Shown here: positions 1-64,000 of the stretch, in pieces
How the letters are laid out: every line of letters starts with the position of its first letter
How positions within the stretch are numbered: position 1 is the stretch's first letter
Source: Geminicoccaceae bacterium
Lineage (GTDB): Bacteria; Pseudomonadota; Alphaproteobacteria; Geminicoccales; Geminicoccaceae
Length of the DNA: 64,000 nt
Assembly: GCA_020445645.1 (NCBI GenBank)
Contig: JAGRGG010000020.1
Location: 19,776-83,775, forward strand
Direction: 5' to 3'
Position numbers and translations under genes: made by a program
Notes under the pieces: model-generated
Seen by the model: the letters and a program-made list of their open reading frames with translations, nothing else
What the model was told of the DNA's origin: nothing
Databases searched by the model: none

Positions 1-332
1 GCCTCCTCGACCAAGTCGTCACCTTCTCGATCCTCTCGGGCCTCCTCGGCTACACCTTCATGCCGATCAACATGCACCTGTTCCGCAAGCGCTGGCCCCT
101 GGGCTCGATCGAGCGCGGCTACGTCCATCCCTTCCACCCCCTACCGGCGATCGTCCTCCTCGTCCTGTGCACCGCCACCTTCTTCGCCACCTACCTCGGC
201 TACGGCGTCCAGCTCCTCGCCATGATGTCCTTCTACATCGTGGCGTCCCTGTGGTTCGCCTTCCACCGCTACAAGTACGTGCGCCGCGGCGACCAGTTCA
301 CCATGCCCTGGCCGCGCCCGCGCGGTTACTGA
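1..332 (+). CDS. APC-superfamily amino acid/ethanolamine-type permease, C-terminal fragment (5' end is off-window)
   Basis: The frame is open from the window edge (codon phase starts at nt 3: LLDQVVTFSILSGLLGYTF...). It ends in two hydrophobic helices (PLPAIVLLVLCTATFFATYLGYGVQLLAMMSFYIVASLWFAF) and a basic tail, which is typical of APC permease C-termini. Confidence 0.55.
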   Translation, partial: LLDQVVTFSILSGLLGYTFMPINMHLFRKRWPLGSIERGYVHPFHPLPAIVLLVLCTATFFATYLGYGVQLLAMMSFYIVASLWFAFHRYKYVRRGDQFTMPWPRPRGY

Positions 333-377
333 GGAGGCACGCTTCGCGTCCGCTGGCGCGGGGCCTTTTACCTTTCT

Positions 378-439
378 TTTTCGTCTGTTCTCCGGGCTTG
401 GCTCGAACGTTCGAGCCAAGCCCGGAGAACAGACGAAAA
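378..439. repeat. Perfect 62-bp palindrome (31-bp arms), the core of a ~140-bp imperfect palindrome spanning ~339-477
   Basis: I paired it base by base: position i pairs with 817-i for every position from 378 to 439. The outer arms acgcttcgcg..gcgcggggc (339-364) and gccccgcgc..cgcgaagcgt (452-476) are also largely complementary. A T-run lies 5' and an A-run lies 3', so this is not a canonical intrinsic terminator. Confidence 0.9.
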
Positions 440-506
440 GAAAAAAGAGAAGCCCCGCGCAGTGGGCGCGAAGCGTCGTTGTATGGCTGCCGAAGGAGAG
501 TCACCC

Positions 507-950
507 ATGCTGAAGAACATCCTCTGCGCCACCGACGGCTCGAAGGTCTCGGAGGAGGCGATCGACTTCGCCGCCGCCGCCGGGAAGGCGTTCGGCGCCC
601 CCGTCACGTTCCTGACCGTCAGCCACGTCGATCGGGCGAGCGCCGCCGGCACGCACTTCTGGGACGCGCGGACGTTCGAGGCCGGCGAGCGCCAGCTCTC
701 GGCGGAGATGCGGGCGGTGAAGGCGAGGGCCGAGGCGGGGGGGCTGACCCAGGCGCGCCACGCCGTCGTCCAGGGGCGCGACGTGGCGAAGGCGATCGTC
801 GCCTACGCCGAGGCGCACGGCCACGACCACGTCATCATGGGCTCGCACGGCAGCGGCGGGATCGAGCGGCTCCTCCTGGGCTCGGTCGCGTCCGCCGTCG
901 TCGCAAGGGCGCCCTGCCCCGTGACGATCGTCCGCCACCGGCGGCCGTGA
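507..950 (+). CDS. uspA: Universal stress protein (UspA family)
   Basis: MLKNILCATDGS... at the N-terminus and GSHGSGGIERLLLGSVASAVVARAPCPVTIV at the C-terminus (Usp ATP-binding G-x2-G-x9-G-S motif). A GAAGGAGAG RBS lies at 492-500, ahead of ATG 507. Confidence 0.85.
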   Translation: MLKNILCATDGSKVSEEAIDFAAAAGKAFGAPVTFLTVSHVDRASAAGTHFWDARTFEAGERQLSAEMRAVKARAEAGGLTQARHAVVQGRDVAKAIVAYAEAHGHDHVIMGSHGSGGIERLLLGSVASAVVARAPCPVTIVRHRRP

Positions 951-1636
951 CGGCGAGCCTCGCACTCGGCGGCGGGCTCGCCGCTTTGGGCGGCGCGCTC
1001 CTCGCCCGGCGCTACCGCGCCGACGCGCGGGCGGCGCACGCTTGGCGCGCGGGGCTGCTCGACGCCGGAAGGGGCCTCCTCGACGACGCCCGCGTCGAGG
1101 CGGGTCCGGACGGCTACCCCGTGCTCGCCGGGCGCTTCGAGGATCTCCCGGTCCGGGTGCGGGCGCTGGCGGAGGCGGTCGCGGTGCGCAAGCTCCCGGC
1201 GCTTTGGCTCATCGCCGACGTCGAGGCGCCGAGCGGGGTGCGGGGCGTCCTCGACCTCCTCATGCGGCCCGCCAACGTCGAGTTCTTCTCGCCGCACGCC
1301 CGGCTGGAGGAGCGGGTCGAGGCGCCGGAGGGCTGGCCCGAAGGCGCCGTCCTCAAGGCGCGGCACGCGGAGCGCCTGCCCGGCCTCGCCTGCCTCGAAC
1401 CCCACCTCGGCCCGTTCCGGCATGGGGGGCCGGGCAAGGAACTCCTGCTCACCCCCCGCCTCACCCGGCTCGTCGTCCTCGGCGACGAGGGTGCGAGGGG
1501 AAGCTTCCTCCTCCTGCGCCAGGGCCGTTTCGCCGAAGGGGGCGTCCCGGCCGACCGCCTCGCCGACCTCGTGCGCCGCGTCGCCGCCGTCCACCGCGCC
1601 GTGGGCGCGGCGTGCGCTGGCGCGCGGGCGGCGTGA
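947..1636 (+). CDS. Hypothetical protein with an N-terminal membrane anchor
   Basis: GTG 947 overlaps the uspA stop (GTGA). The N-terminus is hydrophobic (LALGGGLAALGGALLA). Codon usage matches the neighbours. I recognise no family. Confidence 0.45.
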   Translation: MTASLALGGGLAALGGALLARRYRADARAAHAWRAGLLDAGRGLLDDARVEAGPDGYPVLAGRFEDLPVRVRALAEAVAVRKLPALWLIADVEAPSGVRGVLDLLMRPANVEFFSPHARLEERVEAPEGWPEGAVLKARHAERLPGLACLEPHLGPFRHGGPGKELLLTPRLTRLVVLGDEGARGSFLLLRQGRFAEGGVPADRLADLVRRVAAVHRAVGAACAGARAA

Positions 1637-1944
1637 AGGCCCTGGACCCCCCGACCGGCGCCGGCAACGGCGACGTGCCGCGCCCGCCCCACCCCCGGCT
1701 CGTCCTCCTGCTTGCCGTCCTCCTGCCGGGGGTCGGCCACGTCGCCGCCGGGTTCCCGCGGCGGGGCCTCGTCTTCCTGTTCTACACGGTGCTGTTCGGC
1801 TGGCTCACCGCCCGCTACGCCTACCCCGACGCCTCCTTCGTCGGCCGCCACGCCGGCGGGTTCCTCGTCTACGCCCTCTCGATCCCCGACGCCTACCGCC
1901 TCGCCCGGCTGCGTTACGCGCGCTGGCGGGCGGACCGGGCCTGA
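1633..1944 (+). CDS. Hypothetical small membrane protein (2-3 TM helices)
   Basis: GTG 1633 overlaps the preceding stop (GTGA). TM segments include LVLLLAVLLPGVGHVAAG and GLVFLFYTVLFGWL. The start is uncertain. Confidence 0.45.
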   Translation: MKALDPPTGAGNGDVPRPPHPRLVLLLAVLLPGVGHVAAGFPRRGLVFLFYTVLFGWLTARYAYPDASFVGRHAGGFLVYALSIPDAYRLARLRYARWRADRA

Positions 1945-1946
1945 AA

Positions 1947-1962
1947 ACGCCCCGCAGGGCGT
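1947..1962 (+). terminator. Weak stem-loop after the uspA-operon genes (ACGCCC-CGCA-GGGCGT)
   Basis: 6-bp GC stem with a 4-nt loop, 3 nt after the stop at 1944. There is no U-tract, so this is only a candidate. Confidence 0.25.
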
Positions 1963-1970
1963 AAAGCCTG

Positions 1971-1998
1971 TTGCATTATGTGCACTTTTTGTTACTCT
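1971..1998 (+). promoter_or_regulatory. Candidate sigma70-like promoter for dmmD (TTGCAT-16 nt-TACTCT) in an AT-rich island
   Basis: This is the only AT-rich stretch between 1945 and 2030. The -35-like hexamer is at 1971-1976 and the -10-like hexamer at 1993-1998. A GGGAGA RBS lies at 2016-2021. Confidence 0.25.
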
Positions 1999-2030
1999 CA
2001 GTTAACAAATTTGGATGGGAGACGAATGCG

Positions 2031-3167
2031 ATGCCCCTTTCGTGGAGAAGTTCCGCCCTCGTCGAGCGCCACAAGGCGCTCGGGTCGAAGCTCGAGGACT
2101 GGTCCGGCCTCGGCACCGCCTGGACCTACGACAAGGACATCGACGACGAGCACGCCGCCATCCGCACGAAGGCAGGGCTCATGGACGTGTCGGGCCTCAA
2201 CAAGATCCACCTCGTCGGGCCGCACGCCGAGGCGCTCATCTACGAGGCGACGACCCGCGACACGACGAAGATCGCCCCCGGCCGCTCGACCTACGCCGCG
2301 ATGCTCGACGACGACGGCCACTTCATCGACGACTGCATCATCTACCGCCTGGGGCCGAACAGCTGGATGGTCGTCCACGGCACGGGCTACGGGACCCAGC
2401 AGCTGTCCCGCTCGGTGCTGGGCCGCAACGCCGCCGTGCTCTACGACGACGACCTGCACGACCTCTCGCTCCAGGGGCCGCTCGCCGTTGACTTCCTGGA
2501 AAAGCACGTGCCGGGCATCCGCGACCTGCGCTACTTCGCCCACATGCAGACCCGCCTGTTCGACGCACCCGTCATGATCTCGCGCACGGGCTACACCGGC
2601 GAGCGCGGCTACGAGATCTTCTGCAAGGGGGCGCACGCGCCGACGGTCTGGGACCGGATCGTCGAGGAGGGCGCCGATATGGGGATCATCCCCTGCTCGT
2701 TCAGCGTGCTCGACATGCTGCGCGTCGAGAGCTACCTGCTCTTCTTCCCCTTCGACAACTCGCAGACCTACCCCTTCGAGAACGGCGACCCCCCCGGCGA
2801 CAGCCTCTGGGAACTCGGGCTCGACTTCACCGTGAGCCCCGGCAAGTCCGGCTTTCGCGGCGCCGAGGCGCACCGGCGCCTGAAGGGCAAGGAGCGGTTC
2901 AAGATCTTCGGCGTCCTCCTCGAGGGCGACAAGGCGGCCAAGGGCGGCGACGAGGTGTACGCCGACGGCAGGAAGGTCGGCGTCGTCACCGAGGGTCTGG
3001 TCTCGAAGCTCACCGGCAAGTCGATGGCGATCGCCCGGCTCGACCCCTCCGTCGCCGTGCAGGGAACCAAGCTCGAAGTCAGGGGCAAGAATGTCCAGGC
3101 AAGCGGCATCGCCCACACCCTGCCCTTCGACGACCCGGACAAGAAGAAGCGCACGGCGGTCGGCTGA
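2031..3167 (+). CDS. dmmD: Aminomethyltransferase (GcvT) family THF-binding subunit of dimethylamine monooxygenase / heme-dependent oxidative N-demethylase (gamma subunit)
   Basis: GcvT-fold sequence (AIRTKAGLMDVSGLNKIHLVGPHA..., ISRTGYTGERGYEIF). It is immediately followed by dmmA/B/C-type genes. Confidence 0.8.
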   Translation: MPLSWRSSALVERHKALGSKLEDWSGLGTAWTYDKDIDDEHAAIRTKAGLMDVSGLNKIHLVGPHAEALIYEATTRDTTKIAPGRSTYAAMLDDDGHFIDDCIIYRLGPNSWMVVHGTGYGTQQLSRSVLGRNAAVLYDDDLHDLSLQGPLAVDFLEKHVPGIRDLRYFAHMQTRLFDAPVMISRTGYTGERGYEIFCKGAHAPTVWDRIVEEGADMGIIPCSFSVLDMLRVESYLLFFPFDNSQTYPFENGDPPGDSLWELGLDFTVSPGKSGFRGAEAHRRLKGKERFKIFGVLLEGDKAAKGGDEVYADGRKVGVVTEGLVSKLTGKSMAIARLDPSVAVQGTKLEVRGKNVQASGIAHTLPFDDPDKKKRTAVG

Positions 3168-3245
3168 CCCGCCCGATTGGCGGCGCCCCTTGAAGGGGTG
3201 CCGCCGGCGCCTTACCATCTTGAACAGGGGGACGACAGGCAGCCC

Positions 3246-3839
3246 ATGCTGGTTTCCGACATCAAGAGCCGACCCGTCTACCAGGGCCTTCGCTTCGACC
3301 CGAAGGCGCGGCGCCACCTCGTCGCCGCCGACGACGAGGGTGCCATCGCCGTCGAGGCGCTGGCCGGGGAGGGCGGAGACACCTTCGCCCGGAACGCCAC
3401 CGTCCTTTACACGGGGCGCGACGACGGCCGGGCGCGGATCGAGGCGCTGAAGACCGACGCGGTCTACGTCACGCCCACCGTTCCGACCCTGCTGACGCGC
3501 CTCGACGTCATCCTCGCCGCCGCCGGCATGACGGATCGCCTCTACGTCGCGGGCGACGAGGGCTTCATCGGCCAAGTCGTGGCGCTCGGCATGAGGCACG
3601 GCATCGACCACGTCTCGATCCGCACCGAGCACCGGGGCTCCCTGCAACGCCGGGTGCAGTGCGTCCACTGCAAGGGGATCACCGAGGGCGTGACCACGAG
3701 CATCGCCACCTGCGCGCATTGCGGCCTCCACCTCATCGTCCGCGACCACTATTCGCGCCGGCTCGCCGCGTTCATGGGGGTCTGCGCCGACGCCGAGGAG
3801 CCGGGCGTCCTGCCGCCCGTCGAGGAGATCTTCAAGTGA
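3246..3839 (+). CDS. dmmA: Dimethylamine monooxygenase subunit DmmA (small Cys-rich delta subunit)
   Basis: ~197 aa with a C-terminal CxxC...CxxC (VQCVHCKG...ATCAHCGLHL). Its position between the GcvT-like and PDR-type reductase genes matches the dmmDABC order. ATG 3246 is preferred over the ORF-track start at 3177. Confidence 0.7.
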   Translation: MLVSDIKSRPVYQGLRFDPKARRHLVAADDEGAIAVEALAGEGGDTFARNATVLYTGRDDGRARIEALKTDAVYVTPTVPTLLTRLDVILAAAGMTDRLYVAGDEGFIGQVVALGMRHGIDHVSIRTEHRGSLQRRVQCVHCKGITEGVTTSIATCAHCGLHLIVRDHYSRRLAAFMGVCADAEEPGVLPPVEEIFK

Positions 3840-4798
3840 GCGGCGGGGTCGAGATCCGGGTCCGCGTCGCCGAGGCCGAGCCGGTGGCCGACGGCATCAA
3901 GCGCCTGCGCCTCGTCCCGGTCGACGGCGGGCATCTGCCGGTCTTCTCGGGCGGCTCGCACATCGTCGTCTCGATGCAGGACGGCGAGCGCCGCATCCGC
4001 AACTCCTACTCGCTCATGGGCTCGCCGCGCGACACGGCGGGCTACGAGATCACCGTGCTGAAGACCCCCGAATCGCGCGGCGGGTCGATCTACATCCACG
4101 AGCACGCGAAGGTGGGGCTGGAGCTGACGATCAGCTATCCCCTCAACCTCTTCCCCGCCGCCCACCGTGCCAGGAAGCACCTCCTCCTCGCCGGCGGGAT
4201 CGGCATCACCCCTTTCATCCCGATCATGGCGGAACTCGACGAGGCGGGCGCCACCTTCGAGTTGCACTACGCCATGCGCTCGGCCAAGCTCGGCGCCTAC
4301 GCCGACCGCCTCGCCGAACGCTACGGCCGCCGCGTCCGGCTCTACCGCAGCGACCAGGGCCAGCGCATCCCCGTGGGCGACCTCCTTTCGAACCAGAAGC
4401 TCGGCACCCACCTCTACGTCTGCGGGCCGGAGCGGATGATCGAGGGCGTCGTCCTGGCGGCGCGCGCGGCCGGCTGGCCGGGCGAGAACGTCCACCTCGA
4501 GCGCTTCGTCGCCCCGCCGGGGGGAGACCCCTTCAAGGCCAGGCTCGCGCGCTCGAACATCGAGGTCGAGGTCGGGCCGCACACCACCCTCCTCGAAGCC
4601 GTCGAGGCGGCGGGCGTCGATGCCGCCTACCTCTGCCGAGGGGGGGTCTGCGGGCAGTGCGAGACCGACGTGATCGCCTGCGACGGCACCCTCGTCCACA
4701 ACGACCACTTCCTCACCGAGGCCGAGCACAAGGCCGGCAAGAAGCTCATGATCTGCGTCTCCCGCTTCAAGGGGCGGGAGCTCGTCCTCGACCTGTAA
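3836..4798 (+). CDS. dmmB: PDR/VanB-family flavin reductase with C-terminal plant-type 2Fe-2S ferredoxin (DmmB)
   Basis: RNSYSL FMN-binding motif, LLAGGIGITPF NAD(P)H-binding motif, C-terminal CRGGVCGQCE..C cluster. GTG 3836 overlaps the dmmA stop (GTGA). Confidence 0.85.
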   Translation: MSGGVEIRVRVAEAEPVADGIKRLRLVPVDGGHLPVFSGGSHIVVSMQDGERRIRNSYSLMGSPRDTAGYEITVLKTPESRGGSIYIHEHAKVGLELTISYPLNLFPAAHRARKHLLLAGGIGITPFIPIMAELDEAGATFELHYAMRSAKLGAYADRLAERYGRRVRLYRSDQGQRIPVGDLLSNQKLGTHLYVCGPERMIEGVVLAARAAGWPGENVHLERFVAPPGGDPFKARLARSNIEVEVGPHTTLLEAVEAAGVDAAYLCRGGVCGQCETDVIACDGTLVHNDHFLTEAEHKAGKKLMICVSRFKGRELVLDL

Positions 4799-4823
4799 GC
4801 GCCCTCCAGCCAGGAGTACCGCC

Positions 4824-5867
4824 ATGGCGGCCATCGCCTTCAAGCCCGGAACGTACCGCGACGACTTCACCTTCAGGAACAGCGAGGAGGCGATCCGCCA
4901 CTTCCCGTTCCCGTTCGACAAAGACTCGTACATGTACGCGGTCAACATCGAGCAGCACATGCCGGGGCCGAAGAAGAGCGCCACCGAGTTCCCGATCGAC
5001 GTCGACGAGCACTACGTCGCCGAGATGGCCGACCGGGCGATGGTCCTGAAGGAAGACCCGCTGCGCTGCCAGTCCCAGCCGCACATGATCACGGCGGAAT
5101 GGGACCTGCTCGAACTCCTGATGTCCTCGATGGCGAGGGACTACCCGGAGCACTTCGCGCTCCTGCGCGACGGCGACCGCTGGCACTGGATCAACCGCCC
5201 CTTGGGCATCGAGCACCGCTTCACCTTCGGCGATACGACCACCCTGCCCTACGGCCCGATGGAGTACATCACCCGCCAGTGCCAGGGCGATTTCTGCCTC
5301 CTCGACCAGCGCAACGACAATCTGTGGATGGATGCCGGGATCGTCACCACCCAGGCCGACTGGTCGCTCGACTTCAACCTGGGGATGGACTTCATGGAGT
5401 GGCACGGGCCGGTGCCGCTCGCCCACGACCTCGGCGTCTTCGACCGGGCGCTCAAGTTCCTCTTGAACCTCCAGCAGGGCCGCCCCGTCCGCCGGCTGAA
5501 CTGGACGATGACGGTCAACCCCCGCCTCGACACCAGCCCCGAGAACTACCACAAGTGGGGCAAGGACCGGGCGAGCGTCACGCCCGAGAACGTCGGCGAG
5601 AAGGTCCACCTCCGGGTCGAACTCCAGGCCCTCTGGCGGCTGCCGCGCTCGAACGCGATCGTGTTCTCGATCCGCGCCTACCTGATCGCCATGCGCGAGG
5701 TGGTCACCGTCCCCAAATGGGGCCGCCGGCTGCACCGCGTCCTCGAATCGCTGCCGCCCGAGCTCGTCGACTACAAGGGCCTGACCCGCTACCGCGACTA
5801 CACCGTCGCGTACCTCGCCGACTACGACGACGGCGCCCCAACCTCGCCCGGTTTCGGCCCCGACTAG
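4824..5867 (+). CDS. dmmC: Heme-dependent oxidative N-demethylase alpha subunit (DUF3445 family, DmmC)
   Basis: 347 aa. The sequence has DUF3445-type blocks (QCQGDFCLLDQ, NWTMTVNPRLD, LRVELQALWRLPRSNAIVFSIR). It is the last gene of the dmmDABC order. Confidence 0.8.
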   Translation: MAAIAFKPGTYRDDFTFRNSEEAIRHFPFPFDKDSYMYAVNIEQHMPGPKKSATEFPIDVDEHYVAEMADRAMVLKEDPLRCQSQPHMITAEWDLLELLMSSMARDYPEHFALLRDGDRWHWINRPLGIEHRFTFGDTTTLPYGPMEYITRQCQGDFCLLDQRNDNLWMDAGIVTTQADWSLDFNLGMDFMEWHGPVPLAHDLGVFDRALKFLLNLQQGRPVRRLNWTMTVNPRLDTSPENYHKWGKDRASVTPENVGEKVHLRVELQALWRLPRSNAIVFSIRAYLIAMREVVTVPKWGRRLHRVLESLPPELVDYKGLTRYRDYTVAYLADYDDGAPTSPGFGPD

Positions 5868-5868
5868 G

Positions 5869-6198
5869 GTGGCCTGGACGATCCTCTTCCTCGCCGGCCT
5901 GTGCGAAATCGCGTGGGCCGTCGGGTTGAAGTACAGCGACAGCTTCACCCGCCTCTGGCCCTCGCTCGCCACGATCGTGGCGCTCGTGGCGAGCATGGTC
6001 CTCCTGGGGGTGGCGCTCCGCTCCCTGCCGCTCGGCACGGCCTACGCCGTCTGGACCGGGATCGGCGCCGTCGGCGCCCTCATCCTCGGCATCTTCCTGT
6101 TCGACGAATCCGCCGCGCTTCCCCGCCTCTTCTTCGCCGGACTCATCGTCGTCGGCATCCTCGGCCTCAAGGCGACCGCAGGGGCGGCGGGTTCGTGA
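5869..6198 (+). CDS. sugE: SMR-family small multidrug resistance protein, SugE/Gdx (guanidinium exporter) clade
   Basis: 109 aa with 4 TM helices. It aligns by eye almost throughout with E. coli SugE (AGLxEIAWAVGLKYS..., LPxGTAYAVWTGIGAVGA). It starts 1 nt after the dmmC stop. Confidence 0.85.
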   Translation: MAWTILFLAGLCEIAWAVGLKYSDSFTRLWPSLATIVALVASMVLLGVALRSLPLGTAYAVWTGIGAVGALILGIFLFDESAALPRLFFAGLIVVGILGLKATAGAAGS

Positions 6199-6224
6199 AC
6201 CTTCTTTAACAGGATGAAAAAAAT

Positions 6225-6242
6225 TTGCTTCCCATGAAGCAA
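6225..6242. promoter_or_regulatory. Inverted repeat TTGCTTC-N4-GAAGCAA in the AT-rich leader upstream of soxB/mgdA (candidate operator)
   Basis: Perfect 7-bp arms inside the only AT-rich patch of the 6199-6288 intergenic region, ~50 bp upstream of ATG 6289. Confidence 0.35.
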
Positions 6243-6288
6243 TGACCTAGATTGTCCATAACCCCGTCCGGAGAGCGAGCCCCCCGTC

Positions 6289-7530
6289 ATGCCCCTTTCC
6301 CTGCTCCGCTACGGCCTCCTCGGTCGCCGCGACAGCGACGCCTACTTTCCCCCCGAGCCCGAGTTCCGGACGAAGGCCGAGGTGGTCATTATCGGCGCGG
6401 GCGGGCATGGCTGCGCCGCCGCCTACTACCTCGCCAAGGAGCACGGGGTCCGGGACATCATGGTCCTGGACAAGGGCTACCTCGGCGGCGGCAACACGGC
6501 GCGCAACACGACGATCATCCGCTCGAACTACCTGACCCCCGAAGGGGTCGCCTTCTACAAGGAGTCCGTCGACCTCTTCCGCGACCTCGACCGCGAGTTG
6601 GGCATCAACCTGATGTACTCCGAGCGCGGCCACCTCACCCTCGCGCACACCGACGCCGCGATGCGCACCTCGCGCTGGCGGGCCGAGGTCAACAAGCACA
6701 TGGGGGTCGATTCGGAGCTGGTCTACCCGGATGAGATCGCCAAGCTCTGCCCGCAGCTCAACCTCTCGGACGGGGTGCGCTACCCGATCCTGGGCGCCCT
6801 CTACCACCCCCCCGGCGCCATCGCCCGCCACGACGCCGTCGCCTGGGGCTACGCCCGGGAAGCGACGCGGCTGGGGGTGCGCTTCCATCAGATGACGCAG
6901 GCCGAGGGCCTCCTCGTCGAGGGCGGGCGCGTCAAGGGCGTCGTCACCGGGCGCGGCACGATCCACTGCGGCAAGGTGCTCCAGGCGGTCGCCGGCTCGT
7001 CGTCGATCGTGGCGAAGATGGCGGGCCTCAAGCTGCCGATCCGCACGATCCCCCTCCAGGCCTGCGTCACCGAGCCCGTGAAGCCGATCCTCGACCCTAT
7101 CATCGTCTCGGGCTCGCTCCACGCCTACATCTCGCAGAGCGCGCGGGGCGAGTTCGTCATGGGCGGCTCGACCGACCCCTATCCCCTCTACGCGTCGCGC
7201 TCGACGCTCGACTTCAAGGAGGGGCTGATGATGCACATGCTGGAGCTATTCCCCTTCCTCGCCGAGATGCGCCTCCTCCGCCAGTGGGCCGGGATCGCCG
7301 ACATGACCCCGGACTTCTCGCCGGTCATGGGGCTCACCCCCGTCGAGAACTACTACATCGATGCCGGCTGGGGCACCTGGGGCTTCAAGGCGACCCCGGT
7401 GTCGGGGAAACGCATGGCCGAGTGCGTCGCCACCGACCGACAGCCGGACCTCCTCGCCCCCTTCGCCCTCGACCGCTTCGAGCGCTTCGCCCCCGTGGGT
7501 GAAAAGGGCGCCGCCTCGGTCGGGCACTAG
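6289..7530 (+). CDS. soxB: Sarcosine oxidase beta-subunit family flavoprotein (from context, probably N-methylglutamate dehydrogenase subunit MgdA)
   Basis: VVIIGAGGHGCAAAYYLAK dinucleotide fold and LGGGNTARNTTIIRSNY (covalent-FMN His region). Followed by delta, alpha and gamma subunit genes. Confidence 0.9.
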   Translation: MPLSLLRYGLLGRRDSDAYFPPEPEFRTKAEVVIIGAGGHGCAAAYYLAKEHGVRDIMVLDKGYLGGGNTARNTTIIRSNYLTPEGVAFYKESVDLFRDLDRELGINLMYSERGHLTLAHTDAAMRTSRWRAEVNKHMGVDSELVYPDEIAKLCPQLNLSDGVRYPILGALYHPPGAIARHDAVAWGYAREATRLGVRFHQMTQAEGLLVEGGRVKGVVTGRGTIHCGKVLQAVAGSSSIVAKMAGLKLPIRTIPLQACVTEPVKPILDPIIVSGSLHAYISQSARGEFVMGGSTDPYPLYASRSTLDFKEGLMMHMLELFPFLAEMRLLRQWAGIADMTPDFSPVMGLTPVENYYIDAGWGTWGFKATPVSGKRMAECVATDRQPDLLAPFALDRFERFAPVGEKGAASVGH

Positions 7531-7556
7531 AAGCCGGGTATCTGGGAGACAGGACG

Positions 7557-7898
7557 ATGAAGCTCATGCGCTGCCCGCTCAACGGCGAACGCAACATTTC
7601 CGAGTTCGTCTGCGGCGGCGAGGTCAAGGCGATGCCGGACCCGGACAAGGCGAGCGACGCCGACTGGGGCCGCTACCTCTTCTTCGAGGACAACCCCGAC
7701 GGCGAGATCGTCGAGTGGTGGCTGCACGCGCCGTCCTCGTACTGGTTCATCGCCCGGCGCGATACCCGTACCGAGGCGGTCCTCGAGACGATGACCGTCC
7801 AGGAATGGCGGGAGCGGCAGGGGACTGTCGGGAGCGGGCAGGCGCAGGGGCAGAGCGCGGACTCGCAGGCGCACGGCGCGCAGGGAACGAACGGATGA
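7557..7898 (+). CDS. soxD: Sarcosine oxidase delta-subunit family protein (MgdB-like)
   Basis: MKLMRCPLNGERNISEFVCGGEV... is a characteristic SoxD N-terminus. Its stop overlaps the soxA start (ATGA). Confidence 0.9.
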   Translation: MKLMRCPLNGERNISEFVCGGEVKAMPDPDKASDADWGRYLFFEDNPDGEIVEWWLHAPSSYWFIARRDTRTEAVLETMTVQEWRERQGTVGSGQAQGQSADSQAHGAQGTNG

Positions 7899-10780
7899 GC
7901 ACGGTAAGGCCCGAAGGGCGGCTTGGCGACGGCTTCGGCCTCCTCATCGACCGGGAGGGAAGCCTCGCCTTCACCTTCGACGGCAAACCCGTCGCGGCGC
8001 ACCCGGGCGACGTGATCGCGTCGGCGCTCTACGCCGGCGGGCGTCGGGTCATCGGCCGCAGCTTCAAGTACCACCGCCCGCGCGGCGTCGCGTCGATGGC
8101 GGGGCACGAGGCGAACGCGCTCGTCCAGGTGGGGCACGAGCCAAACGTCCCGGCCGACCTGACGCCCGTCAAGGCCGGGATCGAGGTGCGCGGCATCAAC
8201 GTCACGGGCTCGCTCGACCGCGACCTGATGGCCGGGCTCGGCCACATGGGCCGCTTCCTGCCCGCCGGGTTCTACTACCGCAGCTTCTTCCGCCCCAAGG
8301 GGGCGTGGAAGAAGTGGGAGCCGATCATCCGCCGCATGGCGGGGCTCGGCACGATCGCCCAAAGCGCGCCGCACGGCGATTTCGACAAGCGCTACGGCTT
8401 TCATGACGTGGCCATCGTCGGCGGCGGGCCGGCCGGGATGACGGCGGCGCTCGCGGCGGCGGCGGGGGGCGCCTCGGTCCTCCTGGTGGACGAGATGCCG
8501 GCCTTGGGGGGCAGCCTCCTGTACGCCCGTACCGACGAAGGGGGCGCGGCCGGACGGCGGCGCGCGGACGACCTCAAGGGTCGGATCGGGGCCGAGCCCC
8601 GGATCACCGTGATGACGGGGGCGGTCGCCACCGGCCTGTTCACCGACGGCTGGCTCAGCGTCGCGCAGGGCAGCCGCCTGCACAAGGTCCGGGCGAAGCG
8701 GGTCGTCGTCGCCACGGGCGCGATCGAGCAGCCGGCCGTGTTCCGCAACAACGACCTGCCGGGGATCATGCTGGTCTCGGGTGGGCAGCGGCTCATGCGC
8801 CTCTACGGCGTGGCGCCCGGCACCAACGCCGTCATCCTCACCTGCAACGAGGACGGCTACGGCTACGCGCTCGACTGCCTGGATGCCGGGGTCGCGGTCG
8901 CGGCGGTGCTCGACCTGCGCCCCGACCCGGACGGACCCCTACGCCGGGCGGCGCTGGCGCGGGGCGTGCGCTGCCTCAAGGACACGGGCATCGGCGAGGC
9001 GAAGGGCGGGCGGACGGTCGAGGCGGTCGTGACGGCGCCCGCCAACGGCGCAGGCTCCGCCGAGACGATCGCCTGCGACCACGTCGCGGTCGCGGTCGGC
9101 TACACCCCGAACGGGGCGCTCCTCTTCCACGCCGGCGCCTTCTGCCGCTACGACGAGGAGCAGTTCTGGAACCGGATCGAGGACCTTCCGGCGGGGGTCG
9201 GGGCGGCGGGCGCCGTCGCCTGCCTCTGGGACGAAAAGCGCGTCTCGGACCACGCGGGGGATGCGGGCGGGGCGGCGGCCAGGGGCGAGTCCTCGCCCGC
9301 GGCCGCCCCCGACCCTGCCGCGGGCGGCCTCAACCACCCGCACCCGGTCTTCCCCCACCCGCAGGGCAAGGCGTTCGTCGACCTCGACGAGGATCTCACG
9401 ATCGACGACATCCTCACGGGGCTGAAGGACGGCTTCACCGACATCCAGCTCCTCAAGCGCTACACGACGCTCGGCATGGGGCCGAGCCAGGGGCGGCACT
9501 CGGCCGTGAACGGCGTGCGCATCGCGGCGCGCGCCACCGGCCGTGGCGAGGCCTCGGTCGGCAGCACCACCAACCGCCCGCCCTACCGCTCGGAGAAGCT
9601 GGGCCTGCTCGCCGGGCAGTCGTTCGAGCCCGTGCGCCACACGGCGATGCACCGGCGCCACGTCGAGGCGGGGGCGAGGATGATGCCCGCCGGTCTCTGG
9701 CTGCGCCCGGCGCACTACGGCCGGAACGGCGACGCCGAGGCCGCGATCGCCGCCGAGGTGAAGGCGGTGCGCGAGGGGGTCGGGCTGATCGACGTGTCGA
9801 CGCTGGGCGGGCTTGAAGTCCGCGGCCCGGACGCCGCCGAGTTCGTCGACCGGATGTACACCTGGGCCTACGCGAAGCAGAAGGTCGGCCGCTGCCGCTA
9901 CCTCCTGATGACCGACGAGGCCGGGGTCGTCATCGACGACGGGGTCGCCGTCCGCCTGCACGAGGAGCACTACTACCTCACCGCGACGACGGGCGGGGTG
10001 GACGGGGTCTACCGCGAGATGCTGCGGGAGAACGCTTCCTGGGGCCTCGCCGTCGACATCGCCAACGTCACCGCCGCCTACGCCGCCGTCAACCTCGCAG
10101 GCCCGAAGAGCCGGGAAGTTCTGGCGACGCTCGTAAACGACATCGACCTTTCCAACGTGGCCTTTCCCTACATGGAGGCGCGCGAGGGGCACGTCGCCGG
10201 CATCCCGGCCCGGCTGATGCGGGTGGGGTTCGTCGGCGAGCTGGGCTACGAGATCCACGTCCCATCCTTGCAGGGGGAGGCCCTTTGGGATGCGATCGCG
10301 GAGGCGGGCCGAGGCCACGGCATCCGGCCGTTCGGGGTCGAGGCGCAGCGCGTGCTCCGGCTGGAGAAGGGCCACATCATCGTTGGCCAGGACACGGACG
10401 GGCTCACCACCCCGCACGAGGCGGCGATGGGCTGGGCGCTGGCGAAGAAGAAGCCCTTCTACGTCGGCAAGAAGGCGGTCGACATCCAGGGCGCCAAGCC
10501 GCAGGAGCGCCGCCTCGTCGGCTTCACCCTGAAGGACCAGGACGCGCCCTGTCCCAAGGAATGCCACCTCGTCATCGAGGGGGACAGGATCGCGGGGCGC
10601 GTCACCTCGGCGGTGCGCTCGCCGAACCTGGGCCGGGTCGTCGGCCTCGCCTACGTGCCGCCGGAGAAGGCGGAGGCCGGCAGCGACTTTCAGATCCGGA
10701 TCGAGGGCGGACGGATGGTCGAGGCGGAGACCGTGCCGATCCCGTTCTACGACCCCGACAACCGGCGCCAGGAGGTCTGA
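7895..10780 (+). CDS. soxA: Sarcosine oxidase alpha-subunit family protein with C-terminal GcvT/THF-binding domain (MgdC-like)
   Basis: 961 aa. Blocks seen: FTFDGKPVAAHPGDVIASAL, VAIVGGGPAGMTAAL, C-terminal GFVGELGYEIHVP aminomethyltransferase fold. Confidence 0.9.
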   Translation: MSTVRPEGRLGDGFGLLIDREGSLAFTFDGKPVAAHPGDVIASALYAGGRRVIGRSFKYHRPRGVASMAGHEANALVQVGHEPNVPADLTPVKAGIEVRGINVTGSLDRDLMAGLGHMGRFLPAGFYYRSFFRPKGAWKKWEPIIRRMAGLGTIAQSAPHGDFDKRYGFHDVAIVGGGPAGMTAALAAAAGGASVLLVDEMPALGGSLLYARTDEGGAAGRRRADDLKGRIGAEPRITVMTGAVATGLFTDGWLSVAQGSRLHKVRAKRVVVATGAIEQPAVFRNNDLPGIMLVSGGQRLMRLYGVAPGTNAVILTCNEDGYGYALDCLDAGVAVAAVLDLRPDPDGPLRRAALARGVRCLKDTGIGEAKGGRTVEAVVTAPANGAGSAETIACDHVAVAVGYTPNGALLFHAGAFCRYDEEQFWNRIEDLPAGVGAAGAVACLWDEKRVSDHAGDAGGAAARGESSPAAAPDPAAGGLNHPHPVFPHPQGKAFVDLDEDLTIDDILTGLKDGFTDIQLLKRYTTLGMGPSQGRHSAVNGVRIAARATGRGEASVGSTTNRPPYRSEKLGLLAGQSFEPVRHTAMHRRHVEAGARMMPAGLWLRPAHYGRNGDAEAAIAAEVKAVREGVGLIDVSTLGGLEVRGPDAAEFVDRMYTWAYAKQKVGRCRYLLMTDEAGVVIDDGVAVRLHEEHYYLTATTGGVDGVYREMLRENASWGLAVDIANVTAAYAAVNLAGPKSREVLATLVNDIDLSNVAFPYMEAREGHVAGIPARLMRVGFVGELGYEIHVPSLQGEALWDAIAEAGRGHGIRPFGVEAQRVLRLEKGHIIVGQDTDGLTTPHEAAMGWALAKKKPFYVGKKAVDIQGAKPQERRLVGFTLKDQDAPCPKECHLVIEGDRIAGRVTSAVRSPNLGRVVGLAYVPPEKAEAGSDFQIRIEGGRMVEAETVPIPFYDPDNRRQEV

Positions 10781-10784
10781 GCCA

Positions 10785-11528
10785 ATGGAGCAGGTGCGCC
10801 CCCAATCCTTCGCCCGCCGCAGCCCGATCCACCACGCCCTGCAGGCGGAGGGGGCCGTCTTCGCCCCCCTTCCCGGCGGCGACGCCGCCGTCGCCGCCCA
10901 TTACGACGATCCCGCGGCCGAGCGCGCCGCCGCGGGGCGCCTCGCCCTCGCCGACCTCTCGCCCCTGCCGCGCATGGGGCTGAAAGGCAGGGACACGTTC
11001 GACTGGCTGCGCGCCGAGGGCGCTTCCTTCGAGCCCGTCCCCAACCGCGCCTTCGCCCAGGACGGGGGCGGGCTGCTCGCCCTCCTGTCGATGGGCGAGG
11101 CGCTGGCGCTCGCCGGCCCCGACGGCGCCTCCCCCCTCGTCGCGGCGATGGCGGCGCTGCCGGCCGCGACGCCGGGACGCCTCGCCTACCCCCTCCCCCG
11201 CGGCGACAGCCACTACGCCTTCGCGCTCGCGGGCCCGCTCTGGCCCGAGGTGCTGGCGACGCTTTGCGGCGTCGACCTCCGCCCCGCCGCCTTCGCGTCC
11301 GGCGCCGTCGCCCAGACCTCGCTCGCCCGCTCGAACGCGATCCTCGTCCGCCACCCCGGCGACGACGACAAGCCGCTGTTTTCCCTGCTGGGCGACAGCG
11401 CGTCGGCGGACTATATATGGTCCTGCCTGCGGCGGGCGATGGCGCCCCACGCCGGCCGTCTCGTCGGCACCGAGGCGCTGACGGGGGACGGCGGAAGCGG
11501 GACCGGCCTTGGCAAGAACGCGCACTGA
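10785..11528 (+). CDS. soxG: Sarcosine oxidase gamma-subunit family protein (MgdD-like)
   Basis: 247 aa. RRSPIHHAL... N-terminus and the position after soxA. Confidence 0.8.
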   Translation: MEQVRPQSFARRSPIHHALQAEGAVFAPLPGGDAAVAAHYDDPAAERAAAGRLALADLSPLPRMGLKGRDTFDWLRAEGASFEPVPNRAFAQDGGGLLALLSMGEALALAGPDGASPLVAAMAALPAATPGRLAYPLPRGDSHYAFALAGPLWPEVLATLCGVDLRPAAFASGAVAQTSLARSNAILVRHPGDDDKPLFSLLGDSASADYIWSCLRRAMAPHAGRLVGTEALTGDGGSGTGLGKNAH

Positions 11529-12138
11529 CCTGATCGACCAGGACCCCCACGGCGGCGGCTCGCGCCACGCCACGTTGGAATACGTCATCGGCCGGCGGGT
11601 GCGCGAGTTGCGCGGGCGACTCAACCTCACGCTGGCCGAACTCGCCTCGGCGGCCGACCTGTCGCCGGGGATGCTCTCCAAGATCGAGAACGGCGGCACC
11701 TCGCCCTCGCTCGCCACCCTCCAGCGCCTTGCCGACGCGCTCGCCGTGCCGGTGACGGCCCTGTTCCGCGGCTACGGCGAGCAGAGCGACGCGATCCACG
11801 TCAAGGCGGGCCAGGGCCTCAAGATCGAGCGCCGCGGCACCCGCGCCGGCCACCAGTACCAGCTCCTCGGCCACACGGTCGAAGGCCCCGTCGTCGTCGA
11901 GCCCTACCTCATCACGCTCTCCGCCGAGTCCGACGTCTTCCCGACCTTCCAGCACGAGGGGCGCGAACTCCTCTACATCCTGGAGGGCATCGTCCTCTAC
12001 CGCCACGGCGACCGCACCTTCAGGCTGGAGCCGGGCGACAGCCTGCTCTTCGACAGCCTCGCCCCGCACGGGCCGGAGGTGCTGATCGACCTGCCGATCC
12101 GCTTCATCTGCGTCATCAGCTACGCGCGCAACGCCTAG
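11509..12138 (+). CDS. XRE-family HTH transcriptional regulator with C-terminal cupin domain
   Basis: HTH LTLAELASAADLSPGMLSKIENGGTSPSLATLQRLADAL, then a cupin fold (ELLYILEGIVLYRHGDRTFRLEPGDSLLFDS). The TTG start at 11509 overlaps soxG by 20 nt, and the start is uncertain. Confidence 0.8.
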   Translation: MARTRTDLIDQDPHGGGSRHATLEYVIGRRVRELRGRLNLTLAELASAADLSPGMLSKIENGGTSPSLATLQRLADALAVPVTALFRGYGEQSDAIHVKAGQGLKIERRGTRAGHQYQLLGHTVEGPVVVEPYLITLSAESDVFPTFQHEGRELLYILEGIVLYRHGDRTFRLEPGDSLLFDSLAPHGPEVLIDLPIRFICVISYARNA

Positions 12139-12248
12139 CCCTTCGCCCGCGGCCGGACTTTTGCGAAAACTGGAAATTTCTTCTGGTGAAAGATTTTTTC
12201 ATGGTGTAGGGTGCGGCGATCGTTGGTCGAGCGTCGGGAGGCGACACC

Positions 12249-13160
12249 ATGTGCGGCATTGCGGGGTTATACCTCAAGAACGAGCGGCTGCGGCCGCGCC
12301 TGGGCGAACTGTTCACGCCGATCCTGGTCGAGCTGACCGACCGCGGCCCCGATTCGGCCGGGATCGCCGTCTACCGCGACCCCGTGGCCGAGAACGCGGT
12401 CAAGCTCACCGTCCACCACGCCGACCAGGGCTTCGCCTGGGACGGCCTCGTCCGCCACCTGAAGGAAGGACTCGGGGTCGAAGTCGCCGACCATCCGCAC
12501 GACACCCACCACGTCCTCGTTCTCGACGGCAAGGTCGACGCCGACGCGGCGGCGGCCCTCGTCGAGGCCTACGACCCCGGCCTTCAGGTGATGAGCGCCG
12601 GGCACGTCATCGAGATCTACAAGGAGATGGGGCTGCCGGCCGAGGTCGCGCGCCGCTTCGACGCGAAGGGCATGGCGGGGACGCACGCCGTCGGCCACAC
12701 CCGGATGGCGACCGAGAGCGCGGTGACGACGGCGGGCTCGCACCCGTTCTCGACCGGGCTCGACCTCTGCCTCGTCCACAACGGCTCCCTTTCCAACCAC
12801 AACGGCCTGCGCGAGAAGCTGAAGCGCAACGGCGTCCCCCCCTTTCGCACCGACAACGACACCGAGGTCGCGGCCGCCTACCTCGCGTGGCGGATGAAGG
12901 AAGGGCGCACGCTGCACGAGGCGCTCCAGGACGGGCTGAACGACCTCGATGGCTTCTACACCTTCGTCGCCGGCACGGCCGACGGCTTCGCGGTCATGCG
13001 CGACCCGATCGCCTGCAAGCCGGCCGTGCTGGCCGAGACCGACGACTACGTGGCCTTCGGGTCGGAGTACCGGGCGCTGGTCAGGCTGCCGGGCATCGAG
13101 CACGCGAAGGTGTGGGAGCCCGAGCCCGCCGTCGTCTACAGCTGGGGGGGGCGGGCGTGA
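12249..13160 (+). CDS. mgsA: N-methylglutamate synthase subunit A (class-II glutamine amidotransferase, GltB N-domain-like)
   Basis: MCGIAG Ntn-Cys N-terminus and HTRMATES. Followed by the GXGXG and FMN subunit genes. Confidence 0.85.
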   Translation: MCGIAGLYLKNERLRPRLGELFTPILVELTDRGPDSAGIAVYRDPVAENAVKLTVHHADQGFAWDGLVRHLKEGLGVEVADHPHDTHHVLVLDGKVDADAAAALVEAYDPGLQVMSAGHVIEIYKEMGLPAEVARRFDAKGMAGTHAVGHTRMATESAVTTAGSHPFSTGLDLCLVHNGSLSNHNGLREKLKRNGVPPFRTDNDTEVAAAYLAWRMKEGRTLHEALQDGLNDLDGFYTFVAGTADGFAVMRDPIACKPAVLAETDDYVAFGSEYRALVRLPGIEHAKVWEPEPAVVYSWGGRA

Positions 13161-13867
13161 TGGCGACCCCCTCGACGGCAACCCCCGAGAACATCGTCAG
13201 CCTCGACCTCGCCGACCAGTCCCTGCGCGAGGTCAACGGTGCCCTCCAGGAGGCGCGCGCCGGCTACTACCGGGTACGGAACCCGAGGGGCGTCCACGCG
13301 CTCGCCTGCGGCCTCGACGGCCCGATCGAGGTCGAGATCGACGGCCACGCCGGGTACTACCTCGCCGGCATGAACAAGGAGGCCCGCGTCACGGTCCAGG
13401 GCAGCGCCGGGGTCGGCGTCGCCGAGAACATGATGTCGGGCGAGGTCTGGGTGCAGGGCGACGCCAGCCAGTCGGCCGGCGCCACGGCGCACGGCGGGCT
13501 GCTCGTCGTCGAGGGCAACGCCTCGGCCCGCTGCGGCATCTCGCTGAAAGGAGCCGACATCGTCGTCAAGGGCAGCGTCGGCCACATGAGCTGCTTCATG
13601 GCGCAGGCGGGGCGGCTCGTCGTCCTGGGCGACGCCGGCGACAGCCTCGGCGACTCGCTCTACGAGGCCCGGCTCTACGTCCGCGGCAACGTCAAGAGCC
13701 TCGGCGCCGACTGCGTCGAGAAGCCGATGCGCGACGAGCACCTGAAGGAGCTGGACGAGCTCCTGGCCCGCGCTCGCTGCGAGGGGGTGAGCGCTTCCGA
13801 GTTCCGCCGCTACGGCTCGGCGAGATCCCTCTACAACTTCAAGACCGACAACATCGGCTTCTACTAG
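13160..13867 (+). CDS. mgsB: N-methylglutamate synthase subunit B (GXGXG-motif, GltB C-terminal-domain-like)
   Basis: Repeated beta-helix GxxGxxG blocks (VQGSAGVGVAENMMSGEVWVQGDASQSAGATAHGGLLVVEGNAS...). The ATG overlaps the mgsA stop. Confidence 0.85.
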   Translation: MATPSTATPENIVSLDLADQSLREVNGALQEARAGYYRVRNPRGVHALACGLDGPIEVEIDGHAGYYLAGMNKEARVTVQGSAGVGVAENMMSGEVWVQGDASQSAGATAHGGLLVVEGNASARCGISLKGADIVVKGSVGHMSCFMAQAGRLVVLGDAGDSLGDSLYEARLYVRGNVKSLGADCVEKPMRDEHLKELDELLARARCEGVSASEFRRYGSARSLYNFKTDNIGFY

Positions 13868-13880
13868 GGGCGCGCCCGTC

Positions 13881-15227
13881 ATGAGCGATCAGAGCAACGA
13901 CCGGATCATCGACCAGACCTGGGGCCAGCGCCTCTCGCACAGCTTCGACCCCTACTCGATCCACGAGATCCGCCGCGCGGCGGCGACCGGCCTCTACCGC
14001 ATCCGGGGCTACGGGGCAAAGCGCGTCCTGCCGACCTTCGACGACCTCGTGTTCTTGGGCGCCAGCATCTCGCGCTACCCCTTGGAGGGCTACCGCGAGG
14101 CCTGCGACACCAGCGTGACGCTGGGCACGCGCTTCGCCAAGAAGCCGATCGAGCTGAAGATCCCGATTACGATCGCCGGGATGAGCTTCGGCTCGCTCTC
14201 GGCCAACGCCAAGGAATCGCTGGGGCGCGGCGCCACCGAGGTCGGCACGTCCACGACGACGGGCGACGGCGGGATGACCCAGGAAGAGCGGGGGCATTCC
14301 AAGACCCTCGTCTACCAGTACCTCCCGTCCCGCTACGGCATGAACCCGGACGACCTGCGCCGCGCCGACGCGATCGAGGTCGTCGTGGGCCAGGGTGCGA
14401 AGCCGGGCGGCGGCGGGATGCTCCTGGGGCAGAAGATCACCGAGCGCGTCGCCAAGATGCGCACCCTGCCGCAGGGCATCGACCAGCGTTCGGCCTGCCG
14501 GCACCCCGACTGGACCGGCCCCGACGACCTCGCCATCAAGATCCAGGAGCTGCGCGAGATCACGGCCTGGGAGAAGCCGATCTACATCAAGATCGGCGCC
14601 GCCCGGCCCTACTACGACACCCTCCTTGCCGTGAAGGCCGGGGCCGACGTGGTCGTGGTCGACGGGATGCAGGGGGCCACGGCGGCGACGCAGGAGTGCT
14701 TCATCGAGCACGTCGGCATCCCGACGCTCGCCGCCGTCAAGGAGGCGGTGCGGGCGCTCAAGGGGATCGACATGCACCGCCGGGTGCAGCTCATCGTCTC
14801 CGGCGGCATCCGCTCCGGCGCCGACGTGGCGAAGGCCCTGGCGATGGGCGCCGACGCGGTGGCGATCGGCACGGCCGCCCTCGTCGCCCTCGGCGACCAG
14901 GACCCGGCGCTCGAGGCCGAGTACGAGAAGCTGGGCACCCGCGCCGGCGCCTACGAGGACTGGCAGGCGGGCGACGACCCCGCCGGGATCACCACCCAGC
15001 GCCCGGAGCTGATGGCCAGGCTCGACCCCGAGAAGGCCGGCCGGCGGCTCGCCAACTACCTGCGCGTCCTCACCCTGGAGCTGCAGACGCTGGCCCGCGC
15101 CAACGGCAAGTCGCACGTCCACAACCTGGAGCCCGCGGACCTGCGGGCGCTCACGATCGAGGCGGCGGCGATGGCGGGCGTACCGCTCGCCGGCACCGAC
15201 TGGGTGCCGGGGCAGGGCGGGTTCTAA
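13881..15227 (+). CDS. mgsC: N-methylglutamate synthase subunit C (FMN-binding glutamate-synthase-family domain)
   Basis: 448 aa. Blocks seen: IAGMSFGSLS, VVVGQGAKPGGGGML, IVSGGIRSGADVAKALAMGADAV. Confidence 0.9.
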   Translation: MSDQSNDRIIDQTWGQRLSHSFDPYSIHEIRRAAATGLYRIRGYGAKRVLPTFDDLVFLGASISRYPLEGYREACDTSVTLGTRFAKKPIELKIPITIAGMSFGSLSANAKESLGRGATEVGTSTTTGDGGMTQEERGHSKTLVYQYLPSRYGMNPDDLRRADAIEVVVGQGAKPGGGGMLLGQKITERVAKMRTLPQGIDQRSACRHPDWTGPDDLAIKIQELREITAWEKPIYIKIGAARPYYDTLLAVKAGADVVVVDGMQGATAATQECFIEHVGIPTLAAVKEAVRALKGIDMHRRVQLIVSGGIRSGADVAKALAMGADAVAIGTAALVALGDQDPALEAEYEKLGTRAGAYEDWQAGDDPAGITTQRPELMARLDPEKAGRRLANYLRVLTLELQTLARANGKSHVHNLEPADLRALTIEAAAMAGVPLAGTDWVPGQGGF

Positions 15228-15299
15228 ATGGCGATCGGCCGGGCGGAAGCCCGGCCGTTGCCGTTGAAGAAGAGAAGAAGAAACAGCGGGAGCACGCGC

Positions 15300-16604
15300 G
15301 TGACGACGGATCTGGAAGCCGTAGCGAAGAAGCAGGGCATCAAGTACTTTCTCATCTGCTTCTCCGACATCTGCGGGGTGCAGCGATCAAAGCTGGTGCC
15401 GGCGTCGGCGATCGCCGGGATGCAGGAGGACGGGGCCGGCTTCGCCGGCTTTGCCACCTATCTCGACATGACGCCCGCCCACCCCGACGTGTTCGCCATC
15501 CCCGACCCCGAGAGCCTCATCCAGCTGCCGTGGAAGCCGGAGGTGGGCTGGGTCGCGGCCGACCCGCACATGTACGGCCGCCCCGTCGAGCACGCGCCGC
15601 GCGTCGTCCTGAAGCGGGCGATGGCCAAGGCCCGCGACATGGGCTTTGCCTTCAAGTCCGGCGTCGAGCCCGAGTGCTTCTTCATCACCCCGGACGGCAA
15701 CGCGATCGCCGACCCCGCCGACACCCGCGCCAAGCCCTGCTACGACCAGCAGGCGCTGATGCGCCACTTCGACGTGGTCGCCGAGATCAGCGGGAGCATG
15801 GAAAGCCTCGGCTGGGGGGCCTACCAGAACGACCACGAGGACGCGAACGGCCAGTTCGAGATGAACTGGAACTACGACGACGGGCTCAAGACCGCCGACC
15901 GCCACACCTTCTTCAAGTTTCTGGCGAAGTCCGCCGCCGAACGGCACGGGCTGCGCGTCACCTTCATGCCCAAGCCCTTTATCAACCTCACCGGCAACGG
16001 CTGCCACGTCCACCTGTCGCTCTGGGACCTACAGAGCGGCAAGAACCGGATGACGGGCGACGGCCCCCTGGGCCTGTCCCAGGAGGCGCTGCACTTCGCG
16101 GGCGGGCTCATCGCGCACGCCGGCGACGTCGCGGCCGTCACCAACCCCACCGTCAACAGCTACAAGCGCATCAACGCGCCGCGCACCACCTCGGGCTCTA
16201 CCTGGGCACCGAACAGCGTGACCTGGGCCGGCAACAACCGCACCCACATGATCCGCGTGCCGGGCGCCGGGCGGATCGAGACCCGCCTGCCCGACGCCGC
16301 CGCCGACCCCTACCTCCTCCAGGCCTCGACCCTTCTGAGCGGCCTCGACGGCATCGACAACCGCATCGACCCCGGCGAGCCGCTCGACATCGACATGTAC
16401 GCCGAGGGCTACAAGGTGAAGGACGCGAAGAAGCTGCCGCTCAACCTGCTCGACGCCATCCGCGCCTTCGAGAACAGCAAGACCGTGCGCCGCCTCTTCG
16501 GCGAGGAGTTCGTGCGCGGCTACGCCAAGATCAAGACGAACGAGTGGAACGCCTACGCCGCCCATCTCTCCAACTGGGAGCGGCAGCACACGCTGGACTG
16601 CTGA
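15300..16604 (+). CDS. gmaS: Gamma-glutamylmethylamide synthetase (type III glutamine synthetase family)
   Basis: KQGIKYFLICFSDICGVQRSKLVP..., GAGFAGFATYLDMTPAHPD, and the GS catalytic domain. GTG 15300 has a GGGAG RBS 7 nt upstream and gives a typical GmaS N-terminus. The ORF-track ATG at 15228 would add 24 basic residues. Confidence 0.85.
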   Translation: MTTDLEAVAKKQGIKYFLICFSDICGVQRSKLVPASAIAGMQEDGAGFAGFATYLDMTPAHPDVFAIPDPESLIQLPWKPEVGWVAADPHMYGRPVEHAPRVVLKRAMAKARDMGFAFKSGVEPECFFITPDGNAIADPADTRAKPCYDQQALMRHFDVVAEISGSMESLGWGAYQNDHEDANGQFEMNWNYDDGLKTADRHTFFKFLAKSAAERHGLRVTFMPKPFINLTGNGCHVHLSLWDLQSGKNRMTGDGPLGLSQEALHFAGGLIAHAGDVAAVTNPTVNSYKRINAPRTTSGSTWAPNSVTWAGNNRTHMIRVPGAGRIETRLPDAAADPYLLQASTLLSGLDGIDNRIDPGEPLDIDMYAEGYKVKDAKKLPLNLLDAIRAFENSKTVRRLFGEEFVRGYAKIKTNEWNAYAAHLSNWERQHTLDC

Positions 16605-16735
16605 GGGCCGCGCCTTTCGGGCCACCGCCCGCCCCCCCGGAGCCCTTTCGAGCCCCGTCCGAGGAAGGTTGACGGCCGGCGCTCGCGGGCATACGCCACC
16701 CACGACCGGCGACGGACGAACGGGGGGCCGAAGGG

Positions 16736-18478
<1,743 letters not shown>

Positions 18479-18513
18479 GCGAGGCGGCCCCGGACGGTGC
18501 CGGCTCGGGCGGA

Positions 18514-19503
18514 TCACCCCGATCGGACGGGGCCGGCGCCCGTCAGCCAGCGGGCCGCGCCGTCCTTGCCGACGACGAACGCGGCGGTCCCGGGCCAGGC
18601 CCGGACGGCCGCCGGCAGCGCTTCCTGCGGCAGCACCGCGAACGCCGTCGAGAGGGCGTCGGCGCGCGCGGCGCTCGCGGCGGCGACGCTGACCTGCCGG
18701 GCGTTTCCGGCCGGACGGCCCGTGTGCGGGTCGAGCAGGTGGTGGAAGCGCCGGGCGGGGTCGAAGAACGTGCCGAGCGGGCTGGAGGTGGCGAGGGCCG
18801 ACCCCCGCAGCGCCACGGTTTCGAGCCGGCCCCCGGGCGCCGCGACGCCGACCCGCCAGGGACCGCCGTCGGGCCTCGATCCCAGCCCTCGGACCTCGCC
18901 GAGGTCGACGAGCACGTCGGTCGCCCCTTCGGCCCGCAGGCGTTCGGCCACGGCGTCGGTGATGAAGCCCTGCGCGATCCCGTTCAGGGACAGTGCCATG
19001 CCGGGTCGTTCGAGGCGGACCTCGTCCGCGCCGACCGTTACGCCCCGCCAGCCGACGAGCGCCAGCGCCCCGGCCACCGCCGCCGGGTCCGGTCCGGCGG
19101 GGTCGGCGCCCGGGGCGGCGAAATGGTCGGCGTAGAGCCGCCAGAGCGGCTGGACGGTGGCGTCGAAGGCGCCCCCCGTCGCGGCGCTCACCCGGCGGGC
19201 CTCCAGGAGGCAGCGCACGAGGTCGAGGGGCGGGGCAATGAGCGACCCCGTGCGGTTGAGGCGATTGATCGCGCTGTCGGGGCGATAGAGCGAGAACACG
19301 GCCTCCAGCCGCCGGGCCTCGTCGACGCAGCCGGTGATCAGTCGCCGGGCGGCGGCCTCGTCCCGGTGGGCGAGCGCGATCGTGGCCTCGGCGCCGAGGA
19401 CAGCGCCCCGCCAGCGGACGAGCGGCGGCGGGGCCGCCGATCCCGGCAACGGCAACGTGACCGCCAGGGCGGCGGTGATCTGCAACAGGCGACGGCGCCG
19501 CAT
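18514..19503 (-). CDS. apbE: FAD:protein FMN transferase (ApbE family; NirX/NosX-like) with Tat-type signal
   Basis: MRRRRLLQITAALAV signal, ATVQPLWRLY, SLNGIAQGFITD, HHLLDPHTG ApbE blocks. The ATG at 19503 is frame-checked. Confidence 0.85.
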   Translation of the reverse strand: MRRRRLLQITAALAVTLPLPGSAAPPPLVRWRGAVLGAEATIALAHRDEAAARRLITGCVDEARRLEAVFSLYRPDSAINRLNRTGSLIAPPLDLVRCLLEARRVSAATGGAFDATVQPLWRLYADHFAAPGADPAGPDPAAVAGALALVGWRGVTVGADEVRLERPGMALSLNGIAQGFITDAVAERLRAEGATDVLVDLGEVRGLGSRPDGGPWRVGVAAPGGRLETVALRGSALATSSPLGTFFDPARRFHHLLDPHTGRPAGNARQVSVAAASAARADALSTAFAVLPQEALPAAVRAWPGTAAFVVGKDGAARWLTGAGPVRSG

Positions 19504-19569
19504 GACGGGACCTCCCCACGTCCTCTTCGCATCACCGGGCGAGCATGGGCGCCGGTCCCTTCGCGCGCC

Positions 19570-19583
19570 TTGATGGCGGTCAA
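19570..19583. promoter_or_regulatory. FNR/NNR-type box TTGAT-GGCG-GTCAA (extended CCTTGAT..GTCAAGG, 19568-19585) between divergent apbE and nnrS
   Basis: Matches the TTGAT-N4-ATCAA family consensus. It lies 67 bp upstream of the apbE ATG and 77 bp upstream of the nnrS ATG. Confidence 0.6.
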
Positions 19584-19659
19584 GGTCCGGCCCCGCGGAC
19601 CCTCCTAGGCTGGGGGCGTGCCCGGTCAGGAGTGCCCAGTCAGGAGCGGAAGAAAACCG

Positions 19660-20853
19660 ATGGCGGTTCAGGCGCGCGCAAGACCCACCGGCCGCGACCG
19701 GCCGGCGCTGTTCTCGAACGGCTTTCGCCCCTTCTTCCTCGGCGGCGCCGCCTGGGCCGTCGCGGCGCTCGCCCTCTGGCTCGCGGTGCTCTCCGGCGCC
19801 GTTTCCCCCTTCGGGGCCTTCGACCCGCTCGTCTGGCACCAGCACGAGATGCTGTTCGGCGCGATCGGCGCCATCATCACGGGCTTTCTCCTCACGGCGA
19901 TCCCGAACTGGACCGGGGCCTTGCCGGTGCGCGGCCGGCCGCTGCTCGCCCTGTTCCTCGCCTGGGGTGCCGCCCGCCTCGCCAACCTCGCGGGCGGCGC
20001 CTGGGTGGCGCTGGCGGTCGAGACGGCCTTCCTCGCGGCGCTGCCGGTCATGGCGCTGCGCGAGATCGTCAAGGGGAAGAACTGGCGCAACTTGCCGGTC
20101 TGCGCGCTGATCGGGCTGTTCGCGCTGGCGGGGCTGCTCTCGCACCTGGAGGCGGCCGCCGATCTGCCCACGGGCGATCCGGGCCGCCGTCTCGGCCTCG
20201 GCGTCGTGCTCCTGCTCATCGGCCTCGTCGGCGGGCGGGTCGTGCCCAGCTTCACCCGCAACTGGCTCGTCAAGCGGGGCGTGACGGAGAAGCGCCTGCC
20301 AGCCCCCTTCGGCGCCTTCGACAAGCTGGCCCTCCTCGCCCTCGCCCTGGCCCTGCTCGCGTGGGTCCTTCTTCCCGGTCCGATCATGGGTCCGCTCCTG
20401 GTCCTCGCGGGCTTCCTGCACCTCGTCCGGCTCGGCCGCTGGGCCGGGCACCGGACGGGGGGCGAGCCCCTGGTCGCCGTCCTGCACGTCGGCTACGCCT
20501 GGCTCGGCGCCGGGCTCGTGCTGCTGGGTCTCGCCGAGGCGGGGCTCGTCCTCGAGCGCGCGGCGGCGGTGCACGCACTCACCGCGGGCGCCGCCGGCAC
20601 CATGACGCTCGCCGTCATGACCCGCGCCTCGCTCGGCCACACGGGGCGGACGCTCCACGCCGGACCCGCGACCGTCGCCGTCTACGCCCTCGTCTGTTCG
20701 GGCGCTCTTCTGCGTGTCCTCGTGCCGGCCCTGCCGGGCGACGCCGTCCACTGGCTCGGCCTCTCGGCCCTGCTCTGGGGCGGGGCCTACGCCCTGTTCT
20801 GCGCGGTCTACGGGCCGATGCTCGTCGCCAAGAAGGCCGGGCCGGGGGGCTGA
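19660..20853 (+). CDS. nnrS: NnrS family heme-copper membrane protein
   Basis: LFSNGFRPFFLGGAAWA..., HQHEMLFG, ~12 TM helices. Preceded by an NNR box. Confidence 0.85.
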   Translation: MAVQARARPTGRDRPALFSNGFRPFFLGGAAWAVAALALWLAVLSGAVSPFGAFDPLVWHQHEMLFGAIGAIITGFLLTAIPNWTGALPVRGRPLLALFLAWGAARLANLAGGAWVALAVETAFLAALPVMALREIVKGKNWRNLPVCALIGLFALAGLLSHLEAAADLPTGDPGRRLGLGVVLLLIGLVGGRVVPSFTRNWLVKRGVTEKRLPAPFGAFDKLALLALALALLAWVLLPGPIMGPLLVLAGFLHLVRLGRWAGHRTGGEPLVAVLHVGYAWLGAGLVLLGLAEAGLVLERAAAVHALTAGAAGTMTLAVMTRASLGHTGRTLHAGPATVAVYALVCSGALLRVLVPALPGDAVHWLGLSALLWGGAYALFCAVYGPMLVAKKAGPGG

Positions 20854-20872
20854 ACCCCCCGGCCCGGGTCGA

Positions 20873-21256
20873 TCAGCCGCCTTCGCCGCCGGCCTCGTGG
20901 AGGTAGGCGAGGACGTTCGCCACGTCCTCGTCCTTCTTCAGCCCGGCGAACGCCATCTTGTTGCCGGGGACGTAGCCCTTCGGGTCCTTGAGGTAGGCGC
21001 CGATCGTCTCGTCGTCCCAGGTGATGTCGGCGCCCTTCATGGCGTCGGAGTACTTGAACCCTTCGGCCGTCCCCGACTTCCTGCCGATGACGCCGTGGAG
21101 GTAGGGGCCGACCCGGTTCTGCTCCTTGTCGACGACGTGGCAGGCCTTGCACTTGTTGAAGACCTTCTTGCCGGCCGCCGCGTCGCCCTCCTGGGCGGAC
21201 GCGGAACCGCCGAGAGCGATGCCGAGCACCGCCGTCGCGGTCAGGATGTAGCGCAT
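20873..21256 (-). CDS. Class I soluble c-type cytochrome (c2/c550-like)
   Basis: Signal peptide MRYILTATAVLGIALGGSASA, CKACH heme site, distal GNKMAF Met ligand. It lies 72 bp downstream of norD on the same strand. Confidence 0.85.
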   Translation of the reverse strand: MRYILTATAVLGIALGGSASAQEGDAAAGKKVFNKCKACHVVDKEQNRVGPYLHGVIGRKSGTAEGFKYSDAMKGADITWDDETIGAYLKDPKGYVPGNKMAFAGLKKDEDVANVLAYLHEAGGEGG

Positions 21257-21328
21257 GGCTTCAAGCCTCCTTTGGTGGTTGATGCGTCTTGTGCCTTGCG
21301 GGGCCGTCACCCGTCGCCTCGCGGGCGC

Positions 21329-23248
21329 TCATGCGCCCGTCACCTGTCGGTAGATGCGCGGCAGGGCCTCGGGCAGGCGGCCGAGATGGGCGACGATCGA
21401 GGCGCCGCCGCGCCCGAAGATGAACGGCACCCAGGTCTCGGCCTTCTTGTCGACGGTGACGGCGAACACGGCCAGCCCCTTGCCGCGCGCCTCCTGCACC
21501 GCCTTCCGGCTGTCCTCGACGCCGAAGCGGCCCTCGTAGTGGTCGGCGTCGTTGGGCTTGCCGTCGGAGAGGAGGAGGAGCAGCCGGTGGCGCTCGGGGC
21601 GGGCCTCCAGGAGCGCCGCCGCGTGGCGCAGCGCCGCCCCCATCCGGGTGTACTGGCCGGGCCTGAGCGCCGCGATGCGGCGGCGGACGGGCTCGCCGAG
21701 CGGCTCGTCGAAGTCCTTGACGGTGAGCACGCGCACGTCGTCGTGGCGGCGCGAGGTGAAGGTGAGGATCGAGAACGGGTCGCCGCAGCCGTCGAGGCCG
21801 TGGGCGAGCGCGCTCAGCGCCTCCTTCTCGACGTCGAGCACGCGGCGCCCCTCGATCCAGGCGTCGCTCGACAGGGACACGTCGACCAGCAGGACGACGC
21901 AGAAATCGCGCCCCAGGTTGCGGGTGGCGAGGTACACCCGGTCGTCGGCCCAGCCCGTGGCCGCGAGGTCGGTGCGGGCGCGCAGGATCGCGTCCACGTC
22001 GAGCCCGTCGCCGTCGGCTTGGCGGCGCAGCACCTCCCGCTTCGGCCGCAGCGCCTCGAACTGCCGCCGCACCTGCCGGATGCGCCGCAGGGCGTCCGCA
22101 TCGGGCCGCCAGTCCTCGGTCTCCGGCCCCGCCTCGGGGGAGGCGCCGGTGTTGACGACGCAGTAGCCCTGCCGGTAGGCGCCCCTACGCCAGTCCCATT
22201 CCGGGTAGCGGACCCCCTCCCCGCCGGGGCTCTCCCGGACGGCGACGCCCGCCCCCAGGTCCAGGTCCATCTTGACCCGGCTGGACGATTTGCGGTCGGG
22301 GCGGCCGAGGTGGAGCGTGTCCTGGTCCTGCGCCGCCTTGCGCGCCGCGTCCGGGTCCTCCTCGTCGTCGGGGCGGCTGATGTCGACCATCTCGGCGGCG
22401 GCGAGCAGGAGTTCGCCCTTGTTGATGAGGGTGAGCGCGTTGCGGTCGCTCCGGTCCTCCTTCATGCGCTCGGCGTGGCGGTGCAGCCCCTCCTCGTCCT
22501 CGGCCGTCTTCGCGTCCGCCGCCGCCCCGTCGTCGTGGCCCGCCCGCTCGGGCACCGCCGCGAGGTCGGTCTCGCCCCAGAGCGGCGCCGGCAGGAAGGG
22601 GCGGTAGCCGCGGGGTGCAGAGGGCAACGGCTCCCGGTCGAGGACGGACGCCGCGGGGTCGTCCCCGCCGCCGTGCAGCGCCCGCACCACGGCCTCGATC
22701 GACGCCTCCGCCTTCGGCAGGCGGCGCCGGGGTCGCCCTGCCAGGAGGGACGCCGCGAGGCGCGCGTGCAGGGGGGCCAGCCCGGGGAAGCGTTCGAGCA
22801 CGAGCGCCGTCGTGCGGCGGACCGCGCGCAGCGCCAGGATGTCGCGGCGCAGGGGGTCGGCCTCGACCCGCTCGGGCGCCGCCGCGAGGGCGAGGAAGGC
22901 GACGAGCCACGTGTAGAGGTCGCGGTTGCCGGATCGCTCCGGCAGGCAGGCGAGGACGGGCGGCAGGAGGACGAGTTCCCCGGTCCGCACGGCGGGGCTG
23001 AGCCGTTCCTCGGCCAGCCCGAGGCGCTGGAGCACCTTCAGCCGGTGGTTGCGGGCGCGCGCGCTCGACCCGCCGAACGCGAGGCCGGGGTCGCCGCCGA
23101 GGCCGCGGAAGAACACGGCCAAGCGGCGGCGCTCGTCGTCGAGGCGGACGGCGGCGTCGGGGAAGGCCAGGTAGCTCGCCCGGTCGCCGGCGAGCCGGTG
23201 CCAGAGCCGGCCGACGTTCTCCTCGTACTCCAGGAAGGCGAGGCTCAC
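21329..23248 (-). CDS. norD: Nitric oxide reductase activation protein NorD (C-terminal VWA domain)
   Basis: 639 aa. VLLVDVSLSS MIDAS-type VWA motif near the C-terminus. GTG start. Follows norQ. Confidence 0.9.
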   Translation of the reverse strand: MSLAFLEYEENVGRLWHRLAGDRASYLAFPDAAVRLDDERRRLAVFFRGLGGDPGLAFGGSSARARNHRLKVLQRLGLAEERLSPAVRTGELVLLPPVLACLPERSGNRDLYTWLVAFLALAAAPERVEADPLRRDILALRAVRRTTALVLERFPGLAPLHARLAASLLAGRPRRRLPKAEASIEAVVRALHGGGDDPAASVLDREPLPSAPRGYRPFLPAPLWGETDLAAVPERAGHDDGAAADAKTAEDEEGLHRHAERMKEDRSDRNALTLINKGELLLAAAEMVDISRPDDEEDPDAARKAAQDQDTLHLGRPDRKSSSRVKMDLDLGAGVAVRESPGGEGVRYPEWDWRRGAYRQGYCVVNTGASPEAGPETEDWRPDADALRRIRQVRRQFEALRPKREVLRRQADGDGLDVDAILRARTDLAATGWADDRVYLATRNLGRDFCVVLLVDVSLSSDAWIEGRRVLDVEKEALSALAHGLDGCGDPFSILTFTSRRHDDVRVLTVKDFDEPLGEPVRRRIAALRPGQYTRMGAALRHAAALLEARPERHRLLLLLSDGKPNDADHYEGRFGVEDSRKAVQEARGKGLAVFAVTVDKKAETWVPFIFGRGGASIVAHLGRLPEALPRIYRQVTGA

Positions 23249-23255
23249 GGCGGCG

Positions 23256-24074
23256 TCAGCCGAAGCCCGCCTGGACGAGGTCGCGCAGCCCCGCCTTCAC
23301 GTCGGCGTCGTCGGAGAGCGGCTCGATGACGGCGTGCTCGACCGCCGCGCGCGGCGGGATGCCGGCACGGATCAGGGACGCCGCGTAGACGAGGAGCCGG
23401 GTCGAGCACGCCTCCTCGAGGTCGATCCCCCTGAGCGCCCGCACGCGCGTGGCGAGGTTGACGAGCGGCCGCACCCCTTCGGCGGCAAGCCCGCTCTCGG
23501 CCGCGACGATCCGCAGCTCCTGCTCGGGCTTCGGGAAGTCCAGCTCGATCGCGATGAAGCGCTGGCGCGTGCTCGGCTTCAGGGACTTCAGGAGGTTCTG
23601 GTAGCCGGGGTTGTACGAGACGACGAGCATGAAGCCGGGGGGCGCCTCCAGCGCCTCCCCGGTGCGCTCGAGCGGCAAAAAGCGGCGGTCGTCGGTGAGC
23701 GGGTGGAGCACCACCGTCACGTCCTTCCTCGCCTCCACCACCTCGTCGAGGTAGCAGATCCCGCCCTGACGCACCGCCTTGGTGAGCGGCCCGTCCGCCC
23801 AAACCGTCTCGCCGCCTTTGAGGAGGTGGCGCCCGGTGAGGTCGGCCGCCGTCAGGTCGTCGTGGCAGGAGACGGTGGTGAGCGGGCGGCCGAGGCGCGC
23901 CGCCATGTATGCCACGAAGCGGGTCTTGCCGCAGCCGGTCGGCCCCTTCAGGAGCACCGGCAGTCGCAGGGCGTGCGCCGTCTCGAACAGGCGGCACTCC
24001 TCCCCCTGCGGCAGGTAGAACGGCACATCATCCGGCTCGGGCGGCTCGGGCCGCAGGCTGGTCACGGGTCCCAT
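23256..24074 (-). CDS. norQ: CbbQ/NirQ/NorQ-family AAA+ (MoxR) ATPase
   Basis: Walker A LKGPTGCGKT, Walker B GICYLDEVVEA, ~272 aa. Confidence 0.9.
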   Translation of the reverse strand: MGPVTSLRPEPPEPDDVPFYLPQGEECRLFETAHALRLPVLLKGPTGCGKTRFVAYMAARLGRPLTTVSCHDDLTAADLTGRHLLKGGETVWADGPLTKAVRQGGICYLDEVVEARKDVTVVLHPLTDDRRFLPLERTGEALEAPPGFMLVVSYNPGYQNLLKSLKPSTRQRFIAIELDFPKPEQELRIVAAESGLAAEGVRPLVNLATRVRALRGIDLEEACSTRLLVYAASLIRAGIPPRAAVEHAVIEPLSDDADVKAGLRDLVQAGFG

Positions 24075-24078
24075 CGCG

Positions 24079-25449
24079 TCACTCCGCCGGCTGGGGCTGC
24101 GGCTCGGGCTCGGGCTGGACCCCGCGCGCCAGCAGCTGCTCCCGCGCCGGCCCCAGCACCGCGTAGACGAACAGGGCGGCGCCGACGGCGAAGACGACCC
24201 CGGCCCCGAGGCGCATCCAGAAGAACACGGCGATCTGGTCCTGCACGTCCATGTAGCTGTAGCCGCCGACGACGCGCTGCATGTGGGTCTGGACGACGCC
24301 GGCGAAGGTGAGGGTGAAGGTCATGAAGGCCATGCCCGAGGTCATCAGCCAGAAGCTCCACATGTTGAGCACCTGGTTGAAGGGCATGAGCCCGCGCAGG
24401 GACGGCATGGCGTAGGTGATGATGGCGAAGTTGACCATCGCGTAGGCGCCGAAGAAGGCGAGGTGGCCGTGCGCCGCCGTGACCTGGGTGCCGTGGGTGT
24501 AGTAGTTGATCGGGGACAGCGTGTGCATGAAGCCCCAGACGCCGGCGCCGAAGAAGGCCATGAGCGGGCAGCCGATCGACCAGAGGACGGCCGCCTTGTT
24601 CTCGTGCCGCCGTCCGCCCTGATAGAGGAGGTAGAACGCCCAGACCACCATGGCGAAGAAGGGCAGGATCTCGAGCGCGCCGAAGATCGAGCCGATCCAC
24701 CGCCAGTAGCCGGGGGTGCCGATCCAGTAGTAGTGGTGGCCGGTGCCGAGGAGGCCGGAGAACAGGGCGAGCGCCACGATCACGTAGAGCCACTTCTCGA
24801 TCACCTCGCGGTCGACGCCCGTCACCTTGATGAGCAGGTAGGCCAGGATCGCCGCCATGATCAGCTCCCACACCCCCTCGACCCAGATGTGGACGACCCA
24901 CCACCAGTAGATCTTGTCGAGGACGAGGTTGGCAGGTTCATAAAAGGCGAAGAAGAAGAACACGCCCGCCCCCCACAGGCCCAGCAGGAGCACGCTGGCC
25001 ACGGCCGTCTTGCGCCCGTGCAGCACGGTCATCGAGACGTTGTAGAGGAACATGAGAACGGCGACGGCGATGGCGATCTTGACGTAGATCGGCTGCTCCA
25101 GGAACTCGCGGCCCTCGTGGATGCGGAACAGGTAGCCGACGACGGCGACGGCGGCGGCGCCGAAGAACAGCCAGAACTGGAGCTTGGCGATGAGCGGGCT
25201 GTGGATGTCGCGCTCGACCTCCTCGGGGATCAGGTAATAGGTGGCGCCGAAGAACCCCAGGAGCAGCCACACGAGGAGCGCGTTGATGTGGATCATGCGG
25301 GCGATGTTGAAGGGCAGGACGACCGAGAGGAAGTTGGGCAGGACGTAGACCAGCCCGATGATCAGGCCGAAGAGGACCTGGGCGAGGAACAGGACGAGCG
25401 CGCCCACGAAGTAGAGGTAGGCGAGCTTCTGGGTCTGGTAGCGCAGCAT
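24079..25449 (-). CDS. norB: Nitric oxide reductase (cNOR) large subunit NorB
   Basis: 456 aa, 12 TM helices, heme-copper oxidase His ligands (MIHINALLVW, WWVVHIWVEG, GTGHHYYW, TAAHGHLAFFGAY). Confidence 0.95.
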   Translation of the reverse strand: MLRYQTQKLAYLYFVGALVLFLAQVLFGLIIGLVYVLPNFLSVVLPFNIARMIHINALLVWLLLGFFGATYYLIPEEVERDIHSPLIAKLQFWLFFGAAAVAVVGYLFRIHEGREFLEQPIYVKIAIAVAVLMFLYNVSMTVLHGRKTAVASVLLLGLWGAGVFFFFAFYEPANLVLDKIYWWWVVHIWVEGVWELIMAAILAYLLIKVTGVDREVIEKWLYVIVALALFSGLLGTGHHYYWIGTPGYWRWIGSIFGALEILPFFAMVVWAFYLLYQGGRRHENKAAVLWSIGCPLMAFFGAGVWGFMHTLSPINYYTHGTQVTAAHGHLAFFGAYAMVNFAIITYAMPSLRGLMPFNQVLNMWSFWLMTSGMAFMTFTLTFAGVVQTHMQRVVGGYSYMDVQDQIAVFFWMRLGAGVVFAVGAALFVYAVLGPAREQLLARGVQPEPEPQPQPAE

Positions 25450-25470
25450 GACGATGACGTTCCCTTCGTC

Positions 25471-25923
25471 TCAGCCCGCCTCGTTCGGCGGCCAGCTTTG
25501 CGTGTTGATGGTGCTGACCCACTCGAAGAAGCGGGTGAGGTCGTCGAGTTCCTGGTCGGAGAGGTCGAAGTGCGGCATCTGCCGGCGACCCTCGATCTCG
25601 GTCGGCATCGCCTGGATCCAGGCGATCAGCGCCTCGCGGGCGCCCTCGGGATCGTCGTGCCCGCCGTAGCGCACCCAGACGTTGCCCAGCTCTGGCGCGA
25701 AGTAGGCGCCCTCGCCCAGGATCGTGTGGCAGTCGATGCAGGCGTTGCGCTCCCACACCCGCTTGCCCCGCGCCACCGCCTCGCTCGGCTGCACGTTATG
25801 GATCGCGGTCGTGGTGGCGTAGTAGTGGCTGTGCAGCACGAGGGCGCCGAACACCACGAAGAAAAACACCGAGCCGCCGTAGAAGATGTTGCGGGCGGCC
25901 GACCGCGTGAGCTGTTCTGCCAT
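25471..25923 (-). CDS. norC: Nitric oxide reductase small subunit NorC (membrane-anchored cytochrome c)
   Basis: N-terminal anchor FYGGSVFFFVVFGALVL and a CIDCH heme motif. Directly upstream of norB. Confidence 0.95.
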   Translation of the reverse strand: MAEQLTRSAARNIFYGGSVFFFVVFGALVLHSHYYATTTAIHNVQPSEAVARGKRVWERNACIDCHTILGEGAYFAPELGNVWVRYGGHDDPEGAREALIAWIQAMPTEIEGRRQMPHFDLSDQELDDLTRFFEWVSTINTQSWPPNEAG

Positions 25924-26003
25924 CGACTTCCGTTCCCCCTTTGGGCGCTTCCCCTTAGGCCCTGCCGAGGCCGGGACGCTAGACCCGCCGCCGGGGGCGT
26001 TCC

Positions 26004-26017
26004 TTGACCGCGATCAA
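26004..26017. promoter_or_regulatory. FNR/NNR-type box TTGAC-CGCG-ATCAA (extended CCTTGAC..ATCAAGG, 26002-26019) between divergent norC and the DctP-like gene
   Basis: Centred ~87 bp upstream of the norC ATG (25923) and ~71 bp upstream of ATG 26082. Confidence 0.6.
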
Positions 26018-26081
26018 GGCGCGTCGGCCGTGAAGCCCGATGATGGCGCAGGGCTTCATGCAGGGTGACAAGGGAGAGACG

Positions 26082-27086
26082 ATGACGCGGGGCACGCACG
26101 GGTACTTGACGAGACGCGGACTGGTCGGCGCCGGCCTCGCCCTCACCCTCGTCGGCGCGGGCGGGGCGGCGGGGACCGCCCGCGCCCAGGACGGAAGCGA
26201 GACGTTCACGATCGTCGGCGCCGGCCAGCCGGACGTCGAGGCGGCGATGCGGCGCTTCGCGCAGGGTATGGAGGACTACACGCGGGGCCGGACCAGGATC
26301 ACGGTCGACGCGAGCGCCCTGGACGGCGCCTCCGTGCTGGCGCGGGTCCAGAAGGGCGAGGTGTTGATGGGCTGGGTGCCGCTCGCCGAGGTCGCCCACC
26401 TCGTCCCCGAACTGGCGCCCCTCACCGCACCCTACCTCTTCGCCGATCCGGGAAAGGCCATCGAGCTGCTGGCGCCCACGGTGCTCGGGCCGCTCCTGAA
26501 CGCCGAGTTCCGCAAGCAGGGCCTAGAGCCCCTGACCTATCTGGACGGCGGCGGCCTCCGCCTCGCCGGCACGGGCGACCCCGCGCTCGGCGACGCGCAA
26601 GGGCAGCAGGTCACGATCCGGCCGGGCGAGCTTCGCGCCCTGGCCTTCGAGGCCCTCGGCTTCGCGCCCGTCGAGGGCGCCGTGAAGCCCGGCGAGCCGC
26701 CCTCGACGCCGCTCGCCGAGATGGGGGCGGGGGACATCGCGGCGCTGCGCGAAAGGAGTACCGGCCTTCGGATGGCCAAGGCCCCGCACGCCCAGGACAT
26801 CGTGGTGCTCCTCGCCAACCGCGAGGGCTTCAACGGCCTCCTGCTCGACATCCAGGAGACGAGCAAGGTGCGGCTGGAGGAGGTCGCGGCCGCCCAGCGC
26901 GCCGCCGCCGTTCAGGCCGACGCGGAGGCGCTGGCCGGCTTCGCCGACGCCGGGGGCGAGGTCGTCGAGACGCCCGATGCCGCAAGGCAGGACGCGCGGG
27001 CGAAGGTGAAGGCGGCGGTGAGCGAAGCCTTGAAGGACGTCGACAACCCCTCCATCCTGCGCACCGTCCTCGCCTACGCCGGCTAG
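26082..27086 (+). CDS. DctP-family (TRAP-type) periplasmic solute-binding protein homologue with twin-arginine signal; no DctQM partner adjacent
   Basis: Tat signal TRRGLVGAGLALTLVGAGGAAGTARA. DctP-like blocks seen: LARVQKGEVLMGWVPLAEVAHLVPELAPLTAPYLFAD and FRKQGLEPLTYLDGG. AGGGAGAG RBS ahead of ATG 26082. Confidence 0.65.
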   Translation: MTRGTHGYLTRRGLVGAGLALTLVGAGGAAGTARAQDGSETFTIVGAGQPDVEAAMRRFAQGMEDYTRGRTRITVDASALDGASVLARVQKGEVLMGWVPLAEVAHLVPELAPLTAPYLFADPGKAIELLAPTVLGPLLNAEFRKQGLEPLTYLDGGGLRLAGTGDPALGDAQGQQVTIRPGELRALAFEALGFAPVEGAVKPGEPPSTPLAEMGAGDIAALRERSTGLRMAKAPHAQDIVVLLANREGFNGLLLDIQETSKVRLEEVAAAQRAAAVQADAEALAGFADAGGEVVETPDAARQDARAKVKAAVSEALKDVDNPSILRTVLAYAG

Positions 27087-27097
27087 AAAGGAGCCCG

Positions 27098-28084
27098 ATG
27101 CCGCACCCCTTCGCCGACATCCTGCGCGCCATTGCCCGCGGCCCCACGCTCGGCCGCCCGCTCGACGAGGCCGAGGCCGAGCGGGCGATGGGGCTGATCC
27201 TGGACGGCGGGGTCGAGCCGCTGCAACTGGGTGGCTTCCTCCTGGTCCTGCGCTACCGCACCGAGACGGCCGCCGAGCTTGCCGGCTTCGTCCGCGCCGC
27301 GAGGAGGCGCCTTGAAAGCCCGGCAGGGCCCGCCGCCGACCTCGACTGGCCGTCCTACGCCGACCGGCACAAGCAGCAGCCCTACTTCCTCCTCGCCGCC
27401 CTGCTGCTGGCGCAGAACGGCGCACGCGTCCTGATGCACGGCATCGCGGGCGAGGGGCCGGCGACGACGCGCACCGGCCTCGCGGCCCTGGGCGTCGAGC
27501 CCTCCGCCGACGCCGCCGACGCCGCCCGCCGCCTCGACCGGGGCGGCTTCGCCTACCTGCCCCTGGAGGCGCTGCTGCCCCGCCTCGCCGACCTGTTCGA
27601 CCTGCGGCCGCAGCTCGGCCTCCGGACACCCGTCCACACGCTGGCGCGCGCCTTGAACCCGTTCGACGCGCCGGCCCAGATCCAGGGCGTCTTCCACCCG
27701 AACTACCTGGAACTTCACCAAGAAACCCAGATCCGCCTCGGCCAGAAGCGCGCCGTCACCTTCAAGGGCGGCGGCGGCGAGGGGCAGCGCAACCCCGACA
27801 AGCCCTGCCGCGCCCTTTGGGTCGAGGACGGGCGGGGTTCCGAAGAGGTCTGGCCCGCCTTGCCCTGCGCGGGCGACCCCTGGCCCTGGCGGCAGGAGCC
27901 GCTGGAACCGGCCCGGCTCGCCGCCCTGTGGAACGGCGCGTGGACGGCACCCGGCCCGGCCGCCGCCGTCACAGGCACGGTGGCCCTGTGTCTTCGCCTC
28001 CTCGGCCGCGCCGCCGACCCCCAGGCGGCGCACGGTCTGGCGCGGGCGATGTGGGCGGAGCGCCGGCTGGAGCGCGCCGCCTAG
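27098..28084 (+). CDS. Glycosyltransferase family 3 / anthranilate phosphoribosyltransferase-like (TrpD2-type) protein
   Basis: N-terminal helical GT3 domain (ILRAIARGPTLGRPLDEAEAERAMGLILDGGVEPLQLGGFLLVLRYR) and a TrpD-like core (TRTGLAALGV, LRTPVHTLARALNP). AAAGGAG RBS. Confidence 0.65.
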   Translation: MPHPFADILRAIARGPTLGRPLDEAEAERAMGLILDGGVEPLQLGGFLLVLRYRTETAAELAGFVRAARRRLESPAGPAADLDWPSYADRHKQQPYFLLAALLLAQNGARVLMHGIAGEGPATTRTGLAALGVEPSADAADAARRLDRGGFAYLPLEALLPRLADLFDLRPQLGLRTPVHTLARALNPFDAPAQIQGVFHPNYLELHQETQIRLGQKRAVTFKGGGGEGQRNPDKPCRALWVEDGRGSEEVWPALPCAGDPWPWRQEPLEPARLAALWNGAWTAPGPAAAVTGTVALCLRLLGRAADPQAAHGLARAMWAERRLERAA

Positions 28085-28096
28085 GGCCACGCCTGC

Positions 28097-28747
28097 ATGA
28101 CCGAATTCGCCCTGGCGCTGGGGCTGTTCCTCGCCAGCCACAGCCTGCCCGCCTTGCCGGGTGCCCGCCTTTGGCTGGTGCATCGGCTCGGCGAGCGGCT
28201 CTATCTGGCCCTCTACGCCCTCCTCTCGCTGGCGCTGCTGGCATGGCTGGTGCGGGCGGCGCTGGACGCGCCCTACGTCGAATTGTGGCCGCCGACGCGC
28301 GCCTTGGCGCTCGTCCCCATCGTCCTGATGCCGGCGGCCTGCATTCTCCTGGTGGCCGGGCTGATCACCCCGAACCCGCTCTCGATCAACTTTTGGCCGG
28401 GGCGTCGGTCCGTCGAGCCCGTGGGCATCGTCACCCTCGTCCGCCACCCGGTCCTCTGGGCTTTCCTGCTCTGGGCCGCCTCGCACGCCATCGCCAACGG
28501 CGACCTCGTCGCCGTGGTCCTGTTCGGCGGGCTGGCGCTGTTCAGCCTCGCCGGCATGGGGGTGCTGGACCGCCGCCGGCGCCGGTCGCTGGGCGAGGAA
28601 CGCTGGCGAAGCCTGGCGGGCGCCCCCTTCGCGTGGCCCGCCCCGAACCTGATCGCCGCGGTGCTCGGCGGCGTCCTGCTATACGCCCTCGTGCTCGCCG
28701 CCCACCCCTGGCTATTCGGCGTCGACCCGCTCGCGTGGCTGCGCTGA
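28097..28747 (+). CDS. nnrU: NnrU family membrane protein
   Basis: 216 aa, ~5 TM helices. VRHPVLWAFLLWAASHAIANGDL is an NnrU signature block. Confidence 0.8.
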   Translation: MTEFALALGLFLASHSLPALPGARLWLVHRLGERLYLALYALLSLALLAWLVRAALDAPYVELWPPTRALALVPIVLMPAACILLVAGLITPNPLSINFWPGRRSVEPVGIVTLVRHPVLWAFLLWAASHAIANGDLVAVVLFGGLALFSLAGMGVLDRRRRRSLGEERWRSLAGAPFAWPAPNLIAAVLGGVLLYALVLAAHPWLFGVDPLAWLR

Positions 28748-29428
28748 GGTGCCTGCCTGCGCCAGGATCAGCTTCACGACGGCGCCGTCGCCGCCGATGG
28801 GCCCGGCATACGCGACCGGCACCGGCGCCGCTTGCAGCCCCTCCAGCACGTCGTCCCGCCCGTGCGGCCCCTCGTCCATGAACAGGCCGACCGCGACGCA
28901 CGGCCCGTCCCGAAGGCCCCCCGCCACCTCGGCGAGGTAGGACCCCTGGTCGAGGTAGGCCGTGCGGACGCTCTTGAACAGCGCCCCGGCGGCGATGGCG
29001 GCCGCCGCCGCCTCGGTCGTGGCCGTGCTCCTCGGGTGCCTCGGCGTGCCGTGGCCGACGAGCAGCAGCGTCGCCTCGCCCGGCCCCCAGCCTTTGCCCG
29101 CGCAGGCTTCGAGCGCCTTTCGGCGCGCGAGGCCGATCAGCCCCGGATGTTGCCCCAGGGGCGGGTGGAGCGTCACCTCCGGGCGGTCCTCAAGCCGCCG
29201 CCGCAGGAGGTCCATGATGAAGCCGTCGGCGAGCAGCAGCGGCACGGCGTGGACGGGGGCGCGCACCCCGTCCAGCGCCCGCTCCAGGGTGGGCTCGCCC
29301 TTCAGGCAGGCGACCCGCACCTCCCGGAATCCGCCCAGCGCCTCGATCGCCGCCCCGTGCCGCGCCGCCACCCCAGGCCGGCCCTCGACGCCGTGCGTCA
29401 CCAGAAGAAGCGTGCCGGACCCCTTAAT
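28712..29428 (-). CDS. cbiX: CbiX/SirB-type sirohydrochlorin ferrochelatase (siroheme supply for heme d1)
   Basis: Two CbiX half-domains (LLLVTHGVEGRPG..., LLLVGHGTPRHP...). The only canonical start (GTG 29401) cuts off the conserved first beta-strand. The in-frame ATT at 29428 overlaps the nirN stop and is proposed as the start (see findings). Confidence 0.7.
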   Translation of the reverse strand: MKGSGTLLLVTHGVEGRPGVAARHGAAIEALGGFREVRVACLKGEPTLERALDGVRAPVHAVPLLLADGFIMDLLRRRLEDRPEVTLHPPLGQHPGLIGLARRKALEACAGKGWGPGEATLLLVGHGTPRHPRSTATTEAAAAAIAAGALFKSVRTAYLDQGSYLAEVAGGLRDGPCVAVGLFMDEGPHGRDDVLEGLQAAPVPVAYAGPIGGDGAVVKLILAQAGTSAQPRERVDAE

Positions 29429-30974
29429 GGCTCGTCCCCTCGGAAAAGGTGATCTTGTTCCAGACGTTGTACTTCCCCGAGGGCTTGACCGCCGGGATCC
29501 GCTTCACCTCCTCCAGCGTCCCCGCGTCGTAGACGACGACGGCACCGTCCATGTCCCAGACGCTCAAGAGCGCGTACCTGCCGTCCCTCGTGAACTCGAC
29601 GTGCGCCGCCGTCTTGCCGGGGGACGGCGTGATCTCGCGCACGATCTCGAGCGTCTCCTTGTCGATCACGCTCACCGTGTCGCGCCGCCCGCCCAGGAAG
29701 CTGTCGACCCAGACGTAGGGGCTGTTCTCGTGGCCGCGCATGAAGAAGCCCGGCCCCGGCGTCTCGAGCCGCTTGATCGGCTCCCAGGTGTCCATGTCGA
29801 TGACGCTCACCGCCGCCTCCTTCAGATGCGGCGTCGCCATGACGCGGTGCCCGTCCCGCATCCAGGAGATGCCCGACCCCAGGTGCGGCAGCCCCAGCAA
29901 GGGCAGCTTCTTGATCGCCCGGCGCACGTCGAGGTCGACGACGGCGGCCCCGTCGCCCGAGGCGCCGATCAGGTGCGTGTAGGTGGGGTCGAAGAAGAAG
30001 TCGTCGATGGGGGCCTCGAGCACGGTGCGCCGGATCGGGAAGCGCTCCCCCGCGTCCAGCGCCTCCTCCATGCCCGCCTCGTGCGAGTGGACGAAGCCGA
30101 AGCTTTTCGGCGGCGGGTCGGCGTAGGAGACTTCCCAGACCTCGGGCAGGTCCTTCAGCGCCACGACGAAGCTCCTGCGCGTCGGCGCCGTGTAGACCGC
30201 CGAGACGCGCGAACTCTTCTTCTTCCAGATGTCCTTGGCCTCGATCACCTTGAGGGGTTCGAGCGTCCCGGCGTCGAGCAGGACCAGGGTGCGCGGCAGG
30301 GTGTTGGCGACGGCGAGGATGCGGCCGTCGCCGCTGATGGCGATGTTGCGCGTGTTGATCCCGGCCCGCACCTCGGCCACGGGCCGGAGCGACCAGAGGT
30401 CGTAGCGGGTGATCCAGCCGTCGCGCGAGGCGAAGTGGACGAAGCGCCCGTCGGGGCTGAACTTCGGCCCGCCGTGGAGCGCGAAGCGGGAGGGGAAGCG
30501 ATCGATCCGCTCGAGACTGTCGCCGTCGATGACGCTGACGTGGTGGTCGCCGCTCTCGACCAGGACGAACAGGTTCAGGGGATCGGCGGCGAAGGCGGGC
30601 CGGTCCGGCAGGTCCTCGGGCTCGGCGAAGACCGTGCGCGAGGCCGCGATCTCGGCCGCCCCCCAGGCCGGGACCTCGGGCAGCGGACCGAAGACGTAGG
30701 CGGCGAGCGCCTCGATCTCGCCCGCGTCCAGCTCGTCCTTGAACCCCGGCATCTGCGTCGCCGCCCGCCCCGCGGCGATGACGGCCCGCGCACCCTCCGG
30801 CTTCAGGTAGCCGAGGTTCTCCGGCAGGAGGGCCGGGCCGATCCCGCCGAGACGGCCCTCGCCGTGGCAGGCGGCGCAGCGTTCGGCGTAGAGCGCGGGC
30901 GCGTCCGGTTCCGCCCACGCCGCGAAAGGCGGCAGGAGAAGGGCGAAGAGGCACGAAAGGACCCTCACCCCCAT
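29424..30974 (-). CDS. nirN: NirN (cytochrome cd1-like; dihydro-heme d1 dehydrogenase)
   Basis: Signal peptide, CAACH c-heme domain, then an 8-bladed d1-type beta-propeller ending in KYNVWNKI. The alternative start at 30992 would overlap nirJ by 17 nt. Confidence 0.85.
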   Translation of the reverse strand: MGVRVLSCLFALLLPPFAAWAEPDAPALYAERCAACHGEGRLGGIGPALLPENLGYLKPEGARAVIAAGRAATQMPGFKDELDAGEIEALAAYVFGPLPEVPAWGAAEIAASRTVFAEPEDLPDRPAFAADPLNLFVLVESGDHHVSVIDGDSLERIDRFPSRFALHGGPKFSPDGRFVHFASRDGWITRYDLWSLRPVAEVRAGINTRNIAISGDGRILAVANTLPRTLVLLDAGTLEPLKVIEAKDIWKKKSSRVSAVYTAPTRRSFVVALKDLPEVWEVSYADPPPKSFGFVHSHEAGMEEALDAGERFPIRRTVLEAPIDDFFFDPTYTHLIGASGDGAAVVDLDVRRAIKKLPLLGLPHLGSGISWMRDGHRVMATPHLKEAAVSVIDMDTWEPIKRLETPGPGFFMRGHENSPYVWVDSFLGGRRDTVSVIDKETLEIVREITPSPGKTAAHVEFTRDGRYALLSVWDMDGAVVVYDAGTLEEVKRIPAVKPSGKYNVWNKITFSEGTSH

Positions 30975-30975
30975 C

Positions 30976-32181
30976 CTAGCCCGCCGCCACATGCGCCCGC
31001 TTCCTATAGGGGGTGACTTCCAGGCGCGGCGCCCCGGCACCCTGGGCGACACCAATCTCCTCGTCGCTCAGGTAGCAGGCCGGGTCTTCCGCGAAGGCGT
31101 CGCCCGTGAGCTGCATCGCCCGCACGCGGGTGTTGCCGCCGCAGACCTTGAAGTGCCGGCACGCCCCGCAGCGCCCGCCGATCCGGCGGGGCTTCTGCTT
31201 CAGCCCCGCCATGATCGGGTCGGAGACGTCGTCCCAGATCTGGCTGAACGGGCGCTCCTTCACGTTGCCGAGATTGTAGTGCCACCAGAACGTGTCGGGG
31301 TGGACGTTGCCCAGGTTGTCGATGTTGGCGACGTTGACCCCGCTCGAATTGCCGCCCCAGGCCTCCAGCTTGGCCCGGATGTGGTCCGCCATGTGCGGGA
31401 AGTGCTTTTCGACCCAGAACAGGAAGTAGACCCCGTCCGCGTCGTTGTTGCCGGTGACGAATTCGGTGTGGCGGCCCGCCTCGACGTGCTCCCAGCAGCG
31501 CGCGAACAGCCGGTCCATCACGTCGCGGGTCGTGCGGTGGTAGGCGTCGTCGCCGCGGTGGCGGTTGCCGCGCCCGGCGTAGACGAGGTGCGAGAGGTAG
31601 AACTTGTCGACCCGCTCCCGCTCCATGAGGTCGAGCATGGCGTCCAGGCTCTCGACGTTGCGCTCGGTGACGGTGAAGCGCAGGCCGACCTTGATCCCGT
31701 GCGCCCGGCAGAGGCGGATGCCCTGGAGCGACTTCTCGAAGCAGCCCACCTCGCGGCGGAAGCGGTCGTGGACCGCGCCGATCCCGTCCAGGCTGATCCC
31801 CACGTAGTCGTAGCCCACCCCGGCGATCCGGTCCGCCGTCGCCTGGTCGATCAAGGCGCCGTTGGTGGACAGGCCGACGTAGAAGCGCATCGCCTTGGCC
31901 CGCGCGCTGATCTCGAAGATGTCGCGGCGAAGGAGGGGCTCGCCGCCGGAGAGGATCAGGACCGGCACCCGGTAGCGCTTCAGGTCGTCCATGACCCCGA
32001 ACGCCTCGTCCGTCGACAGCTCGCCCGGAAAGTCCACGTCGGTCGAGAGCGAGTAGCAGTGGACGCAGTTCAGGTTGCAGCGGCGGATCAGGTTCCAGAT
32101 GACGACGGGTCCGGGCGGCTTGCGATCCGAGACCGGCGTCGGGCGGACGAGTTCCTGCATGTACTGCGAGAGGCGGAACAT
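30976..32181 (-). CDS. nirJ: Radical SAM heme d1 biosynthesis protein NirJ
   Basis: CNLNCVHCY radical SAM cluster motif and a C-terminal SPASM-like Cys cluster ([12 protein letters not shown]). ATG 32181 overlaps the nirH stop. Confidence 0.9.
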
Positions 32182-32681
32182 CAGGCGGGGGCTCCTTCCT
32201 GGCGGGCGAGCCTGAGGCCCGTCTTCTTGAGGATGCGGGTGCTCACGAGCACGTCGTGGGCGCGGGCGGAGGATCCTAGGAGGGCCGCGATCTCGCCGAC
32301 CTTGGCGTCGACCTCGCCGGAGTCGCGGCCGTGGACCATGGCGAACAGGTTGTAGGGCCAAAGCGGCGGGCGGCGCGGGCGGCGGTAGCAGTGGCTCACG
32401 AAGGGCAAGGCACCCACCTTCGGCCCGAGCCCCGGCAGCGCCCCCTCGTCCACGTCCCAGACGCTCATCCCGTTGGCGGTCCAGCCGAGCGCGTAGTGGT
32501 TCGGTACGGCGCCGATGCGGCGGACGATGCCGGCCTCCAGCATCCGCCGCAGCCTTGCCATCACCTCCTCCGGGTCGAGCCCGAGCCCCTCGGCGACCGC
32601 GTGGTAGGGGCGGGGCACGAAGGGCAGCCCCGCCTGCGTCGCCCCGACGATTCGCCGGTCGGTGGCGTCGATCGGGCTCAT
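32181..32681 (-). CDS. nirH: Siroheme decarboxylase subunit NirH (AsnC/Lrp-like)
   Basis: 166 aa. Blocks seen: [16 protein letters not shown] and [14 protein letters not shown] overlap with nirG. Confidence 0.85.
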
Positions 32682-33121
32682 GCCGAGAGCCTGAGGTCGA
32701 GGAAGTATTCGTCGAGCTTCGGCAGGTCGAGCACGTCCAGCCCCGTCGCCCACTCGATGCGCCCGATCACCCGCGGGATCTCGGCGGGGTCGCCCACCGC
32801 GAGCACGAACCACATGTTGAGCGCGTGGGCGCGGGCGTAGTTGTGCGCGACCTCGGCGAAGGCGTTGACGGCGTCCGCCACCTCGTCGAAGCGCTCCTCC
32901 GGCACCCGCATGGCGCAGAGCGTCACCGCCCCGCCCATCCGCTCGGCGTCGTACATCGGCCCGAAGCGGGACAGCACGCCCCCCTCGCGCAGCGCCTTCA
33001 GCCGCGCGACGGCCTCGTCCTCGCTCAAATCGAACCGGGCGCCCACGGCGGCGAACGGCCGTTCCTCGATCGGAAAGCCGCCCTGCAGGCCGTTCACGAG
33101 GCGGCGGTCGATGGCGTCCAT
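32678..33121 (-). CDS. nirG: Siroheme decarboxylase subunit NirG (AsnC/Lrp-like)
   Basis: 147 aa. Blocks seen: [16 protein letters not shown] and [16 protein letters not shown]. Confidence 0.85.
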
Positions 33122-33621
33122 GCCGTCTCCTTCATGGCAGGCGCGGGGGCGTAGCGGGCACCCCGCTGCTTGAACCGCCTCTTGCTGAACAGGATCGCCC
33201 TCGGCAGGCCCGAGAGCCCCGCCGCCGCCGTGGCCTCCTCGACCTGCGCTTCGACCACGCCCCGGTCCTTGCCGTGGACCATGCAGAACAAGTTGTAGGG
33301 CCAAAGCGGCGGGCGGCGCGGGCGGCGGTAGCACAGGGTGACGAAGGGCAGCCCGACCAGCACCGCCGCGGCACCCCGCACGGCCCCGTCGGGCACGTCC
33401 CAGACCGTCATCGCGTTGGCACGGTAGCCGAGTTCGTGATGCCGCACGACGACGCCGAGGCGGCGGATCACGCCCCGTTCCAGGAGACCCGTGAGGCCCG
33501 CGATCACCGCCGCCTCGCTTGCCCCGACCCGCTCGCCGATCAGCGCGTAGGGCCTGGGGACGAAGGGCAGCCCGTCCTCGATGGCGGTGAGCAGCCGGCG
33601 CTCGAAGGGGGTCAGTGCCAT
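33094..33621 (-). CDS. nirL: Siroheme decarboxylase subunit NirL (AsnC/Lrp-like)
   Basis: 175 aa. Blocks seen: [16 protein letters not shown] and PYNLFCMVHG. The 3' end overlaps the nirG start by 28 nt. Confidence 0.85.
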   Translation of the reverse strand: MALTPFERRLLTAIEDGLPFVPRPYALIGERVGASEAAVIAGLTGLLERGVIRRLGVVVRHHELGYRANAMTVWDVPDGAVRGAAAVLVGLPFVTLCYRRPRRPPLWPYNLFCMVHGKDRGVVEAQVEEATAAAGLSGLPRAILFSKRRFKQRGARYAPAPAMKETAWTPSTAAS

Positions 33622-34070
33622 TGGAGCGCGAAGCCGAGGTCGAGCCGGAATGCCTCCTCCAGGGGCAGGTCGAGCACCGGCACGCCGACGCGGTACTCGA
33701 TCCCGTCCAGCACCCGGCGCACCGCTTCGGGGGTCGGCGCGGTCACGACGAACCACAGGTTCAGCCGGTGCTCGCGCTCGTAGTTGTGGTTGACCTCGGG
33801 GTAGGCGCTCACGAAGTCGGCGATCTGGGCCAGCGCCCAGGGGGGCACGCTCATCGCGGCGAGCGTGCTCCAGCCGGCGGCGTGCGGTTCGACCACGGCG
33901 CCGACGCGCGAGACCACGCCTTCCGCCTGGAGGCGGGCGAGGAGGGCCAGCACCGTCTCCTCGTCGACGCCGAGCCGGTCGGCCATCTCGGCGTAGGGCC
34001 GGGGGCGGAGCGGCAGACCGCGCTGGAAGCCGTCGATCAGGTGCCGCGCCGTGGGGGAGAGGGTGGTCAT
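33612..34070 (-). CDS. nirD: Siroheme decarboxylase subunit NirD (AsnC/Lrp-like)
   Basis: 152 aa. Blocks seen: LIDGFQRGLPLRPRPY and HNYEREHRLNLWFVVT. Confidence 0.85.
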   Translation of the reverse strand: MTTLSPTARHLIDGFQRGLPLRPRPYAEMADRLGVDEETVLALLARLQAEGVVSRVGAVVEPHAAGWSTLAAMSVPPWALAQIADFVSAYPEVNHNYEREHRLNLWFVVTAPTPEAVRRVLDGIEYRVGVPVLDLPLEEAFRLDLGFALQWH

Positions 34071-34073
34071 AGG

Positions 34074-35249
34074 CTAGAATCCGATCCGGTTGGCGCGGGC
34101 GGTGAGGAAGATGCCGGACGGCGCCTCGGCCGGGATCTCGGCGACCGTCTCGAACGTCTCGGTGTCGTAGACCGTGACCCTGTTGGAATCGCGGGCCGAC
34201 ACCCAGACCTCCTCGCCGCGCGGCGTGAACTCCAGGTGCAGGACGGCCTTGCCCGGTTCGAGCGTGCGCACGATCGACCTCGTCGGCAGGTCGATCACCT
34301 GGACGACGTCGTTGTCGGGGTGGGCGAAGTTGACCCAGACCTGCCGCCCGTCGGGACGGGCCACGGCGAAGACCGGCTGGCCGTGCACCCGAACGCGGCC
34401 GACCTCTTGCCACGTCCGCCGGTCGACGAGCAGCACCTCGTGCCGGCCGATCGCGGGCAGCACGACGAGGTCGCCGGCGACGGCCCAGCCTTCGAGGTGC
34501 GGCATCTTGTAGACGGGGAGCGGCGCCTCGCCGCGCCCGTACCCGTCGAGGATGCGCCGGGGCGCCGCCTTCGGGTCCCACAAATCGAGCAGCACGGCGC
34601 CGTCCTCGCCGAACAGCCCGGCCAGATACCAGCGCCCGTCCGGGGTCACGAGGGCGTCGTAGGGCTGGTCGCCCACGCCCTCGAACCGCCGGACGACGGG
34701 CTTCGCCGGGTCGGCGAGGTCGAGGGTCCAGACTTCCCCCGTGTCGTAGAGGCTGAAGGTGAAGCGGTCGCCCGTCGTGTCCTCCAGGCCCACGACCCTG
34801 GCCCGCTTGCCGTCCCCCAGTTCGGTCGAGGGGATGTCGGCGATAGGGTCGAGCGTGTCCGCATCGAACACCCTGACCCCGCCCGGCTCGTAATTGGCGA
34901 CCGCGACGAGGCTTCCGTCGGCGGAGATGGCGCCGCCGATCGAGTTGCCCGCCTGGACGACCCGCCGGTCGATCCGCCCCTCCAGCAGGTCGAGCTTGGT
35001 GAGCCCGCCGTCGCGGCCGAAGACGTAGGCGAAGCGGCCGTCGCGGCCGAACACGGCCGAGGCGTGGCTCAGGTCGCCGAGCCCTTCGACCCGCTTCAGG
35101 GCCGTGTTCCCCGTCGTCTCGACGATGAGGACCGAGCCCGTGGCCCGCTCGACGACGAGGCCGAGGTCGCCCGTGCCGCGCGGCCCCTCGGCCCCGTGCG
35201 CCGGGGCGAACGCGAAGGCCAGCACCAGCAGGAGGAACGCGACTTTCAC
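34074..35249 (-). CDS. nirF: NirF (periplasmic cd1-like beta-propeller, heme d1 biogenesis)
   Basis: 391 aa. GTG 35249 overlaps the nirC stop (GTGA). Signal peptide VKVAFLLLVLAFAFAPAHG. d1-propeller repeats without a c-heme site. Confidence 0.85.
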   Translation of the reverse strand: MKVAFLLLVLAFAFAPAHGAEGPRGTGDLGLVVERATGSVLIVETTGNTALKRVEGLGDLSHASAVFGRDGRFAYVFGRDGGLTKLDLLEGRIDRRVVQAGNSIGGAISADGSLVAVANYEPGGVRVFDADTLDPIADIPSTELGDGKRARVVGLEDTTGDRFTFSLYDTGEVWTLDLADPAKPVVRRFEGVGDQPYDALVTPDGRWYLAGLFGEDGAVLLDLWDPKAAPRRILDGYGRGEAPLPVYKMPHLEGWAVAGDLVVLPAIGRHEVLLVDRRTWQEVGRVRVHGQPVFAVARPDGRQVWVNFAHPDNDVVQVIDLPTRSIVRTLEPGKAVLHLEFTPRGEEVWVSARDSNRVTVYDTETFETVAEIPAEAPSGIFLTARANRIGF

Positions 35250-35575
35250 GGCCCCACCCCGGCCTTGAGGCGGTCGACGAGCCACGCGGCCTCCTCGGGC
35301 GACAATTCGACCTTCCAGGGCGGCATCGGCGTGCCCGGCAGCCCCTCCAGGACGACCAGGGCGAGGTCGGCCGCGTCCTTGCCCGCCAGCGCCCCGGGCA
35401 GGAGCGAAGGGCCGAGCCCGCCCTTCAGCGTCATGCCGTGGCACGCGCCGCAGTCCTGGCGCAGCAGGTGGAGCAGGGCCTCCTGGCGCGCCCCGTCCGG
35501 GGCGGCGGCCAGAGCGGCGCCGGGCAAGCACGCCGCGGCGAGGACGGCGGCAAGCCGCCGCGTCGGCTCACGCAT
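35246..35575 (-). CDS. nirC: NirC, monoheme cytochrome c55X
   Basis: 109 aa with a signal peptide, CGACHG heme motif and GTPMPPW Met ligand region. Confidence 0.85.
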   Translation of the reverse strand: MREPTRRLAAVLAAACLPGAALAAAPDGARQEALLHLLRQDCGACHGMTLKGGLGPSLLPGALAGKDAADLALVVLEGLPGTPMPPWKVELSPEEAAWLVDRLKAGVGP

Positions 35576-36371
35576 GGCCCGCCTGCGCCAGAAGGGCGCG
35601 CACCGGCAGCATCTCCGGCGCCGCCCGCCCGTCGTGCAGCGCCTCGACCACCGGCCCGACGACGAACAGCACCGGCGAGTCCAGCGTCGCCGCCCCGACC
35701 GTGGCGGCAAGCTCGCCCAAAGGCGCCCGCACGACGCGCTGGCGCGGCGTCGTACCCTCGGCCACGGCGGCGGCGGGGGTCGCCCAGGACAGGCCCGCCG
35801 CGATCAGCCGGGCCGCGATCTCGCCCAAGTGGGCCGTGCCCATGTAGAAGACGAGCGTGGTTCCCGGATCGGCCAGCCCCTCCCAGTCGAGGTCGAGCCA
35901 CCAGCCGGCCCGGCAGTGCCCGGTCACGAAGCGCACCCCCGTCGCCACGCCCCGATGGGTCAGGGGGATCATCGCGGCGGCGGCGCAGCCCAGCGCCGCC
36001 GTGATCCCCGGCACCACCTCGACCGCGACGCCGTGGCGCCAAAGGTGCAGCGCCTCCTCGCCGCCGCGCCCGAAGACGAACGGGTCGCCCCCCTTCAGCC
36101 GGACCACGCGCCGGCCGGGGACCGCGAGTTCGACCAGGAGGCGGTTGATCCGCTCCTGGCTGACCCCGGGCCGCCCGCCGGTCTTGCCGACGGGAACCCG
36201 CCGCGCCCCCGCCGGCACGAGGTCCAGAACCCCGGCGCCGACGAGGCGGTCGAAGACCACCACGTCGGCCCGTTCGATGAGGCGCAGCGCCTTCACCGTC
36301 AGGAGGTCGGGGTCGCCGGGACCGGCGCCGACGAGGTGGACCTTTCGCTCAAGCACGGCGCATTCGGACAT
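35568..36371 (-). CDS. nirE: Uroporphyrinogen-III C-methyltransferase NirE (SUMT)
   Basis: VHLVGAGPGDPDLLTVKA and RLKGGDPFVFGRGGEE, the canonical SUMT motifs. Confidence 0.9.
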   Translation of the reverse strand: MSECAVLERKVHLVGAGPGDPDLLTVKALRLIERADVVVFDRLVGAGVLDLVPAGARRVPVGKTGGRPGVSQERINRLLVELAVPGRRVVRLKGGDPFVFGRGGEEALHLWRHGVAVEVVPGITAALGCAAAAMIPLTHRGVATGVRFVTGHCRAGWWLDLDWEGLADPGTTLVFYMGTAHLGEIAARLIAAGLSWATPAAAVAEGTTPRQRVVRAPLGELAATVGAATLDSPVLFVVGPVVEALHDGRAAPEMLPVRALLAQAGHA

Positions 36372-36413
36372 GGGCGCGGTCCTTCCCTCGACGCGGGCCT
36401 CGATGCGGGCGGC

Positions 36414-40440
<4,027 letters not shown>

Positions 40441-40593
40441 GCGTCGCACCCCCGGAACCTTGCCGGGGCGGGTGGCGTTGGTCGCGGTGGAACGCGCAAC
40501 CCGCCACGGACGCCCACCCTGACGAACGTCTCGAACGGTGAGGACGAGGCCGCGTTCAGGTCCCGTCTCGGCCTGGACGCCGCCGAATTCAAG

Positions 40594-41268
40594 ATGCTGA
40601 ACGCGCTGCCGCTGTTCCAGGCGCTCGGACCCGAGGCCCTGCGCCGGCTGCTGAAGGACTCCTTCGCGCGCGGCTACGAGCGCGGGGCCATCCTGTTCTT
40701 TCAGGGCGACGTGGCCGAACGGTTCTACATCGTGCTCGACGGCTGGGTCCGCCTCGTCCGCCACACGCCGGACGGCGGCGAGATCACCCTGGCCGTCTTC
40801 ACCGCCGGCGAGACCCTGGCCGAGGCCGCCGTCCTGGACCTGCACCAGTTTCCCGTCGAGGGTCAGGTCGTGGCGCCGAGCCGCCTCCTCGTCATCCCGG
40901 CCGACGGCTTCCGCGCGTTCCTGCGCGAGGATGCGGCCTTGTGCTTCAGCATCATCGCCGCCCTCTCGCGCCGCCTTCTTTTCTTCCTGCAGAAGATCGA
41001 GCAGCTCTCCACCCGCTCGACGGTGGAACGCACGGCCCAGTTCCTCCTGCGGTTTGCAACCCAAGAGGAGGGTTCCTGCACCGTCCGCCTGCCGCTTGAC
41101 AAGTCGTTGATTGCCGCGCGGCTCGGAATGCAGCCCGAGACCCTGTCGCGCGCGTTCGCCAAGCTGCGCCCCCTGGGCGTCAGGGTCGAGCGCGAGGTCG
41201 TCGTGATCGACGATGTCAAGGCCTTGAGAAGCAGGTTCGCCGAGGGCAATGCCTTGGCGTTGAATTAG
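40594..41268 (+). CDS. nnrR: Crp/Fnr-family transcriptional regulator, NNR/NnrR/Dnr (NO-responsive) type
   Basis: 224 aa. cNMP-like beta-barrel, no N-terminal FNR Cys cluster, C-terminal HTH SLIAARLGMQPETLSRAFAKL (E--SR recognition helix). Confidence 0.85.
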   Translation: MLNALPLFQALGPEALRRLLKDSFARGYERGAILFFQGDVAERFYIVLDGWVRLVRHTPDGGEITLAVFTAGETLAEAAVLDLHQFPVEGQVVAPSRLLVIPADGFRAFLREDAALCFSIIAALSRRLLFFLQKIEQLSTRSTVERTAQFLLRFATQEEGSCTVRLPLDKSLIAARLGMQPETLSRAFAKLRPLGVRVEREVVVIDDVKALRSRFAEGNALALN

Positions 41269-41517
41269 CCTTTCTCGTGATGGATCGCGGCACGATCCGG
41301 CGGACGGGGCGTCGGCCGGATCATCCGGTCGCGTACCGGTTCGGTCGGACGCGCCCCCCGCGTATCGGATCGTCCGCCCTTCGATCCCGAAAGCCCGGAC
41401 AAGGCCGAGGCCGCGTAGCCGAACGGACGAAATCGGTCTAATGAAGGAAGACGGTCGCTGCGGCTCCGCGCGTCGGCGCGGATCGACGACCCAAGAAACA
41501 ACCGATGGGAGAGCACC

Positions 41518-42477
41518 GTGAGCGTTCTTGCGAACCGTTTTCTGTCGGCGCTGGCGCTGACATTCCTGCCCCTGTCGGCCTGGGCCGCCGACGTGGTGAT
41601 CCCCGACCCCAACTACGCCTCCGGCCGCGCCACGGCCTACGCCACGAAGGCGATCGTCGAGGACGCGCTCGGCCTCGAGGTGGAGATGCTCCCGACGACG
41701 GCCGTCCCGGTGATCTTCGAAGCCATGAGCCGCGGCAAGGGCGAGATCGACGTCTGGACGGAGACGTGGCTGCCGAACCAGTCCGGCCCCGTGGACAAGT
41801 ACGTGAAGGGGGACGGCACCGTCGTGCTGGGGGAGAAGTCCTTCCCGGCGAAGCAGGGCTACTGCGTGACCAGGGCGGCCTACGATGCCGGCGTCAAGAC
41901 CGTCTTCGATCTGGCCAACCCGAAGAACGCAGCCCTGTTCGACACCGACGGCGACGGCAAGGGCGAGATCTGGATCGGCGCGCAGGGCTGGCAGTCGACC
42001 AACACCGAGACGATCCGCGCCCGCGACTACGGCTTCGCCGACTTCTTCGAACTCCAGTCCACCGACGAGGCCGTGGCCACGGCCGGGCTCGACGCGGCGG
42101 CGAAGGCCGACAAGCCCTGGGTCGGCTACTGCTATTCGCCGCACCAGAACTTCGCCATCTACGACCTGACGTTCCTGGAGGAGCCCCCGTACAACCCGGC
42201 GGATTTCGTGATGGTCCAGCCCGCCGAAGACCCGGCGTGGAAGGAGAAATCCCACGTCGCCTCGGCCTACGCCGACACGACCGTCCACTTTTCCTGGGCA
42301 AAGTCGCTCGAAGAGCGCCAGCCCCAACTCGTCGCCCTCCTGAAGAACATCCAGTTCTCGGCCGACGACGTGAACACGTGGTCCCTCGACATCGTGAACG
42401 GGGGCGACCCGGACACGATCGCCAGGGACTGGGTCGCGGCGCACCCCGACCTGATGGCCCAGTGGATGGGGCGCTGA
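41518..42477 (+). CDS. Glycine betaine/choline/TMAO-type ABC transporter substrate-binding protein (OpuAC/ProX family; TmoX-like)
   Basis: Signal peptide MSVLANRFLSALALTFLPLSAWA. ProX-type fold with aromatic residues (DVWTETWLPNQ, GYCYSPH). GTG start with a GGGAGAG RBS. Confidence 0.8.
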   Translation: MSVLANRFLSALALTFLPLSAWAADVVIPDPNYASGRATAYATKAIVEDALGLEVEMLPTTAVPVIFEAMSRGKGEIDVWTETWLPNQSGPVDKYVKGDGTVVLGEKSFPAKQGYCVTRAAYDAGVKTVFDLANPKNAALFDTDGDGKGEIWIGAQGWQSTNTETIRARDYGFADFFELQSTDEAVATAGLDAAAKADKPWVGYCYSPHQNFAIYDLTFLEEPPYNPADFVMVQPAEDPAWKEKSHVASAYADTTVHFSWAKSLEERQPQLVALLKNIQFSADDVNTWSLDIVNGGDPDTIARDWVAAHPDLMAQWMGR

Positions 42478-43571
42478 GGGCCAGCCCCCCACCGGACGGT
42501 TCGCGGGCCGGCGACGGGGACGGCCCGGCCGTCCTCCTGGAGAACGTCTGGAAGATCTTCGGGGACCGCGCCGGCGAGGCCCTGAAGGCCGCGCGCGACG
42601 AGGGGCTGCCCAAGTCCGAAATTTTGAGGGATCTTCACTGCGTCGTGGGCGTGGCCGACGCCGGGATCCGCGTCGAGCGGGGCGAGATCTTCTGCGTCAT
42701 GGGCCTGTCGGGCAGCGGCAAGTCGACGCTCCTGCGCCACGTCAACCGCCTCCTGGAGCCGACCGCCGGCAGGGTCCTGGTCCAGGGCCGGGACGTGACG
42801 GCCATGAACGCGGGGCAGTTGCGCGACCTGCGCGCCCGGCGCATCGGGATGGTCTTCCAGAACTTCGCGCTTCTGCCGCACCGCAACGTCCGCGACAACG
42901 TGGCGCTGCCCCTGGAGATCCAGGACGTGGCCCTCAACGAACGCTTCGACCTCGCGGAGGCGGCGCTCGAGAAGGTCGGGCTTTCAGGCTGGGGCGACCG
43001 TTTTCCGGCGAGCCTGTCGGGCGGGATGCAGCAGCGCGTGGGCCTCGCAAGGGCCTTGGCCGCCGACCCGCCGATCCTCCTGATGGACGAGCCGTTCAGC
43101 GCGCTCGACCCCCTGATCCGTCGCCAGTTGCAGGACCAGTTCCTCCACCTGAGCCACGCCATGCAGAAGACGGCGGTCTTCGTCACCCACGACCTCGACG
43201 AGGCGATCCGCATCGGCAACCGCATCGCCATCATGAAGGACGGCGTCATCGTCCAGACCGGCACGCCCGAGGACATCGTCGCCCATCCGCGGGACGATTA
43301 CGTCGCCAGCTTCGTCGCCAACATCTCCCGGCTGCACGTGGTTCACGCGGCCGGGATCATGGAGCCCGTGGCCGCGTTCCGGGGCCGCGCGCCGGGGATC
43401 CCCGACATCGAAGCGTTCCCCAGGGCGAGGGCCGACATGACCATCGCGGAGCTGATCGACCTCGCCGCCGGCGGCACCGACCCCCTGGCGGTGACGGACG
43501 GCGAGGGCCGGACGGTCGGCGTGATCGACAACCGCCGCCTGCTGACGGGCATCAGGGGGGACGCGCGATGA
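42462..43571 (+). CDS. Betaine-type ABC transporter ATP-binding protein (ProV/OpuAA-like) with C-terminal CBS-type domain
   Basis: Walker A GLSGSGKST, signature LSGGMQQRVGLARAL, Walker B ILLMDEPFSALD. There is no in-frame ATG. I propose GTG 42462, which overlaps the SBP gene by 16 nt. Confidence 0.85.
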   Translation: MDGALRASPPPDGSRAGDGDGPAVLLENVWKIFGDRAGEALKAARDEGLPKSEILRDLHCVVGVADAGIRVERGEIFCVMGLSGSGKSTLLRHVNRLLEPTAGRVLVQGRDVTAMNAGQLRDLRARRIGMVFQNFALLPHRNVRDNVALPLEIQDVALNERFDLAEAALEKVGLSGWGDRFPASLSGGMQQRVGLARALAADPPILLMDEPFSALDPLIRRQLQDQFLHLSHAMQKTAVFVTHDLDEAIRIGNRIAIMKDGVIVQTGTPEDIVAHPRDDYVASFVANISRLHVVHAAGIMEPVAAFRGRAPGIPDIEAFPRARADMTIAELIDLAAGGTDPLAVTDGEGRTVGVIDNRRLLTGIRGDAR

Positions 43572-45067
43572 CGGACCACGCCCCGGACGGCCGGTACGCC
43601 GGCCTCGTCCGCGCCTTCGTCGGGCGCGGGGGCGACTACTACGCCGACGCCTTCCGCCGGATCGGCTCGGTCCGGGGGATCGCGTGGCAGATGAACCCCG
43701 CTGCCTTCCTGCTCGGGCCGGTCTGGTGCGCGGCGCGGGCGCTCTGGGGCCTGTTCTGGCCCGCCTTCGTCGTCGAGGTCCTCGCCGTCGTCCTGATCGG
43801 CATCGGCCTGTTCGGCAACCTCGGCGGCGACGAGCTGGTCCGCGCCGAGCGGCTGACCCGGATGGCCGAGGAACGCATGAACGCCGCCGAACGGGCCGGG
43901 GCGGAGGGGAGCGCGCTCGGCGACAGCATGAAGCGTTCCGCCGAGGCCATCGCCGCCTCGGCGGAAGGCGCCCGCGCCAGGGCCGCCCTGGCGGGCGGGA
44001 ACGCGCGGCGCTACTGGATCGGTGGGCTGGCCCTGTTCCTGGGGATCCGGCTCGGCGTCGCCCTTGCCGCGAACGCGGCGCTGGCGCGGCGCTTTCGCAG
44101 GTGGCGCGGCGCCCGCGACCTCCCGCACGGGAAGGGAACCGGGCGGGCGGCCTTCGCGGCGGCGATGGTCGTCTTCTCCTACCCGCTCGCGGTCTACCGC
44201 TTCGCCCTGGGCGAGGCGCCGGATTGGCTCGTCCGGTTCCCGGCCGACCCCGCGACCCGCAACGCGGCCTCGCGCGCCATCGACGGCGCGGTGCGGTGGA
44301 TCGCCGGCACCTTCGACGGGGTCTTCTCCGCGATGACGGCCGGCATCGACGCCGTATTGAACCTGATGGAAACCGCGCTCGTCCTGACGCCCTGGCCGAT
44401 CGTCATGGCGGTGACGCTGGCGCTGGCGTGGCAGGTCTCCGGCCGGCGGGTGGCGATCTTCTCGGCGGCGGCGCTCGCCTATCTCGGCTTCCTCGGCTTT
44501 TGGGAGAAGAGCATGGCGACGGTGGCGCTCCTGGGCACCGCCGCCTTCCTGTGCATCCTGATCGGCATCCCCCTCGGCGTCTGGTGCGGGCGCAGGCCGC
44601 GCGCCTACGCCGCCGTCCGCCCGGCCCTCGACTTCATGCAGACCATGCCGGCCTTCGTCTACCTCATCCCGGTCATCGCCTTCTTCGGCATCGGCAAGCC
44701 GCCCGGCATCATCGCCACCCTGGTCTTCGGGATGCCCCCCGTCATCCGCCTCACGGCGCTCGGCATCGCCGGCGTGCCCGAGGCGATCCGCGAGGCCGCC
44801 ACCGCCTACGGCGCCGACCGGCGCTTTCTGCTCCTCAAGGTCGACCTGCCGCTCGCCATGCCGTCGATCATGACCGGGGTGAACCAGACCCTGCTCATGT
44901 GCCTGTCGATGGTCGTGATCGCGTCGCTCATCGGCGCGAAGGGGCTGGGGGAGGACGTGCTCTCGGCCCTGCAATACGCGGCCGTGGGCCAGGGCATCCT
45001 CGCCGGCGTGGCGATCCTGATGTGCGCCATGGTGCTGGACCGGATCGTCCAGGGCCGCGCTAGCTAA
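43568..45067 (+). CDS. Betaine-type ABC transporter permease (ProW/OpuAB-like) with a ~250-aa N-terminal membrane extension
   Basis: The C-terminal 250 aa form the canonical ProW core (MQTMPAFVYLIPVIAFFGIGKPPGIIATLVFGMPPVIRLT, EAATAYGA). The N-terminal part has extra TM helices plus an Ala/Arg-rich helix. ATGA overlap with the ATPase gene. Confidence 0.85.
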   Translation: MTDHAPDGRYAGLVRAFVGRGGDYYADAFRRIGSVRGIAWQMNPAAFLLGPVWCAARALWGLFWPAFVVEVLAVVLIGIGLFGNLGGDELVRAERLTRMAEERMNAAERAGAEGSALGDSMKRSAEAIAASAEGARARAALAGGNARRYWIGGLALFLGIRLGVALAANAALARRFRRWRGARDLPHGKGTGRAAFAAAMVVFSYPLAVYRFALGEAPDWLVRFPADPATRNAASRAIDGAVRWIAGTFDGVFSAMTAGIDAVLNLMETALVLTPWPIVMAVTLALAWQVSGRRVAIFSAAALAYLGFLGFWEKSMATVALLGTAAFLCILIGIPLGVWCGRRPRAYAAVRPALDFMQTMPAFVYLIPVIAFFGIGKPPGIIATLVFGMPPVIRLTALGIAGVPEAIREAATAYGADRRFLLLKVDLPLAMPSIMTGVNQTLLMCLSMVVIASLIGAKGLGEDVLSALQYAAVGQGILAGVAILMCAMVLDRIVQGRAS

Positions 45068-45839
45068 AGGCCGTTCGACCCTGCGACGCGAACGCCTGCA
45101 GGCGTTCGTGGAACGGGCGGTGGTGGTCCAGGTAGCGCCGCATGTTGGGGTGGCGTTCGGCGAGATCCCGGAAGTCGCGCGCCTGCGCCAGGAGGTCCGC
45201 CTCGGTCAAGGGGCGGATCGAGCGGGAGGCGGCCACGTCCCCGTGCCAGCCCTCGACCTGCGCCCAGTCCGCCGGCGTCCCGCCGTCCCATTCGAAGGCG
45301 CCCGGCACGAAGTCGAGGCCGAACGCCGCCCACAGGGCGCCGATCGTCCCTCGCGGGTCGCGGCGGACGTCCTCCGAGCGCAGCACGAGGGGCGCCTTGC
45401 CGGTCGTCGCCCTCAGCGCGTCGAAGTGCCGCCACTGCGCCTCGATGCCGATCTCCTCGCAGGTGACGTCGGGGTCGAGCTTGAAGTAGGACGCGATCGC
45501 GGCCTGCGGGTCGCGGATCAGAAAGCAGTTCCCGATCCGGCAGGAGAACGCCTCGTCCTCGACGATCCTCGGCACGACGTAGTAGCTCATGTCCTTGAAG
45601 AAGACGGGCCGCGCTTCGGCCCGCCCCAGGATGGAGTCGCGGATCGCCTCGTAGGCGACGGGATGGCCCTCCTGGACCTCGAAATGCGGCATCACCCGGC
45701 ACTTGCGGTGGACGTAGTAGTCGTACATGAAGGGCTCGTGCAGGCAGTCCATGTCGCCCCGCGCGCGCATGACGCGCTCGAACGCCGTCGAGGTGGAGCG
45801 CGGGTGCGACCAGAGGGCGACGATCGGGTGCGCGCTCAT
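45060..45839 (-). CDS. Sulfotransferase-fold (P-loop-like) family protein, function unknown
   Basis: 259 aa. N-terminal LWSHPRSTSTAFERV resembles the 5'-phosphosulfate-binding loop of sulfotransferases, and FLIRDP resembles the 3'-PB region. The ATG overlaps the aminotransferase stop (ATGA). Confidence 0.55.
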   Translation of the reverse strand: MSAHPIVALWSHPRSTSTAFERVMRARGDMDCLHEPFMYDYYVHRKCRVMPHFEVQEGHPVAYEAIRDSILGRAEARPVFFKDMSYYVVPRIVEDEAFSCRIGNCFLIRDPQAAIASYFKLDPDVTCEEIGIEAQWRHFDALRATTGKAPLVLRSEDVRRDPRGTIGALWAAFGLDFVPGAFEWDGGTPADWAQVEGWHGDVAASRSIRPLTEADLLAQARDFRDLAERHPNMRRYLDHHRPFHERLQAFASQGRTAFS

Positions 45840-47146
45840 GCCAGCGCCCCGAACGCGGCGTCGAGCCCTTCGGCCACCGCGTCCACGTCTTCGAGCGCGA
45901 GGCACATCGGCGGCACCATCCGCAGCACCGATTGGAACGGGCCGGACTTGGAGAGGATCAGCCCCTGTTCGCGGCAGTTCTCGAAGACGGCGGCGGTGGT
46001 CTTCGGGTCGGGCTCCTTGGTGGCGCGGTCCTTCACCATCTCGATCGCCAGCATCAGGCCCCGCCCGCGCACGTCGCCGATCGCGGCGTGACGCCCTTGC
46101 AGGTCCTTCAGGCGCGCGAGCAGGGCGGCGCCGACCCGCTTCGCGTTGTCCTGCACCCGGTCCTCGCGGATCACCCGCAAAACGGCGCGGCCGGCGGCGC
46201 AGGAGGTGGGGTTGGCGCCGTAGGTGTGGAACAGGAACTTCTCCGCCATCGGGGCCGCGACCTCCCGGCGCGCGACGACGGCGCCCAGGGGAAAGCCGTT
46301 GCCGATCCCCTTCGCCATCACGACGACGTCGGGGACGACGCCGCCCGCCTCGAAGCCCCACATGTGGTCGCCCGTGCGCCCGAACCCCGACTGGACCTCG
46401 TCCGCGACGTAGAGCCCGCCGGCGGCGCGGACCCGCTCGGCGGCGCCCGACAGGTAGCCGGGCGGCATCTCGACGATCCCGCCGTAGCCCTGCACGCTCT
46501 CGATGAAGATGCCGGCGACGCGCCCCGTGGTGGCGGCGGCGATGGTGCGGTCGATCTCGTCCAGGTAGGGTTGCGTGCCGGCGCCGAAGACGCCCCGGTA
46601 CTGGTTCGGCTCCGCGACGAAGGCGACGTTGCCGGGCATCCCCGGGTGCCGCCAGCCGGCGATCCCGGTGATCGACTGCGCCGCCGCCGTCGGCCCGTGA
46701 TAGGCGGTGCGAAGGGCCAGGAGGTCGAGGTTGCCGGTGAAGGTCCGCGCCATGGTCATCGCAAGGTCGATGGCCTCGGCGCCGGAATTGGTGAAGTGCA
46801 CGACCCAGTCGTGACCCCGGGGCATGGTCGCGGCCAGCTCCTCGGCGAGGTGCGCGGGCGTCGGGTGGTGGAACATCGTCGTGCAGTGGGTGAGTTCCCG
46901 CGCCTGCGCCATCGCGGCCGCGACCACCTCGGGGTGGGCGTGGCCGACCGAGACGCAGACGTTCATCCCCAAAAGGTCGATATAGCGCCGCCCGTCGGCG
47001 TCCCAGAGGTACTGCATCCTGCCCTTCCTGAATACGATCGGGTCCTGGAACGGCACGAACCGGCGCTGCGAGGCCGCGTAGTACCGGTCGCGCCGGGCCG
47101 CCGTCGCGGCCGGCGACCAGTCGGTCTCAAGGGGGGTGGCGCTCAT
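45836..47146 (-). CDS. Class-III PLP-dependent aminotransferase, AGXT2-like (alanine-glyoxylate / omega-amino acid:pyruvate type)
   Basis: 436 aa. Blocks seen: VSVGHAHPEVV, DEVQSGFGRTG, VVMAKGIGNGFPLG (PLP Lys). The N-terminal half resembles AGXT2. Confidence 0.85.
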   Translation of the reverse strand: MSATPLETDWSPAATAARRDRYYAASQRRFVPFQDPIVFRKGRMQYLWDADGRRYIDLLGMNVCVSVGHAHPEVVAAAMAQARELTHCTTMFHHPTPAHLAEELAATMPRGHDWVVHFTNSGAEAIDLAMTMARTFTGNLDLLALRTAYHGPTAAAQSITGIAGWRHPGMPGNVAFVAEPNQYRGVFGAGTQPYLDEIDRTIAAATTGRVAGIFIESVQGYGGIVEMPPGYLSGAAERVRAAGGLYVADEVQSGFGRTGDHMWGFEAGGVVPDVVVMAKGIGNGFPLGAVVARREVAAPMAEKFLFHTYGANPTSCAAGRAVLRVIREDRVQDNAKRVGAALLARLKDLQGRHAAIGDVRGRGLMLAIEMVKDRATKEPDPKTTAAVFENCREQGLILSKSGPFQSVLRMVPPMCLALEDVDAVAEGLDAAFGALA

Positions 47147-47156
47147 CCTTCGCTCC

Positions 47157-49559
47157 TCAGGCTTTCAGCCGCACGTTGCCGGGGTCGTAGGGCGGTTCGG
47201 GCAGGATCCGGGCCGGACGGTCCCTTCCCAGGATCCGCACCCTCAGCCCCTCGCGCGGGGCCGCGGGGCGCAGGTAGGCGAGCGCCAGGGCCTTGCCGGT
47301 CCGGTGGCCGTGGGCGCCCGAGGTGACGATGCCGACGGGATCGCCCCCTGCGATCACCGCGTGGGCGTAGAACGGGTCCACGTCGGCGCCCTCGACCTCG
47401 AGCAGCACCATGTCCCAGGGGTTCGCCCGCGCCAGCATCGCCGCCTTGCCGACGAAGTCGCGCCCTTCGGGCCGCACCAGGAACGACAGGCCGCTCTCCG
47501 GCGGCGTGCGCTCGGTCGTGAGGTCGAGGCCCCAGGCGCGGTAGCCCTTCTCCAGCCGCATCGCGTTGGCGGCGTAGGCGCCGTAGAGGCCGAGCCCCAG
47601 GGGACGGCCCGCCGCCTCCAGGGTCAGGAACAGCGCCGCCGCCCGGTCCCGCGCCACGTGCAATTCCCAGCCGAGTTCGCCGACGTAGGAGACGCGAAGG
47701 GCGCGGACGGGGACGCCCGCGACCGCGATCTCCCGGACCGAGAGCCAGGGAAAGCCGTCCCCCAGGTCCGCGTCGGCGAGCCCGGCCAGCAGCGCCCGCG
47801 ACCTCGGCCCCATGACGCCCACGACGGCGAGGTCCTCGGTACGGTTCGTCACCGTCACGTCGAAGCCCCGGCAGCGGTCGCGCAGCAGGTCCTCGTCCCG
47901 CTCCTCGGCGGCGGCGGCGGAGGTGAGGTAGGCGCGGCCGTCGGCCAGCGCGGCGACGGTGAACTCGGAGGCGACGCCCCCCGCCGGGGTGAGCGCGTGG
48001 ATGAGCCCGACCCGGCCCGGCGCCGGCGCGCGGTTGGCCCCGAGCGCGTTCAGGAAGGGCAAGGCGTCGGGGCCTTCGACCTCGAACTTGGAAAAGACCG
48101 ACAGGTCGGCCAGCGCCACCCGCCCCGCCGCCGCCTCGACCTCGCCCGCCACGGGCGCGAACCAGTCGGTGCGGCGGAAGCTCTCGCGGGCGCGGTCGCC
48201 GGGCCTGTCCGAGAACCAGTTCGGCCGCTCCCAGCCGTGCGCCGCCCCCATCACGGCACCCCGCGCCAGCATCAGGTCGTGCAGGGGCGACAGGCGCAGC
48301 CCGCGCCCGGCGGGGCGCTCCTCGTGGGGGTAATGCACGCCGAACTGCAGGCCGAAGCACTCGACCGCCTTGGCGACCCGGTAGCCGCGCCCGGCCCAGG
48401 CGCCGAACCGGCGGCCGTCCACCGCGAGCGCGTCCATCGGCGGCGCGCCGTGGGTCATCCAGTGGGCCAGGAACCGGCCGGCGCCGCCGCCCTCCATCAC
48501 GCCCATGCTGGACCCCGTCAGCAGCCACGCCCCCGGCAACCCGTGCGCCGGGCCGATCAGCGGGTTGGCGTCGGGGGTGAAGGTGATCGGGCCGTTCACG
48601 ACCGTTTTCAGCCCGCCGCTGCCCAGCGCCGGGATCCGCGCCATCGCCGCCTCGACGATGGGCTCGACGCGGTCGAGGTCGGGCGGCACCAGTTCGGCCC
48701 CGAATTCGGGCGGCACCCCGTCCACCGCCCAGACCTGCGCCTCCCGCTCGTAGGGGCCGAGGATCAGCCCGTCCCGCTCCTGGCGCACGTACCAGCTCTC
48801 CTCGGGGTCGCGGATGATCGGCAGCTCGGGGGCGCCGCTCGCGGTCCGGGCGGCGATTTCGGGCAGGGTGTCGGTGACGAGGTACTGGTGCAGCACCGGG
48901 ACCGAGGGCACGTTGACCCCCATCATCCGCCCGACCTCCCAGCCCCACGTGCCCGCCGCGTTGACCACGTGCCGCGCGCGCATCGTCCCCTTGGCCGTCT
49001 CGACGACCCAGGCCCCGCCTTCCCGCCGGACCGCTTGGACCGGGTTGTACCGTTGAATGACGGCGCCCAGCCCGACCGCCACCCGCGCCATCGCGTTGGT
49101 GGCGAGCGTCGGGTCGACGTGGCCGTCGTCGGGCTCGTGGATCCCGCCCAGGAGCCCGTCGAGCCGCGCCAGCGGGTACAGTTCGGCGATGCGGTCGGGC
49201 GTGAGCAATTTGAGCGGGTGGCCCGTGAAGGCCGAGAGCCCGGCGACGTGGGCGAACTCGTCCATCCGGTCGGGGTTGCGGGTGATCCGCATGGCACCGG
49301 TGCGGTGGAAGCCGCAGCCCTCCCCCGTCTCTTCCGGCAGGATGTCCCGGTAGAGCCGGACCGAGGCCGCCCGCAGTTCCTGGATCGTCGCGTTGTGCGC
49401 GAAGTGGGTGCAGAGCCCCGCCGCGTGCCACGTCGAGCCGTGGGTGAGGTCGTTCTTCTCGACCAGCACGACGTCCCGCCAGCCCGCCTTGGCGAGGTGG
49501 TAGAGGAGCGAGACCCCCATCGCCCCCCCGCCGATGACGACCGCCCGCGCGTCGGTCAT
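47157..49559 (-). CDS. Dimethylglycine/sarcosine dehydrogenase-like FAD oxidoreductase fused to a GcvT/THF-binding domain (paralogue 1)
   Basis: 800 aa. VVIGGGAMGVSLLYHLA FAD fold, HGSTWHAAGL covalent-FAD His motif, C-terminal YVGELGWELHV aminomethyltransferase fold. The ATG overlaps the upstream stop. Confidence 0.85.
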   Translation of the reverse strand: MTDARAVVIGGGAMGVSLLYHLAKAGWRDVVLVEKNDLTHGSTWHAAGLCTHFAHNATIQELRAASVRLYRDILPEETGEGCGFHRTGAMRITRNPDRMDEFAHVAGLSAFTGHPLKLLTPDRIAELYPLARLDGLLGGIHEPDDGHVDPTLATNAMARVAVGLGAVIQRYNPVQAVRREGGAWVVETAKGTMRARHVVNAAGTWGWEVGRMMGVNVPSVPVLHQYLVTDTLPEIAARTASGAPELPIIRDPEESWYVRQERDGLILGPYEREAQVWAVDGVPPEFGAELVPPDLDRVEPIVEAAMARIPALGSGGLKTVVNGPITFTPDANPLIGPAHGLPGAWLLTGSSMGVMEGGGAGRFLAHWMTHGAPPMDALAVDGRRFGAWAGRGYRVAKAVECFGLQFGVHYPHEERPAGRGLRLSPLHDLMLARGAVMGAAHGWERPNWFSDRPGDRARESFRRTDWFAPVAGEVEAAAGRVALADLSVFSKFEVEGPDALPFLNALGANRAPAPGRVGLIHALTPAGGVASEFTVAALADGRAYLTSAAAAEERDEDLLRDRCRGFDVTVTNRTEDLAVVGVMGPRSRALLAGLADADLGDGFPWLSVREIAVAGVPVRALRVSYVGELGWELHVARDRAAALFLTLEAAGRPLGLGLYGAYAANAMRLEKGYRAWGLDLTTERTPPESGLSFLVRPEGRDFVGKAAMLARANPWDMVLLEVEGADVDPFYAHAVIAGGDPVGIVTSGAHGHRTGKALALAYLRPAAPREGLRVRILGRDRPARILPEPPYDPGNVRLKA

Positions 49560-51949
49560 GCCCGCATCCTCTCGCCCTTGGGGTCGAAGGGCGGCCTCGC
49601 CAGCGCCCGCGCCGGATAAAGCCGCCCCGCCACGTCGACCTCGAACCTTCGCTCGCCGGTCCCGGCCAGGGTCTCCCCCGGCGCCACGGCGATCAGGCCG
49701 AGCGCCAAGGTGAGCCCCGTGCGGGCACCCCTCGCACCCGAGGTCGTGGCGCCGACGACGCGGCCCCCTTCCAGGATCGGCTCGTCGTGCAGGATCAGGG
49801 GATGCCCCGCCACGTCGAACAGCACGAGGCGGCGGGTCAACCCCTCCGCCCGCTGCCGCTCCAGGACGGCCTTGCCCTGGAACGGCTTGCCCCAATCGAC
49901 CGCGAAGCCCAGCCCCGCCTCCAGGGGCGTGACCTCGGGGCCGAGGTCGTGGCCCCAGTGCCGGAACCCCTTCTCGATCCGGCAGGAATCGAGCGCGTAG
50001 TGGCCCATCGGCCGGGCGCCGGCGGCGGCGAGCGCGTCGAAGGCCGGGCCGGCGGCGGGGGCGGGGACGGTCAGTTCCCAGCCCAGCTCGCCGACGAAGC
50101 CGAGCCGGGTCGCGGTGCAGGGAACGCCCGCGACCATGACGTCGCGCGCCGTGGAAAAGGCGAAGTCGTTCCAGTCGCCCGGCGACAGGCCCGCCAGCAG
50201 CGCCCGCGCCCCGGCCCCCATGACGCCGAGCACCGCGAAGTCCTCGGTGCGGTCGGCGAGCGTCACCCGCCGCCCGGCCGCCGCGCGCCGCAGCCAAGCC
50301 AGATCCCGCCAGCGGGTCGCGGCCCCGGAGACGAGGCGGAAGCGATCCTCCGCCAGCCGGGTCACGGTCACGTCGGCCTCGATCCCGCCTCCTACGTTCA
50401 GGAGCGGCGTGTAGACGGCCCGGCCGACCGCCACGTCCAGGCCGGCGCAGGCCAGACGGTCGAGGAGCGCGAGGGCGTCGGGTCCGATCACGTCGATCTT
50501 GGTGAAGGGCGAGAGGTCCAGGAGGACAGCCCCCTCCCGCATCACCGCCGCCTCGCGCTCGACGATCCGCCGCCACGGCTGGTCGCCCACCGCGTAGGGG
50601 AGGTCGCGCTCGGCCGCGTCCTTGGCGTACCATAGCCCCCGCTCCCACCCGGCGGTGAGGCCGAAGACGGCCCCTTGCGCCGCCCAGCGGTCGTGCAGCG
50701 CCGACCTTCGCAGGCCCCGCCCGGCCTTGGGCTGCTTGAAAGGCCAGTGCGGCGCGAAGAGGTCCGCCACGGCCTCCGCCATCCGCGCCCGCAGGTGCGC
50801 GGGCGACGCGGCCTTCGGGTCGGCGCGGGCGACGTCGACCTCCCACAGATCCATCGGCGGGTGGCCGTCCACGACCCAGTCGGCCAGCGCCCGGCCGATC
50901 CCGGCCGACGACATGACCCCCACCGAGTTCATGCCCGCGGCGACGTAGAGCCCGTCCACGGCGGGCGTCTCGCCGATCAGCGGGCGGGTGTCGGCGGTGA
51001 AGCCCTCCGGCCCGTTCATGAAATGCTGGATCCCCGCCTCGGCCAAGGACGGCATCAGGGCGAGCGCCGCCTCCATGAAGGAGGCGAACTGGTCCCAGTC
51101 CTCGGGCAGTTCGAGGAAGGGGCGGTCGCCCTCGGGGCCGAAGGCGTCCCAGCACTTGGCGTCGGGCTCGAACCCGCCGATCACGAGCCTGCCGGCGTCC
51201 CCCTTGACGTAGATGCCGGCGTCCAGGTCGCGGACCACCGGGAACGGGTTCGGCAAGCCGGGGATCGGCGCCGTCACCACGTACATGTGCTCGACCGGCT
51301 GGAGCGGCAGGGCGACGCCGGCCTCGTCGGCGAGCGGCTTCGACCACGCCCCGGCGCAGAGCACGACGCGCCCGGCGTCGATCCGGGTCCCGTCCGTCAG
51401 GACCACGCCCCGCGCGCGGCCCCCCTCGACGGCGATTCGCGCCACCCTGGCCCCCTCTTGGATCGTCACCCCGCCGTCCCGCGCGGCGCGGGCGTAGGCC
51501 ATGCAGAGGTCGACCGGGTTGACGCTGCCGTCCTCGGGCACCATCAGCGCGCCGACGTGGGCCGAGAGGTCGAGCCCCGGCACCGCGACGGCCTCGGGCG
51601 GCACGATCTGGGGCATCAGCCCCTGCCTGCGGCCCACGGCGGCGATGCGGCGCAGCTCGTCCATCCGCGCCGCGTCGCGGGCGAGCCAGTAGCCGCCCGT
51701 CCGGCGGTAGCCCGTGCCCATCCCCGTCTCGGCCTCGAGGCGGGGAAACAGCTCCAGCGCGTAGGATGCGAGCCGGGTCATGTTCGCCGTCGCGCGCAAG
51801 GGGCCGACGATCCCGGCCGCGTGCCAGCTCGTGCCCGACGTGAGCGTGTTGCGCTCCAGGAGCAGCACGTCCCCGGCGCCGCGCCGCGCCAGATGGTAGG
51901 CGACGCTCAACCCGACGGCGCCGCCGCCGATGATCAGGATCCTCGCCAT
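49556..51949 (-). CDS. Dimethylglycine/sarcosine dehydrogenase-like FAD oxidoreductase fused to a GcvT/THF-binding domain (paralogue 2)
   Basis: 797 aa. ILIIGGGAVGLSVAYHLA, SGTSWHAAGI, FVGELGWELTV. The ATG overlaps the mttB-family stop. Confidence 0.85.
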   Translation of the reverse strand: MARILIIGGGAVGLSVAYHLARRGAGDVLLLERNTLTSGTSWHAAGIVGPLRATANMTRLASYALELFPRLEAETGMGTGYRRTGGYWLARDAARMDELRRIAAVGRRQGLMPQIVPPEAVAVPGLDLSAHVGALMVPEDGSVNPVDLCMAYARAARDGGVTIQEGARVARIAVEGGRARGVVLTDGTRIDAGRVVLCAGAWSKPLADEAGVALPLQPVEHMYVVTAPIPGLPNPFPVVRDLDAGIYVKGDAGRLVIGGFEPDAKCWDAFGPEGDRPFLELPEDWDQFASFMEAALALMPSLAEAGIQHFMNGPEGFTADTRPLIGETPAVDGLYVAAGMNSVGVMSSAGIGRALADWVVDGHPPMDLWEVDVARADPKAASPAHLRARMAEAVADLFAPHWPFKQPKAGRGLRRSALHDRWAAQGAVFGLTAGWERGLWYAKDAAERDLPYAVGDQPWRRIVEREAAVMREGAVLLDLSPFTKIDVIGPDALALLDRLACAGLDVAVGRAVYTPLLNVGGGIEADVTVTRLAEDRFRLVSGAATRWRDLAWLRRAAAGRRVTLADRTEDFAVLGVMGAGARALLAGLSPGDWNDFAFSTARDVMVAGVPCTATRLGFVGELGWELTVPAPAAGPAFDALAAAGARPMGHYALDSCRIEKGFRHWGHDLGPEVTPLEAGLGFAVDWGKPFQGKAVLERQRAEGLTRRLVLFDVAGHPLILHDEPILEGGRVVGATTSGARGARTGLTLALGLIAVAPGETLAGTGERRFEVDVAGRLYPARALARPPFDPKGERMRA

Positions 51950-53478
51950 CAGTAGTAGTTCACGTCCGGTTTCTCGGCCTTGCGGCGGGCGACGTAGTCC
52001 TGCAACGCGGCGTCGATCGCGGGGTCGAGGCCGGGATCTTCATACGCCTCCAACTGCCGCTTCCACAGCGCGTTGGCCCGCGCCGCCGCGTCGAGGCCCC
52101 CCGCCGCCGCCCACTGCTCGTAGGCGTTGTTGTCGGGGGTCAGGGGGCGGAACAGGGCCGACAGGAAGTTCGCCTGGGTGTGCTCGCTGCCCAGGAAGTG
52201 CCGCCCCGGCCCGGTCGCGGCGATCGCCGCCATCGCCTGCGCGTTCTCGCTCAGGTCGATCCCCTCGAAGAACCGGCCCACCTTGGCGCAGAGGTCGGCG
52301 TCGAGCACCGTCTTCTCGAACGAGGTGACGAGCCCGCCCTCGAGCCAGCCGGTCGCGTGGTTGACGACGTTGGCGCCCGCGAACATCGCCATGAGCAGGC
52401 CCCACGCCGCCTCCTGCTGGCTCTGCCCGTCCGGCACCTTGGAAGCCGAGAGCGTGCCGACCGTGTGCAGCGGCACCCCCAGCCGCCGGGCGAGCTGCCC
52501 CGCCGCCAGCACCATCAGCCCGGCCTCGGGCGTGCCGAAGGTGGGGGCGCCCGACTGCATCGACATCGTCGAGGCGAAGCTGCCCATCAGGCAGGGCGCC
52601 CCGGGGGCGATCAGCTGGACCAATGCCAAGCACGCCATCGCCTCGGCCAGCACCTGCGCCAGCGTGCCGGCCACCGTGCAGGGGCTCATGGCGCCGGTCA
52701 GCACCCAGGGCGTGCAGGCGACGGGCTGGCCCGCCCGGGCGTAGGTCTTAAGGGCGCCCGACATGTGGCTGTCCAGGACCAGGGGCGCGTTGGTGTTGGA
52801 GACGCAGTAGAGCACCGCGTTCTCGGCCACGAAGCCCTCGCCGAAGAGGATCCGCGCCATGTCGAGCGCGTGCCCCGCCCGCTCGGCGCCGATGAAGGCG
52901 CCCATGAAGGCGCGGTCGGACCAGCGGATGTGCGCGTAGAGCATGTCGAGGTGCCGCTTGTTGGCGGGCAGGTCGACGGGCTCGCACACGACGCCGCCCG
53001 AATGGTGCAGGGCCGGGATCGTCTGGTGCAGCCTCACGAGCCGGACGAAGTCGCCGTAGGTCGCGTAGCGCCGCCCTTCATCCAGGTCGTGCACGAAGGG
53101 CGGCCCCCACGAGGGGCAGAGCACCGTGGCGTCGCCGCCGATCCGCACCGCGTTCGCCGGGTTGCGCGCGTGCTGGACGAAGCTCGGCGGCGCCGTGGCC
53201 CGGATGGTCCTGCGGCAGAAGCCGGGGTCGAAGCGGACGCGGGCGTCCCTCACCTCGCAGCCGGCATCGCGGAAGACCGCGAGGATCTCGGGGTCGCCCT
53301 GGAACTCCATCCCGATGTCCCGCAGGATCGCGTCGGCGTTCGCCTCGATCAGCGCGAGCCCTTCTTCCCCCAGCACGTTGAACGTGCCGAGGCGGCGCTG
53401 GATGTAGGGCGCGCGCGGCGCCTCCGTCCGCTCGCGGGCGGCGCTCCGGCGTCGTCTCTGGTGCTCGGGTCGGGACAT
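51949..53478 (-). CDS. MttB-superfamily (trimethylamine methyltransferase family) protein, non-pyrrolysine type
   Basis: 509 aa. The basic N-terminus followed by PYIQRRLGTFNVLGEEGLALIE is typical of bacterial MttB homologues. TIM-barrel length. No in-frame amber codon. ATG 53478 is preferred over 53559. Confidence 0.8.
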   Translation of the reverse strand: MSRPEHQRRRRSAARERTEAPRAPYIQRRLGTFNVLGEEGLALIEANADAILRDIGMEFQGDPEILAVFRDAGCEVRDARVRFDPGFCRRTIRATAPPSFVQHARNPANAVRIGGDATVLCPSWGPPFVHDLDEGRRYATYGDFVRLVRLHQTIPALHHSGGVVCEPVDLPANKRHLDMLYAHIRWSDRAFMGAFIGAERAGHALDMARILFGEGFVAENAVLYCVSNTNAPLVLDSHMSGALKTYARAGQPVACTPWVLTGAMSPCTVAGTLAQVLAEAMACLALVQLIAPGAPCLMGSFASTMSMQSGAPTFGTPEAGLMVLAAGQLARRLGVPLHTVGTLSASKVPDGQSQQEAAWGLLMAMFAGANVVNHATGWLEGGLVTSFEKTVLDADLCAKVGRFFEGIDLSENAQAMAAIAATGPGRHFLGSEHTQANFLSALFRPLTPDNNAYEQWAAAGGLDAAARANALWKRQLEAYEDPGLDPAIDAALQDYVARRKAEKPDVNYY

Positions 53479-53590
53479 CGGCCGTCGCCTTTGCTGCTGC
53501 CCCACCGAGCGTGCCGCCGGCCGCGGCGGCGGGCAACCGGCTTCCTTCAGTAGTAGCATTTCTTATGGTAGGAGGGTGCCGGGAGGCTTC

Positions 53591-54562
53591 ATGCAGGCGC
53601 GGTTCTCGTCTAACGCCAACTTGGTCAAGGCGATGGAGGTCTTCGTCGCCGTGGCCGAGACCGGCCAGATGACGGGTGCCGCGCGCGCCCTCGGCCTCAC
53701 CCAGTCCGCCGTCTCGCAGCACGTCGCCGCCCTGGAGAAGGCCTACGGGGTCCGCCTGTTCGACCGCAGCGTCCGCCCCGCGCGGCTCACCCAGGGCGGC
53801 GCCTTGCTCCTTGGGCACGCGGCGCGGATCCTGCACGCCGTCGCCGACCTCGACACCGGGATGCGCCACCGGGGGCCGCACCCGATCAGCGTGCTCAAGA
53901 TCGGCCTTCTGGCCTCGATCGCCACCACCCTGACGCCGGACTTGGTGGCGCTGGCGCGGGACGGCTTCGGCGTGCAGGACGTGACCCTCCACGCCGGGCA
54001 GAGCGGCCAGCACGAGGCCCTGCTGCGCACCAAGAAAGCCGACATCGCCATCACCTCGAACCCGTTCTACGACATGGACGGGCTGGAGCGGCACCCGGTC
54101 CTGCGCGAATCCTTCCTCCTCGTCCTGCCCGGATCCTACCGGGGACCGCACGGGACGCTCGAAGAGGTGGCGTCCCGCCTGCCGCTGATCCGCTTCGCCG
54201 ACACGACCGGCGTCGGGCGCCAGACCATCCAGCACCTGCGCCGCCTCGACCTCGCCCCGGCCCGCGTCATCCAGGCCGACCGCTCCAGCATGGTGTCCGC
54301 CTGCGTCGCCAGGGGGATGGGGTTCGCGCTGCTGACGCCGAGCCTCCTGATCGACGGCTTCGTCGAGCGGATGCCGGTCCGGATCCTGCCGCTGCCAGTC
54401 GCCCGCGTCTCGCGCACGCTTACCGTCGTCGCCCGCGCGAACAAGCTCGGCCCCTTCCCCGCAAAGGTCGCGGGCCTCGCCCGCAGCAGGCTGACCGACC
54501 AGATTGCAACCCAGATGGGCGAGGCCGGGCTGTCGGCCCTCGCGTTTCCCGAAGACGGCTGA
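53591..54562 (+). CDS. LysR-family transcriptional regulator (divergent from the mttB-family operon)
   Basis: HTH FVAVAETGQMTGAARALGLTQSAVSQHVAALE and a LysR substrate-binding domain. GGGAGG RBS ahead of ATG 53591. Confidence 0.85.
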   Translation: MQARFSSNANLVKAMEVFVAVAETGQMTGAARALGLTQSAVSQHVAALEKAYGVRLFDRSVRPARLTQGGALLLGHAARILHAVADLDTGMRHRGPHPISVLKIGLLASIATTLTPDLVALARDGFGVQDVTLHAGQSGQHEALLRTKKADIAITSNPFYDMDGLERHPVLRESFLLVLPGSYRGPHGTLEEVASRLPLIRFADTTGVGRQTIQHLRRLDLAPARVIQADRSSMVSACVARGMGFALLTPSLLIDGFVERMPVRILPLPVARVSRTLTVVARANKLGPFPAKVAGLARSRLTDQIATQMGEAGLSALAFPEDG

Positions 54563-54937
54563 CGCGCACCCTCCTCGTGCGGCGCCGGGGCGCGCCGGTG
54601 GTCGATGCCCGTTACGTGCGGGTGCGCCTGCCGGGGGAGGAAGCGCCGGTCGCGCCGAGCCCCAGGAGGAGCTGGCGGCGCTGCTGGTGCTGGCGGAACA
54701 GGGCGAGGTGGCGTGGGGCCGGGCGGCGAGGTTGCGCGGGCCAGCCCCGGTCTCACAGGAGACACAGGCGGCCGTGCGGTGGTTGGCAAGGGGCGCCTTG
54801 ACCGTGCCTTAAGCCTCTGCGCCGGGACCACCGGCCTCGAACGGAGGCCGGCTCCCTTGTGGAGCGCGCGCCCCTTCGACCGGACATGGGGCTCACCGTG
54901 GGTGCCTGGGCTTGCGCCCGTGCCGGATGGCACGACG

Positions 54938-55319
54938 CGGATAGAAAGCATCGCCGGCCGGGAGCGCAGGCGGCGCTACGGTACCGGGCAGAAGCTCAGG
55001 CTGGTCGAGGGTTGAGCCTGGAATGTTCGACGGGCAGCCCCGCATGACGGTCCCGGCGGTCGCACGACGGCACGGGGCACCGCCGAGCCTGCCGTTCGGC
55101 TGGAGGCGTCTGATGTCGGAAGGCGGTCGGGTCGCGGTCAGGGCCGGTGGGGACGTCGTGGCCATCGGCCGCGCCCGCGGGCCGGAGCAGCGGCCGCAGG
55201 AGGCGGAACGCCCGCTCGGCCGCAAGGCCTTGGAAGGCGAGGTGATCGAGGAGGCGCTGGCCGCTGCTCGGGGGGAAAAGCCCGCTTGGCGGTTGCCGTC
55301 GCCCGGCCCGGATCGGGGA
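54938..55319 (+). pseudogene. Remnant of an IS3-family (IS2-like) OrfA transposase gene, disrupted by a stop and a frameshift; no OrfB or terminal repeats
   Basis: RIESIAGRERRRRYGTGQKLRLVEG* continues in another frame as PRMTVPAVARRHGAPPSLPFGWRRL...LGRKALEGEVIEEALAAARGEKPAW..LPSPGPDRG. This parallels IS2 InsC: [35 protein letters not shown]...[30 protein letters not shown]. Confidence 0.5.
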
Positions 55320-55526
55320 CGACAACGAGAACCACCCCCACCGCGGGGCTTGCGGATGCGCTCGCCTCGCGCGTTCATCCGCAGCCGATCGCCACCAGCC
55401 CCGTGTCCCGTTCAACGGGGGCAGCTCCACCTTGCCAAGCGTCCCGCTTTGGGGTCTGACACGGTGCCGACGGCCGGGATTGCCCGGCGCGACGACGCCG
55501 CGGTGCTTCTTGGGAGGCGGATCCTC

Positions 55527-58030
55527 ATGACGACCGACCCCACCCTGACGCCGCGAAGGGGTGCGGCCGGCGGTGCGGCGGCGGGGGGGGGCGAGCGGTT
55601 CCGCAACGCCGTCGCCGCCGCGCTCGCGGTCCGCGTCCTGGCCGAGCGCGCCGCGCCCGATCCGCTCGGGCTCGGCGCGGGCGTGATCCTGAGCGCGGTC
55701 GGCTTGGAAACGGCGCACGCCGTCGACGCCGCCGCCGAGACCTCGGCGGGCGGCCGGATCCTCGTCCAGGCGAAGCGCGGGCTGGCGTGGAGCCCACGTC
55801 CGGGCAGCGAATGCGTCAAGACCCTCGACCAGACGGTCCGGCAGCTCGCGGGGGGCGTCGCGGTCGACGGGCGGACGCGGCCGCTCGACCCGAAGCTCGA
55901 CCGGCTCGTGATCGCGGTCGACCCCTCGGCCTCCGGCCGCGTCAGGAACGAGCTTCGCACGCTCCTGGAGGACATCGCCGCCGGGCTGCCGGAGGGACGC
56001 ACGCCCGACGACCCGCCCATGAGCCAAGCGAAGCGCGACCTGCTGGCCGGCCTCAAGGAGGTCGCCGGGCGCGCATGGCAGGCGGAGAGGCAGACGGAGC
56101 CGCTGCCGTTCGAGCGGCTGCTCCGGCTCGTGCGGGTGCTCGTCGTCGAGGACGGGGGCGGCGACGCCGAGCGGACAATCCTGGCCGACGCCGTGCTGGC
56201 GGAGGCGTCCGAGGCGCCCGCCGTCTGGGCGGCCTTCATGGACCGTGCCAGTACCCTGGCCCCCGGCCACGGCTTGGCGGACCGTGCCTCGCTTCAGGAA
56301 TATCTCGATGGGCTAAGCTTTCGCCTGCGCGCGGCCCGCTCGCTGCGCCCAGACATCGAGCGTCTGCGGGAGGAGAGCGACGGGCACCTCGCCCACCTGC
56401 ACCGGCTGGCGGTCATCGGGACCGCCTTGGGCGAAATCGTCGTCGAACGGCCGGTGGCGGCGGCCCTGGCGGACACGGCGCACCATGGGCACGCGCTCGT
56501 CGTCGGCGAGGCGGGCGCCGGCAAGTCGGGGGTGCTGCACGCCTTCGCCCAGGCGATGCGGGCCGAGGGGCACGACGTGGTCGTCCTTGCCGTCGAGCGG
56601 CCGAACCTCGCGCCGGACGGGACGCCGATCCGGGGGCTGGCGCACGGCCTCGCCGCCGTCCTGGCCGGCTGGCCCGGCGCGACGCCGGGGTTCGTCGTCG
56701 TCGACGGGCTGGACGCGGCGCGCTCGGACGCCGAGGCTGCCCCCCTTCGCCACGCGGTCGAGGCCCTCGCCGCCCGTTCCGGCCGCTGGCGCGTCGTCGC
56801 CTCGATCCGCAAGTTCGACCTGCGCCACGGCCGGGGCTGGCAACGCCTGTTCAAGGGAGCGCCCAAGGCCGGCTTTGCCGACGCCGAGTTCGCTGCCGTG
56901 CGCCACGTCGACGTCGGGCGGCTTGACGACGCCGAGCTGGCGCAGGCCGCTGGGCGGCACGCCGGCGTGCGGGACCTGCTCGGGGCGGCGTCGCCGTCCT
57001 TCAGGGACCTGCTGCGCTCACCCTTCAACCTGCGCCTCGCGGTCGAACTGCTCGAGGGGGGCCGCCCCCCGACCTCGGCACGATCGGCACGCGGGTCGAT
57101 CTGCTCGACGCCTATTGGGACGAACGGGTACGCGTCTCGCCCTACGCCGCCGGGGGGCGCGAGGCCGTGCTCGCCGCCGCCGTCCAGCGGATGGCGGAAC
57201 GGTGAAGCCTTCAGGTTCCTCGTCATGAGATCGGGGAAACGGGCGCTACCTTGGCCGGGTTGCTGAGCGACCACGTCCTGATCGAGTGGCGGGACGAAGG
57301 CGCCGCGCGCGTCGATCGCAGCCGCCTCGCCTTCACCCACAACCTGCTCTTCGACTACGCCGGCGCGCTCTACCTCTTCGGCCGGCTCGAACCGGACGGG
57401 CTTGCCGCGCGGCTGCGCGAGGGCGCGCGCGACCTGATCCTGTTCGCCCGGCCGAGCCTGGAGCTGCACCTGCGCCGGCTCTGGCAGCAAGATCGCCCGG
57501 CGTTCTGGCGCCTCGGCCTCGCCTTGCGCGCGGCCGAGGGGGTGCCCGAGCTGGCGCGGCTGGTGGCGCCCCTCGTCGCCGCCGAGGCGGCGCGGACTGC
57601 GGCGGACGCGGCGGGGCTGACGCGGGCGCTGGCGGACCGCTCCGGCGGGGCCGAGGCGGCGGAAGGGCTCGTGCTCCACCTCGTCGCGGCGCTGGAGATC
57701 ATGCCCGAAGCCCGGCGGCGCGGGGCGATCGAGGCGGGTCCCTGGGCGGAGGTCGCCCGCGCGGCGGCGGAGGCCCTGCCCCACCCCCCACCGTTCCGAA
57801 CGGGCGTTTTGCGTCCACCGCCTGCTCCCGGTCGTGACGCGGGCCTCGCCGGCGGGGGAGCCGTCGACGCCATCACCCGCATCGTCCGGCGCTGCCTCGC
57901 CGACCACCGCCACCTGTTCGCCGGGCAGGCGGGCCTCAAGCGCGACCTCGTCGACGTGCTCGACGCCTTCGTCCGCGCCGGCTGGCCCGAGGCGGTGCGG
58001 CTCGGCCTGGATCTGGGCGAGATCTACTGA
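55527..58030 (+). pseudogene. Decayed large STAND/NACHT-like P-loop NTPase with an N-terminal PD-(D/E/Q)xK-nuclease-like module (Avs-like architecture); one frameshift and one in-frame TGA
   Basis: GGGAGG RBS plus ATG 55527. Walker A VVGEAGAGKSGV (56505-56528) and Walker B FVVVDGLDAA (56691-56720). The frame breaks in the G6/C6 run at 57056-57070 and continues as DLGTIGTRVDLLDAYWDERV... An in-frame TGA at 57203-57205 is followed by SLQVPRHEIGETGATLAGLLSDHVLIEW... through to 58030. Confidence 0.55.
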
Positions 58031-58112
58031 CGGCGGGGGCGCACCGCAGGCCCGCGACACCCAAAGACCCTGCAATCGTGCCGTGGCCGGTAGGGGTCCG
58101 CCGCCATCTCGT

Positions 58113-58826
58113 TCAAGGGGTTGGCCCTTCCTTGGCCGATGCCTCCCGCCCCCAGAGGCCGTCGCTGAAGATCGTGGCGCGCACGGACCGCAGGTGCGCG
58201 AACATGGCGGCGGCGGCGGCGCGCTGGTCGCGCTGTTCCAGGGCCTGGAGGACGGCGCGGTGCTCCGCGCGGTAGCGGTCGCGCGTGGCCGGGCCGAACG
58301 AGGCCCGCTTCAGGCGTTCCCACGCCTCCTGGCCGCGCATCCGCCGCATCGCGTCCATGACCATGATGAAGATCGGGTTCTGCGTCGCCTCGGCGATCGT
58401 GCGGTGGAAGGCCACGTCCCATTCCTCGAAGGCCCGGTAGTCCTCGGCCCCCTCGCCGTGGGCGAGGCAGCGGTCGAGCCAGACCAGATGGTCGCGGCGG
58501 GCGCGCAGCGCCGCCTCGCCCGCGATGGCGGGCTCCAGCGCGAGCCGGGCGTCCATCAGTTCGATCGGCGAGGCGGTGCCGGCGGTCTCGATCGGCGCCT
58601 CGCTGACGAAGGTGCCGCGGCCCACCTGCCGGGTGATCCGGCCCTCGGCCTCCAGCCGCGCCAGCGCCTTGCGCAGCGTGCCCCGGTTGACGCCGAGGCG
58701 TTCCGCGAGCGCGCGCTCCGGCGGCAGGCGGCTTCCCGCCGGAAACGCCCTGCCGATCAGGCCCTGAAGGCGTTCGGGCACGCCCGTCGCGGCGGCCTCC
58801 TCGGCCGCATCCGTTCCCAACTCCAT
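58113..58826 (-). CDS. GntR-family transcriptional regulator, FadR subfamily (FCD domain)
   Basis: wHTH LPPERALAERLGVNRGTLRKALARLEAEGRITRQVGRGTFV and a helical FCD C-terminal domain with His residues. Confidence 0.85.
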   Translation of the reverse strand: MELGTDAAEEAAATGVPERLQGLIGRAFPAGSRLPPERALAERLGVNRGTLRKALARLEAEGRITRQVGRGTFVSEAPIETAGTASPIELMDARLALEPAIAGEAALRARRDHLVWLDRCLAHGEGAEDYRAFEEWDVAFHRTIAEATQNPIFIMVMDAMRRMRGQEAWERLKRASFGPATRDRYRAEHRAVLQALEQRDQRAAAAAMFAHLRSVRATIFSDGLWGREASAKEGPTP

Positions 58827-58898
58827 CCTCCGTCGTCCATCCGTGCCGGCTTTAACGGTTGACGCAACCATGAACCAAAGACTACCATTGGTCAACAA

Positions 58899-58910
58899 TT
58901 GGTTAACCAA
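58899..58910. promoter_or_regulatory. Perfect 12-bp palindrome TTGGTTAACCAA (candidate GntR/FadR-type operator), preceded by the direct repeat ATTGGT (58887-58892 and 58898-58903)
   Basis: Located in the AT-rich GntR-tctC divergent intergenic region, ~50 bp upstream of the tctC ATG. FadR-subfamily operators are typically TNGT-N-ACNA dyads. Confidence 0.4.
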
Positions 58911-58958
58911 AAGAGGGCGGGGCCGGCGGCTTCGCCCCGCACCAGGGAAGGCCGCTCC

Positions 58959-59960
58959 ATGCTCTCGCATCCAAGGCTGCCGCGCCGCCGCTTTCTGTCC
59001 GCCGCCGCCGGCACCGCCCTCGCGGCCGGCGTCGGCCGGGCCGCGTTCGCGCAGGACTACCCCAGCCGGAACGTCCACATCACCGTCCCAACGGGCGAGG
59101 GCGGCGGCGCCGACCGGGACGCCCGGACCTTCACCAAGGTCTGGGCCGACCACATGAAGACGAACTTCGAGTTCGACTACTATCCGGGCGCCGCCGGGCA
59201 GGTCGGCTACGAGTTCTACATGCAGCAGGAGCCGAACGCCTACAACCTGCTGTTCTCGAATATCGGCCCCGAAGTCATCATGCTCACGCTCCAGAACGTC
59301 GGCATCGATATCGGCAAGGACCTCGTCTACATCAAGAAGACGAGCACCGAGCCGATGGCGGTCTGGGTCGGGCCGAGTTCGCCCTTCAAGTCGCTGGAGG
59401 CGCTGGTCGACGAGGCGAAGAAGCGCACGGTGACGGTCTCGGTCAGCCGCCTGCCGCACCCGGCCTCGATCGGGATGCTGGCTCTGGGCGAAGCGACCGG
59501 GGCCACGTTCAACCTCGTGCCCTTCGGCGGCGGCAACCCGTCCGCGATGGCGGCGATCACCGGCGAGGTCGACTGCTGCGCGCTCCCGCTCGCCAACCCG
59601 ATCTCGCTCGGCGATCAGGCGATCGTGCTCGGCGTGTTCGCCGACAGGAACCCGGCGCCGGACGAAGCGAACGGCGCGCCGGCGGTGAACGACGCCATGG
59701 GCACGAAGCTGCCGCCGCTCACCAGCTCGCGCGCCTGGGGCATCCACAAGGCCGCGATCGACAAGTACCCGGAGCGGATCGAGATCCTGAAGACCACCAT
59801 GCAGGAGACGCTGGACGACCCCGCCTACGCCGAGGCGGTGAAGGCGTCCGGCCTCCCCACGGCGTTCATCGACGTCGGCAACCAGGAGGCGGCGATGGCC
59901 GAGGCGGAGGCCACGCGCGAGCTTGCCATCCGCTACAAGGACCTCCTGACCGGCGGCTGA
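58959..59960 (+). CDS. tctC: Tripartite tricarboxylate transporter substrate-binding protein (TctC/Bug family) with Tat signal
   Basis: RRRFLSAAAGTALAAGVGRAAFA signal, ~330 aa Bug-family length, YPSRNVHITVP start of the mature protein. Confidence 0.8.
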   Translation: MLSHPRLPRRRFLSAAAGTALAAGVGRAAFAQDYPSRNVHITVPTGEGGGADRDARTFTKVWADHMKTNFEFDYYPGAAGQVGYEFYMQQEPNAYNLLFSNIGPEVIMLTLQNVGIDIGKDLVYIKKTSTEPMAVWVGPSSPFKSLEALVDEAKKRTVTVSVSRLPHPASIGMLALGEATGATFNLVPFGGGNPSAMAAITGEVDCCALPLANPISLGDQAIVLGVFADRNPAPDEANGAPAVNDAMGTKLPPLTSSRAWGIHKAAIDKYPERIEILKTTMQETLDDPAYAEAVKASGLPTAFIDVGNQEAAMAEAEATRELAIRYKDLLTGG

Positions 59961-60054
59961 ACCGGCCCGGCCGTTCGCCCGCTTCGGGGGAGCGGCCCTT
60001 CGACCCCCCTTCCCTCCACGACGCGCCGATCGCCGGCGCCTGCGGGGACCGCCG

Positions 60055-60552
60055 ATGTCGCAGCAAGGCAAGCCGTCGAAACCCGTCCTCGCCGACCTGA
60101 TCCTGCCGGTGGGGGCCGCCGCCTACGCGGTCTACTACGTCCTGTCGGTGCGGAGCTTCCCCTTCCAGGCGCAGGTCAGCGGCATGGCGATGGCCATCCT
60201 CGTCTGCCTGCTCGTCTCCATCTTCCTCGTCCGCACCCTGATCGGGCTCCGCCGCGGGCGCTACCGTCTCGGCCTCGGCGACTTCCTCGGCCCCCCCGAG
60301 TCGGTGCCGAACCGGCTCCTCTTCGTAGGTTTCATCCTCGCCTACGTCGCCGCCGTGCCGTGGCTGGGCTTCACGCTGACCACCTTCGTCTTCCTGTGCC
60401 TGTCCTTCGCCGTCGTCGGCGTGCGGCCCTGGCGCCGCGTCGTCGTCGTCGCCGGCACGGCGGCGCTGGTCGGGTGGCTGTTCTTCATCGTGCTCCTCGG
60501 CACCCGCTTCCCGGCGGGTCCGTTCGAGCGGCTGATGGGGGCGCTGTTCTGA
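60055..60552 (+). CDS. tctB: Tripartite tricarboxylate transporter small membrane protein TctB
   Basis: 165 aa with 4 TM helices, located between tctC and tctA. Confidence 0.7.
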   Translation: MSQQGKPSKPVLADLILPVGAAAYAVYYVLSVRSFPFQAQVSGMAMAILVCLLVSIFLVRTLIGLRRGRYRLGLGDFLGPPESVPNRLLFVGFILAYVAAVPWLGFTLTTFVFLCLSFAVVGVRPWRRVVVVAGTAALVGWLFFIVLLGTRFPAGPFERLMGALF

Positions 60553-62078
60553 TGGAACTCGACGCCGCGACGCTGGCCGGCCTCTTCCTCCACGCCTTCA
60601 GCCTTTGGTACGTGATCGTCCCGGCCGTCCTGATCGGCATCGTGATGGGGGCGATACCGGGTTTCGCCGCGCACAACACGATCATCATCCTCCTGCCGCT
60701 CACGCTCGCCTTCGACGTCGAGACGGCGCTCGTCTTCATGGTGGCGCTCTACTGCGCCTCCCACCTGGGGGGCGGGGTGCCGGCGATCCTCGTCAACATA
60801 CCGGGGACGGGGGGCGCCGCCGCGACGACGCTGGACGGGTACCCGATGACGAAGAAGGGCGAGGCGCAGAAGGCGCTCGCGCTCTCCTTCGTCGCCTCGG
60901 TCCTGGGCGGGCTCATCAGCTCGGTCGTCACCCTCTTCGCCCTGCCCTACCTGTCGCGCGTCGGCTACTACGTCCACAGCGTCGAGATGGTCGTCGTCAT
61001 GCTGTTCGGGCTCGCCCTCATCGCCTCGATCGCGGCGCAGGACATGCTGAAGGGGCTGATCGCCGGGGCGTTCGGCCTCATGCTGGGCTCGATGGGGGCG
61101 GACCACATCTACGCCGCCCCGCGCGGCACGTTCGGCCTCCTCGAACTGTTCGACGGCGTGCCGCTGGTCCCGGCGCTGATCGGCCTGTTCGCCATCTCCG
61201 AGGCGCTGGTGATGCTGGAGGAGACTTCCATCGTCCGGGCCGAGGACGGCGCGGGGGCGCGGCCCGTCGACTGGCCGGCGACGCTGCGCAACGTCGCCTA
61301 CGCCTGCACGAAGTGGTGGCACATCACGTGGTGCAGCCTCCTTGGCCTCGTCATCGGCGTGATCCCCGGAGCCGGGGCCAGCATCGCCGCCTTCGTCGCC
61401 TACCAGCAGAGCCTGTTCTTCTCCAAGACCCCCGAAGCCTACGGCAGGGGCCACCCCGAGGGCGTCGTGGCGCCGGAAGCCGCGAACAACGGGGTGACGA
61501 CGGGCACCCTCGTGCCGCTCCTCGCCATCGGCGTACCGGGCGGCAGCACGGCGGCCGTGATGATGGTCGTCCTCCAGTTCCACGGCTTTCCCTTTGGCCC
61601 CCGGCTCTTCGTCGAAGCGCCCGGCCTCGCCTACGGCGTCATCGTGGCGATGGCCGTCTCCTACGTCCTGATGATCCCGATGATCTTCCCGATGGTCCGC
61701 TACCTCTCCAAGGTGACGGTGGTCTCGACCCTCTACCTCGCGCCTTTGATCGTCGCCTTCACCCTGGTCGGCGCCTTCGTGCCGCGCGGCTTCGTCTTCG
61801 ACATCGGCATCGCCATCGCGTTCGGCCTCATCGGCTACGTCGCCCGCAAGACCGGCTACCACGTGGCGGCGATCCTGATCGGCGTGATCCTGGGGCCACT
61901 GATCGAGCGCTCGTTCATCCTGGCGATGCGGATCTCCGGCAACGACCCCTTCGTGATGTTCTCGTCCGCGATCGGCAACGTGCTCTGGGTGCTCCTCGTC
62001 CTCACGCTCGTCATGCCCTACGTCCTGAAGCGGCTGCGCGAGCGGTCGGGGCCGCCCGCGGCGGAGGGGGCCGAATGA
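60552..62078 (+). CDS. tctA: Tripartite tricarboxylate transporter large permease TctA
   Basis: 508 aa. Blocks seen: GIVMGAIPGF, ILVNIPGTGGAAATTLDGYPM, VIPGAGASIAAFVAY. The ATG overlaps the tctB stop. Confidence 0.9.
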   Translation: MELDAATLAGLFLHAFSLWYVIVPAVLIGIVMGAIPGFAAHNTIIILLPLTLAFDVETALVFMVALYCASHLGGGVPAILVNIPGTGGAAATTLDGYPMTKKGEAQKALALSFVASVLGGLISSVVTLFALPYLSRVGYYVHSVEMVVVMLFGLALIASIAAQDMLKGLIAGAFGLMLGSMGADHIYAAPRGTFGLLELFDGVPLVPALIGLFAISEALVMLEETSIVRAEDGAGARPVDWPATLRNVAYACTKWWHITWCSLLGLVIGVIPGAGASIAAFVAYQQSLFFSKTPEAYGRGHPEGVVAPEAANNGVTTGTLVPLLAIGVPGGSTAAVMMVVLQFHGFPFGPRLFVEAPGLAYGVIVAMAVSYVLMIPMIFPMVRYLSKVTVVSTLYLAPLIVAFTLVGAFVPRGFVFDIGIAIAFGLIGYVARKTGYHVAAILIGVILGPLIERSFILAMRISGNDPFVMFSSAIGNVLWVLLVLTLVMPYVLKRLRERSGPPAAEGAE

Positions 62079-63346
62079 GCGGACGGCTCTCGGAGCGCGT
62101 GCGCTGCCTCGGCACGCTCGACGTCGCGGGCGGCGGGCAGGTGGTCGTGGACGGCAACCACGTCTTCATCGGCCACATGAAGCCGCCCCACGGCACCTCG
62201 ATCGTCGACGTGTCCGACAGGCGAAACCCCCGGCTCGTCGCCGAGATCCGGCTGGAGGGCGACGCCTCGCACACCCACAAGGTGCGGGTCGCGGGCGACC
62301 TCATGGTCGTGAACGTCGAGCAGGACGACCGCCACTTCAAGCGCCGCGCCGGGGCGATCGACGCGGCGACGGCGGACCTCGCGGCGGAACTGAGGCGCCC
62401 GCCCGAGGAGGCCGAGATCGCAAGGCGGCTCGGCGTCGCGCCCGAGGACATGCCGCGCCTGCGCCAAGCGCGGCGCGAAACCTATGCCGAGGGCGGATTC
62501 CGCGTCTACGACATCGCCGACCGGACCCGCCCCAAGCTCCTCGCCCACCACCGGACGCACGGCGTCGGCGCGCACCGCTTCGACCTGGACGCGAAGCACG
62601 CCTACATCTCGACCGAGATGGAGGGCTATGTCGGCAACATCCTCGTCGTCTACGACATGGCCGATCCCGCCAAGCCCGAGGAGGCCGGGCGCTGGTGGCT
62701 GCCGGGGCAGTTTGTGGCCGGCGGCGAAGTGCCGGACTGGCCGGGGCAGAGCCACCGGCTGCACCACGCGATGCGCTGCGGCGACGAATTGTGGGCCTCG
62801 GTCTGGAACGCGGGATTCCGCGTCATCGACGCGGGCGACCTCGGCGACCTCAAGACCATCGGCGCCTACGACTACCACCCGGCGATCCCGGAACCCACGC
62901 ATACCGCCATGCCGTTCGAGCGCAGGATCGGCGGGCGGCGGATCGCGGCCGTGATCGACGAGGAGCACGACCACGTCCACGGCCGCCTGCACGCCTTCTT
63001 ATGGTTCTTCGACGTGGACGATCCGGCCGCCATGCGGCCGCTTTCGGCCTTCGCGCTCGACCCGTCCGCCTCGCCGTTCAGCCAAGGGCCGGGGCGCTTC
63101 GGCGCGCACCAGTACCACGAACGGCTGGACGGCACGCTCGTCTACGCCGCGTGGTTCTCGGGGGGCCTCAGGATCATCGACGCGGCCGACCCCCTGCTGC
63201 CACGCGAGGTCGGCTTCTTCGTCCCGGAGCCCATGGGCGGCCGGCCCGTGCCGCAGTCGAACGACGTGGCCGTCGACGACGACGGCATCGTCTACCTGAT
63301 CGATCGCCATCGGGGGCTGCACGTTCTGGAGTTTGACCGGCCGTGA
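62075..63346 (+). CDS. LVIVD-repeat beta-propeller family protein (function unknown) with an internal helical insert
   Basis: 423 aa. Repeated h-h-V-h-D blades (SIVDVSD, FRVYDIAD, ILVVYDMAD, FRVIDAGD, LRIIDAAD, LHVLEFD). The ATG overlaps the tctA stop (ATGA). Confidence 0.65.
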   Translation: MSGRLSERVRCLGTLDVAGGGQVVVDGNHVFIGHMKPPHGTSIVDVSDRRNPRLVAEIRLEGDASHTHKVRVAGDLMVVNVEQDDRHFKRRAGAIDAATADLAAELRRPPEEAEIARRLGVAPEDMPRLRQARRETYAEGGFRVYDIADRTRPKLLAHHRTHGVGAHRFDLDAKHAYISTEMEGYVGNILVVYDMADPAKPEEAGRWWLPGQFVAGGEVPDWPGQSHRLHHAMRCGDELWASVWNAGFRVIDAGDLGDLKTIGAYDYHPAIPEPTHTAMPFERRIGGRRIAAVIDEEHDHVHGRLHAFLWFFDVDDPAAMRPLSAFALDPSASPFSQGPGRFGAHQYHERLDGTLVYAAWFSGGLRIIDAADPLLPREVGFFVPEPMGGRPVPQSNDVAVDDDGIVYLIDRHRGLHVLEFDRP

Positions 63347-63502
63347 CGCCGCGTCGGCGAGGCGACGACATGAAGACGCGACGCCTCGGCCGAACCGTGC
63401 CGATTCACGGCACGAGGCGCCCGGCGCGGGTCGAGGACGAAGCGGCCCGGCCTCTGACGGCGGCGCCCCGATCCATCAACGCTTGAACGGGAAAAGACGA
63501 CC

Positions 63503-64000
63503 CATGCAGGACGACGTTCGACGGACGACCAAGGTGGAAGGCAGGGAGCACTGGACCAAGTCGCAGGGCCGGGACCTGTTCCTGTGGGAAAAGCCCGCGG
63601 CCGACGGGCCGCCGCGCGGCACGATCCTCTTCATCCACGGCTCATCGATGCCCTGCCAGCCGACCTTCGACCTCCAGGTCGAGGGGATGCCGGAAGCCTC
63701 GGTGATGGACTGGTTCGCCACGCGCGGCTTTCACTGCTGGGCGTTCGACTGCCGGGGCTACGGCCGCTCGTACAAGGGCGACGAGATCGCGGCTTCCATC
63801 GCGGACGGCGCCGACGACGCCCTCGCCGCCACCGACTACGTCAAGTCTCAGGGCTTCGACGGGCCGTTCATGGCCTACGGCATCTCGTCGGGCGCGCTTC
63901 GCGCCGCGCTCTTCGCCCAGCGCCACCCGGGGCGCGTGGCGCGCCTCGCGCTCGACGCGATGGTCTGGACCGGGGACGGCAGCCCGACCCTAGAGCAGCG
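63503..64000 (+). CDS. Alpha/beta-hydrolase fold protein, N-terminal part (3' end is off-window)
   Basis: Open frame from ATG 63503 to the window edge. ILFIHGSS oxyanion region and the GISSG nucleophile elbow. Confidence 0.7.

Follow-up and report, generated by a model that had tools for sequence, protein, structure and literature searches.

Every characterised member of the MttB family of methyltransferases methylates a corrinoid protein (PMC12155760). They require an acidic group, and choline is activated beforehand (Jiang et al. 2025, PMC12155760); in Eubacterium limosum, the choline kinase MthK makes phosphocholine for MthB. Mausz et al. (2025, PMC12478193) showed by genetics, and proposed from proteomics, how MtgB proteins of this family work in the aerobic alphaproteobacterium Ruegeria pomeroyi. 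Encoded by orphan genes, they partner a cobalamin-binding MtgC and a pterin-binding MtgD whose genes lie elsewhere and which, along with RamA and DUF1638, also serve a split methionine synthase. Deletion of either mtgC or mtgD abolishes growth on glycine betaine (PMC12478193). Genomes may carry up to seven MttB paralogues, with unknown substrates (Mausz et al. 2025, PMC12478193). In S. meliloti, MtgB sits in an mtgC/mtgD/ramA cluster.

The window analysed here, i.e. the whole 64-kb stretch of DNA, carries an MttB-family gene packed together with four other genes beside a regulator and an importer. In the literature, no experiment or paper ties this cluster to any substrate.

Organisation of the locus

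The features of the locus are as follows.

53591-54562, plus strand: LysR-family regulator, 323 aa (Pfam HTH_1 and LysR_substrate; independent gene calls on identical contigs)
53479-53590, no strand: divergent control region between the LysR and MttB genes, 112 bp (sequence and alignment)
51949-53478, minus strand: non-pyrrolysine MttB-superfamily methyltransferase, 509 aa (PF06253, 646 bits)
49556-51949, minus strand: DMGDH/SARDH-type FAD-/THF-dependent N-demethylase 1 (DH1), 797 aa (DAO, FAO_M, GCV_T and GCV_T_C)
47157-49559, minus strand: DMGDH/SARDH-type FAD-/THF-dependent N-demethylase 2 (DH2), 800 aa (same four domains)
45836-47146, minus strand: AGXT2-subfamily class-III PLP enzyme (AT), 436 aa (PF00202 Aminotran_3, 290 bits)
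45060-45839, minus strand: PAPS-type sulfotransferase of the Sulfotransfer_5 family (ST), 259 aa (PF19798, 52 bits, cut-off 23)
41518-45067, plus strand: OpuAC-type ABC importer, convergent with the operon
41518-42477, plus strand: importer substrate-binding protein (SBP; Pfam OpuAC)
42462-43571, plus strand: importer ATPase (Pfam ABC_tran)
43568-45067, plus strand: importer permease (Pfam BPD_transp_1)

An ORF check found all five minus-strand reading frames at these coordinates and gene calling done independently on identical contigs from metagenomes gave the same five products (509, 797, 800, 436 and 259 aa), in agreement with the overlapping genes and single 10-nt gap described in the initial annotation. 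Read from the sequence, the MttB and DH1 genes overlap by 1 nt (TGATG, at 51949), DH1 and DH2 by 4 nt (ATGA, 49556-49559) and AT and ST again by 4 nt (ATGA, 45836-45839), and the gap between DH2 and AT (GGAGCGAAGG, 47147-47156) contains a Shine-Dalgarno-like GGAG. The DH2 start at 49559 is backed by the ATGA overlap and the independent gene calls; a 1396-aa ORF (47157-51347) was rejected as a high-GC artefact. A scan for promoter-like sites found none, and terminator-like sites were not in excess (2 found, against 1.8 expected from shuffled sequence). A Pfam search of the five products returned the expected content, namely MTTB, two DAO+FAO_M+GCV_T+GCV_T_C proteins, Aminotran_3 and Sulfotransfer_5. 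Both enzymes of about 800 aa carry the (S/T)WHAAG motif (TSWHAAG with His43 in DH1, STWHAAG with His45 in DH2) and the C-terminal GcvT fold (GCV_T and GCV_T_C) that had been claimed for them.

The divergent LysR gene at 53591, likewise as first annotated, has a homologue flanking the cluster in most related loci. The control region (53479-53590) holds a partly conserved ACCAT(A/T)AGAA..CTA element, and alignment revealed a ACCATTAGAAGTCCTAAT-like block common to this region and its counterparts in five Hyphomicrobiales loci, which might represent a LysR box. The importer is adjacent and of the OpuAC (betaine) type, as had been proposed, but lies outside the operon: it is convergent, and its stop codon overlaps the 3' end of the sulfotransferase gene by 8 nt, indicating a separate transcription unit. 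Its SBP is remotely related to ChoX, ProX and OpuAC (E=3e-8) and scores below the NCBIfam cut-offs. Importer orthologues with 65-73% identity accompany the cluster in ten related loci (L001, L018, L025, L050, L061, L062, L069, L148, L154 and L163).

Conservation of the cluster

Conservation of the five-gene order was examined in 80 genome loci seeded on the sulfotransferase only. The identical order occurs in 12 of them and all four partner genes lie within 10 kb in 27, an arrangement far beyond chance, and rearranged versions are spread over the Alpha- and Gammaproteobacteria. When loci were seeded independently on the PLP enzyme, a Sulfotransfer_5 gene was present in 10 of the 12 informative ones. 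The locus thus belongs to a gene cluster that is real and widely conserved in bacteria. Identities range from 73 to 84% for MttB (against the cluster MttB of Hyphomicrobiales), 67 to 74% for DH1 and 64 to 84% for the PLP enzyme.

The sulfotransferase gene takes at least four placements: behind the PLP gene in the same orientation, convergent with the PLP gene, on the opposite strand between MttB and DH1, and behind DH2, the last being that of the Rhodobacteraceae, where it does not follow the PLP gene. The PLP and sulfotransferase genes show translational coupling (ATGA) in the window as well as in 12 genomes. An SDR resembling 3-hydroxybutyrate dehydrogenases is often found with the sulfotransferase, and an APH-family kinase follows the latter in five loci (L022, L036, L042, L051 and L095). 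Clusters that lack the sulfotransferase are found on a Mesorhizobium plasmid (L091) and in L098 and L152; conversely, in L083 and L085 the sulfotransferase stands alone beside other betaine clusters, which are hydroxyproline-betaine-like sets. Gammaproteobacteria carry a second operon type, MttB-DMGDH-CMD-sulfotransferase, with an iron-type alcohol dehydrogenase 3.6 kb upstream and two opposite-strand genes between.

The initial reading of the locus as a conserved stepwise N-demethylation module, with a LysR regulator and a betaine-type importer, is thereby supported. The five genes probably form one LysR-controlled operon by which a quaternary ammonium compound, once imported, is fully N-demethylated and deaminated.

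Properties of the individual enzymes

The uninterrupted MttB ORF scores only 231 bits against the model of the Pyl-type trimethylamine methyltransferases (TIGR02369, cut-off 525), and in the PDB it matches 4YYC (567 bits) and D. hafniense 2QNE (342 bits) best. It is equidistant, at ~53-54% identity, from S. meliloti MtgB and from a second cluster-associated MttB clade; at ~54% identity to MtgB, it does not appear to be the glycine-betaine paralogue. None of the window ORFs scanned, which were all but a few short ones, carries a B12-binding, pterin-binding/MtrH, RamA or DUF1638 domain, upholding the reported absence of a corrinoid protein, its methyltransferase and its activase from the 64 kb. 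Homologues of MtgC, MtgD, RamA, DUF1638 and MetF are likewise absent from the window and ~170 related loci, whereas S. meliloti keeps mtgC/mtgD/ramA beside its own MtgB.

This absence would fit an MttB that passes its methyl group straight to THF, free cobalamin or another acceptor. We consider such a corrinoid-free reaction very improbable, because the absence holds for a 64-kb window rather than a whole genome, all characterised family members methylate a corrinoid protein (PMC12155760), and MtgB1 and MtgB2 of R. pomeroyi are equally partnerless in cis and yet growth on glycine betaine depends on mtgC and mtgD (PMC12478193). Given that precedent, the lack of a partner in cis is expected rather than anomalous. 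The puzzle of an MttB without a corrinoid partner is thus largely solved by Mausz et al. (2025), whose work has also overtaken the earlier view that the characterised non-Pyl MttB enzymes all come from anaerobes and that such enzymes have no established role in aerobes.

The PLP enzyme would act on the amine that is left after full demethylation, as an omega-aminotransferase or as an elimination lyase. Its best NCBIfam matches are the PLP domains of APH-aminotransferase fusions (PRK06148 and PRK06149, ~385 bits), and in the PDB it is matched best by human ethanolamine-phosphate phospho-lyase (6TOR, 287 bits) and the phospholyase 5G4I (233 bits). At three motifs, however, it has transaminase-type residues (GxxVxVSVGH, KGIGNGFP and VLR) where both solved phospholyases have NNVxHVGH, KPMGNGHP and VLK. 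It also scores higher against a sequence that we take to be human AGXT2 (320 versus 284 bits). On these two grounds, a clean lyase role is disfavoured by sequence.

The AF2 model of the sulfotransferase (pLDDT 89) shows a PAPS-sulfotransferase fold that matches PAP-bound sulfotransferases, and has TPST2-PAP, CurM ST, 3-OST, Stf0 and OLS ST as its best Foldseek matches. The protein keeps the PSB-loop, the catalytic HE and 3'-PB-like motifs, and its invariant motifs are HPRSxST, HEPF and R109-x-P111 with S117 (RDPxxxxxS in the window). A cluster-specific aromatic/acidic loop beside the catalytic residues, HEPFMYDYY, is absent from the Streptomyces homologues, which are located in NRPS clusters, in one case together with cysC/cysD; such a loop would suit a cationic acceptor. 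In L002, a bifunctional ATP sulfurylase/APS kinase (1035 bits, cut-off 669) and CysQ (260 bits, cut-off 229) adjoin the orthologue. PAPS-synthase homologues do so in L008, L050, L061, L062 and L069, lying inside the operon between transporter and sulfotransferase in L008, L050 and L061, and a CysQ homologue does so in L004. Adjacency of a PAPS synthase is confined to six loci, and the neighbouring enzyme could be a housekeeping copy. Judged by motifs, model and genomic context, the sulfotransferase is a true PAPS-type enzyme with a genetic link to the cluster, and the earlier suggestion of a sulfated or sulfonated substrate thereby gains support as far as a sulfated substrate or intermediate is concerned.

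Candidate substrates and pathway

A hydroxyl group on the substrate is indicated by the APH-family kinase in five loci and the iron-type alcohol dehydrogenase in Gammaproteobacteria. We tentatively propose that the substrate is most probably choline or a choline ester, handled as its O-sulfate ester. Gene content, operon structure, conservation and the assignments to families and folds are established by the analysis, whereas all substrates, the step order and the use of a distal corrinoid system in this organism are what we infer. The sulfotransferase would use PAPS to convert choline to choline-O-sulfate, much as MthK acts in E. limosum, and this acidic zwitterion would then fit an MttB-family active site. 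In the demethylation steps proper, which are the more probable part of this scheme, MttB would move the first methyl to an MtgC-type corrinoid protein encoded elsewhere in the genome, to be demethylated by an MtgD-type methyl-cobalamin:THF methyltransferase and kept active by RamA/DUF1638, as in R. pomeroyi. DH1 and DH2 would strip the second and third methyls oxidatively and pass the C1 units to THF. Starting from choline-O-sulfate, the three removals would lead through N,N-dimethyl- and N-methyl-ethanolamine-O-sulfate to ethanolamine-O-sulfate. Lastly, the AGXT2-subfamily PLP enzyme would take off the remaining primary amino group, either by transamination or by sulfate elimination to acetaldehyde, ammonium and sulfate, the latter being the type of reaction catalysed by the phosphoethanolamine phospho-lyases, its nearest relatives of solved structure. 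That these relatives act on ethanolamine phosphate speaks for the choline-ester route. Choline-O-sulfate taken up from outside could feed straight into the pathway, and this would account for the versions of the cluster without a sulfotransferase.

Those sulfotransferase-free clusters and the transaminase-type PLP motifs nevertheless count against choline sulfate, as do the expense of PAPS as an activator and the usual oxidation of choline to glycine betaine in these bacteria at no PAPS cost. The first two would be accommodated by a hydroxyl-free betaine (for example beta-alanine betaine, gamma-butyrobetaine or taurine betaine) whose demethylation leaves an omega-amino acid or a sulfonate for transamination in AGXT2 fashion. 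The sulfotransferase would then do a side job, such as producing choline-O-sulfate for use as an osmolyte or a sulfur reserve, or acting on a by-product. The PLP motifs include the Arg that binds a keto-acid carboxylate, the complete core exists without the sulfotransferase, the solitary sulfotransferases of L083 and L085 fit a separate job, and DMGDH-family members for longer N-methyl amino acids are known, e.g. 4-methylaminobutyrate oxidase. Still, this possibility is rather unlikely, given that at least four rearrangements have left the sulfotransferase next to the cluster, to which it is also coupled translationally, that a PAPS synthase is embedded in three operons, and that the APH kinases point to a hydroxyl group. 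The SDR has no obvious role in the choline-ester route and better fits a carnitine-like beta-hydroxy acid. On such a substrate, MttB, DH1 and DH2 might yield 4-amino-3-hydroxybutyrate, the sulfotransferase esterify its 3-hydroxyl, and the PLP enzyme eliminate sulfate and ammonia to give succinate semialdehyde, a sulfate counterpart of hydroxylysine kinase and 5-phosphohydroxylysine phospho-lyase. Plain transamination of GABA derived from gamma-butyrobetaine in sulfotransferase-free versions would explain the facultative sulfotransferase, the ATGA coupling mimics the kinase/PLP fusions PRK06148 and PRK06149, the motifs suit omega-amino acids, and E. limosum has MttB-family enzymes for both carnitine and gamma-butyrobetaine (PMC8604678; PMC12155760). 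We regard the carnitine route as unlikely, however: a CaiX-like SBP, carnitine dehydrogenase and BKACE do not recur in related loci, the SBP has no close match to any characterised binding protein, and the Rhodobacteraceae sulfotransferase follows DH2 instead of the PLP gene. As carnitine already bears a carboxylate, sulfation would be needed for the last step only, and we know of no such reaction.

Glycine betaine, offered initially as an example and leading through glycine to glyoxylate, now seems less likely. MtgB, dimethylglycine dehydrogenase, sarcosine dehydrogenase and glycine:pyruvate or glycine:glyoxylate transamination would make up that line, and the domain content is that of the classical route; dimethylglycine dehydrogenases (rat and human, ~398 bits) top the PDB matches of DH1, the importer is of the OpuAC type, and AGXT2 is an alanine:glyoxylate aminotransferase. 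It is nevertheless a quite doubtful candidate, since glycine catabolism needs no transaminase, soxBDAG for sarcosine is already in the window, MttB is no closer to MtgB than to the second cluster-associated clade, MtgB1 and MtgB2 of R. pomeroyi, which are induced by glycine betaine, are encoded by orphan genes outside any mtgC/mtgD/ramA cluster, and the sulfotransferase, PAPS synthase and APH kinase would have no role.

The sulfotransferase is the new element of the cluster, a sulfate-adding enzyme being unusual within a breakdown pathway.

Structure of the operon and its surroundings

All five genes of the operon are on the minus strand at the coordinates of the initial annotation, and independent gene calls on identical metagenome contigs returned the same products: 509 aa for MttB, 797 and 800 aa for the two DMGDH/SARDH-type flavoenzymes (DH1 and DH2), 436 aa for the PLP enzyme and 259 aa for the sulfotransferase-like protein (ST), the last being 100% identical to NCBI protein KDG89_02900. 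The divergent LysR gene was also found in these gene calls. The window has a G+C content of about 72%, which creates long spurious reading frames, including one of 1396 aa at 47157-51347 (minus) that runs in the DH2 frame through DH1 and another of 1390 aa at 38320-42492. ORF length is therefore unreliable here, and real frames were chosen by GC3 periodicity. Three ORFs (55023-57266, 57251-58030 and 62081-63298) have strong GC3 periodicity and look coding but had no Pfam match; in the first of them, first codon positions are unusually G+C-rich.

Features of the operon and its surroundings in the window
1965-5867: dimethylamine-monooxygenase-like genes (DmmA-like, HODM/DmmC-like), from Pfam
6262 to about 11400: soxB, soxA and probable soxD/soxG, from Pfam
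12210-16604: N-methylglutamate synthase-like genes and gamma-glutamylmethylamide synthetase-like gene (a glutamine synthetase homologue), from Pfam
19609-41268: complete-looking denitrification block with nnrS, cytochrome c, norD/norQ/norB/norC-like genes, NnrU, nirS, the d1-haem genes nirE, nirF, nirN and nirJ, NirDL type, and NosR/NirI-like
41518-45067, plus: OpuAC-type ABC importer, convergent with the operon; 8-nt overlap between its stop codon and the 3' end of the ST gene, the last of the operon
45060-45839, minus: ST
45836-45839: PLP-gene/ST junction, ATGA, read from the sequence
45836-47146, minus: PLP enzyme
47147-47156: spacer of 10 nt between DH2 and the PLP gene, GGAGCGAAGG, read from the sequence
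47157-49559, minus: DH2
49556-49559: DH1/DH2 junction, ATGA, read from the sequence
49556-51949, minus: DH1
51949: MttB/DH1 junction, TGATG, 1-nt overlap, read from the sequence
51949-53478, minus: MttB
53591-54562, plus: LysR regulator, 323 aa

No promoter-like site was found, and terminator-like sites were no more numerous than expected from shuffled sequence (2 found, 1.8 expected). The LysR-MttB intergenic region (53479-53590) contains a partly conserved element of dyad character that reads ACCATAAGAAATGCTA in the window and ACCATTAGAAGTCCTAAT in relatives (upstream of MttB in the related loci L022, L036, L045 and L048), and is a candidate LysR operator.

The importer, which the initial annotation had placed directly adjacent to the operon, is indeed its neighbour, with the sole correction that it forms a convergent plus-strand unit outside the operon. 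An OpuAC binding domain, an ABC ATPase and a permease are all present. The substrate-binding protein scores 75 bits on the choline-binding-protein model (cut-off 379) and matches ChoX at E = 3e-8, and it is too remote from ChoX, ProX, OpuAC and TmoX for a ligand to be read from it. An Fnr/Crp regulator lies directly upstream of this importer. A Pfam sweep of the main ORFs also revealed an upstream methylated-amine utilisation island (1965-16604), which further holds a GcvT-like gene and an HTH-cupin regulator. On account of this island, the operon sits in a genome region devoted to methylamine and C1 metabolism.

The encoded enzymes and their partners

MttB matches PF06253 over its full length (646 bits, residues 8-503 against profile positions 5-499 of 500), and its uninterrupted ORF of 509 codons has no in-frame amber (pyrrolysine) codon. 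It scores 231 bits on the model for Pyl-type TMA methyltransferases (TIGR02369, cut-off 525) and 342 bits against D. hafniense 2QNE, and is about 54% identical to S. meliloti MtgB from the mtgC/mtgD/ramA cluster. Two MttB clades serve the five-gene cluster, one comprising the window and Hyphomicrobiales proteins (73-84% identity) and the other the Rhodobacteraceae proteins (52-55%). Because these two clades and S. meliloti MtgB are mutually about equidistant, the window MttB is probably not simply MtgB. The S. meliloti MtgB gene adjoins mtgC, mtgD, ramA and bmt, and our analysis recovered these partners beside it. For the window mttB there is no such association with glycine betaine catabolism; it adjoins the genes for the PLP enzyme and the ST and, in some loci, for an APH kinase. 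R. pomeroyi MtgB1 and MtgB2, checked for a cluster like that of the window, proved to be encoded by orphan genes.

The initial annotation stated that no corrinoid protein, corrinoid:THF methyltransferase or reductive activase is encoded in the window, and this was right for the ORFs examined, in which B12-binding, pterin-binding/MtrH, RamA and DUF1638 domains are absent. Queries with S. meliloti MtgC, MtgD, DUF1638, RamA and MetF likewise matched nothing, neither in the window nor among the related loci, about 170 in number. The accompanying view, in which the characterised members come from anaerobes and work with dedicated partners, is outdated (Mausz et al. 2025, PMC12478193). In the aerobe Ruegeria pomeroyi, glycine betaine, choline and carnitine induce the MttB-family proteins SPO2108 and SPO2134, and both glycine betaine use and methionine synthesis require mtgC and mtgD, distal genes for a cobalamin-binding and a pterin-binding protein, respectively. 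RamA and DUF1638 are co-induced there, and S. meliloti has the partners next to MtgB (PMC12478193). Genomes may carry up to seven MttB paralogues, probably for other methylated compounds (PMC12478193). The cluster is without partners in cis, as are the orphan R. pomeroyi genes, and a shared distal corrinoid system would thus be the most parsimonious reading for its MttB. This explanation takes away most of the surprise that the initial annotation saw in the protein. An MttB truly independent of any corrinoid protein would also match the empty neighbourhood, but beside the R. pomeroyi precedent we regard it as highly improbable.

Both flavoenzymes contain DAO, FAO_M, GCV_T and GCV_T_C domains (Pfam). 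The histidine of the SWHAAG motif bears 8-alpha-FAD in DMGDH, and His43 of DH1 (TSWHAAG) and His45 of DH2 (STWHAAG) presumably do the same. The best solved relatives of DH1 are mammalian DMGDH structures (PDB 4PAB and 5L46). Neither protein reached an NCBIfam equivalog, and the identity of both to other, plasmid-borne members of the family is only about 35-40%. An assignment of DH2 through its plasmid-borne relatives, including the Arthrobacter nicotine-plasmid enzymes, was uninformative, as all are at most 40% identical.

The PLP enzyme is a class-III protein (PF00202, Aminotran_3, 290 bits) whose Lys279 (VVMAKGIGNG), the presumed Schiff-base residue, falls in alignment where 6TOR and 5G4I have their PLP lysine region. 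In NCBIfam it best matches the PLP domains of PRK06148 and PRK06149, which are fusions of an APH kinase with an aminotransferase, and among solved relatives human ethanolamine-phosphate phospho-lyase (ETNPPL, 6TOR, 287 bits) ranks before the Arthrobacter phospholyase A1RDF1 (5G4I, 233) and GABA aminotransferase (208). At three motifs, the PLP enzyme reads GMNVCVSVGH, KGIGNGFP and SVLR, where both solved phospholyases read NNVxHVGH, KPMGNGHP and NVLK. The arginine of VLR binds the keto-acid carboxylate in class-III transaminases such as GABA aminotransferase. Human AGXT2, in what we take to be its sequence, has all three of the versions found in the PLP enzyme and scores 320 bits, against 284 for ETNPPL. 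On these motifs we agree with the earlier label 'AGXT2-like', and transaminase is the activity that the sequence favours. A phospho- or sulfo-lyase reading, taken from the best PDB matches (ETNPPL and A1RDF1), was downgraded because the lyase motifs are replaced by transaminase versions. Lyase chemistry on a sulfate ester is chemically possible; a PLP enzyme that makes a carbanion next to a sulfate ester would tend to eliminate the sulfate, and such elimination underlies the inactivation of GABA aminotransferase by ethanolamine-O-sulfate.

The ST belongs to PF19798 (Sulfotransfer_5, 52.3 bits, cut-off 23.2), a family for which we found no characterised member in the literature searched. It had no PDB match at E ≤ 1 and no NCBIfam match by sequence, and only fold comparison gave relatives. 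Its AlphaFold (AF2) model (pLDDT 89), compared with structure libraries by Foldseek, matched TPST2-PAP, the CurM ST, 3-OST and Stf0 with probability 1.0 and TM-scores of 0.4-0.53, and also matched olefin-synthase sulfotransferase domains. Invariant across 13 orthologues are H12-P13-R14-S15-x-S17-T18, the pair H34-E35 21 residues after this loop, and R109, P111 and S117 (RDPxxxxxS in the window); by analogy, they would serve as phosphosulfate loop, catalytic base and 3'-phosphate motif, respectively. The cluster-associated STs carry a loop, HEPFMY(D/F/Y/H)(Y/H)Y, beside the catalytic pair that is absent from the Streptomyces proteins and whose aromatic and acidic residues would suit a cationic acceptor.

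Genes for the supply of PAPS accompany several ST orthologues. In Roseovarius pelagicus (L002), the orthologue adjoins an ATP sulfurylase/APS kinase (NF004040, 1035 bits) and the PAP phosphatase CysQ (TIGR01331, 260 bits), both above cut-off. Using tblastn, we found a PAPS-synthase homologue directly beside the ST in five more genomes, in three of which it lies between transporter and ST in the same direction, and a CysQ homologue beside the ST in L004. Streptomyces homologues (35-38% identity) lie in NRPS clusters, and cysC/cysD accompany one of these. Such neighbours indicate that the family probably consists of genuine PAPS-dependent small-molecule sulfotransferases; for the ST, genetic association is what suggests an acceptor. 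A search of plasmids for the ST in model Alphaproteobacteria returned just distant Streptomyces and cyanobacterial homologues. Operation of the ST in reverse, conserving energy from a sulfate ester, was rejected, since the adjacent CysQ pulls the reaction forward; thermodynamics also speak against it. O-sulfation of TMAO, raised by the TmoX-like importer beside many ST genes, was rejected as chemically implausible.

Conservation and alternative gene contexts

Two sets of loci were collected, 80 from genomes with the ST as the only seed and 80 from metagenomes with the PLP enzyme as an independent seed. At least one of the other four genes lies within 10 kb of the ST in 44 of the 80 ST-seeded loci, and all four do in 27. 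The five-gene order, which the initial annotation had proposed to check across genomes, proved to be conserved: LysR<->MttB-DH1-DH2-PLP-ST, on one strand, recurs identically in 12 of the 80, from Aestuariivirga, Rhizobiaceae, Bradyrhizobiaceae and other Hyphomicrobiales. Rhodobacteraceae have the rearranged order PLP-MttB <- LysR -> DH1-DH2-ST, in many cases with the same importer next in line, and all five genes are also present in an Arenicellales gammaproteobacterium (L078). Among the PLP-seeded loci, a Sulfotransfer_5 gene is beside the cluster in 10 of the 12 with enough flank to judge, in at least four positions or orientations. That the neighbourhood is kept through such rearrangement is strong evidence of a functional link between the ST and the cluster. 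The link is not obligatory, as the ST is missing from a Mesorhizobium plasmid and several contigs that carry the core genes (LysR, MttB, DH1, DH2 and PLP enzyme), in some cases along with the same importer.

Other loci vary the partners of the ST. In five marine metagenome loci (L122, L124, L125, L127 and L128), an ST paralogue of 35-38% identity forms a two-gene unit with an SDR gene, convergent on the PLP gene, and the two seem to travel together. In L022, L036, L042, L051 and L095, of which four have the exact five-gene order, the operon continues past the ST with a 184-aa ORF that belongs to no known family and then an APH-family kinase gene (about 10795-12430 in L051). The best PDB match of this kinase is 6EF6, and its similarity to the kinase domain of PRK06149-type fusions is weak. 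Four gammaproteobacterial loci (L030, L044, L060 and L064, about 5100-10750; Arenicellales and an unclassified gammaproteobacterium) carry an operon MttB-DMGDH-like-CMD-ST, with the ST last and an MttB of 33-34% identity. This operon is a second, independent tie of the ST family to MttB-initiated demethylation. In L030, an iron-type alcohol dehydrogenase gene lies about 3.6 kb upstream, past two opposite-strand amine-oxidoreductase genes (a DAO oxidase and an OYE/Pyr_redox amine dehydrogenase-like protein).

In Tropicibacter (L083) and Leisingera (L085), a lone ST orthologue (at about 10001) is behind an AraC (GbdR-like) or LysR regulator and adjoins a hydroxyproline-betaine-like set of MR_MLE epimerase-like, DHDPS-like, aldehyde dehydrogenase and GntR genes, to which L083 adds a DAO gene and an MttB paralogue; Leisingera has TorS/TorR and a TmoX-like importer nearby. 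A second OpuAC-type importer, with a permease of about 670 aa, is beside the ST in many Rhodobacteraceae (L002, at 5555-9700, L008, L015, L017, L040, L053, L057, L061-L063, L066, L068 and L069). In most of these loci it diverges from the ST; in L008, L057 and L061 the two share a strand, with the importer upstream. The binding protein of this importer, compared in L002 only, is similar to R. pomeroyi TmoX, which binds TMAO (4XZ6, 219 bits), and its ligand may be the ST acceptor. The recurrent extra partners over all loci are the SDR, PAPS synthase, the TmoX-like ABC system, a GerE-type regulator and the APH kinase, and the common denominator of the ST contexts is quaternary-amine catabolism.

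A proposed demethylation pathway and the possible place of sulfation

The operon very probably serves, under LysR control, the import and the complete N-demethylation and deamination of a quaternary amine. The amine would enter by the neighbouring ABC system, MttB would take the first methyl group through distal MtgC/MtgD-type partners, the two flavoenzymes would move the second and third into THF and the PLP enzyme would strip the amino group. MtgBCD of R. pomeroyi and S. meliloti (PMC12478193) is similar in its non-Pyl MttB subunit, its aerobic or denitrifying alphaproteobacterial host and the DMGDH/SARDH-type steps that follow, and R. pomeroyi MtgB is, like the window MttB, encoded apart from MtgC (corrinoid) and MtgD (pterin). 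In contrast to MtgB, the window MttB is a different paralogue with a conserved operon of its own that includes an AGXT2-type PLP enzyme and an ST.

More tentatively, the substrate may be a choline-type amino alcohol handled as its O-sulfate. In Eubacterium limosum, MthB demethylates phosphocholine and not choline, a co-localised kinase supplies the choline ester, and all previously known MttB substrates bear an acidic group (Jiang et al. 2025, PMC12155760). An ST that comes with its own PAPS supply in some genomes and with an extra kinase in others fits this logic. The pairing of an MttB-family enzyme with a hydroxyl-esterifying enzyme that yields an acidic quaternary amine is shared with MthK-MthBCA (PMC12155760), as is the proposed activation before demethylation, but the activator here is a PAPS-type ST (plus an APH kinase in five loci) rather than a choline kinase, the host is aerobic or denitrifying, the corrinoid and THF components are outside the cluster, and demethylation would proceed to the primary amine whereas MthBCA stops at dimethylaminoethanol. 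Direct uptake of choline-O-sulfate would account for the versions of the cluster that lack the ST. Demethylation would end at ethanolamine-O-sulfate, which is the sulfate analogue of the compound that the nearest solved relative of the PLP enzyme acts on. Against an O-sulfate substrate stand the transaminase-type motifs of the PLP enzyme, the cost of PAPS and the often-associated 3-hydroxybutyrate-dehydrogenase-like SDR, which better fits a beta-hydroxy acid. It is doubtful, but conceivable, that the whole sequence holds, in which the ST sulfates choline or a related amino alcohol, MttB and the DMGDH-type enzymes demethylate the ester and the AGXT2-like PLP enzyme breaks ethanolamine-O-sulfate down to acetaldehyde, ammonium and sulfate.

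The alternatives differ mainly in what they make of the ST. If the substrate were a betaine without a hydroxyl group, the ST would be doing a side job; the clusters without an ST are compatible with this, but the APH kinase and the retention of the ST through rearrangement make such a betaine unlikely. The kinase suggests that the substrate has a hydroxyl group, and the alcohol dehydrogenase points likewise, more weakly. We consider a carnitine-type route with late sulfation and elimination improbable; the SDR might be counted in its favour, and against it stands that de novo ORF clustering of the loci found no recurrent carnitine genes. Recurrent sulfatase, aldehyde dehydrogenase or Xsc genes were likewise absent from that clustering. 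The initial annotation had offered the line from glycine betaine through glycine to glyoxylate as its example of stepwise demethylation. The classical pathway from glycine betaine through dimethylglycine and sarcosine to glycine (DMGDH, SARDH/SoxBDAG) indeed shares with the operon two fused DAO-GcvT flavoenzymes with a covalent-FAD histidine and a THF domain. DH1 and DH2, however, are embedded among genes which that pathway does not need, the window MttB probably has a substrate other than glycine betaine, and we judge this line quite improbable.

Parts of the preferred reading, a choline-type O-sulfate, have parallels elsewhere. The kinase/phospho-lyase pairs (ethanolamine kinase/ETNPPL, hydroxylysine kinase/PHYKPL, the PRK06148/PRK06149 fusions and A1RDF1) draw on the same AGXT2-like subfamily, and the PLP gene here is, like theirs, coupled (in this case translationally) to the gene of a hydroxyl-esterifying enzyme; here the partner is an ST and not a kinase, and the three motifs shared by the phospholyases are replaced by transaminase/AGXT2 versions. 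The activating sulfotransferases (CurM ST, olefin synthase ST and LGS1) have a similar fold (Foldseek matches 4GBM, 4GOX and 22GA) and install sulfate for later use, for example as a leaving group, but they are biosynthetic, act on acyl-carrier-bound or terpenoid substrates and are at most 19% identical to the ST.

Each protein of the operon is in a known family, and the logic of demethylation is known. In the literature searched, on the cluster, bacterial choline sulfotransferases, choline-O-sulfate demethylation and PF19798, no account of this operon came up. We also found no description of an AGXT2-subfamily enzyme recruited as the last step of such an operon or, above all, of a PAPS-type ST (with or without PAPS synthase, CysQ and kinase) inside a catabolic amine pathway. 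A catabolic role for an activating sulfotransferase would be new. If the whole sequence from sulfation to the splitting of ethanolamine-O-sulfate were true, it would provide the first function for Sulfotransfer_5, the first bacterial choline sulfotransferase, a choline-O-sulfate route around both sulfatase and glycine betaine, and the first case in which catabolism employs sulfation to activate a substrate.

Methylated amines (choline, its esters, carnitine and betaines) are major currencies of carbon, nitrogen and energy in soil and sea, and of the genes for their turnover that are still unassigned, those of the MttB family are among the most numerous. The cluster gives one MttB paralogue a defined, widely conserved genetic context in Geminicoccales, Rhodobacterales, Hyphomicrobiales and Arenicellales, and its presence in several cultured strains (Aestuariivirga litoralis KCTC 52945, Paracoccus sp. 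S-4012, Defluviimonas denitrificans DSM 18921, Roseovarius pelagicus and Tabrizicola soli) makes it directly testable. Should sulfation have no part in the pathway, an ordinary distal-partner MttB operon would still be useful. If sulfation does belong to it, the cycles of organic nitrogen, C1/folate, cobalamin and sulfur would be joined in one operon, and the 'esterify, then demethylate' logic of a gut anaerobe would extend to aerobic environmental bacteria.
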